Origin: a virus
Virus record (IMG/VR): IMGVR_UViG_3300045988_140118
Length of the DNA: 64,000 bases
Direction: 5' to 3' (one strand)
Shown: positions 1-64,000 of the stretch, one piece after another
How the letters are laid out: each line of letters opens with the position of its first letter
Position numbering within the stretch: position 1 is the stretch's first letter
Translations under genes and position numbers: made by a program
The notes under the pieces: generated by a model
Databases searched by the model: none
What the model was told of the DNA's origin: nothing
The model's input: only the letters and a program-made list of their open reading frames with translations

Positions 1-48
1 ACTAAAATTAAGAGACTGGATGACTAATAAGTCCCTAAATTAAATAAG

Positions 49-78
49 AGTCGGGATATAAATGTCCCGACTTTTTTA
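49..78 (+). terminator. rho-independent terminator-like hairpin
   Basis: GTCGGGA (50-56) pairs with TCCCGAC (65-71), followed by a T6 run. Confidence 0.6.
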
Positions 79-107
79 TTATCTAATAACTAATACACAT
101 TAAGATT

Positions 108-380
108 ATGAAAAAAAATGATTTAATTGCAGCTATTGCTGAAAAGGCACAAGTTTCTAGAGTTAAAGTTGCCAATGTCCTGGATGCCCTTCCTTCCGTA
201 CTTTCTGAAAATTTAAGCGGAGACGAACCGATTAGTTTTCCGGGTCTTGGTAAGTTTTCTATTACCCACAAAGAATCCCGTGAAGCTAGAAATCCTGCTA
301 CTGGTAAGAAAGTAACCGTTCCGGCAAAGGATGTTCCTACGTTTAAATTCTCTGCGTCTTTTAAGGACCTGTTTAAATAA
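108..380 (+). CDS. HU/IHF-family histone-like DNA-binding protein
   Basis: 90 aa. N-terminal MKKNDLIAAIAEKA and the arm RNPATGKKVTVPAKDVPTFKFS are typical of HU. Confidence 0.9.
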   Translation: MKKNDLIAAIAEKAQVSRVKVANVLDALPSVLSENLSGDEPISFPGLGKFSITHKESREARNPATGKKVTVPAKDVPTFKFSASFKDLFK

Positions 381-832
381 TGCCAAAGGTTCGGAAGAAA
401 CATAATTCCGTTGCAGAGGATATTGCAAGGGAGGCATTTCGTCTGATCGAAAATAAAAAACAGATCTCAGTTCTTGAAAGCGAAAATAAAAAAATCAAGA
501 GTGTTCTTGATTCGTTTGTTTCCGAAAACGGAACTGAGACTGAAACAGGATCTATTATTTCTACTATTGAATACGCAGATAAAGTAGTAGTCTTAAAGAA
601 AACACTTAGAAATTATGCCTCCTTGATGCCTACTGCTATAGAGGAATTGGAGAAGGCTGGTCTGTCTGACTGTATTGAGGTAACTCCTGTAGTTCGTGAC
701 GATAGAGTTGCCGAATTATACGCTGCCGGAAAGATCAGTAAACGACTGATGAAAAAGATTTATTCTTATAAAGCCACTTATGCTTTTAGTGCTGATATAA
801 AAAATCGCTTTCTGGATGAAGAAGAGGAATAG
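380..832 (+). CDS. hypothetical protein, possible Mu Gam-like DNA-end-binding protein
   Basis: N-terminal coiled coil; the segment AIEELEKAGLSDCIEVTPVVRDDRV resembles the Gam architecture from memory. Weak call. Confidence 0.35.
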   Translation: MPKVRKKHNSVAEDIAREAFRLIENKKQISVLESENKKIKSVLDSFVSENGTETETGSIISTIEYADKVVVLKKTLRNYASLMPTAIEELEKAGLSDCIEVTPVVRDDRVAELYAAGKISKRLMKKIYSYKATYAFSADIKNRFLDEEEE

Positions 833-1145
833 ACCTTATGGTATAAAAAGAAATAAAAAAAGTCGTTTACAAGTAAATGGGGTATTAGTGGAAGCTGTTA
901 CCGTTGCCGGACTTGGTGAAATTATAGGACGCTCTAGAGATACTATATTACGCTATGAAAGGAATGGTACGTTTCCGCCAGCCCCATTAATTTGTAATGG
1001 GTATCGGTACTATCCAGTACCTTTTGCCTACGAGCTTGCAAAACTGGTAAAGAAAATGCCATTGTCAAAAGCTCCTGATGCAAAGACAGTGGTAAGTATT
1101 AATAAACTTTTCAAAGAGGAGAAAGACAAGTATGCCAAAAATTGA
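816..1145 (+). CDS. MerR/excisionase-type HTH DNA-binding protein
   Basis: VAGLGEIIGRSRDTILRYERNGTFPPAP...GYRYY matches the MerR-like HTH pattern. Confidence 0.45.
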   Translation: MKKRNRPYGIKRNKKSRLQVNGVLVEAVTVAGLGEIIGRSRDTILRYERNGTFPPAPLICNGYRYYPVPFAYELAKLVKKMPLSKAPDAKTVVSINKLFKEEKDKYAKN

Positions 1146-1398
1146 AAGTAAAGGTTCTCCGGTATCCGAAGATACTGTTAAACTTTTGAGAACTCAGAAT
1201 TGTACCGTATATTATGAAAAGTCGGTTACTAAAAATATGGGTGACTTTAATAGTGCCAAAATAACAGTAGGTGTTACTCTTCCCATAGATCCCTCTAAAG
1301 AAGAAGTGGTTGCTATCCGGTCTACCCTAAGGGTAGGAGATAATATTGTTACTCGTGAGATAGAAAAACAAGTAGATGAACTTTTAGAATCTGAATAA
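1132..1398 (+). CDS. hypothetical protein
   Basis: Packed co-directional ORF; no motif recognised. Confidence 0.5.
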   Translation: MPKIESKGSPVSEDTVKLLRTQNCTVYYEKSVTKNMGDFNSAKITVGVTLPIDPSKEEVVAIRSTLRVGDNIVTREIEKQVDELLESE

Positions 1399-1399
1399 T

Positions 1400-2173
1400 A
1401 TGAACGTATTGTTACGGCTACGAAAGGATATGGTTATTTCAAGCCTCGTACCGTTCAAATACTTAGTTTATGCCGCACTATTATCAGATGTTACTAGTTA
1501 TTATTGCGAGGAAGATAACATTAAATACGGGATATTCGGCAAGGAGTATGACGATTTATTTGACTACTTAGTAGAATGGACTAGTCTTGATGACAGAAAG
1601 GACGAACTTTTGAAAGCCTTGGATGAACTTATCGAAGAAGATCTTATTTTTCTGGATGACGAACAACGCATTTATTTAGGGGAGTTCCGTGGGAAAAAAT
1701 TCTTTCCCTTCGAGGTTAAAAGTTCTACTTTTGATAAAGCGGTTGAGTTACTGAATGATACGTTAAATACATATAAGTCTTCCAGAGTCGCTAAGATGCG
1801 ATCGAGAGGACGTTACTTGCAGGATCAAATAAATATGCTTCTGGAAACAGGCGTTGATAAATTGACTCCTAAAGACTTTACCGATTTACATGGCTATCTT
1901 TATGAATTGTATACAGGAGGAGAATCTTATATTATCCGGAATAAAGTAGAATACTTTCAAACTAACAATATCCTAAAAGCTTACGACAAATATACAACGT
2001 TTGCCATTTTGGTTGAAGGTACTCTGCATTTTGATAAGTATCGGAGAAAGGGGATGCCTACTCTTACTACAGTAGCCTGTATTAAGGATGACGTTGTAAA
2101 CGGTTTGACTAGAGTCGGTGCCGGAAGTAAAGAATATATGCGTGAAAAACAAGAAGACAATGGAGAGTTCTAA
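1400..2173 (+). CDS. hypothetical protein (possible replication initiator, by position)
   Basis: 257-aa ORF immediately upstream of the helicase-loader and helicase genes; no motif recognised. Confidence 0.5.
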   Translation: MNVLLRLRKDMVISSLVPFKYLVYAALLSDVTSYYCEEDNIKYGIFGKEYDDLFDYLVEWTSLDDRKDELLKALDELIEEDLIFLDDEQRIYLGEFRGKKFFPFEVKSSTFDKAVELLNDTLNTYKSSRVAKMRSRGRYLQDQINMLLETGVDKLTPKDFTDLHGYLYELYTGGESYIIRNKVEYFQTNNILKAYDKYTTFAILVEGTLHFDKYRRKGMPTLTTVACIKDDVVNGLTRVGAGSKEYMREKQEDNGEF

Positions 2174-2789
2174 AGAAAAAAACCACGCTTACTATAGAGC
2201 GTGTGGTATTCGGGAAAATTGGTTTTATAAAACAGTGAAGGAGTTCGAGAATGACCCTGAAGCTAAGAAGATGGTCCAGAGTTACCTTCAACAGTTAAAG
2301 GATATGGTGCGTAAAGGAATAGGGTTGTATCTGTGGGGTGCAAACGGTACTGGAAAATCCCATCTTATGCACTGTACCTTTAAAGCGCTTCTGCATCAAA
2401 GATATACGGTTAAGATTCTTACACTGGATGAATTGGTTGATAAGTTTACAGCTTCTTGGTATAACGAGGAGGTAAAAGCTAACTTTCACCGGATGCTCCT
2501 TACTGTGCAGTTTTTAGGTATTGATGAATTTGGTAAGAATGTAGGTGCTGATGGAGAGCCTAATTATTTACCTGACCTAGTAAAAAGGGTTATCGAGGAA
2601 GTGATTCGGTATCGGGTCCATACAAAAAAACCGATCTGGATTACTTCCAATACAGAGCCTAAGAATGTTGCTTCTGTATTTAGTGAAGACGTTGCTTCAT
2701 TACTCAGTGAAGCTTGTGTCCCAGTAAAGGTCTGTGGATGTGATTACCGTAAAATTATTCAGAAACGAAATAAGCTTCTTTTGAAATGA
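2160..2789 (+). CDS. DnaC/IstB-like AAA+ helicase loader
   Basis: Walker A GANGTGKSH and Walker B LGIDEFG. An alternative upstream ATG lies at 2118. Confidence 0.8.
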   Translation: MESSKEKNHAYYRACGIRENWFYKTVKEFENDPEAKKMVQSYLQQLKDMVRKGIGLYLWGANGTGKSHLMHCTFKALLHQRYTVKILTLDELVDKFTASWYNEEVKANFHRMLLTVQFLGIDEFGKNVGADGEPNYLPDLVKRVIEEVIRYRVHTKKPIWITSNTEPKNVASVFSEDVASLLSEACVPVKVCGCDYRKIIQKRNKLLLK

Positions 2790-4066
2790 CTACCGCAGAA
2801 CAACTTTTTATAGCGTGCTTGAAATACACCGATCAGAAAACGTTTTCCATGATCCAAAAAGATTGGTTGGAAGGAGAAGAATTACGCCAGTACAGATGTA
2901 TCGTTTCTTATTATCGGGAACATGGTGAACTGTTAGGACTACATACTTTCTGTACCAAATTTAAATTGGACTCTTCTGACGTGGACTCAAAACCTTCTTT
3001 TTATTTGAACGCTTTAAAGGAGCGTTTCATTATTACGGAACTTTCTGATAAGGTTCCTAAAATACTGAGAGGGTTGAAAAGTGATCCCAGACCTAAACTA
3101 ACGGAACTGCAATCTTTAGTAGCTGCCCTAGCCTCCGATTCCAGTGAGGTTAGGGATGTTCTGTACTCTGACGATACCGAACAAAGAAAGCTTGACTATG
3201 AAGAAAGGATGCGTTGTAATGGTGTTACCTATTTAAGTATGGGTAATAATGACCTTGATAAAACATTCTACGGCTATCGTAAACAGGACCTTATTACGAT
3301 TGGTGGTAGAGCCGGTCAAGGTAAAACATGGCTTCTTATCTATTTGGTGTATCTTCTTGAATGTGCATTGGAGGAACGTTCTGATGCTACCGGAGAGACG
3401 TTCAATGATATTTTATTTATCACGAATGAAATGGGTTCTGAGGAAATAAAGGAACGTCTTGACTGTATCCGTTTCCGGCTGCCTTATGAATCCTTTTTGA
3501 AAGGCTCTCTAACAAAAAGAGAACGTGCCCGATATTATAAAGGTCTTTCCGAATTAAAAGAGAAGCCCTCTCGTATACGTCTAGCCTACAGTTGCCAGAC
3601 ATTAGACGAACTGACTACTTTAGTCGGTATCTATCAGCCTTGCGCTGTCTTTGTGGACGGTTCTTATATGATGGAGCCTAGGATGCAGGAAGGTTGGGAA
3701 AAAATAACCTTTATTACCAGAGGACTGAAACGACTGGCTAAAAATACATTGACCCCCATAGTTAATACCACCCAGTTAAAAAAGGGAACTGGTAAAGGGG
3801 TTTCTAAAATGGCTCTTGACGGACAAGATGATTTTGCGTATTCTTCGTCTTATACGCAGGACTCCGATATTGCTTTCCGGTTGTTTCAAGATGCTGATAT
3901 GAAATTTCACTCAGAAATTGGAGCTGAAGTAGTAAAGGGACGACGTGTAGTTACAGGAACTACTATCGTGTTTAAAAATGATCTCGACTTAATGGATTTA
4001 TCACTTACTTTACCTATAGATGACGATGAAGCAGACAGAGCACCAAAAGTTACTGATGACTACTAA
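2786..4066 (+). CDS. DnaB-like replicative DNA helicase
   Basis: Walker A GGRAGQGKTW, Walker B-like VFVDGSYMM, and TTQLKKG; 426 aa. Confidence 0.85.
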   Translation: MTTAEQLFIACLKYTDQKTFSMIQKDWLEGEELRQYRCIVSYYREHGELLGLHTFCTKFKLDSSDVDSKPSFYLNALKERFIITELSDKVPKILRGLKSDPRPKLTELQSLVAALASDSSEVRDVLYSDDTEQRKLDYEERMRCNGVTYLSMGNNDLDKTFYGYRKQDLITIGGRAGQGKTWLLIYLVYLLECALEERSDATGETFNDILFITNEMGSEEIKERLDCIRFRLPYESFLKGSLTKRERARYYKGLSELKEKPSRIRLAYSCQTLDELTTLVGIYQPCAVFVDGSYMMEPRMQEGWEKITFITRGLKRLAKNTLTPIVNTTQLKKGTGKGVSKMALDGQDDFAYSSSYTQDSDIAFRLFQDADMKFHSEIGAEVVKGRRVVTGTTIVFKNDLDLMDLSLTLPIDDDEADRAPKVTDDY

Positions 4067-4070
4067 TTTT

Positions 4071-4394
4071 ATGCGGGTTCATAGATATGGTATGGTACGT
4101 CTCAGAACCGGAAGGATAATTGCCGTTCCTATTTGTGCAATTTTTCGATGGGACAAATACTACTTTATGATACACCTAAATGGAGATGTCACCGAATGTT
4201 CTACTGGAGCAAAAGCTATTCAAACTTTTAAAACCGATCCTGAAAAAGCATTGGTAGAAGCAGTAACTTATTTCGAACATAAGAAATACTATTTCTCCAC
4301 GTCTGTAGGAAATATCCTAGTTAAGTATCAGGAGAACCTTTTATCTTATAATTGTGCTTTAATTGACCCTTGTTTATTTATTACTTATGGATGA
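4071..4394 (+). CDS. hypothetical protein
   Basis: First ATG after the helicase stop; packed ORF. Confidence 0.5.
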   Translation: MRVHRYGMVRLRTGRIIAVPICAIFRWDKYYFMIHLNGDVTECSTGAKAIQTFKTDPEKALVEAVTYFEHKKYYFSTSVGNILVKYQENLLSYNCALIDPCLFITYG

Positions 4395-4809
4395 TATAGA
4401 GATTATTTTCGAAGAGGGAACTACAAAAAATATTTTTATAAAGAATCCCTATGAAGGTCAACCGGAGTATGCAAGGTTTGCGTATGCCGAATATCGGATG
4501 GTTGACTATAGTGCCTACTTTTACTTAGAAGGGTTTAAGTTTTATTTTGTTGAATCTAGAGATTCTGTAAACAAAGATCCTTGCTTGTTAGAAGCCTCTA
4601 CGGGAGCGTTGGTAACTTCGAAACTTTTTGTAACGACAGACTACCCCCCTAGTAGATTTCCGGTACTTCCGGATGCCCAGATTAAAGTTCTTGCGCAAAG
4701 TCTGAAAGATAAAATAAGACGGTCCGGAAGACCTCTGGGTGTTACTGTGAACAATTTTAAAGAACGTACCTCAATAGAACTAGAACCATGGTTAAACGTA
4801 TTATTGTAA
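4387..4809 (+). CDS. hypothetical protein
   Basis: Packed ORF; ATG overlaps the upstream stop. Confidence 0.5.
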   Translation: MDDIEIIFEEGTTKNIFIKNPYEGQPEYARFAYAEYRMVDYSAYFYLEGFKFYFVESRDSVNKDPCLLEASTGALVTSKLFVTTDYPPSRFPVLPDAQIKVLAQSLKDKIRRSGRPLGVTVNNFKERTSIELEPWLNVLL

Positions 4810-5189
4810 TAAGCTTATTAGTTATCGTTATTTTAACAATTTGTTATTTCGTGTTTGTCGATCCCTTCGTAAATAGTGGGAATTACGCAGAAATTCGCTT
4901 TTATGCACGCTTATTTTTGCTTTTGGTGGTTGTTAGTACCTTTGGTATTTTACGCTCGTATAACGCTACAGTGAACAATACTAGGTTTTTAATTAAACTA
5001 CATAAGCTTTTGGGAGGTGTTTTGATAGAACTTCCTAAAACAAACAAAGCTATTACCGATACAAAAGTTTCTTCTAAAGCTTTGCGTGAAGGTATTCTTA
5101 AAAACATAGAGTCTCTTCGTGAATTGGCGGGAGAGAACGAACAACTTAGAAAGTCGCTTGACTCTTTTAAAAATAAGTTAGATGCCTAA
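4788..5189 (+). CDS. membrane protein with C-terminal coiled coil
   Basis: Two hydrophobic helices (IIVISLLVIVILTICYFVFV and LFLLLVVVSTFGIL). Confidence 0.5.
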   Translation: MVKRIIVISLLVIVILTICYFVFVDPFVNSGNYAEIRFYARLFLLLVVVSTFGILRSYNATVNNTRFLIKLHKLLGGVLIELPKTNKAITDTKVSSKALREGILKNIESLRELAGENEQLRKSLDSFKNKLDA

Positions 5190-6117
5190 AGAATTATCCC
5201 TTTTAGATATTTTTTCCGAATACCGTCCTAGAAAAATGTCAAACGGACAAATTCGTATGATGTGCCCGTTTACAGAGAATCATACGGACGGTTCCGGAAA
5301 AATGTCTTTTTTCGCTACTCCTGAGAAAAACGCTTACCATTGTTTCAGTTGCGAGGCTAAAGGGACATTGACCAGATTATTAACCAAACATTTTGGCGTT
5401 CCTTTGTTTGAAGCTCTTGATTTGGTAAACCCTTTGTTTGAAAAGGATACTGAAAAAGACAAAAAATCGTTTGACTTGGATATATCGTGGAACTTGACTC
5501 CTCCTTCAGAGTTCACTTCCAGAGGTTATTCAAAGGATACCCTGAAATATTTTCGGGTGGGTATGACTGAAGATGACCGTATTGTGATTCCGTACTATAA
5601 AGATTTTAAGTGTCCCTTAGATCTAGTAGGTTATCAGATACGTGATTATCGGAAAGGTAGGACTGTGAGGAATAATGAAAATTTCGAGAAAACATCTTAT
5701 CTGTATAACTTAGATTTTTCCTACGATTATACAATATTAGTTGAAGGACAGTCTGACTGTTGGAGGTTATTTCAACATGGTTACAATGCTACCGGATTAA
5801 TGGGTAACTCCATCTCTGACTGGCAAAAGGAACAACTCTGCAAGTTTAAGACAGTTTACCTTGCCCTTGATAATGATGAACCAGGAAGAATAGGAATCGA
5901 GCGCTGTTATGCAACATTGAAAAATGATACGGAGATCTTATTGATTCCTTATAATACAAAAGATCCGGGTGACTGCATTTCTCCGAGGATATGGAGTAAA
6001 CATTTTCACGCAGCAACCGATTACCTGACTTATTCTTTAGAGATGTCCCTTAATTGGGATGGTTATGTAGATATGCGTGATAAAGTGTTAAGAAGCATAC
6101 GATCAAATGATAAATAA
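5182..6117 (+). CDS. DNA primase (CHC2 zinc finger + TOPRIM)
   Basis: CPFTENH...YHCFSCEAKG zinc finger; TOPRIM motifs LVEGQSDCW and LALDNDEPG. Confidence 0.85.
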   Translation: MPKELSLLDIFSEYRPRKMSNGQIRMMCPFTENHTDGSGKMSFFATPEKNAYHCFSCEAKGTLTRLLTKHFGVPLFEALDLVNPLFEKDTEKDKKSFDLDISWNLTPPSEFTSRGYSKDTLKYFRVGMTEDDRIVIPYYKDFKCPLDLVGYQIRDYRKGRTVRNNENFEKTSYLYNLDFSYDYTILVEGQSDCWRLFQHGYNATGLMGNSISDWQKEQLCKFKTVYLALDNDEPGRIGIERCYATLKNDTEILLIPYNTKDPGDCISPRIWSKHFHAATDYLTYSLEMSLNWDGYVDMRDKVLRSIRSNDK

Positions 6118-6125
6118 CAATAGCT

Positions 6126-6383
6126 ATGAATAGATGTTATGAACGTAAATTTGCCCTAAAAAATTTGGGAAAGAGAGTTATGCTTATAAAAAATGGTAGG
6201 CTAGTATCGGGTATGGTAGTTGGATATTATGCTTCGAAAAAAGATACCGGTATACTAGTTTCGTTTACAAATCGGTCAGGATGGACCAGCGATTTTCAAG
6301 ATCCCGGTTATAAGGTTTTGGTACATTCACCGTTGAACGTTTCTTTTTGGCGTACATGTACTAGCCAATGCGCATGCTATTGA
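6126..6383 (+). CDS. hypothetical protein
   Basis: Packed co-directional ORF. Confidence 0.45.
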   Translation: MNRCYERKFALKNLGKRVMLIKNGRLVSGMVVGYYASKKDTGILVSFTNRSGWTSDFQDPGYKVLVHSPLNVSFWRTCTSQCACY

Positions 6384-6500
6384 ACATGCGGAGAAAATAA
6401 CCGTTTTGGAACATTTCAAATAAAACGTTATATTTACAACGTATTTTTAAAACACATAGTGTTAAACCGGACAATGCAATGTCCATAAAATTTAAAGATT

Positions 6501-7178
6501 ATGCCTTATACAGAAAGTACCAGACGTAGAAGACGCTCTGAAGAGGATGACGCACCTAGAAGAAAATCGTCAGCAAAACCCCAAGGATGGGGAGCAGTTG
6601 CTCGTAGACAAGCTGAAATAGCAGAACGTGAGGAAGAAATTCGTAACATTCCTAGAGATTTTTTCTTGAAAGATGGAGAATCTGCGATCATCCAATTTTT
6701 GCAAGATGAACCTTACTGTTATGACGCTCACAGCGTGAAAGACAAACGAGGTAATTTCCAGTATGTACCTTGCCAGTTGAACACCGGAAAACATTGCTTG
6801 ATGTGTCAAGACGGTATCAAACTTACTTGGAGAGCCGCTTTTAAACTTATCGACTATCGAGGTAGTTGGGATAAGGCTAAAGGTAAATTCAAGTACGATA
6901 CTCCACAGGAAAAAATTTGGAAAGTAGGTACTACTATTGCCCAACAGCTAAAATCTATTTGTGACAAACGTGGAAAGCAACTTTCCGAGATGGTTTTTGA
7001 AGTTTCTCGTTCCGGAGCAAATAAAGATGCTACTTACAATTTCGAACAAGCTTTGGATGATGACGATGTACGTATGAAACCGAAGCGGTGGATCGAAAAA
7101 ATGGCTACTGCCGAAGAACTTTGTCAACCTCCTACAGTTGAGGATATTGATAAAGCCGGTTATTCTTCTGTAGAGTAA
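6501..7178 (+). CDS. putative ssDNA-binding protein (gp32-like, zinc motif)
   Basis: Basic N-terminus, C-x8-HCxxC motif, acidic tail DDDDV, and position between primase and polymerase. Confidence 0.4.
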   Translation: MPYTESTRRRRRSEEDDAPRRKSSAKPQGWGAVARRQAEIAEREEEIRNIPRDFFLKDGESAIIQFLQDEPYCYDAHSVKDKRGNFQYVPCQLNTGKHCLMCQDGIKLTWRAAFKLIDYRGSWDKAKGKFKYDTPQEKIWKVGTTIAQQLKSICDKRGKQLSEMVFEVSRSGANKDATYNFEQALDDDDVRMKPKRWIEKMATAEELCQPPTVEDIDKAGYSSVE

Positions 7179-7267
7179 CAGTTGTGATTGCTTTTATTTT
7201 GTTTAGTTAGAACTATAAGGTGTCGTGAGACAGAAATGTTTCCGATACCTTATTTTATCTCAGAACC

Positions 7268-9127
7268 ATGAAGAAATTAGATGTGTACGGAGGATATGTA
7301 GGACTCCTTGAAAATATCAAAGAACTTAGAGATTATTTACGTTCGATTGATGAAGGGGAAATACTTGTAAATGACTGGGAAACTACCGGATTGGGATATA
7401 ACGCCACGCCTCTTGGATTATCGTTATGTGCCAGAGATAAACCTCCTGTTTTTGCACCCACAGATTTTTATTTCTCTAAGGGAATACCTATGGAAGAAAT
7501 TGCTTCTGTCTGTAATGAAGAGTATCCTAAATTTAAATTAGTGGCCCATAATGCGAAATATGATAGCATGATTAATAAGATGAATGGTATCGAGGATGCC
7601 AATTGTAACTGGTATGCGGATACTTTAATCATGATTCATTTGGTAGATCCTAATATGGATATGAACCTTGAAAAAAGAGTTGCTCTCGATTTTGGGTATG
7701 AAAAACAGAAGTTTGAAAAACTTTGTGGTAAACGGTGGAACCGGATTAATTGGGCTACTGATGGGGACGATCTGTTACCTATTCTTGCTGCCTATGCTGG
7801 GGAGGATACTTATTGGGAACTTAAAATGTACGAGAAGTATCGTCCTAAAATGACTCCTAGATTATGGAAAATGCACTGTTCGATGGAGATGCCCTTAGTA
7901 AAAATTTTGCGGGACGCTAAAATTAGGGGCGTTTTGATTGATGTTCCCTTATTGAAAGATATGGGAGTCGAAGTAGATAAACGTTTATCTCAGTATATCC
8001 AAGAAATATATGATGAATGTGGCTGCGTCTTTAATATTAATTCTACTCCACAGAAACAACGTGTATTTTTTGATAAGATGAAACTTCCGGTTATTTCTAC
8101 CACAAAAAGCGGAGGTTACAGTACGGATGCAAAAACCGCCAGTGCTTGGGCAGATGCCGGGTATAAAATAGGTGAACTTCTTGTGAAGTATTCAGAACTC
8201 CAAAAATTAAATTCGGGGTATATTAGGTCTATCCCTAACCTAGTGGATGAACATAATGTACTTCGTGGAGACTTGAATAGCTGTGGTACGGTAACAAGCA
8301 GGTTTAGTAGTTCTAATCCTAACTTGCAGAATCAGCCGAATAATCATGATTTTCCCATACGACAAGCATTTATCCCAAGACCCGGATATTGCTTTCTGAA
8401 TTACGACTATTCTCAATTGGAACTTCGTGTGATGGCTCACATGGCTCCTGACCCGGTATTTAAGAAGATCTTTTTATCCGGTGGTGATCCACATGCGGAA
8501 ACTGCAAAACTATTAAATACAACCAGAAAAAATGCGAAGACTTGTAACTTCGGAGTTCTTTATGGTTTAGGTATTCCTAATTTTGCAAAACGCTTTAAAA
8601 CAACCAATGCAGAAGCCCAAAAAATCATAGACCGTTACCATGATACATATTATGGATATGCTAAATGGAAAGTTCGTACCGAGGAATACGTACAAAAGAA
8701 CGGTTATGTAGAAACTTTATTCGGTTTTCGCAGACTTCTTCCTGAAGCAATGAAAAGTCCTTTTAAGAGAACCGCTTACTCGTTTTATGAAGCTTTACGA
8801 CAAGCATGTAATACGGTTATTCAGGGTACTGGTGCGGGAATCGTAAAACTTGCTACTATAGCCGCAGTTAAAAAAATGCAGGAAGCCGGATTAGACTGCC
8901 ATTTCTTATTGCAAGTTCATGATGAACTTCTTTTTGAGGTACGTATTGATCAGGCTCTTGAAGCGGAACGTATTTTGATTGATGCGATGGAGAATACAAC
9001 GAAACTGGATGTACCTTTAACAGTAGACGGTAAGATTCTTGCTAACTGGGGAGAGATGAAAGATGACGATATACCGAGCTTACCTTATAGGTTTGACTAT
9101 TCATTATACGCACCTTTATTAAGTTAG
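7268..9127 (+). CDS. family A DNA polymerase with 3'-5' exonuclease domain
   Basis: Exonuclease motifs DWETTGL and HNAKYD; polymerase motifs DYSQLELRVMAH, RKNAKTCNFGVLYG and QVHDELLFE. Confidence 0.95.
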   Translation: MKKLDVYGGYVGLLENIKELRDYLRSIDEGEILVNDWETTGLGYNATPLGLSLCARDKPPVFAPTDFYFSKGIPMEEIASVCNEEYPKFKLVAHNAKYDSMINKMNGIEDANCNWYADTLIMIHLVDPNMDMNLEKRVALDFGYEKQKFEKLCGKRWNRINWATDGDDLLPILAAYAGEDTYWELKMYEKYRPKMTPRLWKMHCSMEMPLVKILRDAKIRGVLIDVPLLKDMGVEVDKRLSQYIQEIYDECGCVFNINSTPQKQRVFFDKMKLPVISTTKSGGYSTDAKTASAWADAGYKIGELLVKYSELQKLNSGYIRSIPNLVDEHNVLRGDLNSCGTVTSRFSSSNPNLQNQPNNHDFPIRQAFIPRPGYCFLNYDYSQLELRVMAHMAPDPVFKKIFLSGGDPHAETAKLLNTTRKNAKTCNFGVLYGLGIPNFAKRFKTTNAEAQKIIDRYHDTYYGYAKWKVRTEEYVQKNGYVETLFGFRRLLPEAMKSPFKRTAYSFYEALRQACNTVIQGTGAGIVKLATIAAVKKMQEAGLDCHFLLQVHDELLFEVRIDQALEAERILIDAMENTTKLDVPLTVDGKILANWGEMKDDDIPSLPYRFDYSLYAPLLS

Positions 9128-9133
9128 ATAATC

Positions 9134-9247
9134 ATGCTAAAACTGGAACTTTTTTGTCTTGCTGCCGGAGTTATCGTAGGATTTTTAGGAGGGTTATATT
9201 ATGCCTCCCATACAGATGACGATGACCAAGACTCTAAACACTATTAA
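9134..9247 (+). CDS. small membrane peptide (37 aa)
   Basis: MLKLELFCLAAGVIVGFLGGLYYA transmembrane segment with an acidic tail; fills the pol-recA gap. Confidence 0.3.
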   Translation: MLKLELFCLAAGVIVGFLGGLYYASHTDDDDQDSKHY

Positions 9248-9252
9248 AAACA

Positions 9253-10422
9253 ATGGCTAAGAAAGATAGTTTATCACCTTTGAATGAAGCCCTAGAAAAA
9301 TTTAATAAAACTATGGGCGATGGAATTATACATACTGCCTCTGTATTACCTCCTTGTAGAAAGGTACTTTCTACTATTCCGGCTTACAACTATGTAAGTG
9401 ATGGAGGTTATCCGGTAGGTAGAGTTATTGAACATCTTGGAGAAAATGGTTCGTTGAAGAGTTATTGCGCTTATGATGCAATAGCTCAATTTCAGCATTA
9501 TGATTGGGGAAACCATGAACAAAATGCCTTTACTAGTTTTGAATATACCGGAAGCGGTGCTACTAGAGAACTGAAGAAGTACACCCTTCGTAGAGGATAT
9601 AAACCTAAGAATGACCCTATAGTAAAAAGGGTTGCTTTGGTTGATATTGAAGCTACCTACACCCCTGACTGGGGAGAAAATTTTGGCATTGATAACGAGG
9701 GACTTATTTTGATTCGTCCTATGTTATTGTCTCAGTGTGTAGATATTGTTCAGATGCTTCTTGCTGATGAAAGCATTTCCCTTGTGGTTATTGACAGCTT
9801 ATCGGCCATTGGTACGGATGATGAAGTTGATAAGTCTATGGAAGATAATCAAATGGCATCCGGTGCTAAATTCTGGAATAAAGCATTTCGAAAATTACAG
9901 GCTGCTATGTTGGCTAATCCTACTGCGGAATCCTCTTTACTGGTTATCAATTCAGCTTATCAAAAAGTAGGCATTGTTTACGGAGACCCTGAAAATATTA
10001 GGAACGGTGAACAATTAAAACGGACCAAATCTCTTTCCATTAAGTTTAAGGCTCTTAAAGAGATCTCTTCTAAATTAGAAGGGGGAGATGCGGTTGTTGG
10101 TAAGAACATTACTATAAAATGCGTGAAGAGTAAAGTAGGTCGTCCTAGTAGAGATGCTACTTTCTTTTATTCTTATATAGATCATGGATACAATAAAGCT
10201 TGCTCTACCGATGTTGCCGGACAGTTGGTAGATCTTGGTATCCGGTTTAACCTGATAAAAAGGGCTGGTGCCTGGATTTCTTACAAGGATATGAAAGTAC
10301 AAGGCATTGATGCCTTTTCAGAAGAACTTGTCGTACAGAAGCGGTTAAAAGAACTCGAAAAGGAAGTTTATGCTGCCATGTCAAATCCTAAAGATTGTGA
10401 TGAAGATGATTCAGAAGACTAA
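9253..10422 (+). CDS. RecA-like recombinase with non-canonical P-loop
   Basis: GRVIEHLGENGSLKS in place of GPESSGKTT; Walker B LVVIDSLSAI; FWNKAFRKLQ resembles the RecA L1 region. Confidence 0.75.
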   Translation: MAKKDSLSPLNEALEKFNKTMGDGIIHTASVLPPCRKVLSTIPAYNYVSDGGYPVGRVIEHLGENGSLKSYCAYDAIAQFQHYDWGNHEQNAFTSFEYTGSGATRELKKYTLRRGYKPKNDPIVKRVALVDIEATYTPDWGENFGIDNEGLILIRPMLLSQCVDIVQMLLADESISLVVIDSLSAIGTDDEVDKSMEDNQMASGAKFWNKAFRKLQAAMLANPTAESSLLVINSAYQKVGIVYGDPENIRNGEQLKRTKSLSIKFKALKEISSKLEGGDAVVGKNITIKCVKSKVGRPSRDATFFYSYIDHGYNKACSTDVAGQLVDLGIRFNLIKRAGAWISYKDMKVQGIDAFSEELVVQKRLKELEKEVYAAMSNPKDCDEDDSED

Positions 10423-10440
10423 TTTTAAAAATATGTAATT

Positions 10441-10719
10441 ATGAAAATGCAGATTGATGAAGCCGACTTAAAAAAGCTTCTTTTAATGGCTTTGTGTAGT
10501 AAACCTTTTGTTAAGTTAGATCCGAAAGATCTTTTTCTTGGTAATTTGTGGAGGGTTGCTCCTAAAGTTGCTGAGAAAATATTACGCCAGAATGGTTATG
10601 AGGTAGTTGAGTCTAAAGGTAGAAAAGTAATTAAACAGAAAGGTGGGGAGGAACACGAAGAAGATTCCTCTTCCGAAGAACCTGTTATTTCTCGTAAAAG
10701 AAGAACTCGTAAAAAGTAA
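10441..10719 (+). CDS. hypothetical protein with acidic then basic C-terminus
   Basis: Packed ORF followed by a terminator. Confidence 0.5.
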   Translation: MKMQIDEADLKKLLLMALCSKPFVKLDPKDLFLGNLWRVAPKVAEKILRQNGYEVVESKGRKVIKQKGGEEHEEDSSSEEPVISRKRRTRKK

Positions 10720-10731
10720 CTTAAAGAAAAT

Positions 10732-10760
10732 CCCGGTAGTATCCTTATTACCGGGTTTTA
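10732..10760 (+). terminator. rho-independent terminator-like hairpin
   Basis: CCCGGTA (10732-38) pairs with TACCGGG (10749-55), followed by TTTT. Confidence 0.6.
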
Positions 10761-10768
10761 TTCGTATT

Positions 10769-11179
10769 ATGATAGACGCTTACTTATTTTCGTTTTTGGT
10801 AAAGGATACTTTACCCAGAACTTTTGTTGTGAATGAATTTGGGGTTGTCACAACTTCGTTAGTTTTACAGGTTCCGGATAAGAAAATTGCTGAAAATCTG
10901 TACTTCAAACTTTGTAGAATTAATGGGTTATGGAAATGTTCTTCTACATTCTATGGATGTAGTTGCGGAGCTAGTTCCCCAATTACCGAGAAATATAACC
11001 CTTCTTTTCCGGACCTTACTTCGGCAGTGGTACATTATTGGGAAAGGTTTTTGGAATACGCTGAGAGAAGTACCGTTAAAGAAAAAACGGTTTCCGCTAT
11101 GAAAAAATACATGTCTTTTTGGGTATCTTTGTCGGAGGAAGAGAAATTAAAAACGCTATCTAATGAAACGAAAATATAA
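10769..11179 (+). CDS. hypothetical protein
   Basis: First ATG after the terminator, inside track ORF 10643-11179. Confidence 0.5.
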   Translation: MIDAYLFSFLVKDTLPRTFVVNEFGVVTTSLVLQVPDKKIAENLYFKLCRINGLWKCSSTFYGCSCGASSPITEKYNPSFPDLTSAVVHYWERFLEYAERSTVKEKTVSAMKKYMSFWVSLSEEEKLKTLSNETKI

Positions 11180-11516
11180 ATATCTAGAGGCACTTGATTC
11201 TCCTAAAACTACACGAGCACGTTCTTATAAACAAGAAAGTAGAATCGCCAAAGAACTGAAAGGAAAAACCACCATTAACAGTGGTGCTACTTTCGGGCAA
11301 AATGATGTATATACAGATTATTGTGAAGTGGAAGCCAAAACTACTACACATAAATCATACAGCCTTACGCTTGCTGATTGGTATAAACTAAAGCGCAAAT
11401 GTAACATTGCTAAAATGCCTGTAATGGTGGTAGATTTCGAAGGAACTCCAACTAGTCTTGCCGTCCTTTCATTTGAGGATTTAAAATTCCTTATATCGCA
11501 AGCTAATAAGGAGTAG
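11163..11516 (+). CDS. small PD-(D/E)XK nuclease, Holliday-junction-resolvase-like
   Basis: E...SGA...D...EVEAK pattern; paralogous to 17224-17640. Confidence 0.5.
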   Translation: MKRKYKYLEALDSPKTTRARSYKQESRIAKELKGKTTINSGATFGQNDVYTDYCEVEAKTTTHKSYSLTLADWYKLKRKCNIAKMPVMVVDFEGTPTSLAVLSFEDLKFLISQANKE

Positions 11517-11547
11517 TTTTGATCTTTTCTAAAAACATCTTATTTTT

Positions 11548-11757
11548 ATGGTAAAATTTTACAGATACATAGACGGTTATCGTATTAAGAAACAACAACA
11601 CGGCTTGTTTAAAGTAATTGAGTACTCGTCTTTAGTAGACGGTACTTCTTTACGAAAAAGAACGCTGTTTAAAGATCTGACTATTTCTGACGCTGAAGAT
11701 CATGTGTACAAGTTAGAAACTAAAAATGCGAATCGTTTGAAAAGAAACATAACATAA
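11548..11757 (+). CDS. hypothetical protein
   Basis: Packed co-directional ORF. Confidence 0.5.
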   Translation: MVKFYRYIDGYRIKKQQHGLFKVIEYSSLVDGTSLRKRTLFKDLTISDAEDHVYKLETKNANRLKRNIT

Positions 11758-11778
11758 TTTTTAAAAAGAATCCCACAA

Positions 11779-12996
11779 ATGAAGTATTATTTTTTAAAGT
11801 CTGTTTATGAAACAGGATCGACCACTTCGGTAAGGTTAAGAGCATTGCCAGGTCAAGCTTTCGAGACAGGTGCCCGTATTGACCCTTCTATTAATGTCGC
11901 AGGAAAACCGTTTATACGTACAGCCTATCCTATAGGTACTGTCTTTGGTTGTTCCGATCTGGTCTCTTTTGGCACTTATTATAAAACGGAGTCGTATTTT
12001 CCTATAAATATTTCGGAGAGTGATTTGAAAGATAAATATCATAAAGCTCCTGAAGATATGCTACGTGCGTATGAATCGTTTATAGGACTTGCTCTTTCCG
12101 AAACAGACGGTGATTCTGAGGAAGCTGAGGAACCGCCAGTTAAGAATACCTATCTTTCCAAAATGAAGAAGAATCCTAATTTTAAGGTTCCCACTGTTCT
12201 TTCTGATGGATTCTACGTACAAGAAGATATTTGGTATTTATTGTTACGTAATATCAGATCACAAGTAAATACTTTAATGGTAGGTCCTACAGGAACGGGA
12301 AAGACCGAATTGGTAATGCTTGCTTGCAAGAAGCTTGGAATTTCATGCTCTGTTTACGATATGGGAGCCATGTATGATCCGGTAGCTGGTTTGTTAGGTG
12401 TTCACCGTCTGCATGAAGGGGGAGTTTCTGTTTTTGACTACGCTAAATTTACGAAAGATATTTCAAAACCTGGAGTAGTTCTTTTGGACGAACTTTCCCG
12501 TGCTCCGGCTACTACTAATAATATTTTGTTTCCTTGTCTAGACTCTAGACGATCTCTCCCGGTTGAAATTGCCGGAGGAAATGATTTGAGGGAAATACCC
12601 GTTTCTCCGGAGTGTTGTTTTATAGCTACTGCAAATATAGGGTCTGAATATACCGGTACTATGGATATTGACCGTGCGTTGCAAAACAGATTTTTCCCTC
12701 TGGAACTCTCTTATTTGCCGCCTGATGAAGAGATCAATGTTTTGAAAAAACGCTGCTTTATTGGGCGTGTTAATGCGGGACATATTGTAGCGGTTGCAAA
12801 TAATATACGTGACTTATATATAAAACAGGAGATTAGTTGTTCCATCTCTACAAGAGAAACATTAATGGCTGCTGAGTTGGTAGCCGATGGTTGGTCTGTT
12901 TTAAGATCTTTGGAACTTTCATTCTTGCCTCTGTTTGAAGGTTCAGGAAGTGATGGGGAAAGGGGTATCGTGAAAAAAATCATTTCAAGTAGATAG
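11779..12996 (+). CDS. MoxR/CobS-like AAA+ ATPase
   Basis: Walker A GPTGTGKTE, Walker B VVLLDELSRA, and ATAN...DRALQNRF. Confidence 0.85.
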   Translation: MKYYFLKSVYETGSTTSVRLRALPGQAFETGARIDPSINVAGKPFIRTAYPIGTVFGCSDLVSFGTYYKTESYFPINISESDLKDKYHKAPEDMLRAYESFIGLALSETDGDSEEAEEPPVKNTYLSKMKKNPNFKVPTVLSDGFYVQEDIWYLLLRNIRSQVNTLMVGPTGTGKTELVMLACKKLGISCSVYDMGAMYDPVAGLLGVHRLHEGGVSVFDYAKFTKDISKPGVVLLDELSRAPATTNNILFPCLDSRRSLPVEIAGGNDLREIPVSPECCFIATANIGSEYTGTMDIDRALQNRFFPLELSYLPPDEEINVLKKRCFIGRVNAGHIVAVANNIRDLYIKQEISCSISTRETLMAAELVADGWSVLRSLELSFLPLFEGSGSDGERGIVKKIISSR

Positions 12997-12999
12997 TTT

Positions 13000-13167
13000 A
13001 TGGTTAAGAGTAAGCAGTTTCCGGTTTCTAAGCCTAGGTATGGTAAACTTTTATATGATGGTAAGGTTATACTGTCAAATAGGGCTTTTCCGATATTGCA
13101 GGCAGAAAAACGAAGACTGCTTGCTACCGGATATTATAAAAAGGAATTACTAAAAATAACATATTGA
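13000..13167 (+). CDS. small hypothetical protein (55 aa)
   Basis: ATG ORF that exactly fills the gap between the AAA+ and vWA genes; below the ORF-track cutoff. Confidence 0.35.
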   Translation: MVKSKQFPVSKPRYGKLLYDGKVILSNRAFPILQAEKRRLLATGYYKKELLKITY

Positions 13168-13168
13168 T

Positions 13169-15055
13169 ATGGAAAGTGTTGATGAACGTGTCTCTAAAGA
13201 AATAGATTCTTTATTAGGAGATTGGTTAGATCGTGGATCTACTTATGTAAAGACACGAAAGTCCGGAAGAATTGGGTGGGAATCTTCTTTAGAAGAAGGG
13301 TCTTCTTATTCTTCGTATTATTTGGAAGCTCCTTCTACCAGAGAGTTAATCAGAAGAGCATACCCACTGGCAAGGGATATGCTTGTTGCAATGAATCCTC
13401 CTTGTAAGTTTAACGTGCAGATAAGTCCAGGAAAGATTGGCGGTTGTACTGATGGAAAAACTGTTTTTGTAAAAACCGGAGTTTTTGATGACTCTGAGTT
13501 AGAGCCTTCCGAAATGCTAGATATATTTCTAGGTGTTGTGGTGCATGAAGGATGCCATCTGTTATATACAGATATGTCGTTACTTTCTGATACCCGGTTA
13601 GACTCTCTGAGTAAGAACATATTTAATATCTTGGAAGACGAACGTATAGAGACTATCTGTGGTGATCGCAAACCAGGATTTTCTCGTTTTATTGAAAAAG
13701 TGAAATACTACCTTTTCGATAAACTTTTTATTGAGGATACTGCGTTAACTCTGGAAGAAAAACCACTATTTGAACGTTTTATGATCTCTTTTCTTCAGGT
13801 TGTTAGGTATCCCAGGTATGTGAACAAAGATGCCGTGGGAGAGTTTCTTTACCAGTTTTCCGAAATAAAAGATTTACTTCTTCCTTTTCCTACTGACGGA
13901 AAAACTACTTTGGAATGTTCTTTAATGATTGCAGATATTATCCGTGACCTGTATATCGAAGAAGAAAAGAAACGTGACGAGGAAAAGTCAAAGGGAGGAA
14001 AAGAAGGAGATGGGGAAGGATCTTCTGATGGTGATTCCAGTGTCGATACTGAAGCTACTAGGACTTCCCGTGCTTTTAAACGTCTTGAAGAGGATGCTAA
14101 GAAATTCAGCAAAACGTTAGATAAGTTATCTTCCTCTCCTAGTGAAGAAGGTTTGGGCAAAGAAGATACCTCCAAGGAAGTGTTGAAAGATGGAGGTTTA
14201 CTTGGTGAGTTATGTGAGGGTAGAATTGAAGTAGGTGATCATGATTCTTATTTTAAGAAAGCCCCTGCTGCTAAGGGACCGTATCTATCCTCTTTAGGCA
14301 AAGTGTCGAGGTATATTCCTTCTGTTTCTAGAGTTATTAAGGGTCATTGTAAGGAGTACCGGCTTATACATAGATCTATGCGTAGTGGTATTCTTGACAC
14401 TAATAAGCTTGCCGAAGCCATTCAGGGTGTTCCGACTGTTTATTTGCGGGAGGGACAGGTATTTACTGATAAAGTAGCTGTGTGTGTTCTTATTGATGAA
14501 TCAGGATCTATGTGTGGTGGAAGTATATCCGGAGGAAGCAAAATGGACGCTGCTAAGGATGCTGCTGTATTATTGAATGAAGCCGTTTCCTCGTTACCAG
14601 CCATAGAATTATTTATTTACGGTCATTCAGGTGATATGCGTTATTCGGGTGCTACTGAATTAAATGTGTATAAAGAACCTGGATATTCTCCTAAATATGC
14701 TTTAGGCTCTGCTGTTGCTAGAAGTCAGAACAGGGACGGTATCGCTATTCTTGAAACAGCAAAAAGAGTTAGAAAGTTTACGAAGAATCCTGTCCTCTTT
14801 TTTGTAATTTCTGATGGCGCTCCTGCTGCTGATTCTTACGATGGCATGCAGGCTATACAACATACTAAAGATGCGGTATTACAAGTGGAGAAAATGGACT
14901 TTTCTGTTGTACAAGTTTGCATAGACTCGTGCTATGATCCTAAACTGATGTTTAAACATTATGTCATACTAACAGATATTGCGAGACTTTCTATTGATTT
15001 AGGAAAGGTGATAAAAAACGCAATAGTAAAGAAAGCAAAAGTACATACCTTATGA
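13169..15055 (+). CDS. vWA-domain protein with N-terminal HExxH metallopeptidase-like domain (CobT/DUF2201-like)
   Basis: HEGCH motif, acidic Ser/Gly linker, and MIDAS motif VLIDESGSM in the C-terminal vWA domain. Confidence 0.8.
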   Translation: MESVDERVSKEIDSLLGDWLDRGSTYVKTRKSGRIGWESSLEEGSSYSSYYLEAPSTRELIRRAYPLARDMLVAMNPPCKFNVQISPGKIGGCTDGKTVFVKTGVFDDSELEPSEMLDIFLGVVVHEGCHLLYTDMSLLSDTRLDSLSKNIFNILEDERIETICGDRKPGFSRFIEKVKYYLFDKLFIEDTALTLEEKPLFERFMISFLQVVRYPRYVNKDAVGEFLYQFSEIKDLLLPFPTDGKTTLECSLMIADIIRDLYIEEEKKRDEEKSKGGKEGDGEGSSDGDSSVDTEATRTSRAFKRLEEDAKKFSKTLDKLSSSPSEEGLGKEDTSKEVLKDGGLLGELCEGRIEVGDHDSYFKKAPAAKGPYLSSLGKVSRYIPSVSRVIKGHCKEYRLIHRSMRSGILDTNKLAEAIQGVPTVYLREGQVFTDKVAVCVLIDESGSMCGGSISGGSKMDAAKDAAVLLNEAVSSLPAIELFIYGHSGDMRYSGATELNVYKEPGYSPKYALGSAVARSQNRDGIAILETAKRVRKFTKNPVLFFVISDGAPAADSYDGMQAIQHTKDAVLQVEKMDFSVVQVCIDSCYDPKLMFKHYVILTDIARLSIDLGKVIKNAIVKKAKVHTL

Positions 15056-15186
15056 TCATAGACTTTTTGAAGTTATCCAGTTTAATAGAATTTGGAACTT
15101 TTCTTTCTCTTGAATTAATGGCTCTGTCCTGTAGTTCTTATTTAGGTGTTTGCTTGGTATATCTTTTTTGGCCCTCGAAAAGATAG

Positions 15187-15218
15187 TTTGTAGAACCTCT
15201 AAAAATACCTTATATTTG
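15187..15218 (+). promoter_or_regulatory. Bacteroidota-type promoter, TTTG-N20-TATATTTG
   Basis: Exact match to the -33 TTTG / -7 TAnnTTTG consensus. Confidence 0.6.
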
Positions 15219-15252
15219 TAGTCAGTTACAGAGACTATTGTCTGTAACAGTC

Positions 15253-15261
15253 GGGGGGGGG
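15253..15261 (+). repeat. G9 homopolymer tract in a 5' leader
   Basis: 9 consecutive G, followed by C5 at 15274-15278; preceded by an 8-bp hairpin at 15225-15248. Confidence 0.9.
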
Positions 15262-15313
15262 TTAAGTGGGATTCCCCCTCCTGATTTAATCAAAGCCCCA
15301 TTTTAAAGATATT

Positions 15314-15613
15314 ATGTCTGGAATGATAGAAAATCCTCAAATTAAAACAAAGAAATGTTCTGTATGTGGTCAGGAACTTCCCCTTTCTTCCTTTTCGAAG
15401 AATCCAGGTATGCGGGATGGTTATTTGAATACTTGTAAGATATGCCGTAATGAAAAAGCTAAGTATCGAAAGGCTCTTAAAAAAGACGAGCCGTATCCGA
15501 ATCCCGATCTAGCTTCGTTCACCCCTTTACAATTAATAACCGAGTTAAAAGTAAGAGGTTACAAAGGAGACCTTACTTTTGAAGAGGTGAAAATTCATAG
15601 AATAAAGTTATAA
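15314..15613 (+). CDS. zinc-ribbon protein
   Basis: CSVCG...CKIC four-Cys motif. Confidence 0.55.
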   Translation: MSGMIENPQIKTKKCSVCGQELPLSSFSKNPGMRDGYLNTCKICRNEKAKYRKALKKDEPYPNPDLASFTPLQLITELKVRGYKGDLTFEEVKIHRIKL

Positions 15614-16476
15614 TGGTAAATATAGGAAAACTCTTAAAAGAAGCTTACTCACCGAGAAAGAAAAAGATGACGGAAAAAGTTTCCGTTTCTGAGTTATTGA
15701 ATAAGGCTTGTGCTGATGGTATAACCGAAGCAGGGTCTTTTTCTCTTATGGGAATAAGAAGACTTTTGAAAAAAATTCTTCGTTCTTTAGATGACGATTT
15801 TGATAGGGATAAATTTTTCTCCATGTTCATGGAACTCTATGCTCTGGTAATGGCACCCTCTAAAAGAGCCAAAGGAGTTTTCCATCCTTCCAGCTTAATG
15901 GAGGATTGTCCCAGACAATTAGTTTATTCCCTATCAAGATGTCCTCCTAGTGATAAGAAAGTAAACACTGTGTCCGGAGAGTTACAACGTATTTTTGACA
16001 CAGGTACTTGGAATCACATTTATTTTCAGGCTTTGTTATATCGGTTAGGTCTTTTGCAACAGGCGGAAGTTCCGGTAATCAACAAAGAGAAGTATATAAA
16101 CGGTAAAGCCGATGGTGTTTTTAAAGATTCTGTTTTTGGAGAAAAAACCGTTCTAGAAATTAAGACTATGAATGATTTTAATTATAGAAAGGCTATCTTT
16201 ACTCCTTTTAAAAAACACGAATTTCAAGCGTCCCTCTATGCTCGTGAATTAGGTGCTACTAAGGTACTTTATTTGTATATCAATAAAAATACCTGTGAGA
16301 TTCGTGATTTTTTGAGGCCCTTGCAAGAAGATATGTTGCTAGCTGCTGATAAGAAAATGGATTCTATAATCGAGTGTGTTGAGGACGGTACCCTACCAAA
16401 GAGAAAGTGTGCTACTGAAAGTTGTGATACTGCCTTGAATTGCCCTTATAGAACACGCTGTTTTAAAGATTTATAA
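15613..16476 (+). CDS. Cas4/RecB-like PD-(D/E)XK exonuclease with Cys cluster
   Basis: HPSSLMEDCPRQLVY, D...EIKT, QASLYA, and C-terminal C-x4-C-x5-C-x5-C. Confidence 0.8.
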   Translation: MVNIGKLLKEAYSPRKKKMTEKVSVSELLNKACADGITEAGSFSLMGIRRLLKKILRSLDDDFDRDKFFSMFMELYALVMAPSKRAKGVFHPSSLMEDCPRQLVYSLSRCPPSDKKVNTVSGELQRIFDTGTWNHIYFQALLYRLGLLQQAEVPVINKEKYINGKADGVFKDSVFGEKTVLEIKTMNDFNYRKAIFTPFKKHEFQASLYARELGATKVLYLYINKNTCEIRDFLRPLQEDMLLAADKKMDSIIECVEDGTLPKRKCATESCDTALNCPYRTRCFKDL

Positions 16477-16495
16477 CTGTAACCATATCGTAAAG

Positions 16496-16503
16496 TATAT
16501 TTG
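16496..16503 (+). promoter_or_regulatory. -7 box TATATTTG (no -33 TTTG)
   Basis: TAnnTTTG 31 nt upstream of ATG 16534. Confidence 0.35.
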
Positions 16504-16533
16504 TGATTATTATACAACTAAAACCATAAGATT

Positions 16534-16983
16534 ATGCCAAAAGTTAAAGAGGTGGTTAAAAATCCACTTGAAAGGTTTAGAGAACATTTTTCTGAGATTG
16601 CATGTCCGGCAGGGGGTCTTCCTACAATGCCTACTGCTATATCAAGCACTTCCTCTGCTAAATTAGGAGATATGATAGCCAGGTATAGCGCTTGGAGAGA
16701 GTATACGGAAGATCGCCACATGGAAGCTTGTGCTGTTTTTGCCCAATGTAAATCAGAGTATGACTTAGCTTGTAACAAAGCCATGTTAAAAGCTGACGGA
16801 GCTACTGTCACTGAAAAGAAAGCGAAAGCAAAGTTTGGTGATAGTGACATAGAACCCCTTTACAGAGCTTTGAACGAAGCGGAAATATTTCGGGATCTGC
16901 TAGCTAATAAACTGGACTCCTTTAGTAATGTATTGGCTATGCTTAGTCGTGAATTAACCCGTAGAGGTGTAGAAAATATGTAA
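16534..16983 (+). CDS. hypothetical protein
   Basis: Packed co-directional ORF. Confidence 0.55.
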   Translation: MPKVKEVVKNPLERFREHFSEIACPAGGLPTMPTAISSTSSAKLGDMIARYSAWREYTEDRHMEACAVFAQCKSEYDLACNKAMLKADGATVTEKKAKAKFGDSDIEPLYRALNEAEIFRDLLANKLDSFSNVLAMLSRELTRRGVENM

Positions 16984-16985
16984 TT

Positions 16986-17222
16986 ATGGAACTTGTAACT
17001 ACCTGTGTAACCTCTACTGCTGAAGAGATAAACGCTTTTATGAAGGGTATGATCCCTACCGACTATCCCAAGTTAACCGAAAAAATTCGTGAGCAACTTC
17101 CCTCTTTATATGAAGATCTTGCTTTGGATTATTACAATCCGTGGCACTCTAGTTGTGGAGAGACAGATACTCACTATATTTTAGTACATTCAGCTATCGA
17201 GTATATTCTAACAAAGACCTGA
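16986..17222 (+). CDS. hypothetical protein
   Basis: Packed co-directional ORF. Confidence 0.5.
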   Translation: MELVTTCVTSTAEEINAFMKGMIPTDYPKLTEKIREQLPSLYEDLALDYYNPWHSSCGETDTHYILVHSAIEYILTKT

Positions 17223-17223
17223 G

Positions 17224-17640
17224 ATGCCAAAAATAAAAAAAGTAAAACTTACGAGGAAAAAAAGACTTTCCAAAGAGCTTATTCGAAAGAATAATGTGGT
17301 TGTGAAAAAACCTACTAGTAAAAGTTGTTGGAAGTCTTTCGAAGCTCTTGTTGCTAAGTTTTTCAGTACCCGCAGAGTTCCTTTGTCCGGAAGTAATAGT
17401 GGACATGGAACGAATAGTGACTCTTTGCATGATAAGTTGTACATTGAGTGCAAAGTACGCCAGAAAATTTCTTTGTGGCAGCTATTTACAGATACGGAAG
17501 AAAAAGCAAAGGTGGAGAAAAAGTTTCCCGTAGTTGCCATTAAACAAAAAGGAGGCAAAGGGTATCTGTTGGTGCTTCGTCCAGAAGATTTGCAAGAGAT
17601 CGCAAAAATTCAACGGGAAGGTATTGCAGAACCGGAATAA
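17224..17640 (+). CDS. small PD-(D/E)XK nuclease, paralog of 11163-11516
   Basis: E...PLSGSNSG...D...YIECK pattern. Confidence 0.5.
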   Translation: MPKIKKVKLTRKKRLSKELIRKNNVVVKKPTSKSCWKSFEALVAKFFSTRRVPLSGSNSGHGTNSDSLHDKLYIECKVRQKISLWQLFTDTEEKAKVEKKFPVVAIKQKGGKGYLLVLRPEDLQEIAKIQREGIAEPE

Positions 17641-17646
17641 TTATTG

Positions 17647-17654
17647 TATGTTTG
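17647..17654 (+). promoter_or_regulatory. -7 box TATGTTTG
   Basis: TAnnTTTG upstream of the SpoVS-like gene. Confidence 0.35.
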
Positions 17655-17704
17655 TAAATCTCAAAAACAAAGTTACCGAAGGACTAATTTAAATCGTGGA
17701 AATT

Positions 17705-17989
17705 ATGGAAGTAGTTAACGAGACACAGAAAGTACTTCGGTGTTCAACAGCCACAGATGCTAATAAACTTGCTGAAAGTATCTATTCTTCTTGTAAGAAT
17801 GATGCTAATGTTAAGTTAAGCATCCGTGTTATCGGAGCAGGCGCTTTGAATCAAGCAGTGAAAGCCTCTATCCTAAGCAATAAATTCTTTTCTAAAAAGG
17901 GATTGCGTGTAGGTTTAGTTCCTTCATTTCAAGATTCAGAGAACAACGTAACAGTGATAGAACTAAAAGTATTTCTTTTAAAGAATTAA
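17705..17989 (+). CDS. SpoVS-like protein
   Basis: IGAGALNQAVKA matches the conserved SpoVS core as I recall it. ATG 17705 preferred over GTG 17696. Confidence 0.8.
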   Translation: MEVVNETQKVLRCSTATDANKLAESIYSSCKNDANVKLSIRVIGAGALNQAVKASILSNKFFSKKGLRVGLVPSFQDSENNVTVIELKVFLLKN

Positions 17990-18024
17990 TAACTGAAATT
18001 CCTTGGAGATACTAAAAGTTTTTA

Positions 18025-18032
18025 TACCTTTG
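18025..18032 (+). promoter_or_regulatory. -7 box TACCTTTG
   Basis: TAnnTTTG 72 nt upstream of the micro-ORF at 18104. Confidence 0.35.
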
Positions 18033-18103
18033 CACCGTAGCGGTTAATACCAGCTAATCGCTTTATAAAAGAATACTGCTGCATCATTTAAATTTTTAGA
18101 ACT

Positions 18104-18199
18104 ATGCCTAGAAAGAAAGCTCCTGCAACAAAACCAGGTAGAAAGACAGCCGGTGGTGGTAAGAAAGCGGCTGCTAAGACAGCTAAATCATCTAGCTGA
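18104..18199 (+). CDS. 31-aa Lys/Ala/Pro-rich histone-H1-like peptide
   Basis: MPRKKAPATKPGRKTAGGGKKAAAKTAKSSS, flanked by its own -7 box and a hairpin. Confidence 0.45.
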   Translation: MPRKKAPATKPGRKTAGGGKKAAAKTAKSSS

Positions 18200-18226
18200 T
18201 TTTTGGTAAACTGATTGATTAATCAC

Positions 18227-18260
18227 AAAAAGCCTTTTCATTCACTTGGAGAGGCTTTTT
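18227..18260 (+). terminator. terminator-like hairpin
   Basis: AAAAAGCCT pairs with AGGCTTTTT (9-bp stem, 16-nt loop). Confidence 0.5.
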
Positions 18261-18275
18261 CATTATAAAAATTAT

Positions 18276-18995
18276 ATGGAGAAAAAAGTATTATTGTTTT
18301 CCGGAGGTTTTGACTCCACTTTACAGGAATGGCTGATTAAACCTGATGTGTTATTGTATGTGGATATGAAGACTTCTTATTCGGAGGTTGAAATAGAATT
18401 TTTAAAAACACTTCCCACTTATTATACAGATCGGCTTATTATAAAAGAGTGCCCCCTAGGAGAGTATGAACGTGAAAATAAGTACCTCCCTTATCGAAAT
18501 TTGATATTAGGGACTCTTGCTATGGAATATGGTCAACACGTTTACTTTGGGTTTAATGAAGCTGATAACGCTCCTGATAAAGATGATCTCTTCTTAAAAA
18601 GAATCACTTCCTTATTCAAACATTTGAACGTAAATTGTATTGGAGATATGGGATGGGAGAATAGGAAATTCAGTTTTAACGCTCCTTTTAAACATCTGAC
18701 AAAAACAGAACTGGTTGCCAAATGCCTTAAAAAAGGAATGGACCCTGAAGTAATCAGACATATCCGGTCTTGCTATGACGGAGTTTCTAAGATAGGTTGT
18801 GGTGTTTGTCGCCCTTGCATAAATCGAGCAGTGTCTCTGATAAATAACGGTATTTATTCAGATGACCTCTTTGATGCTCCGGTTACTCCTGAGAGTATAA
18901 AAGACTTGATCAAGAAAACCGAGGAATCTGAACACTCTAAAAATTATTATGCCGACCTTAAAAAAGCATATAAACGGATACGACAGAAGGGATAA
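18276..18995 (+). CDS. queC: QueC-like 7-cyano-7-deazaguanine synthase (PP-loop ATPase)
   Basis: N-terminal VLLFSGGFDST PP-loop and C-terminal Zn motif C-x9-CxxCxxC. ATG 18276 preferred over TTG 18246. Confidence 0.8.
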   Translation: MEKKVLLFSGGFDSTLQEWLIKPDVLLYVDMKTSYSEVEIEFLKTLPTYYTDRLIIKECPLGEYERENKYLPYRNLILGTLAMEYGQHVYFGFNEADNAPDKDDLFLKRITSLFKHLNVNCIGDMGWENRKFSFNAPFKHLTKTELVAKCLKKGMDPEVIRHIRSCYDGVSKIGCGVCRPCINRAVSLINNGIYSDDLFDAPVTPESIKDLIKKTEESEHSKNYYADLKKAYKRIRQKG

Positions 18996-19881
18996 CAAGG
19001 GAATATTGTTTTTCTCTGCTTCTTCTGTTGGAGATACTAAACAGCTTCTTGATTTTGGTATCCGGGAAATTCTTGTCTCGTATTTCTATATCAAAAAAAG
19101 TCTGAGCTTCTATGATGGAGTACTGAAAACTATCCAAAAAGACAGAGGTCTTTTTATGACTGACTCAGGAGGATTCAGTTTTATGGGAACTACCCTAACT
19201 GATGAAATGCGGACGGAAAAGTACTGGATACCTTATCTAGAGGAATATGTTGATTGGCTTCGAAAACATAAAGACCATATTTATGTAGCTGCTAATCTAG
19301 ACCTTGATAAAGTGGTTGGTAGGGATGTGGTCAGAAAGTGGAACAGAAAATATTTTGAACCCTTGGAAAAAGAGGGACTTCAGATAGTTTATGTTGCCCA
19401 TGAAGATGACCAGCGTGACAAACACGGGATCGAACACTTTAAAGAATATTGCCGTTCCTACAAATATGTGGGTATTAATCAATCTCAGAAAGATTATGCT
19501 TCCCGCTTTTATCAGATAGCAAAACATTATCGTGTAAGAGTTCATGGTTTTGCCTGGACCGAGTTAGGTATTGTTAAACACTATCCGTTTGCCTCCTTAG
19601 ATTCTACTACATGGTTGGGAGGTGTCCGTTATGGAACTACCTATGACTATGATGGAAAAAATTTTCGCACCATAGACTACAAACATAAATACCGTAGAAA
19701 AGCTCGCAGACTAAAATATGAATCTATCGGAGTTTCTATTCATGATGTTACCGGAAACAAAGAAGATCGGTACGCTGTTAATAAAATGAATCTTTTAGGA
19801 TGGATTGGTTTTAGAAAAGAGTATCTTCGTGTAGCTAATTTAAAGTTACATTCTAAAAAAGTAAGCACTTATGTTAGATGA
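18949..19881 (+). CDS. dpdA: DpdA-like DNA transglycosylase (TGT family)
   Basis: TDSGGFSF (TGT DSGGFQ-like motif), about 310 aa, overlaps queC. Confidence 0.7.
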   Translation: MPTLKKHINGYDRRDNKGILFFSASSVGDTKQLLDFGIREILVSYFYIKKSLSFYDGVLKTIQKDRGLFMTDSGGFSFMGTTLTDEMRTEKYWIPYLEEYVDWLRKHKDHIYVAANLDLDKVVGRDVVRKWNRKYFEPLEKEGLQIVYVAHEDDQRDKHGIEHFKEYCRSYKYVGINQSQKDYASRFYQIAKHYRVRVHGFAWTELGIVKHYPFASLDSTTWLGGVRYGTTYDYDGKNFRTIDYKHKYRRKARRLKYESIGVSIHDVTGNKEDRYAVNKMNLLGWIGFRKEYLRVANLKLHSKKVSTYVR

Positions 19882-20623
19882 AAATATTAAAAAACGAATT
19901 TCCCTAATTACAGAAGCAGGAGACGATATTGATGATTTGAAAGATTGCGTGTGTTCTTTCTTTGAAAAAGGGGGCTGTTCTGATTGTATCGGGTGTCCTA
20001 AAGATGAAGATTCGGTTTTAGGATGTAGGGACTACTACTTGGAAAAGATAAAAATGAATCCGATGGAATTATGGTCAGAGGATTTTGATAAACAAGTAGT
20101 CCTTTCCAGAGATAAAATATCTGTGGATTCTTTAGCCGGTATAGGACTTAATTGCGATTCTTGTATTATGTATGATAAATGCCCTTACTACAAGAAAGGG
20201 TATTCCTGTGCGATAGACTGGGTAGGAAGTAATAAACCGGGTACTCCTGCGGAGTTCATGGATTTCTTAGTTTCCACTCAATACGAGCGTGTGAAGAGAG
20301 CAGTAGTCATAGAAAAAATAGACGGTGGTGTGCCCGATGCTAATTTATCCGGAGAGTTGGATAGGTTACAATCTTTAGTTTTAGGACGTGTTGATATGGA
20401 TCGTGCGAAATTCTCAGTGAGTGTAGAAGCTTCAGGACCTTCTAGCGCTGCAAAAAGCGGTGGTATCTTAGCTGCTATTTTTGGGAAAAGTACACCTTCC
20501 GAACCGGAGCCGTTAGCCATTGCAGAGAAACCTGAATCCAGATCTGATATTACAGATATTACTGAGTATGAACCCGTAGAAGAACCTGTAAAGGTAAAAC
20601 GTAGAAAGAGAGGTGCCGAATGA
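19871..20623 (+). CDS. Cys-rich protein with acidic C-terminus
   Basis: Two Cys clusters (CVCSFFEKGGCSDCIGC and CDSCIMYDKCPYYKKGYSC); overlaps the dpdA stop. Confidence 0.55.
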   Translation: MLDENIKKRISLITEAGDDIDDLKDCVCSFFEKGGCSDCIGCPKDEDSVLGCRDYYLEKIKMNPMELWSEDFDKQVVLSRDKISVDSLAGIGLNCDSCIMYDKCPYYKKGYSCAIDWVGSNKPGTPAEFMDFLVSTQYERVKRAVVIEKIDGGVPDANLSGELDRLQSLVLGRVDMDRAKFSVSVEASGPSSAAKSGGILAAIFGKSTPSEPEPLAIAEKPESRSDITDITEYEPVEEPVKVKRRKRGAE

Positions 20624-20946
20624 CCACTGTAAAAAGACATGTTAGAAAAAGAAAAAATAGTGCCTCTGTAGTAAAGAAGCACTATCGTAAAGGAAGCACC
20701 CATAAAACAGTAAATGGCGTAAAGTATGTTTTTGTGGATGGTTTTTGGAAACACGATGACTACCCTAATGCTCCTAAAGCGGGGTGGACGTATGAACGTT
20801 TAGTGAAAGAACGTGCCAAGTACCAGAAAGATCTTGCTGATGGTTTGGCGGGAAGAGATATTTTGCCTCCTCGAAAATTAGGTCTCCTTACTAGGAGAAT
20901 TAAGAAAATAAATAGATTCCTGAAAGGAAAAACTCCCAAAATTTAA
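20620..20946 (+). CDS. basic double-heptad N-terminal module protein (paralog A)
   Basis: VKRHVRK...VKKHYRK at the N-terminus. Confidence 0.6.
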   Translation: MTTVKRHVRKRKNSASVVKKHYRKGSTHKTVNGVKYVFVDGFWKHDDYPNAPKAGWTYERLVKERAKYQKDLADGLAGRDILPPRKLGLLTRRIKKINRFLKGKTPKI

Positions 20947-20958
20947 ACTGCTAATACT

Positions 20959-21153
20959 ATGGATAAACTCGTATTACTTCATTATATACTTTGTTTTTTC
21001 GCATTTTCGTTTATTTTATCCTCCCTTATTGGTTTACTTTGTTCAGTCAAAAATAACCGAAATATCGAGCGTATTATGGTTATTTTTGCCGTTCTTTCAT
21101 TTAGTTTTACCTTCTTTACTTCCCTAGTGATACAGCTAGTACATATATGTTAG
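20959..21153 (+). CDS. small membrane protein
   Basis: Two hydrophobic helices. Confidence 0.5.
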   Translation: MDKLVLLHYILCFFAFSFILSSLIGLLCSVKNNRNIERIMVIFAVLSFSFTFFTSLVIQLVHIC

Positions 21154-21218
21154 CGATTTGGAGAACCTCTTTATGTTTCGTATATTTATGACAAAGTATT
21201 AAAATTAACGTAAATGAT

Positions 21219-21479
21219 ATGGGACGAGAATTATTTAAAGTGTTAGGGACTTTGTATGTCCCCGATTTCGGACAAGTCGAACATGTAACTGGCTACATTG
21301 GAGATGTAGTTTTTTCTAAATCAAAAGATTTTAAAGCTTCCTGTTACAGATGTTGCTTTATAAAACAACGCACAATGTGCGGAAAGCCACTGGATTTACC
21401 ATCTTGTATAGTAGAGGAGTTTAGTAATGAAAGTGCATTTTACCGTAGAAAAACAGCCGAAAATATTAGTAAATCATGA
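21219..21479 (+). CDS. hypothetical protein
   Basis: Packed co-directional ORF. Confidence 0.5.
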   Translation: MGRELFKVLGTLYVPDFGQVEHVTGYIGDVVFSKSKDFKASCYRCCFIKQRTMCGKPLDLPSCIVEEFSNESAFYRRKTAENISKS

Positions 21480-21967
21480 AAAAAGTTTCTTTGAAGAAAG
21501 AGATAACCTCCATCTTAGATAATGCCATTTTAAAAAATGGTTTGTGCATAACCGAGGTAACTAATGAACAAGGGTTTAAGTGTGTGTACAGATTTCCAAA
21601 AAATATGCGGGATCTATTATTGAAACGTGCCAGTAAGCCCAAGAGAACGCCTGTTACAAATGCAGGAGAATCCACGCAAAAAAGACTCGTTCTTTTACAA
21701 AAGAATAGAGAAGCCATTCAACCCCTATTTGATATTAGTTACCTAATGAAAACTTATGGGTATGACGACCACATGGCTTGTGATGTACTATTCAAAGATA
21801 AAAAAGAACTTCCAACCGGTTTTTACAAGACTTATGTCAGTGTAGGTTACGAAAGAAAAGTAAAATACTACTTTAGGGATAACCGTATAGAATATAGTAT
21901 AAAGTCCTTTGTTGCTTTATTGCCGTTGTTGCCTAAAGCTTGGACTCAAACCATTAAAGAGGACTAG
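21476..21967 (+). CDS. hypothetical protein
   Basis: Packed ORF; ATGA overlap with the upstream stop. Confidence 0.55.
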   Translation: MKKVSLKKEITSILDNAILKNGLCITEVTNEQGFKCVYRFPKNMRDLLLKRASKPKRTPVTNAGESTQKRLVLLQKNREAIQPLFDISYLMKTYGYDDHMACDVLFKDKKELPTGFYKTYVSVGYERKVKYYFRDNRIEYSIKSFVALLPLLPKAWTQTIKED

Positions 21968-21969
21968 CT

Positions 21970-22359
21970 ATGGGATTTACAACACCATGTTTTATATACA
22001 AAAATACCTTGAAGCTTCAAGGTAAATTAAAATATTTAGGGTATGTTGAGCACCCTACGATGATGAATGTAGATACATCTTCACAATTTCTAATTTGCAA
22101 TCGTGGGTTCTTTGTGGGATTTCCAATTGGTTATCAAGAGGAAATAGACAGTGCCATTGATTGTGGAACCAACGAGGAACTCTTCTTGGCTATCGCTGCA
22201 TTGAGAGATGATACAGATAAGTTTCAATGGTTTACTGATGGTTGCCATTGGGAAAAATGCCCCTATGAAGTAGTATATATTAATGCTTGGATATACAAAT
22301 GTGAGTGCTCACCTCACAAGGCTACAGTAGAAGAACTTATTAATCATTTTGTCTTATGA
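21970..22359 (+). CDS. hypothetical protein
   Basis: Packed co-directional ORF. Confidence 0.55.
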   Translation: MGFTTPCFIYKNTLKLQGKLKYLGYVEHPTMMNVDTSSQFLICNRGFFVGFPIGYQEEIDSAIDCGTNEELFLAIAALRDDTDKFQWFTDGCHWEKCPYEVVYINAWIYKCECSPHKATVEELINHFVL

Positions 22360-22670
22360 AGGTTTTGAAGAAACATATCGAAGATCGCTTTATAACCAAA
22401 AAACTTTTGGAGATAAAAATGTTTTGCGGTCTTTCTGTTAAACCATGCGACTATTTTACAGGAATACGTACATTTGGAAATACGGGAAGAAAGTATTTCA
22501 ACGTTATCCTTAATGAAAAGGATAAGTATCATTCCAAAGAGTATGCAGCTCTTGAAAGGTGTGTTCGCAAAGGTATTATTTCTGATGTTATGGAAAATGG
22601 AGTTTACCGTGTAGCCCTATTTTTCAACTACTCTTTTAAAATTCGCACTTTAAGATTACCAAAGATATGA
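22356..22670 (+). CDS. hypothetical protein
   Basis: Packed ORF; overlaps the upstream stop. Confidence 0.5.
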   Translation: MKVLKKHIEDRFITKKLLEIKMFCGLSVKPCDYFTGIRTFGNTGRKYFNVILNEKDKYHSKEYAALERCVRKGIISDVMENGVYRVALFFNYSFKIRTLRLPKI

Positions 22671-22912
22671 AAACATTGATAATTTATAATTCAACAGATT
22701 CACCTTTGCACTATGCAATAGTCGAAGGTGATTATTCTGATTTAAACGGAATCTGTATTAATTCTTTTGATGAAGACACAATAAAAGTTGAGAAAGCATG
22801 TGAACTTCTCTATGATAAAGAGGGAAGATTTTTGCTTCCATTTTCTGAAGATATTTCCCTATTGAATAATAAAAATTGGGATGTAGCTGCTGTAATAACA
22901 TTCATTTTTTGA
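22667..22912 (+). CDS. hypothetical protein
   Basis: Packed ORF; overlaps the upstream stop. Confidence 0.5.
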   Translation: MKTLIIYNSTDSPLHYAIVEGDYSDLNGICINSFDEDTIKVEKACELLYDKEGRFLLPFSEDISLLNNKNWDVAAVITFIF

Positions 22913-22926
22913 AGTAATGTAAGTTT

Positions 22927-23259
22927 ATGAAACAGACAGTAGAAAAAGAAGCAATATCATTTGCAAATAAATGCCGTATTGCAAATATTAAAGGAGGTCT
23001 TGACTATCCTTATGATGAACTTGATATGAGAAATGCTTTTGAGGAAGGGGCAAAGTGGCAATCAAAGCAATCACCGTGGATAAGTGTAGAGGAACGGTTG
23101 CCTGAATATCCGTGCTGGGTGCTTGTGACATGTAAGGAGTATAAATATCGAATTTTATTTTACTGTGAAGGTAAGTTCTATACGGATAAAAGTTTAACAT
23201 CATATGATGGGAGCGTTCTTTTCTGGATACCCATTCCTTCTTTAGACAAAGATCTTTAA
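22927..23259 (+). CDS. DUF551-like phage protein
   Basis: WISVEERLPE...WVLV...FWIPIP pattern typical of DUF551. Confidence 0.5.
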   Translation: MKQTVEKEAISFANKCRIANIKGGLDYPYDELDMRNAFEEGAKWQSKQSPWISVEERLPEYPCWVLVTCKEYKYRILFYCEGKFYTDKSLTSYDGSVLFWIPIPSLDKDL

Positions 23260-23261
23260 TC

Positions 23262-23696
23262 ATGAGTAAAACACCTAAAATAAATAGAGTTTGGAATAAA
23301 CAGGAGAAGCGGATAGTTCGGCTTCTCTATCGCAAAGGATTTGATATAGATTTATCAAACTTGTATTGGGTCTCCTATAAAAAGACAGGCAAGAAGTACA
23401 GACGTAAAGGTTCTACGTTTAGCTCTCCGGGTTATCGTGACGAAGTTTATTTTTGTATTAAGGACTATTGGGGAGAATATGAGGAACATTCTTTAGTTGA
23501 CATCTTTATAGAAACGAAGACATGGGAAAATATTCCTGATGACGTACTAAAGAACTGTGATCATATGTCGGAAGTATATTCGCTATCAAATTTCCAATGT
23601 AAAAGTAGAAAGTGGCTGATTAAATACTTGTCAGCCCTTCCCACCGTTAGATGTGATTCGAAGATAAATAAAATATTAAAAATTACCACCGCTTAA
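23262..23696 (+). CDS. hypothetical protein
   Basis: Packed co-directional ORF. Confidence 0.55.
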   Translation: MSKTPKINRVWNKQEKRIVRLLYRKGFDIDLSNLYWVSYKKTGKKYRRKGSTFSSPGYRDEVYFCIKDYWGEYEEHSLVDIFIETKTWENIPDDVLKNCDHMSEVYSLSNFQCKSRKWLIKYLSALPTVRCDSKINKILKITTA

Positions 23697-23699
23697 AAT

Positions 23700-23912
23700 A
23701 TGGAAAATAGAAGAAAATTAGCAATAGCAAATCTTTGTCGTGAGTATCTTGCACTACAAGGCTTTTTAAGTAGCGCAGAAAATGAGAAAGTGCATAACCG
23801 TATCATGAAATTTAGAGATAAAAATAAGGTTTTCATTTCAGAAGCCCAATTAGATTCTGTCGATTTTACCTATGATGATAACGCACAAGAAGAATCTGAT
23901 GATGAAGGATAA
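23700..23912 (+). CDS. hypothetical protein, acidic C-terminus
   Basis: Packed co-directional ORF. Confidence 0.5.
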   Translation: MENRRKLAIANLCREYLALQGFLSSAENEKVHNRIMKFRDKNKVFISEAQLDSVDFTYDDNAQEESDDEG

Positions 23913-23945
23913 TTAATCATGGATATAAAGAAAGGAGACTGATTT

Positions 23946-24149
23946 ATGAGGTTTGTATTACTTATACTTATGATAACCATGCTATTATCTTGTAAAGATG
24001 ATATGGCTGGTCCTTTAAAAGGAGGAACTATTATTACTGTTAAGGGAGATACTATTGAGTTTTATGGGGGAACGTTGACTTATATGGGATTTGGTACTAG
24101 AAGTATTAGAGATATTGCGGTCAATGACTTAAAGGAGAAAGGAGATTAA
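23946..24149 (+). CDS. small lipoprotein
   Basis: Signal peptide MRFVLLILMITMLLSC with a lipobox-like LLSC; SD AAAGGAG 8 nt upstream. Confidence 0.55.
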   Translation: MRFVLLILMITMLLSCKDDMAGPLKGGTIITVKGDTIEFYGGTLTYMGFGTRSIRDIAVNDLKEKGD

Positions 24150-24150
24150 A

Positions 24151-24441
24151 ATGAGCAGAAGTAAAGAATATAAGACCATTAAAAATTACATTCATAACGA
24201 ACTCGGTTTATCTAGGGATGCTATAAGAGAAATTATGGTTCCATTAATTAAAGAAGAGGTTAACCGTGTTTTCCACTACACTTATGGAGACGATGTAAGT
24301 CTAGGAAATTTGATTCGTAATATGGTAAACGATGAAATAAAACGAGGAAATTTTAATATGGTCAGGCTATTGTGCAAGGAGGTTATAAGAGATGAATTAG
24401 CTGGCAAGATTGAAATAACCATTAAAGATAAAGGAGATTAA
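24151..24441 (+). CDS. hypothetical protein
   Basis: SD AAAGGAG 6 nt upstream; packed ORF. Confidence 0.55.
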   Translation: MSRSKEYKTIKNYIHNELGLSRDAIREIMVPLIKEEVNRVFHYTYGDDVSLGNLIRNMVNDEIKRGNFNMVRLLCKEVIRDELAGKIEITIKDKGD

Positions 24442-24443
24442 AT

Positions 24444-24764
24444 ATGAAAGCAAGAGTAAAATCAACCGGAGTTCTGATAGATGTAATTCCGAAAATAAAT
24501 ACCAGTGCGCAACATAGCATAGATAATCTGTATGTATGCGATAATATGGTTTTCAGAGAGTGTGATCTTGATTTTTTGAATGTGAAAGATTCTGCGATCG
24601 ATTGGGAACAGAGGCGTTATGAAATAGCGAAAGCCGCTATGCAAGGGATTTTATGCGCTCCTATTATTGAGGGAGTAGATCCTAATCCAACACCTTGTGA
24701 GCTGGCAATGGCGGCAGTAAGAAACGCTGATGCTCTTATTGAAGAATTAAAGAAAGGAGAATAA
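24444..24764 (+). CDS. hypothetical protein
   Basis: SD AAGGAG 7 nt upstream; packed ORF. Confidence 0.55.
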   Translation: MKARVKSTGVLIDVIPKINTSAQHSIDNLYVCDNMVFRECDLDFLNVKDSAIDWEQRRYEIAKAAMQGILCAPIIEGVDPNPTPCELAMAAVRNADALIEELKKGE

Positions 24765-24766
24765 CC

Positions 24767-25144
24767 ATGACCGAAGAACTTGTAACGCTTGAAACAGCAA
24801 AGCTTCTAAAAGAAAAAGGTTTTAATGAATACTGCGAGAATGTTATTGATAATAACGGTGTATTGCGCAAAACTTTATACCGAACAAATAACTATTTGCC
24901 TAAAGTGTGTTATTCTCGACCTACCCAAACTATTGTGGCTAAATGGTTAAGAGAGACAAAGAATGTTCATATATGTATTTATAATAATGCTTGCGGCTAT
25001 GGATATGAAATATCTAAAGCAGATAATGGCACACACATATCTAATGACTTAAAAGATGGTCCTAACAATGGAGGAGTTTGGGATACATATGAAGAAGCAT
25101 TGGAAGCAGGTATTAAAGAGGCACTAAGTCTAATTGTTGTTTAA
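24767..25144 (+). CDS. hypothetical protein
   Basis: SD AAAGGAG 7 nt upstream; packed ORF. Confidence 0.55.
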   Translation: MTEELVTLETAKLLKEKGFNEYCENVIDNNGVLRKTLYRTNNYLPKVCYSRPTQTIVAKWLRETKNVHICIYNNACGYGYEISKADNGTHISNDLKDGPNNGGVWDTYEEALEAGIKEALSLIVV

Positions 25145-25180
25145 CATGGTAGTCTCAAAATAATTTAGAAAGGATCAAAA

Positions 25181-25408
25181 ATGGGAACAGGATTTACGGA
25201 ATACGAAGAAAGCCTTATACAAGCAATTTGTTCGTTATATCATATACAGACGAGGACTTATAAACAGGGTGTATTCATAGGTATGATTCCTAAAAACGTT
25301 CGTATGACATTGAACGGTACTTATATGATGGAGTTATTAAATACCGGGAACGTTGTTTATCTTGAAATAAAAGATGGTATTAATGTGATAATAATTATGC
25401 GTCAATAA
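25181..25408 (+). CDS. hypothetical protein
   Basis: Partial SD AAAGGA; packed ORF. Confidence 0.5.
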   Translation: MGTGFTEYEESLIQAICSLYHIQTRTYKQGVFIGMIPKNVRMTLNGTYMMELLNTGNVVYLEIKDGINVIIIMRQ

Positions 25409-25409
25409 A

Positions 25410-25592
25410 ATGAAGGAAATAGATTTTATTGTATATGGGAATAGCTACATAACTAAGTGTCCATTCAGTCAAAAGATGGTTGGTTCAAAATCTTGTTATG
25501 ATTGCAAATATTTCGTTAGGGAAAAGTCATACATAGATATTGGCAGCGGTGGCGAAGGTGTTATTATATGTTCTGAACTGAATAAGAAATGA
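25410..25592 (+). CDS. small Cys-containing (zinc-ribbon-like) protein
   Basis: C...CYDC...C arrangement. Confidence 0.45.
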   Translation: MKEIDFIVYGNSYITKCPFSQKMVGSKSCYDCKYFVREKSYIDIGSGGEGVIICSELNKK

Positions 25593-25678
25593 ATGAAATT
25601 ATAATCATTAACGGCTATGAGTATACAAAGGATGAATTTGATACCATAGCGGCATTTGTAGGAAGCGATATTAACTAA
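25589..25678 (+). CDS. 29-aa hypothetical peptide
   Basis: ATGA-overlap start; fills a gap; below the ORF-track cutoff. Confidence 0.25.
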   Translation: MNEIIIINGYEYTKDEFDTIAAFVGSDIN

Positions 25679-25701
25679 CTAGAAGAAAGGAGGAATGTGA
25701 A

Positions 25702-25836
25702 ATGCACCAGTGTGATTACTGTTGTTGGTATAACGAAAGATATGGGAAGTGTGACTGTCCCACAGTTATGAAAAGCCAAGCTTGTAAAAAAGCTAAAAAA
25801 GTATTGTTATCAATGCTCGTAAACCACCGCTTATGA
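25702..25836 (+). CDS. 44-aa Cys-rich mini-protein
   Basis: MHQCDYCCWYNERYGKCDCP; SD AAAGGAGG 8 nt upstream; stop overlaps the next ATG. Confidence 0.4.
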   Translation: MHQCDYCCWYNERYGKCDCPTVMKSQACKKAKKVLLSMLVNHRL

Positions 25837-26024
25837 AAATAGAACAAGATAGACATTGCAGCATGTGTAAATATTACCAGTGTGTAAATTTCTTCATGTA
25901 TTGTACGAAGCTGCAACACCGAATTAAAGCATCAAGAAAAAATGGTTGCAAGTTCTTTGTAGAAAGAGGTTATCAAGAAATCAACAATTTAAATCCGATA
26001 AGAAATGAGCTATTATCCAGATAA
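25833..26024 (+). CDS. Cys-rich mini-protein
   Basis: HCSMCKYYQC...YC...GC. Confidence 0.5.
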   Translation: MKIEQDRHCSMCKYYQCVNFFMYCTKLQHRIKASRKNGCKFFVERGYQEINNLNPIRNELLSR

Positions 26025-26241
26025 AAATCAAATTCCGACAGGATTTGAAGAATGGTCTTTTGCCAATATGCCCGAAGACGGTGAGGTCGTAGAAGTATTA
26101 TCATACGGTAAGATAGAAACTATGAGATTTGATAAACCATATATGTCGTTCAACCCTCCGGCTATTACCCGTTTAGGTGGGTGGGCTTTAGGTTGTAAGC
26201 GGCAAGAAGGGATTACGCATTTTAAAAGAATTAAATCATAA
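26005..26241 (+). CDS. hypothetical protein
   Basis: Packed ORF. Confidence 0.5.
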   Translation: MSYYPDKNQIPTGFEEWSFANMPEDGEVVEVLSYGKIETMRFDKPYMSFNPPAITRLGGWALGCKRQEGITHFKRIKS

Positions 26242-26261
26242 CAGAACAAAAAGGAATATTT

Positions 26262-26663
26262 ATGAAGAGTAAAAAAATAACCGTAATCATATCCTACGAT
26301 TACGAAGATAAAAATACCGTTAGTAATGATCGGATTGCCGACAGAGTAAAAAATGACTTGCTGAAAGGCAGTAATCCCAATCACGAAAAGATAGAATCCG
26401 TTACAGTGGAAGATAACCAAACAGAAATGAAACAAAAGATAGAAGAAGCAAAAGGAAAAATTAATCGCTATTATAGCGACTTTATTGAAAAATGCCGTGA
26501 AGTACATGGCATTGACTTAACAACAATCATCAGTGATTGTGTAACGGCCGGTTATGAATCCCGTTCGGATGAAATCATAGAGCTTAGGAGAAAATTAGAC
26601 GGCATAGAAGAAATGAATAGTGGTGGTAGTCATTTAACTAATAACAGTATAGAAAGGAGGTAA
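26262..26663 (+). CDS. hypothetical protein
   Basis: Packed ORF. Confidence 0.55.
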   Translation: MKSKKITVIISYDYEDKNTVSNDRIADRVKNDLLKGSNPNHEKIESVTVEDNQTEMKQKIEEAKGKINRYYSDFIEKCREVHGIDLTTIISDCVTAGYESRSDEIIELRRKLDGIEEMNSGGSHLTNNSIERR

Positions 26664-26667
26664 ATAT

Positions 26668-26877
26668 ATGGGCGTAGCTTGTGTGCAAGACATTTACAGG
26701 TGTGATACTTGCAAATCTGCATTGGACGAATACGGTCGAGGATGCAAACACGGTCTTTTGTTTCCGTTAGCACTTCTTATGACCGAACAAACTAAATGTG
26801 TAAATTATGAGTTTGACCCCCAAAAGGTTGAACTTCAATTACAGAGAAAGGATAATTTAGAAACAGAAAGGAGCTAA
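26668..26877 (+). CDS. Cys-rich mini-protein
   Basis: RCDTCK...GCKH...KC; SD AAAGGAGG 7 nt upstream. Confidence 0.55.
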   Translation: MGVACVQDIYRCDTCKSALDEYGRGCKHGLLFPLALLMTEQTKCVNYEFDPQKVELQLQRKDNLETERS

Positions 26878-26878
26878 T

Positions 26879-27247
26879 ATGAAATTAACAAAAGAAGAAG
26901 ATAAAGTAATCTGCAAGTTTTTAAAAAGCGCATCTGACGAAGGAGGTAAAAGTCTGTTTAGATTAATGCAGTTTGTTCTTATGAAACTATCAGAAGATGC
27001 TATTCAGATGAACGCTGCCGAAGTAGTTTTAAGCCAAGTTATGGCTTTCGAAGGAGAGAAATACAATACACGCATGGCCATCCAATACTCCAAAGTCGGT
27101 GAAAAAACTTTGGAAGAACGTGCATACGAAATAGCTGACCGGATGCTTTCGTTAGGATCTGAAAACTGCGATCTTCGGGAAGAGTTGAAAAAGGCTATTT
27201 TAGCCGGATATAATTTGCATCATGAAGATTTCGATGACGAAAAATAA
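26879..27247 (+). CDS. hypothetical protein
   Basis: SD AAAGGAG 5 nt upstream; packed ORF. Confidence 0.55.
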   Translation: MKLTKEEDKVICKFLKSASDEGGKSLFRLMQFVLMKLSEDAIQMNAAEVVLSQVMAFEGEKYNTRMAIQYSKVGEKTLEERAYEIADRMLSLGSENCDLREELKKAILAGYNLHHEDFDDEK

Positions 27248-27262
27248 ATTAACGTTAAAGAA

Positions 27263-27523
27263 ATGGTCAAAATAACAATATCAGAAAAAGTACAGCAATT
27301 TATTGCAGAACGTACAGATAAAGCAGGTAACTGCTACGAGTATAGCGATGTCATCTCTCAAAAACATGCCCTAGAAGCCGCTGAAATGGTGAAGCAGGAA
27401 ACAATAGAGAAATGTCAAATAGCCTTTCACAACTTTATGCTTAGAGCCACTCTTGCAAATATTTCCGGGGAATCGTTTGATTTTGAGAAAGAGTTTGATA
27501 ATATTAGAATCAAATTTGACTAA
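27263..27523 (+). CDS. hypothetical protein
   Basis: Packed ORF. Confidence 0.5.
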   Translation: MVKITISEKVQQFIAERTDKAGNCYEYSDVISQKHALEAAEMVKQETIEKCQIAFHNFMLRATLANISGESFDFEKEFDNIRIKFD

Positions 27524-27530
27524 TAACAAA

Positions 27531-27713
27531 ATGAAAGCAAGGATAAAGAGAAAGATACAAAAACGTCCGTACCTATATAATGTCGGACAAGTGTTTAAAG
27601 CTTGTAGTTGGCTTATCTACCTTCAACGTGGAGAATATCGTTGGAGAAGATACCGTACATTTGGTACGATCGTAAAAGTTAAGTATAAGGTGCTTAACTG
27701 TTTTGGTAAATGA
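27531..27713 (+). CDS. small basic hypothetical protein
   Basis: ATG 27531 inside track ORF 27453-27713. Confidence 0.45.
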   Translation: MKARIKRKIQKRPYLYNVGQVFKACSWLIYLQRGEYRWRRYRTFGTIVKVKYKVLNCFGK

Positions 27714-27779
27714 CCTAGTATAACATAGATGCTTTTAAATAAAGCTCTGTAGAATCATATAATTAAAACGAAAATTAAA

Positions 27780-27923
27780 ATGAAAAAGTACATTGGAACA
27801 AAACAAATTGAAGCGGAACCTATGACAATGGGAGAAGCTTTTGAGAAAAATTTACTGCTAACAGATGGTATAGAACCTACTGAAGTTGAAAAAGAGAAAA
27901 ACAGGTTACCATGTGAAGGATGA
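27780..27923 (+). CDS. N-terminal fragment of a gp49/Sf6-gp66-like domain (frame-disrupted)
   Basis: MKKYIGTKQIEAEPMTMGEAF, the family's N-terminal half. The continuation lies in the +1 frame. Confidence 0.5.
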   Translation: MKKYIGTKQIEAEPMTMGEAFEKNLLLTDGIEPTEVEKEKNRLPCEG

Positions 27924-28503
27924 ATATGGTTGTGAAAGCTGGTCGCCTGCCGAACCGTTTGAGGAAGCATATAAATGCGCTGACACTTTCCTTGACCGTT
28001 TGCAGATTGAGCATGATGATCTTGTAGAAAAGTATGACAAGTGCGAAAAGTTTGTAGATTCGGATAAGTTCCGTGAAATTGTACAAGAGGATTATCCGGC
28101 ATTTCTGTTATCATTGCAACGAAATGTGATGAATAGATATGGAAGTATTATTGAACAAAGAATGTCCATAGCTAAAGGAGAAACAAGCATTACAACACTG
28201 CCAAGAATGTCCTTTGGAGATGCAATCGAAGCGTTGAAGTTCGGTTTTGCCATCCGTAGAAAAGGCTGGAACGGTAAAGGTCTGATGGTATTCAAGCAAG
28301 TACCTGCCTACATAGAGAGTGACATCATTCCTAAGATGCAATCGCTTCCACAATCTGCAAAAGACCTTATTCTGAAAGGTAAAGGTTTTATTGACTATAC
28401 AAGTCAGTGCCTTATCTACAACGAGAATACCGGGCGTGCAGATTCATGGGTTCCGTCTATCAGTGATGTGTTTGCCGAAGATTGGGAGATTGTTACAAAA
28501 TAA
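27886..28503 (+). CDS. rest of the gp49-like domain fused to a DUF2829 (Tad2-like) domain
   Basis: GYHVKDEYGCESWSPAEPFEEAY then MSFGDAIEALKFGFAIRRKGWNGKG...SWVPSISDVFAEDWEIV. No ATG start (TTG only). Confidence 0.6.
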   Translation: MKKRKTGYHVKDEYGCESWSPAEPFEEAYKCADTFLDRLQIEHDDLVEKYDKCEKFVDSDKFREIVQEDYPAFLLSLQRNVMNRYGSIIEQRMSIAKGETSITTLPRMSFGDAIEALKFGFAIRRKGWNGKGLMVFKQVPAYIESDIIPKMQSLPQSAKDLILKGKGFIDYTSQCLIYNENTGRADSWVPSISDVFAEDWEIVTK

Positions 28504-28519
28504 TTTTAAAAAGTATTTT

Positions 28520-29584
28520 ATGCCAAAATATAGAAAAAAACCAGTAGTTATTGAAGCTGTTAGATTCATTGTTGGGGCAGAAGTTCCAGTAATGAATTTC
28601 TTAGGTTTAACAGAAGAGTATCAATTAGTAGACAGTAAAGCTGCTCCTATACATTATAGAAATGATGTTGCTGAAATATTTATATATCAACCAGAAGTAG
28701 CTTCTCTTTATATTTATACGTTAGAAGGAAAAATGGAGGCTAAAGACGGTGATTACATCATTAAAGGTGTAAACGGTGAATTTTATCCTTGTAAACCGGA
28801 CATCTTCGAGAAGACTTATGATCTTGCTGACGAAGATTCTGAAAGCCTTATTGTAGATACGATTTATTCCTCTTTTATGGGAGAAGTAAATAAATTCGGG
28901 ATCGGTTCTTTATGTACGTTTGTACGATTACAAGGGTGTAACCTCAGATGTTATAAACGAACTTGCGGATTTTTATGTGACACCCCTGAAGCTCTCTTAG
29001 TCAAGAAGAGTTTTCCTGAAAAAGAGAAGACAATTCCCTGTATAGTTGATACGGTGGAAAAACTGGGAAACAAAATAATCTGTTTAACCGGAGGAGAGCC
29101 TCTACTACAAGAGGGAGTTGAAACTCTTCTTAAAACGTTATCTTCAAAAGGGTATAACGTAGTAGTGGAAACTAATGGAAGTGTGGGTATTTCTAAGTAC
29201 CGAAACATAGAAAATGTTAGTTTTGTAGTAGACTATAAACTACCCTCGACAGGAGAAGATGGTAAAATGGATTCTACTGTGTGGCCTCTTATGAAAGCAG
29301 ATGACTATCTAAAATTTGTGGTTTCAAACGGCGATGACTTACTAAACCTACGTACATGGTTAGGACTTTACGCTGCTTCTTTTAAAGGAATTATTGCAAT
29401 AGGTTCTATGTGGGAAGTATGTTGTTTTAGTCAAGAGGAACTGTTGGCCCACATATCTTCTTTATCTGTGGAATTTCCCTCTGTAAGATTTTGCTTAAAT
29501 ATGCAAACCCACAAACTGATAAGCCTTTACGATCAGACTCCGAAACTTGACTTACAAAGGATAAAAATCAAAAAAGATTTGTAG
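28520..29584 (+). CDS. queE: QueE-like radical-SAM 7-carboxy-7-deazaguanine synthase fused to an N-terminal ~105-aa phage domain
   Basis: RLQGCNLRC...CDT, CLTGGEPLLQ and VVETNGS; N-terminal domain KKPVVIEAVRF...GDYIIKGVNGEFYPCKPDIFEKTY. Confidence 0.8.
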   Translation: MPKYRKKPVVIEAVRFIVGAEVPVMNFLGLTEEYQLVDSKAAPIHYRNDVAEIFIYQPEVASLYIYTLEGKMEAKDGDYIIKGVNGEFYPCKPDIFEKTYDLADEDSESLIVDTIYSSFMGEVNKFGIGSLCTFVRLQGCNLRCYKRTCGFLCDTPEALLVKKSFPEKEKTIPCIVDTVEKLGNKIICLTGGEPLLQEGVETLLKTLSSKGYNVVVETNGSVGISKYRNIENVSFVVDYKLPSTGEDGKMDSTVWPLMKADDYLKFVVSNGDDLLNLRTWLGLYAASFKGIIAIGSMWEVCCFSQEELLAHISSLSVEFPSVRFCLNMQTHKLISLYDQTPKLDLQRIKIKKDL

Positions 29585-29608
29585 ATCATGCTTTTATTTG
29601 TATCTTTG
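29578..29608 (+). promoter_or_regulatory. Bacteroidota-type promoter, TTTG-N19-TATCTTTG
   Basis: Exact consensus match; 45 nt upstream of ATG 29653. Confidence 0.6.
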
Positions 29609-29652
29609 GAGGCGTATAAATTATTTGTTTTACTTTTAATTAAAAGAAAATC

Positions 29653-29889
29653 ATGGCTAAAATTACAGAATTGACCATTTTGAATCCATCGGATAAGACC
29701 CGTATGTATTCCGTTGCAACAGGAAAGGGTGCTCCTGCTGATGCAGACGATGTTTTAGTAACAGACATTCGTACTTACCCTGCTGGGTCACAGTATACCG
29801 ATCTGACCGGAGGAAAGTTTTATGTTCGTACAAAAGAAGAAGCCAAGGTTGCCGATTGGGCTAACATCGGATCTTCAGCTGGAGCATAA
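29653..29889 (+). CDS. hypothetical 78-aa protein (monocistronic unit)
   Basis: Has its own consensus promoter and terminator. Confidence 0.65.
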   Translation: MAKITELTILNPSDKTRMYSVATGKGAPADADDVLVTDIRTYPAGSQYTDLTGGKFYVRTKEEAKVADWANIGSSAGA

Positions 29890-29909
29890 AAGAGATTAAC
29901 CATTAAAAT

Positions 29910-29946
29910 GGGGATGTGGGAATTTCTGCATCCCCTATTTTTATTT
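29910..29946 (+). terminator. rho-independent terminator
   Basis: GGGGATG pairs with CATCCCC, followed by TATTTTTATTT. Confidence 0.65.
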
Positions 29947-30366
29947 ATGGATAGTATAAGAAAACTTATTAGGATTTATACGCCTTTTATCGTTACCCTT
30001 TGTAATTTGACATACGGTGTATTATTTCTGAAGGAAACATTAACCGATAACGAAGCATTTACTTTGAATGTTATTTCCGGTTGTTCTTTCAGCTTTGTGA
30101 TATACGTTTGGGCTGCAAGTAAGCACATGTGTATATGGTACAAACTGAATCTACTGAGCATGGTTTTGATGTTGGTGGATACAGTCTTATATTATGTAAC
30201 TGATGTAATAGACCGAGTGTTATACAGCTACATTTATGTGTTATTAGCGACAGCAGGATTGATTTGCTTTCTAGCATTTTGGTTTACGTTCGTACTTTTT
30301 AGAAACGTGGTGTGTAATCGCAAACATTCAAAAGTACAAGAAGAACGCCAAGACCTAGTTCCTTGA
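29947..30366 (+). CDS. multi-pass membrane protein
   Basis: First ATG after the terminator; 4 hydrophobic helices. Confidence 0.5.
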   Translation: MDSIRKLIRIYTPFIVTLCNLTYGVLFLKETLTDNEAFTLNVISGCSFSFVIYVWAASKHMCIWYKLNLLSMVLMLVDTVLYYVTDVIDRVLYSYIYVLLATAGLICFLAFWFTFVLFRNVVCNRKHSKVQEERQDLVP

Positions 30367-30607
30367 TTGCTTGTAACGAGAATTTCTTTCCCTTCGTATG
30401 CGCAATGTATGCCGGGATTATTTCTGAGTTCTTGGATAATCCGTTATTAGCACGAATGTGTCTTGTATGGTTGTTTACTGTGAAACGGGAGATATGCAGC
30501 TTGTCAGCGATTTCCTTTTCTGAGAAACCTCTTGATATGTAATCGGCTACCTCCAATTCTCTTGTACTAAAGATTGGTGTCTTTGCGTCATTGTATATCT
30601 TATCCAT
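30299..30607 (-). CDS. LuxR/GerE-type HTH transcriptional regulator
   Basis: FSTRELEVADYISRGFSEKEIADKLHISRFTVNNHTRHI. The only convincing minus-strand gene. Confidence 0.75.
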   Translation of the reverse strand: MDKIYNDAKTPIFSTRELEVADYISRGFSEKEIADKLHISRFTVNNHTRHIRANNGLSKNSEIIPAYIAHTKGKKFSLQAIKELGLGVLLVLLNVCDYTPRF

Positions 30608-30629
30608 AAGGAGTTAATTTGTAGTAATA

Positions 30630-30637
30630 CAAAAGTA
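30630..30637 (-). promoter_or_regulatory. -7 box TACTTTTG on the minus strand
   Basis: TAnnTTTG 22 nt upstream of the LuxR-type gene start. Confidence 0.35.
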
Positions 30638-30662
30638 ACAAATTAGAGGGACACTTGTTCTG

Positions 30663-30672
30663 CCCCCCCCCC
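30663..30672. repeat. C10/G10 homopolymer tract between divergent regulator genes
   Basis: 10 consecutive C; 19 nt separate it from ATG 30692. Confidence 0.9.
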
Positions 30673-30691
30673 TAGAAATTTTTAGAATATT

Positions 30692-31012
30692 ATGAAATAC
30701 GAAGAATTGTTCGTTGAGATTCTGACCGTTGTGTCGGATGTTACCAGTTTAAGTGTAGTAGACATACTCACTTCCAACCGTGAAGAATGTGTAGATGCCA
30801 GACACATCTTAATATACACATTAAGCGTTAGAGGTTTCTCTGACTGCAAAATTGCGGAGTTAATGAAAATTACAAGACCTGCTGTTTGTATGGCACGTAA
30901 TAGTTTCAAGTACAGAAGAAAGCGGTATTTCGTTAACCTTCATTATCAAGAAGTTTACTCCCTAATTTTTGTCAGTAAAGAACCTGTTAACGATACGGTA
31001 AAGAAGCAGTAA
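30692..31012 (+). CDS. DnaA-C-terminal-like HTH protein
   Basis: ILTSNREECVDARHILIYTLSVRGFSDCKIAELMKITRPAV resembles the DnaA domain IV HTH. Confidence 0.5.
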   Translation: MKYEELFVEILTVVSDVTSLSVVDILTSNREECVDARHILIYTLSVRGFSDCKIAELMKITRPAVCMARNSFKYRRKRYFVNLHYQEVYSLIFVSKEPVNDTVKKQ

Positions 31013-31106
31013 CTCGATCTTTTGCCAGTCATAACTAAATTCAGACCTTTGGAGTAATTCCTAAAGAGAGGAAGAATCTTTATTATTCAATCAAAAATTT
31101 AATGTT

Positions 31107-31616
31107 ATGACCGCAGAGGAATTAATGGCCATCAATGGTGTGACCAAAGGTACAGACATGAGTTCTTACGAACATTTTATGGTATCTGAAAAGTCAGCAC
31201 GCAGACCTTCAGGAGTTGGTATTGCAGGCTTGGCAATCGGTAGCACTGCCCTTTTAGTAGGTGTTGGTGCTTGGATTTTCGGAGGTGTTTATGCTGCTCA
31301 GGGAGCTAAATCTAATGCCCGTGATATTGACCGTCTAGCTTCTTTCCAATTACAGGATCGTGCTGAACGTATCGGCTATCAGGGACAGAACACACCTGGA
31401 GTAGTTGACATCATTCGTATTATGAACAACGCTCAGAGTGGAGCAGGTGCCGGAGCTGGTGCCGGTGCTAACGCATTGGCTACTGCTGAAGCTCTCGCAT
31501 TGCTTAACAATGCAAGTGGAGGTGGCATGGGACGCAACGGACAGGTTTGTCCTCAACCAGTTGCTTTGTACCAGCCAGCTATGCCGTGCTCTTGCCCGGG
31601 TGGTTGCAATCAGTAA
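31107..31616 (+). CDS. membrane protein with (GA)n repeat and Cys-rich C-terminus
   Basis: Transmembrane segment GVGIAGLAIGSTALLVGVGAWIFGG; SGAGAGAGAGAN; CPQP...PCSCPGGC. Confidence 0.6.
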   Translation: MTAEELMAINGVTKGTDMSSYEHFMVSEKSARRPSGVGIAGLAIGSTALLVGVGAWIFGGVYAAQGAKSNARDIDRLASFQLQDRAERIGYQGQNTPGVVDIIRIMNNAQSGAGAGAGAGANALATAEALALLNNASGGGMGRNGQVCPQPVALYQPAMPCSCPGGCNQ

Positions 31617-31675
31617 CAACAAAGAAAAGGGAGTGCTCTTTAGGGAGTATTCCCTTCTCCCTTTAGTACCTTAAT

Positions 31676-32029
31676 ATGTGGAATAGAAATAAAGTGACCC
31701 CAGAAATGATGAAAGGTATTAGACCTACAAGCAAATTGTCTCTGAAATTAACTTGTCTAGCGGTTAATAAAGGGGATGTTGACAAAGCTATGAAGATGTA
31801 TGAATACTTTGCAAAGGACATGGATTTGCCTGATGTTGATCCTGTAGCTCCTACTACTTTTCAACAAGTGAAAGAAACTGCCGGAGGAATTTTTGGATGG
31901 GTGAAAGAAAACCAAGAAGATTTAGCGAAGGCTTTTAACATGGTACAAAGTTTTCGATCCGGTAAGACAATAAGTGTGGCTCCTTCTGCTCCTGTGGAAG
32001 TTCCGCCACCATTACCCCCAGTAGAATAA
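31676..32029 (+). CDS. hypothetical protein, Pro-rich C-terminus
   Basis: Packed ORF. Confidence 0.55.
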   Translation: MWNRNKVTPEMMKGIRPTSKLSLKLTCLAVNKGDVDKAMKMYEYFAKDMDLPDVDPVAPTTFQQVKETAGGIFGWVKENQEDLAKAFNMVQSFRSGKTISVAPSAPVEVPPPLPPVE

Positions 32030-32047
32030 TTGTAAACCGTGAATAAG

Positions 32048-32254
32048 ATGTTGAAACCTTTTGAACTCAAAGTTTTCATCTACGCAGAAGATGAACAGGA
32101 AGTTAAAGATGCTGCCAAGGCAGTATATGACTTTATAGAAGAGAATCGACAAGAAGGTAGAGTAATGACCGCCAAGAAACTTGCTGAAGCTCTTTCTCAC
32201 TGGAAAGATAATTTTCTAGTAAAAACCGGAATTATTAATTTTTTAAATAAGTAA
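32048..32254 (+). CDS. hypothetical protein
   Basis: ATG 32048 preferred over GTG 32039. Confidence 0.5.
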   Translation: MLKPFELKVFIYAEDEQEVKDAAKAVYDFIEENRQEGRVMTAKKLAEALSHWKDNFLVKTGIINFLNK

Positions 32255-32259
32255 CGAAA

Positions 32260-32499
32260 ATGGCTAAACAAGGATGTGATAAAGATTGCAGTACTTGCGG
32301 TATCAATAACTGGACATATTGTGCTGTGCAATTTGGTTTGAAGAACCAAGAACTACTCCTGCAACAGCAAGAGATGATTTCCTCGTTAATAACAATTTTG
32401 TCTCCGTTATTTTCGCAAGCTACTGCCCCTATAGCTCCTTCAATTCCGGGGGAGGAAGATGTAAAAGAGAAAGTCCCGGAAAAAGAAACTAAAAAATAA
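32260..32499 (+). CDS. small Cys-motif protein
   Basis: CDKDCSTCG...YC. Confidence 0.5.
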   Translation: MAKQGCDKDCSTCGINNWTYCAVQFGLKNQELLLQQQEMISSLITILSPLFSQATAPIAPSIPGEEDVKEKVPEKETKK

Positions 32500-32511
32500 T
32501 TGGATAAGATT

Positions 32512-32958
32512 ATGATTCATGTAACTCCTATCGCAATTTCGGCTAACTCGCAGCAATATGCTTGCAGTATAACCGAGAATCTGTGTCAATGCTACTGCTT
32601 GAACGCAGATATTCAGCCTACGGCTGACGTTAAATTTTCCGTTGCTAGTCAACAAGTTGTTAATGGGATGACGTATCTCACCATTCTTGCAAAAGGTAGT
32701 ATCACGTACTTACCTAGAGGTGCTAATAGATGTTGCTGCCGACCGCTTACTAAGATGTTCGCAGAAACATTTGACTGTATTTTTGCTGGAGCTAAGACTT
32801 CTGCTCCTACACTTACTGTAGGCTCTACTTTGGATTCCGCAGCTAATGTAAAATGTAACGGCAATGTGTTTGCCTACAATTTATTGACCCCTGTAACTAT
32901 AGCGTTTGCAACTGCCTCTGAGGAAAGTGCTGCTGTAGCTGCCTCTAAAGTGAAGTGA
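32512..32958 (+). CDS. Cys-containing hypothetical protein
   Basis: ATG 32512 preferred over TTG 32500; motifs CQCYC and CCC. Confidence 0.5.
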   Translation: MIHVTPIAISANSQQYACSITENLCQCYCLNADIQPTADVKFSVASQQVVNGMTYLTILAKGSITYLPRGANRCCCRPLTKMFAETFDCIFAGAKTSAPTLTVGSTLDSAANVKCNGNVFAYNLLTPVTIAFATASEESAAVAASKVK

Positions 32959-33281
32959 TGAAAGACTTATTGTGCATAATGCTAATAGCCGTACTCTTTA
33001 ACCATTTGGGACTTGCTGATACAGTAACTTTTCATACAAAGCGTAACGTCCTGATAAATTGTTCCAAATGCTTGACTTTTTGGAGTACACTTGGATATTC
33101 CCTGCTTGTTTTAAAGTGGGGAATTATCCTCGCTTTCTTAGCCGCTTTTTCTTGCGCCTATTGTGCATTATGGACAGAATTAGTTCTGAATGTTTTTAAT
33201 TACTTTTATCAGAAAACCTATGGCAAAATATATTCCGAAACCGATAAAGCAAATGCCGACTCGACCGATAAAATGCCCTAA
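32958..33281 (+). CDS. three-helix membrane protein
   Basis: ATG overlaps the upstream TGA; three hydrophobic segments. Confidence 0.5.
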   Translation: MKDLLCIMLIAVLFNHLGLADTVTFHTKRNVLINCSKCLTFWSTLGYSLLVLKWGIILAFLAAFSCAYCALWTELVLNVFNYFYQKTYGKIYSETDKANADSTDKMP

Positions 33282-33293
33282 TTGTAAATAGCT

Positions 33294-33815
33294 ATGGATA
33301 AGAAAGAATTGCTAGAAAAGTTTGACGCTCTCTTGAAAGAAGCCATGAAGACTAACGATAAAGAAGATATTGTAATGTCGATGGATATGTTCAAGAAGAC
33401 GTTTTTGTTGTTGGCTGATACGAATTTTCGTGATGCCAAAGAGGTATACGAGTGTTTCGATGGAACACTAAAGTATTATAATTTCCTGACTGAAACCGAA
33501 GCGGATGCGGTTGTAGACCACTTCGTTAATCAGGATGGAAGTAAAGGCCCTAAATGGAGGGATGCTGATGACCTGTTTAAGATCATTGAAGATATGGGTG
33601 GTAAAATAGAGTGTGCTCCATACTACAATAAATGGGCGCTGTACGTTACCATGAACAAATTTTTCTCCGATCAGAACAGTGCCATCTTAAAATGGGTAGG
33701 AGATAACAAAGACAAGTACATCGAGGCTTGCTATGACTTGTCCGTTACTCAGTTAAAAGACAAGGACCGTCCCAATTGGGTTCGGTGGTACTTTCACGTA
33801 GAAGATAAATTCTAA
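33294..33815 (+). CDS. hypothetical protein
   Basis: Packed ORF followed by a terminator. Confidence 0.55.
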   Translation: MDKKELLEKFDALLKEAMKTNDKEDIVMSMDMFKKTFLLLADTNFRDAKEVYECFDGTLKYYNFLTETEADAVVDHFVNQDGSKGPKWRDADDLFKIIEDMGGKIECAPYYNKWALYVTMNKFFSDQNSAILKWVGDNKDKYIEACYDLSVTQLKDKDRPNWVRWYFHVEDKF

Positions 33816-33838
33816 GGTTTATTTTCGTCTATTCCGGT

Positions 33839-33877
33839 ATAGGGTGCTGCATGTGATATGTAACACCCTATTTTTTT
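33839..33877 (+). terminator. rho-independent terminator
   Basis: ATAGGGTG pairs with CACCCTAT (8 bp), followed by T7. Confidence 0.65.
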
Positions 33878-33950
33878 AAGCGTTCTGTCTCAATTTGGAA
33901 GTTTTCAAGTTTACCCGTATATTTACACATCTTAAAAAAGAAATTCCGCT

Positions 33951-34337
33951 ATGCTAGAACCAAATTTGTTTTCGCTTCTATTTCCGGAAGAACATCCTAT
34001 AGGGGATGCCAAAATAATTATACGAGGAAGGTTTCCGGAAGAAATTACACCTATCTGCAATTTCTTGAATAAAGAACTTCCTTTTCATGCAGAAATACTT
34101 TTTACCAAAGACAAAGGGAATGATTTCGCTGTTAAGTGTTTGAACGAAGCGATAGATGCTATTTTTGAAGAAGATTATGACGGACCTAATTACATAGGAA
34201 AGTTTTCCGGTTGTGAGGTGTTTATTCCGTATAATTGCATAAAGTTTTTTGAGAAGTTTACGGATGTTCTCCACATTTCTGAGGTATTGGAAATACCTGG
34301 AACACATAGTGCGAGACTTTTAAAATGCAGAATGTGA
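33951..34337 (+). CDS. hypothetical protein
   Basis: Packed ORF; a TATATTTA box lies at 33918. Confidence 0.5.
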   Translation: MLEPNLFSLLFPEEHPIGDAKIIIRGRFPEEITPICNFLNKELPFHAEILFTKDKGNDFAVKCLNEAIDAIFEEDYDGPNYIGKFSGCEVFIPYNCIKFFEKFTDVLHISEVLEIPGTHSARLLKCRM

Positions 34338-34630
34338 TGGGAAGATTTATACCTAAAATGCTAGTTCGTACTTCGTATGGTACAGGACCCTATAAGATTA
34401 TAGACGTGACAGAAAATTGTGAGTGTCCGTCTTTTAGTGATTCTATAACGTTACTAGATAAAGCACCCCATTCAAGGAAACATGTGCACATTCGTTGCCG
34501 TGACCTTGTAAATAGATACAGTAACTACTATCTGAACGGATATGATGAAAACGGGTTATCTGTATGGGATGAAAATAACCGTTTGATCGTATGTGCCGAA
34601 GAAACATTACTACTAACTTTATTTTTATAA
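34325..34630 (+). CDS. hypothetical protein
   Basis: Packed ORF. Confidence 0.5.
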   Translation: MQNVMGRFIPKMLVRTSYGTGPYKIIDVTENCECPSFSDSITLLDKAPHSRKHVHIRCRDLVNRYSNYYLNGYDENGLSVWDENNRLIVCAEETLLLTLFL

Positions 34631-35112
34631 TGACACAATTAGAACTTGCTACGAGAATCAAAGAAGTGACTCCCTCTTTACAGAGGAGCGCTTACTATTT
34701 TACCGGGAATATGGATGATGCCTCTGACTTATTTCAGGATACTATGGTTGCGGTGACTGCCAACATAGATAAATTTTCTCCTGAGACTAATTTCCATGCG
34801 TGGTGTCAAGTAGTTCTGAAGAATCTGTTTTATGATAAGTGGAGACAGAAAAATTCCCGTCCTCCCACTGTACCAACAAGTGAACAGTATTGCGGAAGTG
34901 TTGTAGATCCGTCTCCAATGGACTTTACCCATATTTGGAATACTATTGACCATTTACCAAAGCCGTGGTCTACTGTGATGAAGCTGCGTGTGTCCGGTTA
35001 TGGGTACCAAGAGATCAGTGATAAATTAGGTATTCCGTTGGGAACTGTAAAAAGTAGAATCAGTCTTTCTAGAAAACGTCTGAGTAAAGATTTGGCTGAA
35101 TATTTGTTTTAA
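34630..35112 (+). CDS. ECF-type sigma-70 family sigma factor
   Basis: Region 2 DLFQDTMVAV...FHAWCQVVLKNLFYDKWR; region 4 YQEISDKLGIPLGTVKSRISLSRKRL. Confidence 0.85.
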   Translation: MTQLELATRIKEVTPSLQRSAYYFTGNMDDASDLFQDTMVAVTANIDKFSPETNFHAWCQVVLKNLFYDKWRQKNSRPPTVPTSEQYCGSVVDPSPMDFTHIWNTIDHLPKPWSTVMKLRVSGYGYQEISDKLGIPLGTVKSRISLSRKRLSKDLAEYLF

Positions 35113-35135
35113 TAAAGAATTAACTAGTATATTTG
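35103..35135 (+). promoter_or_regulatory. Bacteroidota-type promoter, TTTG-N21-TATATTTG
   Basis: Exact consensus match. Confidence 0.6.
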
Positions 35136-35160
35136 TCAGAAACTAAAACTTATTTATCGT

Positions 35161-35433
35161 ATGAATGAACAAGGTAAACTAGCAACAGATGTTGCTAACA
35201 ATACAGTACAATGTTTAATGTTGGGAGAAGCAGTAAATGTAACATCTGCTAATGTAACAGCCTATTTGCCTGTTATTCGGGTTTACGCTGAGGAAGCTAC
35301 TAATTTGAAACTTTCCTCACAAGCGGGTGATGGAGTAGTGATTCCCAAAGGAGGCGTAGAGTATTTTGGTGTGCGGTCGGGAGTTACCATAGTGGTAAAC
35401 GGTAAAGCTAATATAATGGGTGTTAGGTTATGA
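35161..35433 (+). CDS. hypothetical small protein
   Basis: ORF downstream of a consensus promoter. Confidence 0.55.
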   Translation: MNEQGKLATDVANNTVQCLMLGEAVNVTSANVTAYLPVIRVYAEEATNLKLSSQAGDGVVIPKGGVEYFGVRSGVTIVVNGKANIMGVRL

Positions 35434-36422
35434 TGAATCCACAATTAGGGAGGTTGGGATCAGTCTCCCCATCGTTACTAAATGGTGGTTCTGCGAAACC
35501 TATTTTTCGTGGAGACTTAGTAGACTTCTTCACCTTTAAAGGGAAGGGTAATATGGACCTTGACCGTAATACAATAACCGGACTCCTAGAGAATAAATTA
35601 ACAGCCTACAATTTTGGATGGAGTTTAATGTCAGGGTATGGGGGGTATAATGAAAATTATCTGACTTATTCTAAAGCTGCTAATGTATTCGTAACGGATG
35701 ATCATTCTATTACGATAATGAACTTTGTTCCGGCCAATACTTGGATACTTTTCAAATATGGAACTGAGCATTTAAATACTACAAGAATAAGAGTGACAGG
35801 ACTTACAGCCAATAACCAACTTGCTTATGGGTATTCACCTACTAATGATGGAGCAAGAGTCTTAATGGCAATTCCCTCAGATGGAGAATATGATTTACCT
35901 AAGAGTGTAGTTAATACTCAAACTTATAATGTTGGTTTCATTGTACAGAACGCCTTATCTCAAAATGTAACTATACAGCAAATTCCAGAATATGAAGGGG
36001 CAATAGTTACGGATGGCGTTAACGATTATCTGAAACTTGATAAGGTAGGATATAAGATAGGAACTGTTATAATTAAATATGTCCCTATTTCAATACATGC
36101 AGGATGGAATGTAGTATTTGATACCTATAATGATGTTTATGAAAATAAATGCTTAATGTTCTACAATAGAATTGTTAGCAATTGGGGTTCTACTATGAAC
36201 AGAAAAATTATAAATGATTATTCTGCATTTGTTAGCAACACTCCTAAAAATGTAGATGTGCCTTTATATCTTGCAGCAAGGTATGAAAATACAGTTAAAG
36301 ATTATCTTAATATGGCTCTATATGATATTGCTATTTACAGCACTGCTCTGTCTGAGGAGGATGTTCAGAAAGAAATATCCGAAGCTTTTCCTAAATACGA
36401 ACAATTAATTTTAAACAGGTGA
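35430..36422 (+). CDS. LamG/concanavalin-like jelly-roll protein (possible receptor-binding or fibre component)
   Basis: C-terminal LNMALYDIAIYSTALSEEDVQKEI resembles the LamG terminal strand motif. Confidence 0.45.
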   Translation: MMNPQLGRLGSVSPSLLNGGSAKPIFRGDLVDFFTFKGKGNMDLDRNTITGLLENKLTAYNFGWSLMSGYGGYNENYLTYSKAANVFVTDDHSITIMNFVPANTWILFKYGTEHLNTTRIRVTGLTANNQLAYGYSPTNDGARVLMAIPSDGEYDLPKSVVNTQTYNVGFIVQNALSQNVTIQQIPEYEGAIVTDGVNDYLKLDKVGYKIGTVIIKYVPISIHAGWNVVFDTYNDVYENKCLMFYNRIVSNWGSTMNRKIINDYSAFVSNTPKNVDVPLYLAARYENTVKDYLNMALYDIAIYSTALSEEDVQKEISEAFPKYEQLILNR

Positions 36423-36721
36423 TTATGGATTTTTTTCTAAAGGAACCTTTATCTGTATACCAAAACGGAAATATGTACTCTATCCGGACGCAGACTAAAG
36501 GGGTAGAACAGTTAGGTCAAGTATTGTTTTTTGATGTGACTAAATCGGTGGCTATTTCCTTTGCAAAAGATTTTTGCTTAGAAAATACTTCCATGTTTCA
36601 GGTAAATAGAGTTATCAGTGATAAGGAAGTTTCATTAAGAGACGTTCTTAAAGTAATTGCTGAGACTACTCTTTCTGACAATAAAAAACAAGAATTATTT
36701 TTAAAACTAAACTCTTTGTAA
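36419..36721 (+). CDS. hypothetical protein
   Basis: GTGA-overlap start; an alternative ATG lies at 36425. Confidence 0.5.
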   Translation: MIMDFFLKEPLSVYQNGNMYSIRTQTKGVEQLGQVLFFDVTKSVAISFAKDFCLENTSMFQVNRVISDKEVSLRDVLKVIAETTLSDNKKQELFLKLNSL

Positions 36722-36722
36722 T

Positions 36723-37400
36723 ATGTTAGATAAAACAAAAACCGATTCCGTATTAGGAGCAAGCGTAAATGAAATGCTTCTAGAGTTGGGAGTTGAAACT
36801 CCTATGGTTGGTTTAACTCCGTTAACGTCCGAAGATAAATACGCCAGTATAAAAGATGCTGTTTTTGATATTATGCAGTGTTTGGGTCTTGACACGGAGG
36901 ATGACAGTTTGGCACGTACTCCCCATAGAATAGCCAAGATGTTTTTGGACGAATTGTTTTGGGGACTTGACTACGATAATTTCCCGAAAATAACAACTAT
37001 CGAGAATAAAATGCAGTATAATTCCTTGCTAATGGAAAGACACATTAAAGTTCATTCTATGTGTGAGCATCATTTCGTACCCATTATCGGAGAAGCTTTT
37101 ATTGCATATATTCCCAACGAACGGGTGATAGGTCTTTCAAAGATCAATCGTGTTGTTGAGTTTTTCTGTAGAAGACCGCAAGTGCAAGAACGTTTATGTG
37201 AACAGATATTCCATACTTTACGCTATATTTTAGGCACCGAAAGCGTTGCCGTTCTTATTCGGGCAGAACATTCATGCGTAAAAGTAAGAGGTATTGAAGA
37301 TATTAACTCTGACACGCAGACGTGCAGATTCTCCGGTGCGTTTAATGAAGTAGCTACCAGAGGAGAGTTTTACAGTTTAATCGGCATGAATAATGGCTAA
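36723..37400 (+). CDS. folE: GTP cyclohydrolase I
   Basis: SMCEHHFVPIIGEAFIAYIP...IGLSKINRVVEFFCRRPQVQERL. Confidence 0.9.
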   Translation: MLDKTKTDSVLGASVNEMLLELGVETPMVGLTPLTSEDKYASIKDAVFDIMQCLGLDTEDDSLARTPHRIAKMFLDELFWGLDYDNFPKITTIENKMQYNSLLMERHIKVHSMCEHHFVPIIGEAFIAYIPNERVIGLSKINRVVEFFCRRPQVQERLCEQIFHTLRYILGTESVAVLIRAEHSCVKVRGIEDINSDTQTCRFSGAFNEVATRGEFYSLIGMNNG

Positions 37401-37974
37401 TAAAAAATACGTTGCTATTAATGGAATCTACGTAGAGAAAGCAATATTCTCTACGTATTTTGTTTGTGACTATGATGTATGCAAAGGAAAGTGCTGTTAT
37501 GCTACCTTATCAGACGGGACCTATCTTTTAGGTGGTGGATTAACCAATGACGAGGCTAAGGAACTAACCCGAAAAAGACATGCACTCCTTAAGTATGTAC
37601 CTAACAAACTACAGCAGTTTGCTGTTACTCCTGTAGTGTACACAGCTTTCGGAAATTTCACTTGTTTATCCGATAACAACGTATGTTGTTACTCTGATTC
37701 TGAAAATCGTTGTTGTGCCCTTAAAAACGCTCACAAAAGTGGCGATTTATCTTTTCCTATTCCGGTAGAGTGCTCTTTGTATCCGTTGAGTTATGAAGGA
37801 CCGAATACCAAAGCTGGTTATTTAAAGCTTTTACATACGTTTGATGAATTTTGTGGGTGTGCCTATGAAAAGGGAAACAGAGAAAAAATATGCGTTATTG
37901 ACTTTGTGAAAGATTCTATTATCCGCTTATTGGGAACAGAATTTTTTGATGCTCTTAAAAACTATAAACTCTAA
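37393..37974 (+). CDS. Cys-rich DUF3109-like protein
   Basis: CKGKCC, CC, CC and further Cys; overlaps the folE stop by 8 nt. Confidence 0.5.
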   Translation: MANKKYVAINGIYVEKAIFSTYFVCDYDVCKGKCCYATLSDGTYLLGGGLTNDEAKELTRKRHALLKYVPNKLQQFAVTPVVYTAFGNFTCLSDNNVCCYSDSENRCCALKNAHKSGDLSFPIPVECSLYPLSYEGPNTKAGYLKLLHTFDEFCGCAYEKGNREKICVIDFVKDSIIRLLGTEFFDALKNYKL

Positions 37975-37988
37975 AATAAAAAAGAACT

Positions 37989-38318
37989 ATGACTCCTCCA
38001 GTATTTTCTACAGATGCAGACTTCAGAGTAAGTGTTCTATCTTACCTAAAAAGTGCCAACTCTATTAAAAAGTCTACTGTATTAGTAGCAACGACTAAGG
38101 GATATAAAGGGAAATTATTCTCAATAATTTTTCAGACCGTTTATTCCATAAAGAGTGAAAAAGCCCCTTTGGTTACTATTTTGAAAGGTTCTTGCTTTTT
38201 TATTGACTCTAGAAATCGCTTAGAGGTTTCTTGTGCTATGTCAAGCGTACCTCTTTCTACGTGTAGCTTCCCTACAAAGGACGAATACAATGCTTATTTA
38301 AATATTCCGGTAGTATGA
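37989..38318 (+). CDS. hypothetical protein
   Basis: Packed ORF. Confidence 0.5.
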   Translation: MTPPVFSTDADFRVSVLSYLKSANSIKKSTVLVATTKGYKGKLFSIIFQTVYSIKSEKAPLVTILKGSCFFIDSRNRLEVSCAMSSVPLSTCSFPTKDEYNAYLNIPVV

Positions 38319-38563
38319 TAACTATTTTACTAACTACTTTACTATTTCAGGTAGGCACCAATCTTATTTTATGGTATAAGTTTATACGGACTAAGAAACA
38401 AAAGGAGTGCGCTTACTATATAGACTATCGAAAGGGAAACACAATATTAAGAGTGTTCAAACCTTTTTACGAAGGAAAAGTGATCTCCGAAATACCCCTA
38501 CATAAAATTTTAGACCGTGGTACATTGAATCAGTATTACTTGTGGGTATTGATAGAGATGTGA
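38315..38563 (+). CDS. small membrane protein
   Basis: N-terminal transmembrane segment ITILLTTLLFQVGTNLILW. Confidence 0.5.
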   Translation: MITILLTTLLFQVGTNLILWYKFIRTKKQKECAYYIDYRKGNTILRVFKPFYEGKVISEIPLHKILDRGTLNQYYLWVLIEM

Positions 38564-38595
38564 TTTGGAGAGTTATTAACTATCTCCTATATTTG
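38564..38595 (+). promoter_or_regulatory. Bacteroidota-type promoter, TTTG-N20-TATATTTG
   Basis: Exact consensus match. Confidence 0.6.
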
Positions 38596-38617
38596 AACCA
38601 AAATTTCTTAAAAACAG

Positions 38618-38923
38618 ATGAAAAGTATAAACAGTTTAGCATTAGATTCTCTTAGGATCGCACTCCTGAGAAATAAAGTAACCATTTTTTCTGAAGAAGC
38701 CTCAGTCCATCAAGAGACTTGTGACAGTCTTCGTGAAGAAGTTGACGAGTTTTTACAAGCAAGTGAGTGTAAACCTTCCGAGCATTTACCTGAATATACT
38801 GAAGCAGTCGAAGAGCTTGCCGATATTGCTTTAGTAGCTTTGACCGAACTCTCCAGAAGAGGGGTTAACGTAGAGAAAGTTTTACTACTCAAAAGCATGT
38901 ACAATGAAAGAAGAAATGATTGA
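38618..38923 (+). CDS. MazG-like nucleotide pyrophosphohydrolase
   Basis: REEVDEF ... VEELADIALVAL (ExxE / EExxD pattern); about 100 aa, all-alpha. Confidence 0.65.
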   Translation: MKSINSLALDSLRIALLRNKVTIFSEEASVHQETCDSLREEVDEFLQASECKPSEHLPEYTEAVEELADIALVALTELSRRGVNVEKVLLLKSMYNERRND

Positions 38924-39215
38924 CTTTACCTGTTCCGGAATGACCGTTGAAAACGCTACAGATTTACTGAATGTTTTTCTACAGGAATATTGTACAGAAC
39001 ATTCGTTTACGGAAACGTCCTTGAAAGAACACCTCTTTGTCATTTCTTCTGGAGAAGGTTTTTCTGTCAACAAGAAAGACGATAACAATCCTATTTTTAA
39101 ACTATCTAAGAAGGATACTGCTTTTGAAGGGACTATTTATGCTTCAGAAGAATCTTATCCAATAACTACAAAATTTCTCCGCAGGTTTACCTCTGTGGAG
39201 TCAATGATTTACTAA
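38904..39215 (+). CDS. hypothetical protein
   Basis: Packed ORF. Confidence 0.5.
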   Translation: MKEEMIDFTCSGMTVENATDLLNVFLQEYCTEHSFTETSLKEHLFVISSGEGFSVNKKDDNNPIFKLSKKDTAFEGTIYASEESYPITTKFLRRFTSVESMIY

Positions 39216-39231
39216 CTTAAAACAAAAAATT

Positions 39232-39798
39232 ATGCGATCTTTTAAAGTTTATTGCGGTGGAAAATTTCATGAAACCGTGGATCATTTAATTAACTTAGGC
39301 TATAAGACTTGTGCTTCTTGTACTGATGATGACGGACCTTTTATTGTCGCCACGGAAGACGGTTCTTTTATTTGGCTATCTGACTACAAAGCATTTAGAA
39401 GTGTCACGGATGTGATAGAACTTCCTTTGTCTGTAGTTAATGCGTTTAAAGCTCAGGATATTATGTTTGAGATTCCTGCGGGATCTTCCGTGATGCCTCT
39501 TCTTGAAAAAGATGGAGTCCCTTCTATTTTTTCTGTCTCCGATGGAGAAACATTTTATATAAGAACCGTTGATAGGGATAACCGTTTCGATGGGAATTTC
39601 CTGAAACTAACTCTTTTACCAATGGGAGAGATGTCAAACGATGCAACCGAAGCCAGTAAAGTTGCTCGAAACATTTCCGGGATTACTGCCGGGGAACTAC
39701 TAGCGGTACTGGTAGAACATTCTAAATACTACAAGCACATCGGTTCGGATGTTCGTGATTGTTTGCGGGCAGTGCATGTCACTTTTGAAGGACTTTAA
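39232..39798 (+). CDS. hypothetical protein
   Basis: Packed ORF. Confidence 0.55.
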   Translation: MRSFKVYCGGKFHETVDHLINLGYKTCASCTDDDGPFIVATEDGSFIWLSDYKAFRSVTDVIELPLSVVNAFKAQDIMFEIPAGSSVMPLLEKDGVPSIFSVSDGETFYIRTVDRDNRFDGNFLKLTLLPMGEMSNDATEASKVARNISGITAGELLAVLVEHSKYYKHIGSDVRDCLRAVHVTFEGL

Positions 39799-39855
39799 TC
39801 TTTGGAGTAATGGAATACATATCAGATTATCTGCCTTGTGACGAAATAATTATCC

Positions 39856-40158
39856 GTGCCAGTGAAAACAACTCTGAAAAAGGAGATTCAGAATTTCCCG
39901 AAATTTATCTCCCTTAAAAATAAGCTGGTCCTCCGACTAACCGGAATAGACTTGAAAGGCAATGGTATTTATGCCCATGAAAATAGACATAAGTTTTTAC
40001 TAGTTGCCCGAAAGAAGGATAAGTTTATTATCCTGAACTATCCGGAAGAGTCGGAGAATTTTACGGAATGTACTTTGTCCTCTCGATCTGCTTATATACA
40101 ATCGGTAGGAGGTTGTGTTGACTATCAAAAAATAAAACGTACTGAAAATTTATATTAA
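39856..40158 (+). CDS. hypothetical protein (start uncertain; possibly frame-disrupted)
   Basis: Only a GTG start. ATG 39810 opens a 35-codon ORF in the -1 frame relative to this one. Confidence 0.4.
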   Translation: MPVKTTLKKEIQNFPKFISLKNKLVLRLTGIDLKGNGIYAHENRHKFLLVARKKDKFIILNYPEESENFTECTLSSRSAYIQSVGGCVDYQKIKRTENLY

Positions 40159-40159
40159 C

Positions 40160-40381
40160 ATGGATTCAGAAACTTATATAGTCCCTGTAGCTATTACAGT
40201 TAGAGGAAAAATCGCTTTAAAAGCGAACAATTGGGTTGAGGCTAGAACAATTGTTGAACAAGAAATTGATAATTTTGGGGTTGCCGTAACCATCCCTGAT
40301 GGATTTTCCGTAGAACTACCTTTTGAGAAATGTCAGGAGTCGCTTGGTTTTGTAACAATTAAAGACAAAACTAAGAAGTGA
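40160..40381 (+). CDS. hypothetical protein
   Basis: Packed ORF. Confidence 0.5.
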   Translation: MDSETYIVPVAITVRGKIALKANNWVEARTIVEQEIDNFGVAVTIPDGFSVELPFEKCQESLGFVTIKDKTKK

Positions 40382-40439
40382 AAAAATCGCTCTTTAAATA
40401 GTTTTTCGCTTTCCGGAGATTGTATGTCTAAAAATTCAT

Positions 40440-40447
40440 TATCTTTG
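40440..40447 (+). promoter_or_regulatory. -7 box TATCTTTG
   Basis: TAnnTTTG 23 nt upstream of the Dps ATG. Confidence 0.4.
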
Positions 40448-40470
40448 CTTCGGATACAAAATTATATGGT

Positions 40471-40941
40471 ATGGCACAGTTAACTTCGTCTACTGTCCAA
40501 AAGATTCGGGTACTGCTTGCTTCTTGGACTTCTGTTAGACAAAAAACGCATGTGTTCCATTGGAATATTACAGGAAGTAGTTTTAATGAACTGCATAAAT
40601 ATTTTGAGGAACTCTATGATGAAGCAGTGAATAGTATGGATAGTTGCGCAGAACGTCTACGACAAGTAGGAGTTTTCGTAGAAATGTCGCTAAAAGATGC
40701 TGCCGAATTATCCGTTCTCGGAGATGCCGGATTTTCTACGACTGATGACCGGGAAATGGTAATCGACCTAATCAGATCTTATGCACAGCTTACCGCTTTA
40801 CAAAATGAAATTTATTCGGAGGCTGATGAAGTAGGAGATTATGTAACGGCTGACTTAATGACGCAGCTAAGTAAAACGAACGAGTTAAGAAGTTGGTTCT
40901 TATCTTCATGGTTAGGAGAACAGAATCAAACCCAGTTATAG
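40471..40941 (+). CDS. Dps-family ferritin-like DNA-protection protein
   Basis: HVFHWNITGSSFNELHKYFEELYDE...DSCAERL matches the Dps ferroxidase region. Confidence 0.8.
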   Translation: MAQLTSSTVQKIRVLLASWTSVRQKTHVFHWNITGSSFNELHKYFEELYDEAVNSMDSCAERLRQVGVFVEMSLKDAAELSVLGDAGFSTTDDREMVIDLIRSYAQLTALQNEIYSEADEVGDYVTADLMTQLSKTNELRSWFLSSWLGEQNQTQL

Positions 40942-41097
40942 AATCATTTTTAAGTCATAATTGATTAGCTATAAAATTCATTCGATCCCGGACGTACAAA
41001 AAATACTTGTGAAAGTAGAGTCCAGTAAAATTAATTCGATTTGCATATTATGTAGGAAAGGATTGCCTGTGAAGGTAGTCCTTTTATTTTTATAAGT

Positions 41098-41137
41098 ACC
41101 CTCGACTCTCCTAAAAAAGAGTTTGAGGGTATTTTTG
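41098..41137 (+). terminator. rho-independent terminator
   Basis: ACCCTCGACTCT pairs with AGAGTTTGAGGGT (about 11 bp, one bulge), followed by ATTTTTG. Confidence 0.7.
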
Positions 41138-41145
41138 TGCCCAAG
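41130..41145 (+). promoter_or_regulatory. TAnnTTTG box with conserved extension TATTTTTGTGCCCAAG
   Basis: Near-identical to the boxes at 50130 and 49382; faces the ORF-free region. Confidence 0.35.
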
Positions 41146-41827
41146 TTAGTTATAACTATATGTACCTAAAAAATCGCATTTTAAAACTACCTATTTTTCC
41201 CTATTTATTTTCCTTTCTACCTAGTTTCTTATAACTACCTGATAAATTCCTTTTCCAGTAATTAAAAAACGCTCCCATGAAGCGGTATGTCTTACTATAT
41301 GCAATAAGGAGAATCCCCTATATAAAGACGGTTCTGCAAACAAGTCCCCCGGAAAGTTTGCCAAAAAGCTAAGGATTTTTGCGGATAAATGTTTTAATAC
41401 TATTATAATAACATTAATACTATAAGTATGTGTAATGGGAGTGATGGGTAAGCAAGAAAGATAGAAATCTCCTATTACTAGATTACTGGCTAGATAGCAA
41501 GAAAACAGGGCTACACATAGCTGTAGGGCAGTGAGCGTTCGTGCAATTATAGAAATTAGCTGTGTATTTACGCAGGTATTTACGCTTATTTAGTTTTAAT
41601 TGGCTGGTTGGTTACTTACTTTTTTAGCTGTTTTTCTTGTTTAGAACCCTGTTTTTACCCTTCTAATTTGAGAAAAGTTAGGGAAGTTTACAAAAACAGC
41701 CTATTTTCTAATTTATGCCATCACTGAGTATCAGATAGTTAGCTCAAAAATTTCCGGGGGTTATATCTTTTTGCCCAATTCATAAAAATCATTACACAAA
41801 AACGAGCGATAACAATAATTAGAAGCT

Positions 41828-41899
41828 AATTAGCGTAATTACGTAGTAAATTAGCCGTGTAACTAATTAAATTACGCATGCAGAATTAAAATTAGCGTA
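41828..41899 (+). repeat. iteron-like array, 4 x AATTA(G/C)(C/G)(G/C)N at 20-21 bp spacing
   Basis: AATTAGCGTA at 41828, AATTAGCCGT at 41849, AATTACGCAT at 41870, AATTAGCGTA at 41890. Confidence 0.7.
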
Positions 41900-41979
41900 G
41901 TTTTATTTTAGTTATTCTTTCTACTTTCTTATATAACTAACTTAGCGATTAAAAATAAACTGGAAATTACGTGCGGAAA

Positions 41980-42131
41980 TTAATTTCTACTTTAATTCTT
42001 ATCTTATACTCCTATTATATACTAGAAACTAAATTAATTTGCGGCGAATATTTTAATTTCTAGTTCTAATTTTATCTATGTCTTATGATATAGGTATACA
42101 TAGAATAAAATAGCGTGCGAAATTAAATCTA
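41980..42131 (+). repeat. degenerate ~70-73-bp-period repeats (GCG-rich core + TTAATTTCTA)
   Basis: TTAATTTCTA at 41980 and 42053, TTAAATCTA at 42123, each preceded by a GCGG/GCGTGCG core. Confidence 0.6.
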
Positions 42132-42484
42132 CTTTGCTAAGCGTAGCGATTCTTTCTAATAGAAATTAAATAAGCCCAATTAAAAACGGCAAATAAACTA
42201 ATTACTTTTAGTAAACCATATACTAAGTAGAGATACTTACTATTACCTACTAAGTAACCGATGGATTTATTCAAAGAAACATCGAAGGAAAGATAACTTT
42301 AAATTTTTTGCGGCAATTTCTTATTCCTTATTCCCAGAAAGATCTACCCGTAGATACATAGAGTGATTGGACGTGAGCTGACTGAGCTGAACCAAGAGAG
42401 GGGTACCCTTAAATGGACTTAGCAGGGCGGTTAGGTTCGGGTAGTACGCTTAGGTCACAGAGTGGAAAAGACGACCTGTATTTT

Positions 42485-42570
42485 TGTGACTGCATGTGTG
42501 ATAGACAGTGTGTGGTGTGTAGTGTGTGTCTGAGAAATGTAGTGTGGTGGTGTGTGACTGCGTGTGTGAT
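42485..42570 (+). repeat. TG-rich tract bounded by an 18-nt direct repeat
   Basis: TGTGACTGCATGTGTGAT (42485-42502) and TGTGACTGCGTGTGTGAT (42553-42570) match at 17/18; (TG)n-like sequence between them. Confidence 0.8.
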
Positions 42571-42695
42571 CGAACGAAAAAGGACGCTACACGGTACGAC
42601 TATCTAATGTGTATACCTATACAGTTACTTTGCATGTGATAACTGTTAATTGATCTAAAAATAACAATGCCTTTTGAATAAAACTTTCTTTTCAG

Positions 42696-42726
42696 TTTGT
42701 TATCTAACATAAAATTACTATCTTTG
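42696..42726 (+). promoter_or_regulatory. Bacteroidota-type promoter, TTTG-N19-TATCTTTG
   Basis: Exact consensus match; 42 nt upstream of ATG 42769. Confidence 0.6.
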
Positions 42727-42768
42727 TGTATAAAAGTTAATCACCTAACAACATTAAAAGACAAGGTT

Positions 42769-43014
42769 ATGAAAGCAATTACAGAAAAAGAGACACTAAA
42801 CAATAGGTTTTGTAAAACAGATAAAAAGACAAACAAAGTTACTTTAACTAAAGTGAGTCGCAAACAAGCTGAAAAAATGGATATACGTACTTTATGTTTG
42901 TACATAGCTTCAGAGAGCCTAAGATTTAGAAGTGTTGCTAAAGCTACTGAAAATGCGAATCGGTGGTTAGCAGAAGGAGATAAAGAAAAAATAGTAAGTT
43001 TGTTTTTTGAATAA
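42769..43014 (+). CDS. hypothetical protein
   Basis: ATG 42769 inside track ORF 42697-43014, downstream of a consensus promoter. Confidence 0.55.
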   Translation: MKAITEKETLNNRFCKTDKKTNKVTLTKVSRKQAEKMDIRTLCLYIASESLRFRSVAKATENANRWLAEGDKEKIVSLFFE

Positions 43015-43046
43015 TTAGAATATAGACCTTTTAAAAATATACAATT

Positions 43047-43346
43047 ATGAAAACAGTTATTTCAAAATTAGACAAGAAGACATATTATCTGGCAGTTGCT
43101 ACTAACTGCGAGTACAGTGAGTTTATTGAAGGAGAAAGATACCAAGTGAGAAGCGCAACGAAAGAAGATTGCCCGGACTTTGAAGATTACTGTGTAGTAA
43201 ATGGTACTTTCTGGGAAACACTTCCTGAGATAGACTTTCTTCGTATAAGCGGAAGACCCATGATCAACCGATACAATGGCACTTACTTTCTTCACAGACT
43301 GGTATTGAAGAGTGATTGCAAAAAGTATCTGTCTTATCTTAACTAA
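43047..43346 (+). CDS. hypothetical protein
   Basis: Packed ORF. Confidence 0.5.
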   Translation: MKTVISKLDKKTYYLAVATNCEYSEFIEGERYQVRSATKEDCPDFEDYCVVNGTFWETLPEIDFLRISGRPMINRYNGTYFLHRLVLKSDCKKYLSYLN

Positions 43347-43367
43347 TAATGAATTTGATATAAGAAA

Positions 43368-43595
43368 ATGGGAACTTCCAAGAAACAAGCTAATATTTTT
43401 GAAAAGGTGGCTACTTGCCAGAGTCCAACAGGAACTACCTACGGATATATTTATACCAAGAACGGATGGTTTGGTTATTACATGTGTGGTTACAAATATC
43501 CGGAGAAAAAAGGTACCCTGGAAGAAGTTGAAAAATATGTCCGTGAAGAATGGGATTTGATTATAAAGAGAAGTGCGAAATTTAAGAATATGTAA
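43368..43595 (+). CDS. hypothetical protein
   Basis: Preferred over the overlapping ORF 43312-43560 because of spacing and composition. Confidence 0.45.
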   Translation: MGTSKKQANIFEKVATCQSPTGTTYGYIYTKNGWFGYYMCGYKYPEKKGTLEEVEKYVREEWDLIIKRSAKFKNM

Positions 43596-43632
43596 AACCG
43601 GTAGCCGAAAGCTGCCACAACACCCAAAAATT

Positions 43633-44499
43633 ATGAAAACAACTGTAGAAACTATTTCATTAGAAAAACTCCATGAAACTTGTGTAAAGAAATTCGGCGA
43701 TACGCTGGATACGTACTACACCCGTAAAGTAACTGCCCGTTTGGCAAAGAAGATTACCCGTGAACTGGAAGAAATCGCTTCAGGTATGCGTAAACCGAAA
43801 ACAGAGATCCTGCCTGTTGAGGAAGTAGAGAGCTTCGATTCGTTTACCGTAATGCTGGATGGCGAGAAGTATGTATTCAGTGGGGACGATGACGAATACT
43901 ACCTGAAACCCGCCAAGAGAGTCAGAAGAAAAGCAAGTGCTCCGGCGGAAGAGACTCCGGTAACTCAAAAGGCTCCCACCAAGCTGGTAAGGAAAGAAGC
44001 TCCGAAAACCAAAGAGGTGAAATTGGTTCCGGGTAAGGACTACGTATACGAGTTGGTACGTCCGTTACCCATGTGGAAAGGAGTGTACCCGTCTATGGAG
44101 GAGATTACGAAAGTTTGGAACGTGATTACGATGTCTTGTTCGGACGAGCTGCTGTTTCAGATGTTGAACGCAGCCACTATTCCGAATGTAAAAACCGAAC
44201 GGATGCCGGAACTCAGTCGGATTCTTTCCGGTAAACAAAAAGACCGCAGCCAACTTCGGGTATTGGCGAACTTGCTGATTCACGATCTGGCCGGTGCGCT
44301 CAGCGGGAATGTTGCCATGTATACGGATAAAGCGGTGAAAACGGTTGCCTCTTTTGTACAGAGCGTGCCGTACCGTACAGCCAACGTTACCGCTTACTTG
44401 GAGGAACGTGGTTTTAAGTTGACGGGTAACGTTTATAAACGTGGACGTACCGTACTGAATACCTACAAAGAGATAGCCGAATTTATAAACGCTTGTTAA
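43633..44499 (+). CDS. hypothetical protein (first gene of the higher-GC island)
   Basis: ATG 43633 inside the track ORF; Lys/Pro-rich linker. Confidence 0.55.
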   Translation: MKTTVETISLEKLHETCVKKFGDTLDTYYTRKVTARLAKKITRELEEIASGMRKPKTEILPVEEVESFDSFTVMLDGEKYVFSGDDDEYYLKPAKRVRRKASAPAEETPVTQKAPTKLVRKEAPKTKEVKLVPGKDYVYELVRPLPMWKGVYPSMEEITKVWNVITMSCSDELLFQMLNAATIPNVKTERMPELSRILSGKQKDRSQLRVLANLLIHDLAGALSGNVAMYTDKAVKTVASFVQSVPYRTANVTAYLEERGFKLTGNVYKRGRTVLNTYKEIAEFINAC

Positions 44500-44507
44500 G
44501 ATAGGAT

Positions 44508-44741
44508 ATGGGACGAATGAATTACACAGTGGAGAGCAGCTTTATCAAATCGGCTGCTTACTCCGAAGAAAAACAATGCTTGCGTTTGGAGATCAGGGAT
44601 TACTTTTATTACTATTACGGGATTACGAAAAATAGGTGTACCCGTTTCCGTAACGCAACCAGCAGAGGAGCTTACTTCTGCACACACATCAAAGGACAGT
44701 TTACTTGTGTAAAACGAAAAATAAGGAGGGCAAAAAAGTGA
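44508..44741 (+). CDS. KTSC-domain protein
   Basis: VESSFIKSAAYSEEKQCLRLEI...ATSRGAYF matches the KTSC pattern; paralog at 50150. Confidence 0.6.
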   Translation: MGRMNYTVESSFIKSAAYSEEKQCLRLEIRDYFYYYYGITKNRCTRFRNATSRGAYFCTHIKGQFTCVKRKIRRAKK

Positions 44742-45310
44742 GAACACGTGAGATGATTGACGCATTGGTAGGGAAAGACTCTAAACGGTTTGACCGTAAA
44801 CATCTGGAATCGTTGCCGGCTGCTGCCGTAGGTGTAGTTTATAAATGTGTATTCGGGGAGCCAAAAGTACTCCCCAATAACAAAGACTACGACAGTCAGG
44901 GAAATGAAGTGACCTACGAAATAAAAGAGGCGGACGATACCGAAATAGTGGAACCCTATGACCCTGAATACCTGGAGGAGAATCCGCAAAGGGACGAGGT
45001 ACTTTCCACGTATGAAAAATGGTACTTGAAAGAGGTTGCCAAAATCGAGAAAGCGTTACGGCAAGTACGGGTTGCCTTTGATTGGGATGACCGCTTCGAT
45101 ACATTCCGGGTTGCTCGTTACCCTAGAGGTGAATATCCGGTTTATCGGTATATCTGGATCGAGGAAGACAATACGTATGCGTTCGGTCCGGCAGAAAGTA
45201 TGGAGTCCGGACATGATACCGTAACCACTCCCAGGCTATCCGTACTTGTGAGAAAAGTAAAGACTTGGACAGAAACTAAATTAATAAAGAAAGATGAAAA
45301 CCATGATTGA
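44738..45310 (+). CDS. hypothetical protein
   Basis: GTG start overlapping the upstream TGA, with AAGGAGG 8 nt upstream. The track ORF starts at 44705. Confidence 0.5.
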   Translation: MRTREMIDALVGKDSKRFDRKHLESLPAAAVGVVYKCVFGEPKVLPNNKDYDSQGNEVTYEIKEADDTEIVEPYDPEYLEENPQRDEVLSTYEKWYLKEVAKIEKALRQVRVAFDWDDRFDTFRVARYPRGEYPVYRYIWIEEDNTYAFGPAESMESGHDTVTTPRLSVLVRKVKTWTETKLIKKDENHD

Positions 45311-45497
45311 AGAAAAACCCAGACTTATCCGTTTCTTGGACGGTGAATTTAAGAACAGAACCCTGCGTAAACCGTATCGGATGTGGTGGAGAAACTTTAT
45401 GTATTCTACCGTAATGATCGTAGCTACCCTTTTGCTGTTCCTGTTTATACAGATATTGAGTAACATAGCTGATTACATTAATTACGTGGTAAGATGA
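45294..45497 (+). CDS. small membrane protein
   Basis: Transmembrane segment YSTVMIVATLLLFLFIQIL. Confidence 0.5.
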   Translation: MKTMIEEKPRLIRFLDGEFKNRTLRKPYRMWWRNFMYSTVMIVATLLLFLFIQILSNIADYINYVVR

Positions 45498-46147
45498 AAA
45501 AACGATTGTCTAGAAAAGAATACACGGAGATAAGTGAGGAGATCAGAGCTGCCGTTGAAGAAGTAGCCAAAAAACACGGGTTCACAAGCAGCATCCCTTC
45601 CTTTACTTTTAACGAAGGTGTTAAAGGAATATTTAACGGAGTGCTCCGGTTGATGGATGGTGATGACATCCTGTTTACCTCAAAAGAACATACAACGGCT
45701 GATACGTATGCAAAAGATGTGGTGTTTCCCGGAGCACATATCCTAGGAAGTAAGTTTAAAGGTGTCCCCGGACTTCCGGCCCTTACTTTCACCATAGTAG
45801 ATATAAGAAAAAGTAAACTTACCCCTTTTGTAGTAGTAAGCGAGGAGGGTGATAAGTATAAGGTGGGAATCGAATTACTGCGCAGAGCTACTTTTATTAC
45901 GGAGGAAGGAGATTGCGTCCCCTTTACAATGAAGACCTTTGTCAGTTTCTTGCAAGGTGAGACTTTTAGAGCCGCTTTTAAATTCTTCACATATGAAGAA
46001 CGTTCCGACCTTAACCTGATTCGTGAAAAGATAAACCGGTTGGGCAATGTGCCTCTTGATGTGATTGAGAAGGTGTATAGGTTTGTTCTCCGGACAGATA
46101 TGCTGAGTGCTTTTAAAGTAATAAAAAGATACGAAAAAACTTTGTGA
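45494..46147 (+). CDS. hypothetical protein
   Basis: Protein-like composition; the longer antisense ORF was rejected. Confidence 0.55.
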   Translation: MKKRLSRKEYTEISEEIRAAVEEVAKKHGFTSSIPSFTFNEGVKGIFNGVLRLMDGDDILFTSKEHTTADTYAKDVVFPGAHILGSKFKGVPGLPALTFTIVDIRKSKLTPFVVVSEEGDKYKVGIELLRRATFITEEGDCVPFTMKTFVSFLQGETFRAAFKFFTYEERSDLNLIREKINRLGNVPLDVIEKVYRFVLRTDMLSAFKVIKRYEKTL

Positions 46148-46467
46148 TTATGAATACAAGAGATTTTAAGAGACTGATCGTGGTAGGATTTGACCTGCCT
46201 TCTTTGTACAAACGTTCGGTATGGAGACAAGCGGAAGAAGTGATGAACGTACTTGTGAAACATTGTCCGGTAGTGAAAGCCACTCCACGGTCAGCCTGCA
46301 AGTTTGCTTTTACCGGAGCCATGACAAATACGACCATAGATGAACTGGTAAAAGTATACAGATCGAAAACTCCTCTGAGAAAAGAACTGGACGATATGCG
46401 TGAACTGGCTTCTCAGAACAACATTCCCTTAAACAGCTTTAAATTATTAACCCTTTATTTGAAATAA
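46144..46467 (+). CDS. hypothetical protein
   Basis: GTGA-overlap start; an alternative ATG lies at 46150. Confidence 0.5.
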   Translation: MIMNTRDFKRLIVVGFDLPSLYKRSVWRQAEEVMNVLVKHCPVVKATPRSACKFAFTGAMTNTTIDELVKVYRSKTPLRKELDDMRELASQNNIPLNSFKLLTLYLK

Positions 46468-46468
46468 T

Positions 46469-47887
46469 ATGGAATCGAAAAAATTAATTGCCTGCCTGAA
46501 AGGTTGCAGAACCCGTTACAGTAAAAATGCAGATCCTAAGATGGAGTCCAAAGTAGTAACTTCTTTATTAAAGGACAGTGACCCTTCTTTCCTGCAAATG
46601 TTGAAAGAAAAAAGTTCCGACCTATATCACTACGTAAATACAGTTTTGAGCGTATCCGACCTTAAAACGCCTAAATTGACGAGATCTCCTGTGGTACTTC
46701 CTTCTGAAAATACGGAATGTCTCGCACACAGTACAAAAGGAGTGGTCTATGAAATTGACACCATCAAGAAAACCTGTAAACGGGTACTCTCCGATCTGTC
46801 ACAGTTAGCCGATACAGAAATCGAGATGGAGGAAATGCCGATGACGGTTTACCAAAGATACCTGAAGGATAAATTTTTCGGTGAGACTGTAGTCATTAAA
46901 AAAGGAAAACTCCTGTTCAGAGGATACCGGGTTTCCTGCACAAAGGAAAACGGTTTTATGATTGAGGATACCATGAATAAATATAAAGTGGTAGATACAA
47001 CATTCGAGGGCATCCCTACTCCGGCAGAATTGGGAGAATTTTTCGTCCGTCCTCGTGTAGAGCATACACCGGAAGATTTACATGCTGCTGTTGAAAGAGG
47101 CAAACAGCTAGCTTCCGAAAAAACAAAGACGGTCAGTATTGAAGTGGAAGAACCGGAAGAAGTAGACTTCGAAACACTCCGGTTAAAAGTGCTCGGAAAG
47201 ATTAACGCTATCCGTGAAGGAAAGGTTTCAAACTTTGACCCGGTGGATTTTCCGAAGATGATACCGTTTCGCAGATGGAAACGTTCGGTATCTATCCATA
47301 TTAATAAATGGAAGAACAAAAAGCTCCGGTATAAAACTTTATTAGCCGCCATTGAGAAAGTAACTCGTGAGGAGACTTTCGTGGTAGAGGAAAAAAATCA
47401 CCGGAGTTCTTTTGTAGGAACTATCCTTCCCGAATTTAAAACAGTAGGACGGTTGATCGGTAACAAACTGGAGGTAGACGGTAAGTTGGTGGACGCTGTT
47501 CCTTTCTTGCAGGCTCACTTACTCCATTATGAACCGAAAGCCATGCAACAACTAATGCGATTTGCCCGACACGAGATTGATGCGGTAACTTTGCTACAGA
47601 ATCCTTATCACGATGACTGGAAGATTGAGTACAACAGCAAACTGTTACCCAATACCAAAGAGGTAGCCGATATTCTCTCCGCCTTACATGAAAGTACAGG
47701 ACTTTGTGTACCACAAGATGTTTTATATGAAGCAGACCTGAAAATTGGAGATAAAATACTTATATTTGTCGATGGCTCTTGGAAACGTAAAACAATTACT
47801 GAGCTTGAAAACGGTATTTGTATCAATAAGGGAGTCGGGCTAATGAAATATGATAAGTGGATAAAATTAGACGATGAAAAGAAGTGA
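46469..47887 (+). CDS. hypothetical 472-aa protein
   Basis: Long ORF; no motif recognised. Confidence 0.6.
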   Translation: MESKKLIACLKGCRTRYSKNADPKMESKVVTSLLKDSDPSFLQMLKEKSSDLYHYVNTVLSVSDLKTPKLTRSPVVLPSENTECLAHSTKGVVYEIDTIKKTCKRVLSDLSQLADTEIEMEEMPMTVYQRYLKDKFFGETVVIKKGKLLFRGYRVSCTKENGFMIEDTMNKYKVVDTTFEGIPTPAELGEFFVRPRVEHTPEDLHAAVERGKQLASEKTKTVSIEVEEPEEVDFETLRLKVLGKINAIREGKVSNFDPVDFPKMIPFRRWKRSVSIHINKWKNKKLRYKTLLAAIEKVTREETFVVEEKNHRSSFVGTILPEFKTVGRLIGNKLEVDGKLVDAVPFLQAHLLHYEPKAMQQLMRFARHEIDAVTLLQNPYHDDWKIEYNSKLLPNTKEVADILSALHESTGLCVPQDVLYEADLKIGDKILIFVDGSWKRKTITELENGICINKGVGLMKYDKWIKLDDEKK

Positions 47888-48233
47888 AATAAAGGATGCT
47901 ATAATGCGGGTACAGATTGATGCTGCCATAATGACGATGGAACAGTTTCTTTCAGAGTACTCCAACATTACAGAGGAACATTATTGGGGACAGATGAAAA
48001 ATCTGGATTACCCGATGGTAAAGACAGTCTTGTTTAATAGTCTTCGGGAGGTAGCGGTGAATCCTCCTCCCGTTGAAAAGGCTATAATAGAAATGAATAA
48101 AAACTTATTCAAGGTTCAACTTTTAAAAATGCTATTTTATGAAAAATGTTTTGAGACTAAAGATTCTAGGTTTTATCCTGTTATGCTGTGCACAGATCAG
48201 TGCACAAAACAAGGTTTCTTTGTTACCTGCTGA
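47874..48233 (+). CDS. hypothetical protein
   Basis: Packed ORF; the 3' end overlaps the next gene by 95 nt. Confidence 0.45.
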   Translation: MKRSEIKDAIMRVQIDAAIMTMEQFLSEYSNITEEHYWGQMKNLDYPMVKTVLFNSLREVAVNPPPVEKAIIEMNKNLFKVQLLKMLFYEKCFETKDSRFYPVMLCTDQCTKQGFFVTC

Positions 48234-48618
48234 AATGGTAAAACACATAGGTGTTTCTGATCGCCCTTCTTTTGAAGAATTAATTGGTGCGCCTAGTGAT
48301 TCTATCCCTGAACGAAATACATTCGTTTATCACGTGGTAAATACGTATGATAATCTACCAACGTCCGTGCATGTTGTTTATAACGTACATACCGGAAAAC
48401 TTGGTAGTGTACGTTTCGGTTCAAGAAAACATCTGGGTTATTGGATGGACTTTTCCCTATTGCCTGGATTTGTTGCCAAACGTGACCAAACCATTTCCGG
48501 AAATCCGGAACATCGGGTTACTCTGAGAAGAGGAAAGTTCCTCTGTATTCTTGATAACATAGAATATGATTATTCGGGAGTTTCATATATGACGGTTATT
48601 TATTCTAGAAAGCCATGA
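48139..48618 (+). CDS. secreted protein or lipoprotein
   Basis: Signal peptide MKNVLRLKILGFILLCCAQISAQ. Confidence 0.55.
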   Translation: MKNVLRLKILGFILLCCAQISAQNKVSLLPAEMVKHIGVSDRPSFEELIGAPSDSIPERNTFVYHVVNTYDNLPTSVHVVYNVHTGKLGSVRFGSRKHLGYWMDFSLLPGFVAKRDQTISGNPEHRVTLRRGKFLCILDNIEYDYSGVSYMTVIYSRKP

Positions 48619-48719
48619 TCTTACTTGGAGTTATTTTTGTTCTTCTTGCCTGCATGACAAAGAAGAAATTTTGGAGAATCTTATTTTGGATACTTGCTAT
48701 TTTAATTGTATTCTTTTGA
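48615..48719 (+). CDS. 34-aa membrane peptide
   Basis: MILLGVIFVLLAC...ILFWILAILIVFF; ATGA-overlap start; below the ORF-track cutoff. Confidence 0.3.
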   Translation: MILLGVIFVLLACMTKKKFWRILFWILAILIVFF

Positions 48720-48720
48720 T

Positions 48721-49041
48721 ATGGAATTACGTTGTTATAATGTAAAGGAGATTTGGCATGAATGTGTCAAGTGCCGGATTGGAGATGACATAGGAATCTA
48801 TGCTGACAAGTTTGAGCTTCGTAAAGAAGATATTAAGTCAATGGTTTCCCAGATAAAGAATGACCACGGAGAAACTTATTGCTGTGAATGTCACATACGA
48901 CAAGACGGTGAACAATGGACTCCTTATCGTCAGATAGTTGAGATGCTAATATTAATGGGAGCTAAAGCAGGTGCATTGCATTTCTGCGGCTCCTTAGTAG
49001 ATAACCCTTTAATTCGTTTTGAACAATATGGCCAGAAATAG
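48721..49041 (+). CDS. hypothetical Cys-containing protein
   Basis: ATG 48721 inside track ORF 48706-49041. Confidence 0.5.
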   Translation: MELRCYNVKEIWHECVKCRIGDDIGIYADKFELRKEDIKSMVSQIKNDHGETYCCECHIRQDGEQWTPYRQIVEMLILMGAKAGALHFCGSLVDNPLIRFEQYGQK

Positions 49042-49312
49042 AAAACGTGTCGAGGCAGGTGATCCTGTAGAACTTAGTAACATTCGTGAAATGATAAGAG
49101 CGAAGATCATAGAGAATCATGGAAGTATCGCTTATTTCATGAAGTCCGATTTTGGAAAATCTTTAGGAGGTTTAAAAATAAGAACCTATTTGTATGACTC
49201 AGGACCTACAAATTTCAGAATTTTAAGAGACCTGTGTGAACATTTTGGGATCGGATCGCTTTCTAAGAAGGAGAAGATCATTCGCACAGTCACGTATAGA
49301 TTGAGTAAGTAA
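49019..49312 (+). CDS. hypothetical protein
   Basis: Packed ORF followed by a terminator. Confidence 0.5.
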   Translation: MNNMARNRKRVEAGDPVELSNIREMIRAKIIENHGSIAYFMKSDFGKSLGGLKIRTYLYDSGPTNFRILRDLCEHFGIGSLSKKEKIIRTVTYRLSK

Positions 49313-49329
49313 GATCGTTTTTGTAGTAT

Positions 49330-49367
49330 GAAGCGCAACAATTAATTTTGTTTGCGCTTCTTTTTTT
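49330..49367 (+). terminator. rho-independent terminator
   Basis: GAAGCGCAA pairs with TTGCGCTTC (9 bp), followed by T7. Confidence 0.7.
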
Positions 49368-49381
49368 GTCTAAAAGATTAG

Positions 49382-49397
49382 TATCTTTGTCCCAAAG
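49382..49397 (+). promoter_or_regulatory. -7 box with extension TATCTTTGTCCCAAAG
   Basis: TAnnTTTG 36 nt upstream of ATG 49426; the extension is shared with 41130 and 50130. Confidence 0.45.
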
Positions 49398-49425
49398 GGG
49401 TGTGAACTTTAAAATTTTAAAACTT

Positions 49426-50076
49426 ATGCAGAAAGAGAAACAAATAAAATCGTACCAGCGAAAAACCAAATCAGGTAAAGTAGTTACAGTAAAAGCACAT
49501 ACTGCTAAATATACTGCTGCCGACATGGCTGCTGAAGCATTGAGAAAAAAGCATGGTGCCGGTAATGAACTTGAAGGACTTAAAAGAAAATCTCCCGGTA
49601 ATAAAGAAAAACCATCTGAAAGGCAATCCAAGGAACTTCTACATTCATCGTCTGGAAAGGTATATAAGAGGGGTAGTTCTGGAGAACTCGTTGAGGTTAA
49701 CCCATCAAAGACCTCTAAGAAAAAAGAGACTAAAAAACCGAAACCCCGTTCTAATGCAAAGAGTAAGAATAGGACTATAGGTACAGGAGTTAATGGACCC
49801 GTTAAGAAGAGTCCCAAGACGAAAGATGTACTGCCCATTCCCGAAGCCAAAACTAAGAAACGCATGTCTCCAAAAAGTACAAAAAGAACTGGACACGCTG
49901 GGAAATCTACCCCTTTTAGTGGACAGACACAGCTTAAACAGGAAATGGCTATGTGGAAGAAATCTCCAACAAGTGCTATGGGAAAAGCAAGTAGGAATAA
50001 TATAACTAAACTTCTTCAAGAGAAGAAAAAGCAGGGTCATAAACTTACCAAAAGAGAAGAAGCCTTTTTGTGGTAG
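49426..50076 (+). CDS. Lys-rich protein with basic double-heptad N-terminal module (paralog B)
   Basis: IKSYQRKTKSGKVVTVKAHTAK, followed by about 190 aa of Lys/Ser/Pro-rich low-complexity sequence. Confidence 0.65.
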   Translation: MQKEKQIKSYQRKTKSGKVVTVKAHTAKYTAADMAAEALRKKHGAGNELEGLKRKSPGNKEKPSERQSKELLHSSSGKVYKRGSSGELVEVNPSKTSKKKETKKPKPRSNAKSKNRTIGTGVNGPVKKSPKTKDVLPIPEAKTKKRMSPKSTKRTGHAGKSTPFSGQTQLKQEMAMWKKSPTSAMGKASRNNITKLLQEKKKQGHKLTKREEAFLW

Positions 50077-50099
50077 CTAAAATAAAATCACTATCTTTG
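50067..50099 (+). promoter_or_regulatory. Bacteroidota-type promoter, TTTG-N21-TATCTTTG
   Basis: Exact consensus match. Confidence 0.6.
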
Positions 50100-50100
50100 C

Positions 50101-50137
50101 AGGTGAGCATCGGTAAAACGGTGTTCACCTATTTTTG
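50101..50137 (+). terminator. hairpin + T-run (terminator or 5'-leader structure)
   Basis: AGGTGA...TCACCT with an inner CG/CG pair, followed by TATTTTTG. Confidence 0.5.
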
Positions 50138-50149
50138 TACCCAATAGAA

Positions 50150-50362
50150 ATGCAGATAAATTCATCTAACATAAGAGAAGCTGACTATGATCGAAAAAGT
50201 CGTTTACTAAGGATGACTTTTATAAATCGTCCTCGTTGGGAGTATACTTATTACAATGTTCCCCCGACTATATGGACCCGCTTTCTTCAGGCATCCAGTA
50301 AGGGAGGTTACTTTTCCGACTTTATTAGGGATGTGTTTAGATATAGTAGAATAATAAAGTAA
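50150..50362 (+). CDS. KTSC-domain protein
   Basis: INSSNIREADYDRKSRLLRMTF...YYNVPPTIWTRFLQASSKGGYF. Confidence 0.7.
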   Translation: MQINSSNIREADYDRKSRLLRMTFINRPRWEYTYYNVPPTIWTRFLQASSKGGYFSDFIRDVFRYSRIIK

Positions 50363-50381
50363 CATTAAAATCGTAGAAATT

Positions 50382-50912
50382 ATGGGAACTATTACAAGAG
50401 TGTTTGAGTTTGATTGTGCCCATCGGGTAATGAATGAAAAAGTAAAATGTTTCAATTTGCATGGTCACAGGTTCAAAGCGGAAGTGACCCTTTCTTACTC
50501 AGAGAAAGCTGCTTTAGGTTATGCAACCGACTTTAAAGAATTGAAAAGGATTTTAGGTGATTTCATAGACAGGTTTTTAGACCATGCCTGTTTACTGAAC
50601 CCCGAAGATCTGGGTCTTATTACCATGTGCTCCGAAAATAAATGGCGCTTGTGGATTATGGGATTAGGACATCATGCGGATGTTAATCCTTCTGCTGAGA
50701 ATATTGCTTCTGAACTTTTCTACATCTTCAGACAGTTTTTTCCTAAAGACTCTCAAACCAGTATTGAGAAGATCCGTTTATACGAGACTCCTAATTGTTG
50801 GGTAGAGGTTACTGGCTACGACTATGAAGCCACAGAATCTTTTCAAAAAGAGATTATGAAGTGGAGAAACTCAAAAGGAACATTCAACTACGATATAAGA
50901 ACTGATATTTGA
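50382..50912 (+). CDS. queD: QueD-like 6-carboxytetrahydropterin synthase
   Basis: FEFDCAHRV...CFNLHGHRFKAEV...GYATDFKELK...LDHACLLN. Confidence 0.85.
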   Translation: MGTITRVFEFDCAHRVMNEKVKCFNLHGHRFKAEVTLSYSEKAALGYATDFKELKRILGDFIDRFLDHACLLNPEDLGLITMCSENKWRLWIMGLGHHADVNPSAENIASELFYIFRQFFPKDSQTSIEKIRLYETPNCWVEVTGYDYEATESFQKEIMKWRNSKGTFNYDIRTDI

Positions 50913-50913
50913 T

Positions 50914-52566
50914 ATGCCAAAACTAAGGAAGAAAACTCCTGATGAAGAAGGGTATGTATTTCCCGCTACTGGTAAGAGTATAGATGATATACATACTGAA
51001 GACATTGCCGGAAAATCTATCTCTTTTGATGCCCACGAGATTACAGGTAAGATTATCGAGTTCGGGAAAGTCCTTACAGGAATCTCTTTGTACAAGTATC
51101 AAGAAGACATAGCTTATGGAATTATATATTCCGTCATTACTTTTTCCGGAGATGTAAAGACTGTGCTTCTTTCCAGACAGTCCGGTAAGTCTGAGGTAAT
51201 GGCATTTGTAATTGATACACTTACCGTTCTAATGCCGGCACTTGCAAATATTATCCCTGAGTTCGAACAATTCCAGACCGGATTTCGAATAGGACTGTTT
51301 GCTCCACAAAGTGATCAGGTAGAAACTACTTATTCCAGAGCACTTGCCAGAATTAATTCCGCTAATGCGGAAATGGTTTTAGATGACCCTGATATTGGTG
51401 TTTCTTTGGAAAGTGCCGTTCGTTTGCAATTAAGCAACGGTTCTTTTCTTGCCGGACAAACTGCCAGTAAACAATCTAAGATCGAGTCTAAAACTTATGA
51501 CCTAGTAATTGTTGAAGAGGCTCAGGACGTTGATGACTTTATTGTCAGCAAGTCCATAGAACCTATGCTTTCTTCTACTGCCGGAACTCTTATTAAAGTA
51601 GGTACTACTGGTATGACTAAGAATCACTTTTACTACGAGATTCAACATAACCGAAACAGTGACCGAAAACTAAAAGATCCCAGAGTACGGAATCATTTTG
51701 AGTATGACTATAAAAAGATTATTCAAGACCGTAAAAAGCAATATGATTTAGACCACAAACGTTTCCACCTTAATTACGAGGCGGATGTTTTGCGTAAAAA
51801 AGCTCGTTGGGGAGAAGACTCTCAGGCATTTAAACTTGCTTATGCGTTGATATGGGACTTGGAAAGCGGTATGCTTATTACCGATAAAGAGTATAATAAA
51901 CTTCTTAACCGTAAATTAGGCTATCAAGATCCTACCGAAAGAGACTTGGTAGTTGCTGGTCTGGATATTGCTAAAAGTCCTGCCAGCACTGTCTTGACTA
52001 TCGGAAAAGTTATCCCAAACGAAGATCCTTTTGAAAGAAAGAAAAAACAAATTCTTGCGTGGGTTGACCTGAAAGGACTTGACTATGAAGCTCAACACCG
52101 TGTTATCATGGATTGTATTGTCGATTTCAATATTTCTATTATCTTTGCGGATTATACAGGTGTCGGTAAGCCAGTAGTAGACCGTCTATCATTTGCTTGC
52201 GGAGAATATGTATCGGTTGTTCCGTACACATTTACTTCTCAGAGTAAATCGGATATGTGGTATAACTTCATTAACGAGATTCAGACGCAAAGTTTGATTA
52301 TCCCGGCTAATAAAACAGTTCGTGAATCTGAGGAATATAAATGCTTCGAGGAACAGATTAAAAACTGCCAAAAATATTATAACGGCTCTTACTTAGTCTG
52401 TGAAAAGTCGGAGGGATTTTTTGATGACTATGTAGATAGTACAGCTCTTATGTGTTTGGCGGGTAATGACGAACCGGAGATTGAAGACGAGATGGAGGTA
52501 ACTGACAATCCGTTGTACTCGAATATCTCAGATACAATTAATGCACTTAGAAGATACTCTTTTTAA
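50914..52566 (+). CDS. terL: terminase large subunit
   Basis: Walker A-like LSRQSGKSE and Walker B DLVIVEEAQ; 550 aa, upstream of the portal. Confidence 0.85.
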   Translation: MPKLRKKTPDEEGYVFPATGKSIDDIHTEDIAGKSISFDAHEITGKIIEFGKVLTGISLYKYQEDIAYGIIYSVITFSGDVKTVLLSRQSGKSEVMAFVIDTLTVLMPALANIIPEFEQFQTGFRIGLFAPQSDQVETTYSRALARINSANAEMVLDDPDIGVSLESAVRLQLSNGSFLAGQTASKQSKIESKTYDLVIVEEAQDVDDFIVSKSIEPMLSSTAGTLIKVGTTGMTKNHFYYEIQHNRNSDRKLKDPRVRNHFEYDYKKIIQDRKKQYDLDHKRFHLNYEADVLRKKARWGEDSQAFKLAYALIWDLESGMLITDKEYNKLLNRKLGYQDPTERDLVVAGLDIAKSPASTVLTIGKVIPNEDPFERKKKQILAWVDLKGLDYEAQHRVIMDCIVDFNISIIFADYTGVGKPVVDRLSFACGEYVSVVPYTFTSQSKSDMWYNFINEIQTQSLIIPANKTVRESEEYKCFEEQIKNCQKYYNGSYLVCEKSEGFFDDYVDSTALMCLAGNDEPEIEDEMEVTDNPLYSNISDTINALRRYSF

Positions 52567-52575
52567 AATTACGAT

Positions 52576-54171
52576 ATGGGAATAGGTACTATGAATCCTT
52601 CAGGACCCGGTAGCTATAACGGCTATCCCGGTTCCGATTATTGGGCTGTAGACAGTCGGCCACTTAGCGAAGCTACAAATGTGCTTCGTTCTTTTGTTAC
52701 GCAGAATATCGTTCAAGATAACCAATGGGAAATAGATCGGTTGACCCGGTATTATTTGTTCTGGAAATTTTATGATGGACTTCATTACAAAGACTTTAAT
52801 GATGGGATGCTCTCTTTTAACTATATTCGAGCATTTATTGATAAAGTAAATATGTTCCTGTTGGGAGATGAAGCATTTACCTTTCATGTGAAAAGTTTCT
52901 ATTCTACACAGATAGATAACGAGCTTGAAAAAAATGCCGAGGAACTAATGATGTATCATTGGGGAAAGTCTAAGAAGGTTTCTCTCGCCTACGAGATGTT
53001 ACAAATGGGGGGAATTACAGGTGATTGTTGGTTAGGGGTTGACTGGATGCCTGATGACCTTGACAGATATTGTAAGATAAGTGTTTACGATAGCCGCCAG
53101 GTATTCCCCCATTTTAAAGGGGGAGACTTTAACAACATGGATGCTTTGCTGATTCGTATTCCTCTAGATGTGAAAGGAAATGCCCAACCTTACCGTTTGT
53201 ATGTAATCAGATGGACTCCCAAAAATATGGAGACGTGGTATCAGAAAGACGTTTCTATTGATGAAGATTCCGTAGTTAAGTATGACTATACGAAAACTAA
53301 AAATGTATATGGATTTATTCCGATCGTACACATTAAAAATAAACCTAATTCTTCCGGATTTTACGGTAAATCTGATGCAAACGATATATTGAAAATAAAC
53401 AAAGTATATAACGAATTAATTCAGCAAGTAAAGGCTGTCATTGATTATCATGTAACACCTACGACCGTAATTACTGGAGCTTCTGCTAAATCACTGAAAA
53501 AAGGACTTGGACAAATATGGTCAGGACTTCCTGCCGAAGCCAATGTGTTTAATTTAGGTCTTGATGTGGATCTATCTGCTACAGTTAATTTTATCAAAGA
53601 CTTAAAAACCGCTATGCACGAACTATCTGATGTTCCGGAAAACGCATTAGGTAAAATTCAAGCAATAAGCAATACTTCCGCAGCCGCTTTGCAGATTACT
53701 TATCATCCGCTATTACAGCAAGCGAATATAAAAGCTATGACTTATGGTGAAGGAATTGCCGAAGTAAACCGGATGATCTTTAGGATTCTTGATACGGTAG
53801 ATCCTGAAAACGAACGTCTAGTTAAAATTAAACAACTAAACCCCAATTTTCTTTCTGAGATGTTGGTAGAACCCGTTTTCGCTTATGGTTTCCCGAAAGA
53901 TAAGATGGATGAATTGCAACGTGCCCAGTTGGAACTTAATATGAAATTAGGTAGCAGACGTGAGATTATGGAACGTATGGGTAAACAGAACATTCCTGAA
54001 CTTTTGCAGGAGATTGATGACGATACTGTACAACAAGCCCTGTTACAAGTAGAGATTAATGAAATGGTTGCTGGCGGAAATCCTGAAGAATCTACAGAAG
54101 CACCTTCTCTTGAAACAGAAGATATTTCTGGAAATGAAGAATCTGTTAGCAGTGGTGAAATGACAGAATAA
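52576..54171 (+). CDS. portal protein
   Basis: 531 aa immediately after TerL, with an acidic C-terminus. Called from position and size. Confidence 0.7.
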   Translation: MGIGTMNPSGPGSYNGYPGSDYWAVDSRPLSEATNVLRSFVTQNIVQDNQWEIDRLTRYYLFWKFYDGLHYKDFNDGMLSFNYIRAFIDKVNMFLLGDEAFTFHVKSFYSTQIDNELEKNAEELMMYHWGKSKKVSLAYEMLQMGGITGDCWLGVDWMPDDLDRYCKISVYDSRQVFPHFKGGDFNNMDALLIRIPLDVKGNAQPYRLYVIRWTPKNMETWYQKDVSIDEDSVVKYDYTKTKNVYGFIPIVHIKNKPNSSGFYGKSDANDILKINKVYNELIQQVKAVIDYHVTPTTVITGASAKSLKKGLGQIWSGLPAEANVFNLGLDVDLSATVNFIKDLKTAMHELSDVPENALGKIQAISNTSAAALQITYHPLLQQANIKAMTYGEGIAEVNRMIFRILDTVDPENERLVKIKQLNPNFLSEMLVEPVFAYGFPKDKMDELQRAQLELNMKLGSRREIMERMGKQNIPELLQEIDDDTVQQALLQVEINEMVAGGNPEESTEAPSLETEDISGNEESVSSGEMTE

Positions 54172-54191
54172 CCTAAATTTTTGCGTTATAT

Positions 54192-54222
54192 TTTGTTATT
54201 TAGAAATAAAGGTGTATTTTTG
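54192..54222 (+). promoter_or_regulatory. Bacteroidota-type promoter, TTTG-N19-TATTTTTG
   Basis: Exact consensus match, upstream of the head genes. Confidence 0.55.
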
Positions 54223-54266
54223 AACCGCTATCAGTAATTAAATGTTTCACTAAAAATTTTAAAATC

Positions 54267-54464
54267 ATGGCTGGATTACAGACATTAGATCCCAAAGACC
54301 CGGAAGCATTGCACGATATAGGGCAGAGCAAGGGTATGAAAGTTAGCGAAAAATTCGTTAACCCCGGTACACCGGATTCACCGTTGGTTAGTAGAGAACA
54401 GATGACGCAGGCTACCATTAAAGGTAATGGCGCTGAAGTTATGAAGGCTAACCTTATTAAGTAA
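54267..54464 (+). CDS. small head-module protein
   Basis: ORF between the portal and scaffold genes. Confidence 0.5.
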   Translation: MAGLQTLDPKDPEALHDIGQSKGMKVSEKFVNPGTPDSPLVSREQMTQATIKGNGAEVMKANLIK

Positions 54465-54502
54465 CTATTCCCAATTTGTAAAACTTCTAATCGTAGAATA
54501 AA

Positions 54503-55219
54503 ATGGATCATACCGAAGAAACAACAGTAACTATCCCAGAAAGTATTACAATCGGCGGAATCTCTTATGTAGTTAGAGACACTCCGGAATTGCTTAAGTT
54601 CATGCAAGCCGTTGCTAAAGTTGAGAAAAACAAGATGTACACGCAGTTCGAACTTTTGCGGAAACAAATCAACCAGTTATCAAAGACTCCTGTATCTACT
54701 ACCCCTTTGGATGCAACATCATTGATAGCCGAGTTGAAAGAATCTTTTGTAACCAAAGAAGATTTGGCGAACACAGTAAAAGAAGCGTTGCAGCCGGTTA
54801 TTTCTTACAATCAGCAAACGCAGCAGGAAACTCTTGAAACATTCCGGGAGAAACTACTTAAAGAAAATGACGGAAAATGTATTCCTGAACTGGTCACTGG
54901 AAACAGCAAAGAGGAACTTCTTCAATCCCTTGAAAAATCAAAAGAGCTTTATTCGAAGTATGGTGGAGGTCCGGTTGGTCGCCCGCAAGACGCTAGTCCT
55001 GTAGTAGATCCTACTTTGGCACGCCAAGCTGCTAATCTCGCTCCTGAAGATATTGCTCCCAGATATATTCCTCCTGTTCCTGCTCCGGCACCTAGAGTTT
55101 CTGCTCCCGAATTTACAGGACAATCTGGACTTGAAAATATCAAGAGCCTCTCTCCTGAAGAGTTCGCTGCCAAACGTGCCGAACTTGAAAATACACTTAA
55201 ACAGTTGTATGGAAACTAA
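54503..55219 (+). CDS. putative scaffolding protein
   Basis: Coiled-coil-rich with a Pro/Ala-rich tail; directly upstream of the capsid gene. Confidence 0.5.
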   Translation: MDHTEETTVTIPESITIGGISYVVRDTPELLKFMQAVAKVEKNKMYTQFELLRKQINQLSKTPVSTTPLDATSLIAELKESFVTKEDLANTVKEALQPVISYNQQTQQETLETFREKLLKENDGKCIPELVTGNSKEELLQSLEKSKELYSKYGGGPVGRPQDASPVVDPTLARQAANLAPEDIAPRYIPPVPAPAPRVSAPEFTGQSGLENIKSLSPEEFAAKRAELENTLKQLYGN

Positions 55220-55261
55220 TTTCGTCCTACCCATTAAATAACTAAAAACAAGAAAAAGAAG

Positions 55262-56263
55262 ATGATTACATTGTTGACATTCTTACTGGCTACGTTAGGT
55301 AGCATAGTAGTAGGATTTGCTTTCGGTGAGACTACTGCTGCTGGTGCTAATACTGGTGGCTATACAGCTATACCACAAGCAGTCCGTGACTTTTATTCAC
55401 GTGAGGTTATGTTTAAAGCACAGCCTCGTTTGCGTTTTTTGCAGTTTGCTAAAATAAAACGAGACTTACAGGCCGTTCGTGGAAAATCTATTGTATTTGT
55501 TAAATACGGAAACCTTGAAGGTGGTGGTTCTTTGGAGGAAAGTGATGTGCTGACTCCGGAAGGTATGACTACTTCTGAAATTAGTATCCCGGTTAAAGAA
55601 CAGGGAAATGCTGTTCAGGTTACTGAATACCTTTTGAGAACTTCTATTTTGGATGTGTTGGGTGATGCTTCAAAACTATTGGCTAATAACGTTGCTAAGG
55701 TATTGGATACTCAGTTCCGTGATACTGTTTTGAAAACACCTAATACTGTATATGGAGGTACTGCTACACAATTATCGGAACTTTCTACAAGCAATGGTGC
55801 GTTTACTACAAAAACAGTAAAAGATGCCGTTGAAATTTTGGCTACTCACAATGCACCGAGAATTGCAGGTGACTACTACGTTTGTGTCGCTCACCCCCAT
55901 CAATTGAGACAGTTGCGTGACGATAAGGAATGGATTAATGCCAATACTTATATGGGACGTAGACAGTTGTATATCGGTGAAGTAGGTATGTACGAAGGAA
56001 CTATCTTTATTGAAACTACTCAGATGCCTATGCTTAACGCTGCGGGAATTAAAGCTAAGTATGGTTCCGGGGCTACTGTAGATACTGCTTATGAAGCCGT
56101 GTTCTTCGGAGACAACGCTTATGGTTGGGGAGTTGCTTTGGACGTAGAACTTCGTGATGACGGTGTGGTAGAACTTGGACGTAAACATACTCTTGGCTGG
56201 TATGGTATTTGGGGAACCGGCATTATCGAGGAGAATAACATTGTAAAAGCTCTCACTGTATAA
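55262..56263 (+). CDS. major capsid protein (HK97-fold type)
   Basis: 333 aa; position after portal and scaffold; YSREVMFKAQPRLRFLQFA is capsid-like from memory. Confidence 0.65.
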   Translation: MITLLTFLLATLGSIVVGFAFGETTAAGANTGGYTAIPQAVRDFYSREVMFKAQPRLRFLQFAKIKRDLQAVRGKSIVFVKYGNLEGGGSLEESDVLTPEGMTTSEISIPVKEQGNAVQVTEYLLRTSILDVLGDASKLLANNVAKVLDTQFRDTVLKTPNTVYGGTATQLSELSTSNGAFTTKTVKDAVEILATHNAPRIAGDYYVCVAHPHQLRQLRDDKEWINANTYMGRRQLYIGEVGMYEGTIFIETTQMPMLNAAGIKAKYGSGATVDTAYEAVFFGDNAYGWGVALDVELRDDGVVELGRKHTLGWYGIWGTGIIEENNIVKALTV

Positions 56264-56299
56264 GGTGAGAGTATTTCTTTAACGCTTAAAATTTGCATT

Positions 56300-56560
56300 A
56301 TGGCTAGACAAAAAATTGAAGACCCAGATTTGTTACAACCGGATCTGAACGAGGAAAAAAATGAAGAAGGAGTCGAAAAGCAACCGGTAAAAGATGCTAC
56401 TGTACAAGAAAAACAGAGAAAGGTTTCTTGTAGAGTTGTTGATGACGTTAATGTATTTATCGGTAGCAGACATATTGTATGCAAGAAAGATTCTAATGTG
56501 AGTCTTGATTCAGACGTAGCTGCTATCTTGTCACACGCTGGAAAACTATATAGACTTTAA
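56300..56560 (+). CDS. hypothetical head-associated protein
   Basis: Packed ORF after the capsid gene. Confidence 0.5.
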   Translation: MARQKIEDPDLLQPDLNEEKNEEGVEKQPVKDATVQEKQRKVSCRVVDDVNVFIGSRHIVCKKDSNVSLDSDVAAILSHAGKLYRL

Positions 56561-56564
56561 ATAA

Positions 56565-57539
56565 ATGGCACAGTCCAAGGTAACTTTGAAAGAGATAATG
56601 GTAGCGGTCCGGGAGTTAACTTTCGACCGCTTCATTATTCCGGCATTTGCAATAAAACAGATGGGGAAGGATGTTTATATTGATATTGATCCTTCTTTTA
56701 AACCTGTTAGTGAGGAACCCGTAGAACCTGGAAGATTAAGAATCTTCAAAAAAGAAACCTCCATTGACCCCGATACGGAAACTGAAGAAATAATTGAAAA
56801 ACCTATCGTAGAATTATTGTTTGCTGACTATCCAGAAGTAGACGATATATTGAATCAGCTAATAGATCAAGGAATCGTAATTGCGTATACTCCGTATTAT
56901 CGTAGCGAAGAACCCTCCACCAGCCTTATAAAAACTACTTTCGAACTTACTGAAGATCGTACTATTTTCAGACGCTATTTTTTTGCGGACGAAGAAATTA
57001 TAGATGTTATTCAATGGTACTATTATACCGTACTTAGAATACCCAATGCAGAAATTAATGATGAACTGGTTGGCCTTTTAAAACGTCCCTCTGAGAGACA
57101 TCTCTCCGTTTGGGTAGCTTACCAGTTAGTTGATAAACGGCGTATGTATGAAGCTGCTGCCAATAGCATAGGACAGTCTTTTACTGATGGCTCTGACTAT
57201 ACCGGCTCTTCCGGCAGTTCCTCTCCTACATCTACAACGGTACAAATTGGCTCCGTTTTTTCTATCACGGAGGATGCACAACAAGGTTATTTTTACGAGG
57301 ATTTCAATCGTGTGGGTTCTGACAATACATGGGGTGACAGATATTCTTTTTGGTATAAGCTTATGCTTTACCTAAGAAACATTCTTGAAGAACATTTTGG
57401 AGATTACCGCTTGCGTAAAGACAATGTGATTCCCGGATATATTTCTTTGCAAAGGGAACTTGACTTTAGAGAATATTTCGACAGCTATCCGTTTACTCTA
57501 TCCCCACTGTCCCGTGGAATCTTATCTAAAACACCCTAA
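56565..57539 (+). CDS. hypothetical structural protein
   Basis: 324-aa ORF in the morphogenesis module. Confidence 0.55.
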   Translation: MAQSKVTLKEIMVAVRELTFDRFIIPAFAIKQMGKDVYIDIDPSFKPVSEEPVEPGRLRIFKKETSIDPDTETEEIIEKPIVELLFADYPEVDDILNQLIDQGIVIAYTPYYRSEEPSTSLIKTTFELTEDRTIFRRYFFADEEIIDVIQWYYYTVLRIPNAEINDELVGLLKRPSERHLSVWVAYQLVDKRRMYEAAANSIGQSFTDGSDYTGSSGSSSPTSTTVQIGSVFSITEDAQQGYFYEDFNRVGSDNTWGDRYSFWYKLMLYLRNILEEHFGDYRLRKDNVIPGYISLQRELDFREYFDSYPFTLSPLSRGILSKTP

Positions 57540-57542
57540 AAT

Positions 57543-57995
57543 ATGGAAATACAAGTAAAGTCCTATCAGAGAAGGACAAAATCTGGAAAGCTTATCACTG
57601 TAAAACCCTACTCCCGTAAAGGTGATAAAAAAGCTAAAGTAACCGGACAAAAAGTTCGCGGAAATGAACTAGTGTCTATGAAGCTAGAGAATTACGTTAA
57701 TAATCTTGGTCCGGACGATTTTAAGGAACTGGTTGATACTCTGGAAGAGTACGCTGATACTACTTTGTGGAGTAAAACAGGAACCGTCAAAAGACAGAAT
57801 GTTATAAATCTTATCAGAGAAGAGGCAGCTCACTCAGGAGAAGGTCCTAATAGGAATCCTATGGATTTTGTTGTTAAATCTCTTATGAAAGGTAAAGCGA
57901 AAACCCCCTTAACCTCTAAACAAGCTGATAAGAGATATGCGTTTTATGACGATAAGACCCTTAAAAAAGTACGTAATAGAGTAAGAAGCACTTAA
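57543..57995 (+). CDS. basic double-heptad N-terminal module protein (paralog C)
   Basis: VKSYQRRTKSGKLITVKPYSRK. Confidence 0.6.
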   Translation: MEIQVKSYQRRTKSGKLITVKPYSRKGDKKAKVTGQKVRGNELVSMKLENYVNNLGPDDFKELVDTLEEYADTTLWSKTGTVKRQNVINLIREEAAHSGEGPNRNPMDFVVKSLMKGKAKTPLTSKQADKRYAFYDDKTLKKVRNRVRST

Positions 57996-57996
57996 T

Positions 57997-58434
57997 ATGT
58001 TAGTAGATAAAGCAAGATTTTTGTCCTACCAGAACTTGTTTTATAGGAAGCTGCAACAGACTCCTTATAAAATTCAGCTTGAAGTGGTTACTGTGCAGAG
58101 AGTGGAACCTACTGAAGACTTTTCTTTTGATGCTTTCGTAGGAGACAGTCCGAGAGAATCTACGTTTTATAGTTTTCAAGCTCTTTACGAAAAGGAGATT
58201 CCAAACCGCACCCGTGAGAAATACGGCCTTCCTAAAGAAGTAAACGGGGTTGTTTATCTCTCCCCTTTACAATTAGTACCCAAATTAGGTGACTACCATC
58301 TGAACTGGAATAAGACGAAAGTACATTTTGAAGGAAGAGTACAAGTAGTTGATAAAATAGTCTACCTTGAAGAATTATACGGAAGCTGTGTAGGCTTACA
58401 GATATTTATCAAGGATGATTTAAAAGGAGGTTAA
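57997..58434 (+). CDS. hypothetical structural protein
   Basis: Packed ORF. Confidence 0.55.
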   Translation: MLVDKARFLSYQNLFYRKLQQTPYKIQLEVVTVQRVEPTEDFSFDAFVGDSPRESTFYSFQALYEKEIPNRTREKYGLPKEVNGVVYLSPLQLVPKLGDYHLNWNKTKVHFEGRVQVVDKIVYLEELYGSCVGLQIFIKDDLKGG

Positions 58435-58436
58435 CT

Positions 58437-58745
58437 ATGACAAAAGTAAAGACACATAAGCGTAAAGGAAAGAATAAGGTTTCCGTTGTTAAGCAGCACA
58501 ATCGTAAAGATAAGGTGTCTGCTTTTCGTGGTGCTAAAGAGTTCTCTGAAAAACAACGAGATAAACTTTCTTCCAAAGGAGAAGCATTACCTGATGGTTC
58601 TTACCCAATCGCCAGTAAACGGGATTTGGCAAACGCTATTTCTTCTTACGGACGTGCTAAGAATCCTGAGATTGTTAAACGATGGATCAAGAAACGTGCT
58701 AAAGCTCTTGGTGCTTGTGACATGATCCCTGCAAACTGGAAGTAA
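58437..58745 (+). CDS. basic double-heptad N-terminal module protein (paralog D)
   Basis: VKTHKRKGKNKVSVVKQHNRK; the C-terminal part has LPDGSYPI...AISSYGRAKNP. Confidence 0.6.
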   Translation: MTKVKTHKRKGKNKVSVVKQHNRKDKVSAFRGAKEFSEKQRDKLSSKGEALPDGSYPIASKRDLANAISSYGRAKNPEIVKRWIKKRAKALGACDMIPANWK

Positions 58746-58747
58746 GT

Positions 58748-58990
58748 ATGGCTACTAACCAAAAAGATATTGATCATATTAATGCGCATAAGAATTTGGA
58801 CGTTCAAACTAGTGTGATTCCTCGTTATCCTGAGATAGAGAAAATTGTTCGGTACGAACGTACTCCGGAACACTATCGTGAAGAGAACGAGGTTGCCGCT
58901 TATGCCGCTATGGGAAGACCTAATGCCAATACCAATACTAAGAGTTGGTATCGGGATATTTATGAATTTTATCAGAACAATGAATACTAA
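58748..58990 (+). CDS. hypothetical protein
   Basis: Packed ORF. Confidence 0.5.
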   Translation: MATNQKDIDHINAHKNLDVQTSVIPRYPEIEKIVRYERTPEHYREENEVAAYAAMGRPNANTNTKSWYRDIYEFYQNNEY

Positions 58991-59021
58991 GATCTATTTT
59001 ATTAACTAAAAACAAATTGTT

Positions 59022-59135
59022 ATGCCTACAAAATCTAAAAAGACAAAAGAGGAAAATCCACCTGTAAACCCCAAAGGTACTAAAAAAGATCCTCCTATTG
59101 GAACTGGAGTAAATGGACCCGTAATAAAGAGATGA
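59022..59135 (+). CDS. 37-aa Lys/Pro-rich peptide
   Basis: MPTKSKKTKEENPPVNPKGTKKDPPIGTGVNGPVIKR; shares IGTGVNGPV with 49426-50076; fills a gap. Confidence 0.4.
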   Translation: MPTKSKKTKEENPPVNPKGTKKDPPIGTGVNGPVIKR

Positions 59136-59136
59136 T

Positions 59137-59595
59137 ATGCGTAAATTCCCTAGATTACCAAAAGCCTTACTTAAAACACCTCCTGGCTTTAAAAAACCAA
59201 AGGTGTCTGACTTTAAGACTGACATGCAACATTTAGGGGAAGAAATTGCCGAAGATTTTAAAGAGACAGTAATTGCCAACATAGAGGAGAATAATTACAA
59301 TTTCGAAAATGCTCCTAGTACAGTAAAACAAAAAGGCAGTGATACCCCTCTGATAAATACTCAGGAATTAGTAGATTCTATCTATAGGGAAGGGACTGTT
59401 GTTTCAGTAGAGAATACTCCACGAGACGATAGTCCCTTAACTAATTTAGAGTTGGCTATGGTTCTTGAATATGGTACAAAGGATAGGCATATTCCTGCAC
59501 GTCCGGTCTGGAGAAATACATATCGTGACTTTAAAGAGGAAGCACGGGAAAAAGTTGAAGAGTTTTTTAAACTTCAAAAGTCTAAGAAGAAATGA
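59137..59595 (+). CDS. HK97 gp10-like neck/tail-completion protein
   Basis: EYGTKDRHIPARPVWRN resembles the gp10-family motif. Confidence 0.45.
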   Translation: MRKFPRLPKALLKTPPGFKKPKVSDFKTDMQHLGEEIAEDFKETVIANIEENNYNFENAPSTVKQKGSDTPLINTQELVDSIYREGTVVSVENTPRDDSPLTNLELAMVLEYGTKDRHIPARPVWRNTYRDFKEEAREKVEEFFKLQKSKKK

Positions 59596-60059
59596 CAGAG
59601 ATTACCATTAAAGGATATTCAAGAAGATCTCGTAAAGGGAACTTGGTCAAAGTAAACAGCTACAAACGGAGGGTAGGAAAGAAAGGAGTCATCTCTCCCA
59701 AAAAGACTTCTCCTGTCAAAGAAGCTGCTACTTCTACACCTACACCCGGTGCTGAGATAAAAACAAAACTTAGTCCTGAAGAACTTGCACGTAGACGTGC
59801 TTGGGATAAAGAGGCTAGAAGAGCCAGTATGTCTGCTTATGGCGGACGTGCCGAAACAAAAGAAGAGTGGCAGAGACGAGTCCAACGTGAAGAGGATGAT
59901 CGAAAATCTAACGAGATTCCCGGATATAAACCTAAACGGTCAACTCCCCCTGCTAGAGAGATTAAGAAAAAGAAAGCCGACATCTTTGCCCGCATTGAAG
60001 ACAAGATCGCTCGTTTTTCTGAAAAATACGGTAAGAAGAAATATAAACGCTATTTATAA
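59592..60059 (+). CDS. basic double-heptad N-terminal module protein (paralog E)
   Basis: IKGYSRRSRKGNLVKVNSYKRR. Confidence 0.6.
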   Translation: MTEITIKGYSRRSRKGNLVKVNSYKRRVGKKGVISPKKTSPVKEAATSTPTPGAEIKTKLSPEELARRRAWDKEARRASMSAYGGRAETKEEWQRRVQREEDDRKSNEIPGYKPKRSTPPAREIKKKKADIFARIEDKIARFSEKYGKKKYKRYL

Positions 60060-60373
60060 TGGATACTTTATTTATTAAACTATTTGAGATTTTCTCTCTC
60101 CCTTACATGTTTTCCGTAATTTGTGGAAGCTACTTTATCATTAAGATGGTTGACTTTCTAAACGGCGAGGCTAAAGTACCTTGTTGGTTGAAAAGAACGA
60201 TCACCTTTTTTGTTGGTGCTCTCCTTTTCGGTGTTTTCGTTGCGTATACCGATACTTCGTGCGAGTGCCTTATATCTTCTTACTTTTGCGCTGTATTTAC
60301 TTACGATGCGGCTATAAAAGTGCTGATTAAAAAATTTGGTATAGACTATAAAAAAGATGCTTCGGACGATTAA
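60059..60373 (+). CDS. three-helix membrane protein (holin-like topology)
   Basis: Three hydrophobic segments with a charged C-terminus. Confidence 0.45.
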   Translation: MDTLFIKLFEIFSLPYMFSVICGSYFIIKMVDFLNGEAKVPCWLKRTITFFVGALLFGVFVAYTDTSCECLISSYFCAVFTYDAAIKVLIKKFGIDYKKDASDD

Positions 60374-60947
60374 ACAAACCAATGAAGAATTTTTCCGTCT
60401 GTTTCACGGGTTGAAGATACCTATGGACGGTACGGAATTTCCTGTACTTTCCCGTTATGCCCGTAAATCTAGTAAGGACTATGTGGAGGAACAGGAAAAT
60501 CAGATATACCCATGTATCGCCATACAAGACTATATACCCGTTCCTAAGAAAGAATGGTTTATAGACATGAAATCTTATTTCGGAGGTAAGGACTTTCAAA
60601 ATCTAACCGGATACTTGTATCTAAGACCTATCTGGATGGAGTTTCGTTATGACGTAAGTATAGCTACCAAAAGCTATAAAGAGTATCTTGCCATGCAGGA
60701 CTATTTCAACAGAAAATTTGTGTACGGAAAAGCATTTATTTTTTGTAAGCAATTAGTAGTTGAGGATACTGTAGGCGTGGTAGTTCCTTACACGACCAGA
60801 CCACAAGATATACCTCGTACAGATGGAGTTTACGAAACCAATTACGAGTTTACGCTAAATGTTTGGTTATACGTTAAAGACCCCCAAGAAGTACAACTTA
60901 TTCAAAAAATTGTAGTAGATGCCCGTCCTCACCTATTGGATATTTAA
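60357..60947 (+). CDS. hypothetical structural protein
   Basis: Packed ORF. Confidence 0.55.
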   Translation: MLRTIKQTNEEFFRLFHGLKIPMDGTEFPVLSRYARKSSKDYVEEQENQIYPCIAIQDYIPVPKKEWFIDMKSYFGGKDFQNLTGYLYLRPIWMEFRYDVSIATKSYKEYLAMQDYFNRKFVYGKAFIFCKQLVVEDTVGVVVPYTTRPQDIPRTDGVYETNYEFTLNVWLYVKDPQEVQLIQKIVVDARPHLLDI

Positions 60948-60986
60948 AATAAAAGATTTATATTTGAACAACTAAAATAGACAACT

Positions 60987-61190
60987 ATGACTGACGAAAA
61001 GAAAGTAGAATCTCCGGTTTCTAAACCAAAACGGGTAGTTTCTACGACAAAGAGAATCCGAAATATGGGAAAAAACAAAATAGAGCTTGTCATAGACGGG
61101 AAAGTTATTCCTCTCCTTCCTAGACAAACTTGTGAGGTTCCCGAAGAGTATGATGTTCCGAAAGGAGTTAATTTACTCGTACTGATATGA
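60987..61190 (+). CDS. hypothetical protein
   Basis: Packed ORF. Confidence 0.5.
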   Translation: MTDEKKVESPVSKPKRVVSTTKRIRNMGKNKIELVIDGKVIPLLPRQTCEVPEEYDVPKGVNLLVLI

Positions 61191-61555
61191 TAGTAGGCTT
61201 TACTGTAACAGATTATAAAGGACATGAAAAGATTGCGGTTGAATTTATCAGAAAATACTGCATCTTAAGTAGTCCGGACATTGCGCAGAATATTGTTAAT
61301 GCAGGACCCGGAGTAAACATTTACTCTGACTCGTTAACGGCAGCGTTGGTACAAGGACAACCCTTTTTAAGTACTCTTATTGAGACACGATCCGGAAGAT
61401 CTATGGTAGTTTCAACAGTGAATTTTACAGTAGAGCTTACCTATAACGGGAGGATAAAGAGGTTACTCCCTACTGAGTATTTTTACATTGCCCCGACAGA
61501 AAAGGGACAATTTGATTATTACAAAGAACTAGGACTTATTAAAATTATAGATTAA
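61187..61555 (+). CDS. hypothetical structural protein
   Basis: Packed ORF. Confidence 0.5.
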   Translation: MIVGFTVTDYKGHEKIAVEFIRKYCILSSPDIAQNIVNAGPGVNIYSDSLTAALVQGQPFLSTLIETRSGRSMVVSTVNFTVELTYNGRIKRLLPTEYFYIAPTEKGQFDYYKELGLIKIID

Positions 61556-61926
61556 TGGGCGATGATATTGCTGAAAACTTAGAGCTTATGTGTGACAGGG
61601 ATAATCCACAGGATAAAAAAATCCTCCTGCTCGCAAGGTTAATGCAAGGACGATTTGAGACTCTTTCTAACAATCAGGAAGAGCTTAAAAAATCTCTGGA
61701 GCATACCAATAAAAAACTAGATCGTATTCTAGATACTATTGAACAGTACGAGAGTGCTGCCGAGAATTGCCCTGTGTCTAAAAACAAAGATGATATCGAA
61801 ACACTGATCTTATTTTTTAGGTACCCTAAACTAAGTTTCATCTTAATCATTGGCATTGCTGCTCTCCTTGGAGGCTTAGTAAGTAATGGTTTCACAGATA
61901 TGATAAAAGCATTATTAGGAGTATGA
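61555..61926 (+). CDS. C-terminally anchored membrane protein (holin candidate)
   Basis: Coiled coil plus transmembrane segment LSFILIIGIAALLGGLV; immediately upstream of the amidase. Confidence 0.45.
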   Translation: MGDDIAENLELMCDRDNPQDKKILLLARLMQGRFETLSNNQEELKKSLEHTNKKLDRILDTIEQYESAAENCPVSKNKDDIETLILFFRYPKLSFILIIGIAALLGGLVSNGFTDMIKALLGV

Positions 61927-62534
61927 AAAAATTAGTGATTGTTCTAGATCCTGCACATGGTGAGAATGTTGCGGGAAAATGTTCTCCCGATAAAACCCAT
62001 TATGAATACTTATGGAGTCGGGAAAGATGTAAGGCTTTAAAAAGTCTTTTGGAGGATAGAGGTTATCGAGTAGTGTTCACTACAGACTCTATCAATGAAC
62101 CGGGATTATCGAAAAGAAAGAATTTTGCTTCTGCATTAAAGGTTGAAAAAGGTCAATTAAAACTTCTTATTTCTCCACATAATAATGCAGCAGGACGTGG
62201 TGATAACTGGATGACTGCTACCGGTATCGAAGTATGGACTTCTCCGGGGGTTACTAAATCCGATGAATGTGCTGATATTATCATAGACCAGCTTGCAAAA
62301 GACTTTCCTGATATAAAAATGCGCTTAAATTCTTCTCAATGTCTACAAAAAGATAAAGAGGCGAATTTTACCGTTTTAATGGGTGCCGATTATATGGCCG
62401 TATTAATAGAATGGTTATTTCAGGACAATAAAAAGGATGTGGAACTTCTCAAAGACGTTACTGTCAATAAACGTTTTGAAAAGTCATTAGTAGAAGCTAT
62501 CGAAAGAATCAATAATCATTTCTCTAAGGTATGA
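61923..62534 (+). CDS. N-acetylmuramoyl-L-alanine amidase (Amidase_3-type endolysin)
   Basis: VLDPAHGENVAGK, LLISPHNNA, GIEVW, FTVL and IEWLFQDN fit the Amidase_3 pattern. Confidence 0.8.
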   Translation: MKKLVIVLDPAHGENVAGKCSPDKTHYEYLWSRERCKALKSLLEDRGYRVVFTTDSINEPGLSKRKNFASALKVEKGQLKLLISPHNNAAGRGDNWMTATGIEVWTSPGVTKSDECADIIIDQLAKDFPDIKMRLNSSQCLQKDKEANFTVLMGADYMAVLIEWLFQDNKKDVELLKDVTVNKRFEKSLVEAIERINNHFSKV

Positions 62535-62884
62535 AGAAACAGACTAAAGTGAATTTATTTTTCGTGAGCATTGCTATAATTGGAGTTATTATTGCTATAT
62601 TTGCGCTGTATGCTAGATCGGTAACTCCGGTTTTGCCTACTAAGAACGATGTGTATCGGGCAAATATAAAAGTTCTTTCCGATACTGTGGAAGAACTTAG
62701 AAGAGATATAGCTCGCTACGAAGAACAGATAAACCAACTTAACCTTGAAAAAGAAAACCTAAAAAGAGAAATTGACAAAATTATAAAAGCCAATGAAGAG
62801 ACTGATAACAAGCTTGTTAATGGTACTTTGGATGACAACGTGGAGTTTCTCTCAAAGTACCTATCCGAAAATTCTGATGAATGA
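62531..62884 (+). CDS. type-II membrane coiled-coil protein (i-spanin-like)
   Basis: N-terminal transmembrane segment LFFVSIAIIGVIIAIFALYA followed by a heptad-rich region. Confidence 0.5.
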   Translation: MKKQTKVNLFFVSIAIIGVIIAIFALYARSVTPVLPTKNDVYRANIKVLSDTVEELRRDIARYEEQINQLNLEKENLKREIDKIIKANEETDNKLVNGTLDDNVEFLSKYLSENSDE

Positions 62885-63215
62885 CGGGGATACAGTTGTA
62901 GCTATAACTCCTCCGCAGCTTCTTACTGTAAACAGACATCTTAACAGCTATATCCATTTGAAGAAAATGACAGAACTTCTTCAGATGGATATTCTCGTTT
63001 CTGATTCTTTAATAAGATCTCAGAAAACAGTCATGCAAAAACAAGACTCTATTATCCTGTTTCAGAAGATTCAAGTAAACGAGTCCATACGTTTTGTAGA
63101 TGACCTGGAATCTCAATTAAAAAAACAGAAGAAAACTTCCCGAAAAAACGCTATATTTACCGGACTTGGGTGTACCGTGATCGGAGTAATTGCAGGGATT
63201 CTTATTTTAAAATAA
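62793..63215 (+). CDS. protein with signal-peptide-like N-terminus and C-terminal membrane anchor, overlapping the upstream gene
   Basis: MKRLITSLLMVLWMTTWSFSQS is encoded in the +1 frame of the last 92 nt of 62531-62884. An alternative start lies at 62877. Confidence 0.45.
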   Translation: MKRLITSLLMVLWMTTWSFSQSTYPKILMNDGDTVVAITPPQLLTVNRHLNSYIHLKKMTELLQMDILVSDSLIRSQKTVMQKQDSIILFQKIQVNESIRFVDDLESQLKKQKKTSRKNAIFTGLGCTVIGVIAGILILK

Positions 63216-63245
63216 AAGGGGTATCATTAACTAATTTATAAAAAG

Positions 63246-64000
63246 ATGAATAATGTAGGATTAACAATTACAGAGGGTGTTGCTAGAGGTGCTACTCCCT
63301 ACACTGGCCCTTCCAAAAGAAATATAGGTCTTTTAGGAGGTTTTATTCGAGGTGCCGCTTTCACACCTACGAAGGTTACATCTATGGAAGATGTAAATAC
63401 GATATTCGGAGGACTCAGTTCCTCTTTCTATGGGCCTGCTATCGTCAAGAGTATTTTTGATGAAGCTGGTGAAGCAAAAGTTACTTTGTACTTGGCTAGA
63501 GCCGTTTCCGAAACATCTCAAACAGCTACCGGAGAAGTTTCTATTGGCGATTCTTCCGCTAAGATGACCGGTACTGCTGCCTATAAAGGAAATCCTGATC
63601 CCGGAGCTTGGGGAAATAAAGTAACGCTTACTTTGTATTCATACGGGTATAAAGTCAAAGATGCGTTTACCTTAACTATTTCCTACAATGGAGGTACTCC
63701 GGAAAGTTATTCGTATGACACTCTAGCCAAAATACAGGATGCCGTTAACAAGGTTAGCAAATATGCTACCGTGGTATTCTCTAAAGAGATAGAAAAACTT
63801 ACCTTCAAAGAAATTTCTGGAACTGCCACTACAACAACTGCCAGTAAGGAGGTTACGGGTGTAGGAACTACGTTTACTTCATTGAAACCGGGAAATGTAT
63901 TGTACAACAATGCAAACGAAATTGTGGGTACTATCGCTGAGATAAAAAGTGATACTTCGATACTTCTGACAAGCAAAGCCTTTGTTGCTGTTGCTGCCGG
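63246..64000 (+). CDS. tail sheath protein (3' end truncated by the window)
   Basis: Open frame to the window end; N-terminal ...VTSMEDVNTIFGG... and GAWGNKVTLTL are sheath-like. Confidence 0.6.
   Translation, partial: MNNVGLTITEGVARGATPYTGPSKRNIGLLGGFIRGAAFTPTKVTSMEDVNTIFGGLSSSFYGPAIVKSIFDEAGEAKVTLYLARAVSETSQTATGEVSIGDSSAKMTGTAAYKGNPDPGAWGNKVTLTLYSYGYKVKDAFTLTISYNGGTPESYSYDTLAKIQDAVNKVSKYATVVFSKEIEKLTFKEISGTATTTTASKEVTGVGTTFTSLKPGNVLYNNANEIVGTIAEIKSDTSILLTSKAFVAVAA

Follow-up and report, generated by a model that had tools for sequence, protein, structure and literature searches.

A portable basic 25-residue module heading five phage proteins may mark and tether virion-delivered cargo

Five otherwise unrelated small proteins encoded in a 64,000-nucleotide stretch of DNA from a gut Bacteroides phage (IMG/VR record IMGVR_UViG_3300045988_140118; the whole stretch is referred to here as the window) share a highly basic module of 25 residues (exemplified by IQVKSYQRRTKSGKLITVKPYSRKG), which begins at residue 2 to 5 and thus occupies the extreme N-terminus. 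As far as sequence comparison goes, this module is a new, unnamed family, missing from the domain libraries searched, and it is predicted to form an exposed, basic, two-stranded beta-ribbon. Since it also occurs in polyvalent proteins, which are thought to be injected, the module may mark and tether proteins delivered by the virion. Except in a few model phages, it is largely unknown which proteins enter the cell together with the DNA, and sequence does not reveal them. Its presence on basic proteins of the head-neck region, on polyvalent units, on portal-adjacent Alt-like toxins and on a tail-completion protein makes the module a candidate sequence marker for injected cargo in uncultured gut phages.

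The module consensus in the five open reading frames (ORFs) is [VI]Kx[HY]xR[KR]-xK[ST/N]GKxx(x)-V[KR]x[HY]xR, and its carriers in the window are exactly 20620, 49426, 57543, 58437 and 59592 (Table 1). A sequence-only reading of this DNA had quoted the five N-termini and described them as two basic heptads. All five are as quoted, and the description agrees with position conservation in 78 non-redundant instances: V/I3 (99%), K4 (88%), H/Y6 (99%) and R8 (96%) in the first unit, K11 (92%) and G13 (83%) in the turn, and V18 (98%), K/R19 (90%), H/Y21 (99%) and R23 (65%) in the second unit. A regular expression requiring two [VIL][KR]x[HYF]x[RK] units with 3-12 residues between them, applied to all six frames of the window, matched the five module sites and no others. 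A 25-position HMM built from the five window modules separated the carriers (34.6-49.4 bits) from the next-best window ORF (7.2 bits), and the best non-module ORF among the window and BS162P1 loci scored 10.9 bits. There is no sixth copy in the window.

Table 1. Module-bearing genes, their modules and neighbouring structural genes in the window.
Feature	Coordinates (nt)	Residues	Strand	Description
Gene 20620	20620..20946		+	108-aa protein, pI 10.8; HMM 34.6 bits
Module of 20620 protein	20623-20694	2-25	+	Type B
Gene 49426	49426..50076		+	216-aa protein, net charge +40; upstream of QueD and large terminase; HMM 40.9 bits
Module of 49426 protein	49438-49512	5-29	+	Type A
Major head protein	55262..56263		+	phrog_1357, E 2e-55
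Gene 57543	57543..57995		+	150-aa basic protein, pI 10.0, net charge +15; HMM 49.4 bits
Module of 57543 protein	57549-57623	3-27	+	Type A, 5-residue TKSGK turn
Gene 58437	58437..58745		+	102-aa basic protein; HMM 35.6 bits
Module of 58437 protein	58440-58511	2-25	+	Type B, one residue shorter, KGKNK turn
Neck1/tail-completion protein	59137..59595		+	phrog_222 (E 1.7e-19), phrog_5
Gene 59592	59592..60059		+	155-aa basic protein, net charge +26; HMM 40.0 bits
Module of 59592 protein	59601-59675	4-28	+	Type A

The similarity might be thought to involve no functional module at all, being either a chance resemblance of K/R-rich stretches or the protein shadow of a repeated DNA or RNA element at gene starts. 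The region is indeed very rich in K and R, the window is AT-rich (37.6% GC), and leave-one-out scores are modest (11-16 bits) for the two type-B copies and 59592. Against this stand the gap of more than 20 bits to all other ORFs and the behaviour of the leave-one-out HMMs, with which each module beat 1997-2000 of 2000 composition-preserving shuffles, indicating that the signal lies in residue order and not only in K/R richness. Nucleotide identity between module pairs is 0.40-0.68, and codons at identical residues differ in about half of cases (from 0/5 to 8/15 identical codons per pair), so conservation acts at the protein level; this comparison, together with dissimilar upstream regions, rules out a DNA-level repeat or shared 5' element. 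In addition, an exhaustive profile search of 1.84 billion representatives (E<=0.001, clusters at 50% identity) retrieved at least 453 clusters with the module at this strict threshold, and every one of the 45 IMG/VR sites that matched a degenerate DNA pattern was confirmed as a module by HMM. Chance or compositional similarity is effectively refuted by these results and retains next to no credence, while conservation beyond compositional bias, which the earlier reading had left to a profile check, was confirmed by the shuffles and the database clusters.

The five window proteins have a pI of 10-10.8 and a net charge of +15 to +40, resembling in this the basic internal proteins of T4 (PMC9026906); the first 30 residues contribute +8 to +11. 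Three of their genes are interleaved with head and neck genes, as had been reported, in a block anchored by the major head protein and including Neck1. The start of gene 59592 overlaps the stop of the Neck1/tail-completion gene, and a module gene lies directly downstream of Neck1 in every clade relative checked (L028, Neck1 2861-3298 and module gene at 3318; L034, 13729-14157 and 14232; BS162P1, locus L003, 4141-4614 and 4646). In the distant relative L036, whose head protein is 45% identical, the homologue of 57997 is followed immediately by Neck1 and no module genes occur there, so that the module genes are accessory additions; homology between the window 60357 protein and the gene after Neck1 in L036 was not found.

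The C-terminal parts fused to the module are unrelated, as claimed from the sequence alone, with no mutual BLAST matches among the five. That of the 57543 protein is clade-variable, and the alignment with its positional orthologue (L010:12093) is restricted to residues 1-25. The 49426 protein continues after the module into a hypervariable, K-rich, low-complexity tail, and residues 1-29 alone align with its orthologues, which share its ATG start at 49426, as does the 216-aa cluster P0012. In the database search no orthologous family was larger than that of 49426, which accounts for 111 of the best 150 hits, with lengths of 50-650 aa. Hence, the positional orthologues of 57543 and 49426 have kept the module while the remainder has diverged past BLAST detection, and the comparisons support a module that is portable and under selection in its own right. 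The 58437 protein joins the module to a widespread three-helix ALPDGS(F/Y)PI...YGRAK domain; its C-terminal two thirds correspond to a widespread stand-alone family of 69 aa, usually without the module.

No family covers residues 1-30 of the five proteins in Pfam-A 2025 (E<=1), PHROGs v4 (E<=0.1) or NCBIfam 20.0 (E<=1), and a search of PDB sequences with the module profile was empty at E<=10; for these four collections, the earlier remark that the module was not recognised as a named domain holds. Pfam hits on polyvalent carriers fall outside the module positions. A superficial resemblance links the N-terminal K-x-Y ... G-K motif to the KxYKxGKxW motif, which forms the n-region of the signal peptide in Gram-positive serine-rich adhesins, with a hydrophobic core behind it; no such core is present in the module, which also matches nothing in Pfam or NCBIfam. 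A relation to AP2/ERF domains, suggested by an HNH-module fusion in L030, was rejected after hhalign of a 57-sequence alignment against AtERF1 AP2 gave a probability of 0.2% over 5 columns. This copy (L030:1908-2315), C-terminal and the only nuclease-fused one, may be a read-through artefact.

The module has no well-studied carrier. With tblastn of its consensus, carriers amounted to only 2 of 50,697 phage records (BS162P1, MT835482.1) and to 0 of 72,556 plasmids, and the structural block had no megablast match among GenBank phages. The only cultured carrier is Bacteroides phage BS162P1 (host B. salyersiae BSC162), in which the products of the module-bearing CDSs are WAX08794, WAX08793, WAX08805, WAX08809 and WAX08868. 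Literature searches returned nothing on this phage, nor any virion proteomics for related myophages of Bacteroides. A word search of the main text of PMC5512222, on polyvalent proteins, came upon no description of the module. A word-indexed protein search with module alignments returned short fragments or proteins only, apparently owing to the short query, and was uninformative on architectures.

Within a clade of gut Bacteroides phages of about 90 kb, N-terminal copies are found in 5-10 genes per genome, and the conserved V falls on one of residues 4-7 in 124 of 124 single-copy N-terminal hits. The module is also present in hundreds of other phage proteins, especially multi-domain polyvalent ones, in which 2-5 internal copies per polypeptide stand at domain junctions. 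Carriers with at least two disparate domains (P0006, P0021, P0037, L093, L097, L150) and other large ones display InPase, ART-PolyVal, LPD1, ParB_N+HTH_ParB+SNF2, Topoisom_I (TopoIB), RadC and C5 DNA methylase domains. These are hallmarks of the phage polyvalent-protein repertoire, which, according to Iyer, Burroughs, Anand, de Souza and Aravind (2017, PMC5512222), is predicted to be packaged and injected with DNA. The five window proteins, in contrast, are not polyvalent: they are small (102-216 aa) and single-unit, with at most one recognisable C-terminal unit. No Pfam LPD model covers the module.

Other contexts are more varied. The portal gene of L046 is followed by a run of six genes that all bear the module, two of them encoding Alt-like ADP-ribosyltransferases, and in L046 a leader of 20-65 aa ending in [LIV]xE precedes the module. 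In tail-completion proteins of the Mu G/P2 S type (Phage_tail_S, PF05069; L081, L090 and L065, which match phrog_26 and phrog_5/phrog_222), the H-x-x-G/IPARP loop contains the module as an insertion. With respect to the PF05069/Neck1 fold, however, it is an insertion or a neighbour; most members lack it, including the window Neck1, in which the H-x-x-G ... IPARP loop is short (LEYGTKDRHIPARP). The module inserted in the Mu-like protein and the separate, adjacent module gene of this clade are, at the level of gene arrangement, a fused-versus-split pattern. Armatimonadota encode tandem module pairs with a Sec signal peptide and nothing else attached, and predicted stand-alone mini-ORFs of 29-40 aa consist of the module alone, without cargo; PHROG annotation of their neighbours yielded none. 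The carriers comprise phages with unrelated head and portal types as well as free-living bacteria.

AlphaFold2 (AF2) predicted a two-stranded beta-ribbon for the module of the 57543 protein (strands 2-5/8-11 and 17-20/23-26; pLDDT 91-96 over residues 1-20), with Val, His/Tyr, Lys and Arg distributed on both faces and no purely hydrophobic face. Mean pLDDT was alike across five AF2 models (72.4-75.0). The 58437 protein was modelled with a mean pLDDT of 80, 62-73 in the module region, and helices at 38-47, 61-73 and 77-91. Foldseek gave no significant match for this model or for the isolated ribbon, whose best look-alikes, non-significant at E>2, were the DNA/RNA-clamping hairpins of Tn5 transposase and the coronavirus N-NTD. 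The predicted ribbon, exposed, basic, bearing aromatic residues, with a Gly turn and possible in several copies, is reminiscent of HU/IHF beta-arms, AT-hooks, ribosomal-protein hairpins, the coronavirus N-NTD finger and the Tn5 clamp, although no sequence or profile relation to these cationic nucleic-acid-binding arms is detectable.

The explanation that we prefer, with a probability of roughly 0.4, is that the module is an autonomous ribbon with affinity for DNA or polyanions, by which accessory proteins delivered by the virion are anchored to the genome or to the neck. It would be a self-contained cationic ribbon of 25 residues with intrinsic binding, most likely to nucleic acid or another polyanion, which phages would add as an arm to their accessory proteins. 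Kept by it on the genome inside the capsid, or within the neck where the DNA ends, arm-bearing proteins would ride into the cell along with DNA. The five window proteins would then be clade-specific, very basic accessory proteins, internal or neck-associated, and in other phages the same arm would head each effector unit of injected polyvalent proteins. A tie to virion-delivered proteins is supported by the polyvalent, portal-adjacent Alt-like and tail-completion carriers; DNA as the ligand, a location in the virion and co-ejection are proposed. The occurrence of 2-5 copies per polypeptide, the Armatimonadota pairs and the module-only ORFs point to an activity of the module itself, beyond that of an address tag, while the unrelated head and portal types and the free-living bacteria favour a generic ligand over a phage-specific receptor. 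The secreted Armatimonadota carriers suggest an extracytoplasmic ligand, so DNA may not be the common one; the partner of the ribbon could just as well be a protein, bound by beta-augmentation. In a broader version, conceivable though we regard it as doubtful, the ribbon would be a general and hitherto unrecognised tag of phage proteins that the virion delivers. It would act in DNA tethering or ejection as an arm at the head of each mature cargo unit, be this a small internal protein of gut Bacteroides phages or a processed piece of a polyvalent effector.

A close functional analogy is the capsid-targeting sequence (CTS) of T4, a short N-terminal peptide on unrelated, mostly basic, non-essential proteins of one phage (IPI/IPII/IPIII and Alt; PMC9026906). 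The module could likewise dock cargo, while the prohead assembles, on a receptor of the scaffold, portal or capsid interior, so that any carrier is encapsidated. The restriction of the module to the N-terminus in the clade of Bacteroides phages, the unrelated C-terminal parts, the three module genes inside the head-neck block and the polyvalent proteins and Alt-like ADP-ribosyltransferases adjoining portal genes are compatible with such a signal; the latter recall the link of the CTS to packaged and ejected effectors, ADP-ribosyltransferase included, and in T4 a short N-terminal peptide is enough to load foreign proteins (PMC9026906). The CTS, however, has about 10 residues, is not a beta-ribbon, is strictly N-terminal and is removed by gp21 at L/I-x-E, whereas the module has 25 residues, is often internal or repeated and is also present in structural and bacterial proteins. 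In none of the five window proteins (0/5) do the 35 residues that follow the module contain [LI]xE, and the 20620, 58437 and 59592 proteins lack this motif altogether. Among the ORFs from portal to neck that were scanned with PHROGs and Pfam, none matched a prohead protease; a 238-aa ORF (54503-55219) has no annotation. In L046, where the leader with [LIV]xE lies ahead of the module, it is the leader that would be removed as a signal, rather than the module. An address tag would not be expected to recur internally in several copies, to be inserted in a neck-protein loop, or to turn up in secreted bacterial proteins and in mini-ORFs that lack cargo, and the unrelated head genes of the carriers are not predicted by a specific receptor. 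The earlier proposal of a targeting or DNA-binding module stands as regards portability and virion-delivered company, while a pure T4-type packaging signal fits poorly and appears unlikely. A nucleic-acid or polyanion clamp would fit more of these contexts, and a cleavable T4-like signal is less likely than the DNA/polyanion tether.

The same ribbon might instead bind protein, not DNA, and serve for docking in the neck or channel or as an ejection leader, either inserting by beta-augmentation into the portal-neck-tail-completion rings or sliding along the electronegative lumen of the tail tube; it would bring small proteins to the exit channel or form the leading end of cargo that leaves unfolded. 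Such a role accords with the module inserted in the tail-completion/Neck1 superfamily of Mu-like phages, with the separate module gene that always adjoins Neck1 in this clade (with translational overlap in the window), with the expectation that each processed polyvalent unit would begin with the module, and with a ribbon that, having no purely hydrophobic face, suits an exposed arm. It does not accommodate the secreted Armatimonadota proteins or the position of 20620, and phmmer searches of PDB with module-bearing tail-completion proteins and the window Neck1 gave no useful match, leaving neck proteins with no PDB relative; we consider it distinctly unlikely. Cationic beta-hairpin peptides also bind anionic envelope polymers or membranes, and the module could be an envelope-directed hairpin that binds LPS, phospholipid or peptidoglycan-associated polymers and helps ejected proteins to act at or cross the envelope. 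The Armatimonadota, which export tandem pairs alone by a Sec signal peptide, and the very high positive charge combined with aromatic residues agree with this notion. The phage partner domains, in contrast, are overwhelmingly cytoplasmic and directed at DNA or nucleotides (ParB, SNF2, TopoIB, methylase, InPase, Alt-like ART), and the module lacks a hydrophobic face or transmembrane segment, which makes an envelope function very improbable.

If the module binds DNA or the neck, it would define a route of packaging and co-ejection different from the scaffold-directed one of T4, and would provide a 25-residue handle to load proteins into therapeutic Bacteroides phages. Should the general-tag reading be true, the module would predict injected phage proteins and could load foreign proteins into unrelated phages. 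Whatever its function, it represents a widespread family that would mark unit boundaries and improve the annotation of polyvalent proteins.

Gene 20620, unlike the three carriers in the head-neck block, sits among replication and 7-deazaguanine (DNA-modification) genes, outside the structural block, an observation that speaks against the preferred tether reading. The C-terminal domain of its product is conserved, with 67% identity to BS162P1.

The basic element of 25 residues that heads five proteins of the window, hereafter the ribbon, is a conserved peptide module. The five N-termini reported in the sequence-only reading agree with the translated window sequence, and a six-frame pattern search of the window for the doubled unit returned five sites, all in those five genes. 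A hidden Markov model (HMM) built from the five segments scored its own members at 34.6-49.4 bits, the next-best ORF reaching 7.2 bits in the window and 10.9 bits for the window plus the loci of Bacteroides phage BS162P1; a richer HMM found no sixth copy in the window. In leave-one-out profiles, each real segment scored above 1997-2000 of 2000 shuffles of itself, so the signal lies in residue order rather than composition. The conserved residues use different codons about half of the time, and the DNA preceding the genes is dissimilar as well, indicating that selection acts on the peptide. The 78 non-redundant instances yield the consensus [VI]-K-x-[HY]-x-R-[KR]-[TSG]-K-[SNT]-G-K-x-[VI]-x-V-[KR]-x-[HY]-x-R, which bears out the earlier description of a doubled unit: two VKx[HY]xR units flank a KxGK turn. 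Type A ribbons (49426, 57543, and 59592) are one residue longer than type B ribbons (20620 and 58437), and the subtype is retained among orthologues.

When 1.84 billion cluster representatives were searched exhaustively with the profile, 453 proteins were recovered at E ≤ 0.001. Together with the HMM gap, the outscored shuffles, the codon differences, and the HMM-confirmed pattern matches, this excludes a compositional or DNA-level artefact. Among the best 150 of the 453, a single N-terminal copy occurs in 124; the 49426 family, whose K-rich tails are hypervariable and span 50-650 aa, accounts for 111 of the 124. Four further contexts (large multi-domain proteins, the L046 gene array, tail-completion proteins, and Armatimonadota genes) came from the remainder of the best 150 and from two degenerate-DNA-pattern scans, one of IMG/VR (45 matches, all 45 HMM-confirmed) and one of metagenomes (113 stretches, 104 ribbon ORFs). 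The ribbon, as first supposed, matches no curated family and represents a new, sizeable domain family. Its lack of a name and of an experimental record is explained by the fact that just two GenBank phages (BS162P1 and MT835482.1) and no PLSDB plasmid carry it. We class it among short peptide modules that are portable and sit on putatively virion-associated proteins of phages; the mechanism given below is a proposal.

AlphaFold2, supplied with a 27-sequence alignment, predicted residues 2-26 of the 57543 protein as a single long two-stranded antiparallel ribbon (strands 2-5/8-11 and 17-20/23-26; turn 12-16), with pLDDT of 91-96 for residues 1-20 and 81 for residues 21-30, and a similar mean pLDDT across five models (72.4-75.0). 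In the model of the full 58437 protein, the ribbon stands in front of a three-helix domain at lower confidence (pLDDT 62-73). Given the alternation of residues, each face would bear Val, His/Tyr, Lys, and Arg, and the ribbon would be an exposed arm rather than a piece packing on a core. Foldseek gave no significant match for the ribbon; the nearest shapes, at E > 2 and thus analogies only, were nucleic-acid-clamping hairpins of Tn5 transposase, coronavirus N-NTD, and ribosomal proteins.

The C-terminal parts of the five proteins show no relation to one another, as had been proposed. Positional orthologues of the 57543 and 49426 proteins in related phages keep the ribbon but cannot be aligned beyond it; conservation runs end to end in the 20620 and 58437 proteins and is moderate in that of 59592. 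In the 58437 protein, the C-terminal two thirds (residues 35-102; ALPDGS(F/Y)PI...DLxNAI..YGRAK...RAKALG, three helices by AlphaFold2) correspond to a very widespread stand-alone family of 69 aa (e.g., clusters P0281 and P0258), normally without the ribbon. This family has no Pfam model and no PDB match by Foldseek, and weakly matches the C-terminal region of a head-maturation-protease PHROG family (phrog_80, E 0.066).

Relatives whose head protein is at least 57% identical hold 3-10 ribbon genes per 20-kb locus, the ribbon being N-terminal in every case; none were found in more distant relatives (40-47% identical). In one of these distant relatives, L036, Neck1 is the very next gene downstream of the homologue of the ORF at 57997-58434. 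The ribbon genes are thus clade-specific accessory insertions in the head-neck block, and one lies directly downstream of Neck1 in all clade members examined (the window, BS162P1, L028, and L034). BS162P1 (OP172706.1, 88.9 kb, host B. salyersiae) is the sole cultured relative. No 57543 orthologue was detected in its genome, the corresponding slot holding an I-HmuI-like HNH homing endonuclease gene (L003 2244-2825, record 17243-17824), and an additional ribbon paralogue (L002 7445-7780) adjoins its 49426 orthologue. A near-identical uncultured virus, IMGVR_UViG_3300045988_142269, shares 98% amino-acid identity across the 57543 protein, and identical or near-identical copies of the 216-aa 49426 protein occur on contigs of about 90 kb, one labelled 'Myoviridae sp. 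ctByu2'.

The relative IMGVR_UViG_3300020576_002643 (L030) has ten ribbon-bearing ORFs within 19 kb, at 1013-4055 and 13579-14851, some of them a tandem array encoding very small proteins (47-163 aa) of extreme basicity. Its NUMOD4/HNH-like ORF at 1908-2315 has a ribbon at its end, overlapping the start of the next ribbon gene, and reflects either a true fusion of nuclease and ribbon or an artefact of read-through.

Coordinates of genes in the window and of ribbon genes in other contigs
Feature	Location	Strand	Remarks
Replication block		+	DnaB-like helicase, primase, family-A DNA polymerase, RecA, MoxR-type AAA ATPase
QueC-like	18246-18995	+	PF06508, E 8e-17
Weak radical-SAM protein, possible QueE	28391-29584	+	under Pfam cut-off
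QueD/PTPS	50382-50912	+	PF01242, E 4e-30; directly upstream of large terminase
Large terminase	50914-52566	+	late block
Portal	52576-54171	+	late block
Major head protein	55262-56263	+	late block
Neck1/tail-completion protein	59137-59595	+	late block
Endolysin	61923-62534	+	late block
L046 ribbon gene starts	4449, 4957, 5554, 8228, 9109, 9842		
Armatimonadota ribbon genes	L047-L055; L044 6001-6357		
Predicted mini-ORFs (Met + ribbon)	L160 669-758; L162 5470-5568; L146 ~3087; L172 ~6059; L135; L173; L180; L117		

Beyond this clade, large multi-domain carriers contain 2-5 internal ribbons at domain junctions. Their Pfam partners include InPase (8 proteins), LPD1 (4), ParB_N+HTH_ParB+SNF2 helicase (4), and ART-PolyVal (2), as well as Topoisom_I, RadC, C5 DNA methylase, SAM lyase, and a cupin, which is the domain repertoire of the phage-type 'polyvalent proteins' of Iyer et al. 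2017 (PMC5512222), where these are predicted to be packaged and injected with DNA. Word searches of the main text of that paper found no description of the ribbon, which is tied to polyvalent proteins by the company it keeps rather than by homology to any domain described there or elsewhere. Such a conserved, unannotated, cargo-associated element at unit boundaries, in polyvalent proteins and gut phages, is noteworthy to the specialist, and hypotheses on it are directly testable in the cultivable BS162P1.

The phage contig L046 (logan SRR12927082_86804) encodes a portal fused to a PI3/PI4-kinase-like domain (1498-4155), followed by one small ORF (4192-4446) and six consecutive ribbon genes (4449-10603). 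Each of the six reads as a 20-65-aa leader, [LIV]-x-E, ribbon, and effector, two of the six effectors being Alt-like ADP-ribosyltransferases, and the arrangement looks like a dedicated cargo cassette. Also among the six products is a protein of 885 aa that combines five ribbons with a cupin domain.

In T4, 10 N-terminal residues of internal proteins, the capsid targeting sequence, can load foreign proteins, and cleavage follows L/I-x-E (PMC9026906). A packaging signal of this kind would share with the ribbon its N-terminal position and Alt-like partners, but it is an unlikely reading, since the ribbon is also repeated internally, inserted in a loop, and present in cargo-less copies, and no L/I-x-E follows it in the window proteins. 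In L046, [LIV]xE precedes the ribbon, so that cleavage by a T4-like protease would make the ribbon the N-terminus of the mature protein; the case for such cleavage is weak, and because other lineages read h-x-K-[AS] at this position (LEKARVKAH, LLKSRVKAH), the motif may merely extend the first strand. A protein-docking or ejection-leader element at the neck or tail channel seems somewhat less probable still. In Mu G/P2 S-type tail-completion proteins (PF05069, phrog_26), the ribbon occupies the loop that separates the H-x-x-G motif from IPARP, and these proteins cross-match phrog_5 and phrog_222, the PHROGs of the window Neck1. Least probable is an envelope- or membrane-directed cationic hairpin. 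Armatimonadota chromosomes encode proteins of about 80-135 aa with a Sec signal peptide, a pair of ribbons in tandem, and a short tail rich in K, with no other domain; by the pattern used, across 185,579 species representatives, these genes seem confined to that phylum (Capsulimonas, Chthonomonadaceae).

Because it stands alone, runs in tandem, inserts in a loop, or heads a domain, the ribbon appears to be self-contained and to have an activity of its own. Its occurrence in free-living bacteria and in phages whose head and portal genes are unrelated argues for a generic ligand and not a phage-specific receptor. Nucleic acid is the favoured candidate for this ligand, judging from the extreme positive charge and conserved aromatics on an exposed ribbon, its multiple copies within DNA-acting polyvalent proteins, its place in or beside the tail-completion/Neck1 protein, the site of the genome end in tailed-phage necks, and the high basicity of each of the five window proteins (pI 10-10.8, net +15 to +40). 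The secretion of the Armatimonadota proteins suggests that the common ligand may be 'polyanion' rather than DNA. We tentatively propose, with a probability of about 0.4, that the ribbon would hold accessory proteins on the packaged genome or at the neck and so have them delivered along with the genome; any resemblance to the T4 sequence or to cationic nucleic-acid-binding arms is at most functional.

Metagenome contigs carry predicted stand-alone ORFs, 29-40 aa long, that encode Met and the ribbon and nothing more (e.g., MAKKRHYVKGHTRKGKGGKRIRVKGHYSK); that of L162 fits exactly in an intergenic slot between two genes of a + strand operon. The genes around these ORFs are unannotated. Many small proteins in clusters P0183-P0200, from phage contigs of about 50-90 kb, are 47-71 aa long and join a type B ribbon to a short paired-cysteine tail (CxxC, e.g., ...GGCSSCGE, ...SCKSC), which suggests a possible zinc knuckle. 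In a high-GC viral contig (L056/L158), two giant proteins of 1847 and 1012 aa (4280-9820 and 10347-13382) have QLxLFG ahead of several ribbons (EQLELFG, EQLALFG, QQGLFG). The match to QLxLF, the motif that binds the bacterial beta sliding clamp, could be a coincidence or a clamp-tethering element.

In the window itself, every gene lies on the + strand, GC content is 37.6%, and genes of the 7-deazaguanine (queuosine/archaeosine precursor) pathway are present; a 7-deazaguanine derivative probably modifies the DNA of this phage. Right after the 59592 gene, within the neck gene block, a 104-aa ORF (60059-60373) resembles a multi-pass membrane protein, possibly holin-like, with the endolysin gene 1.5 kb downstream.
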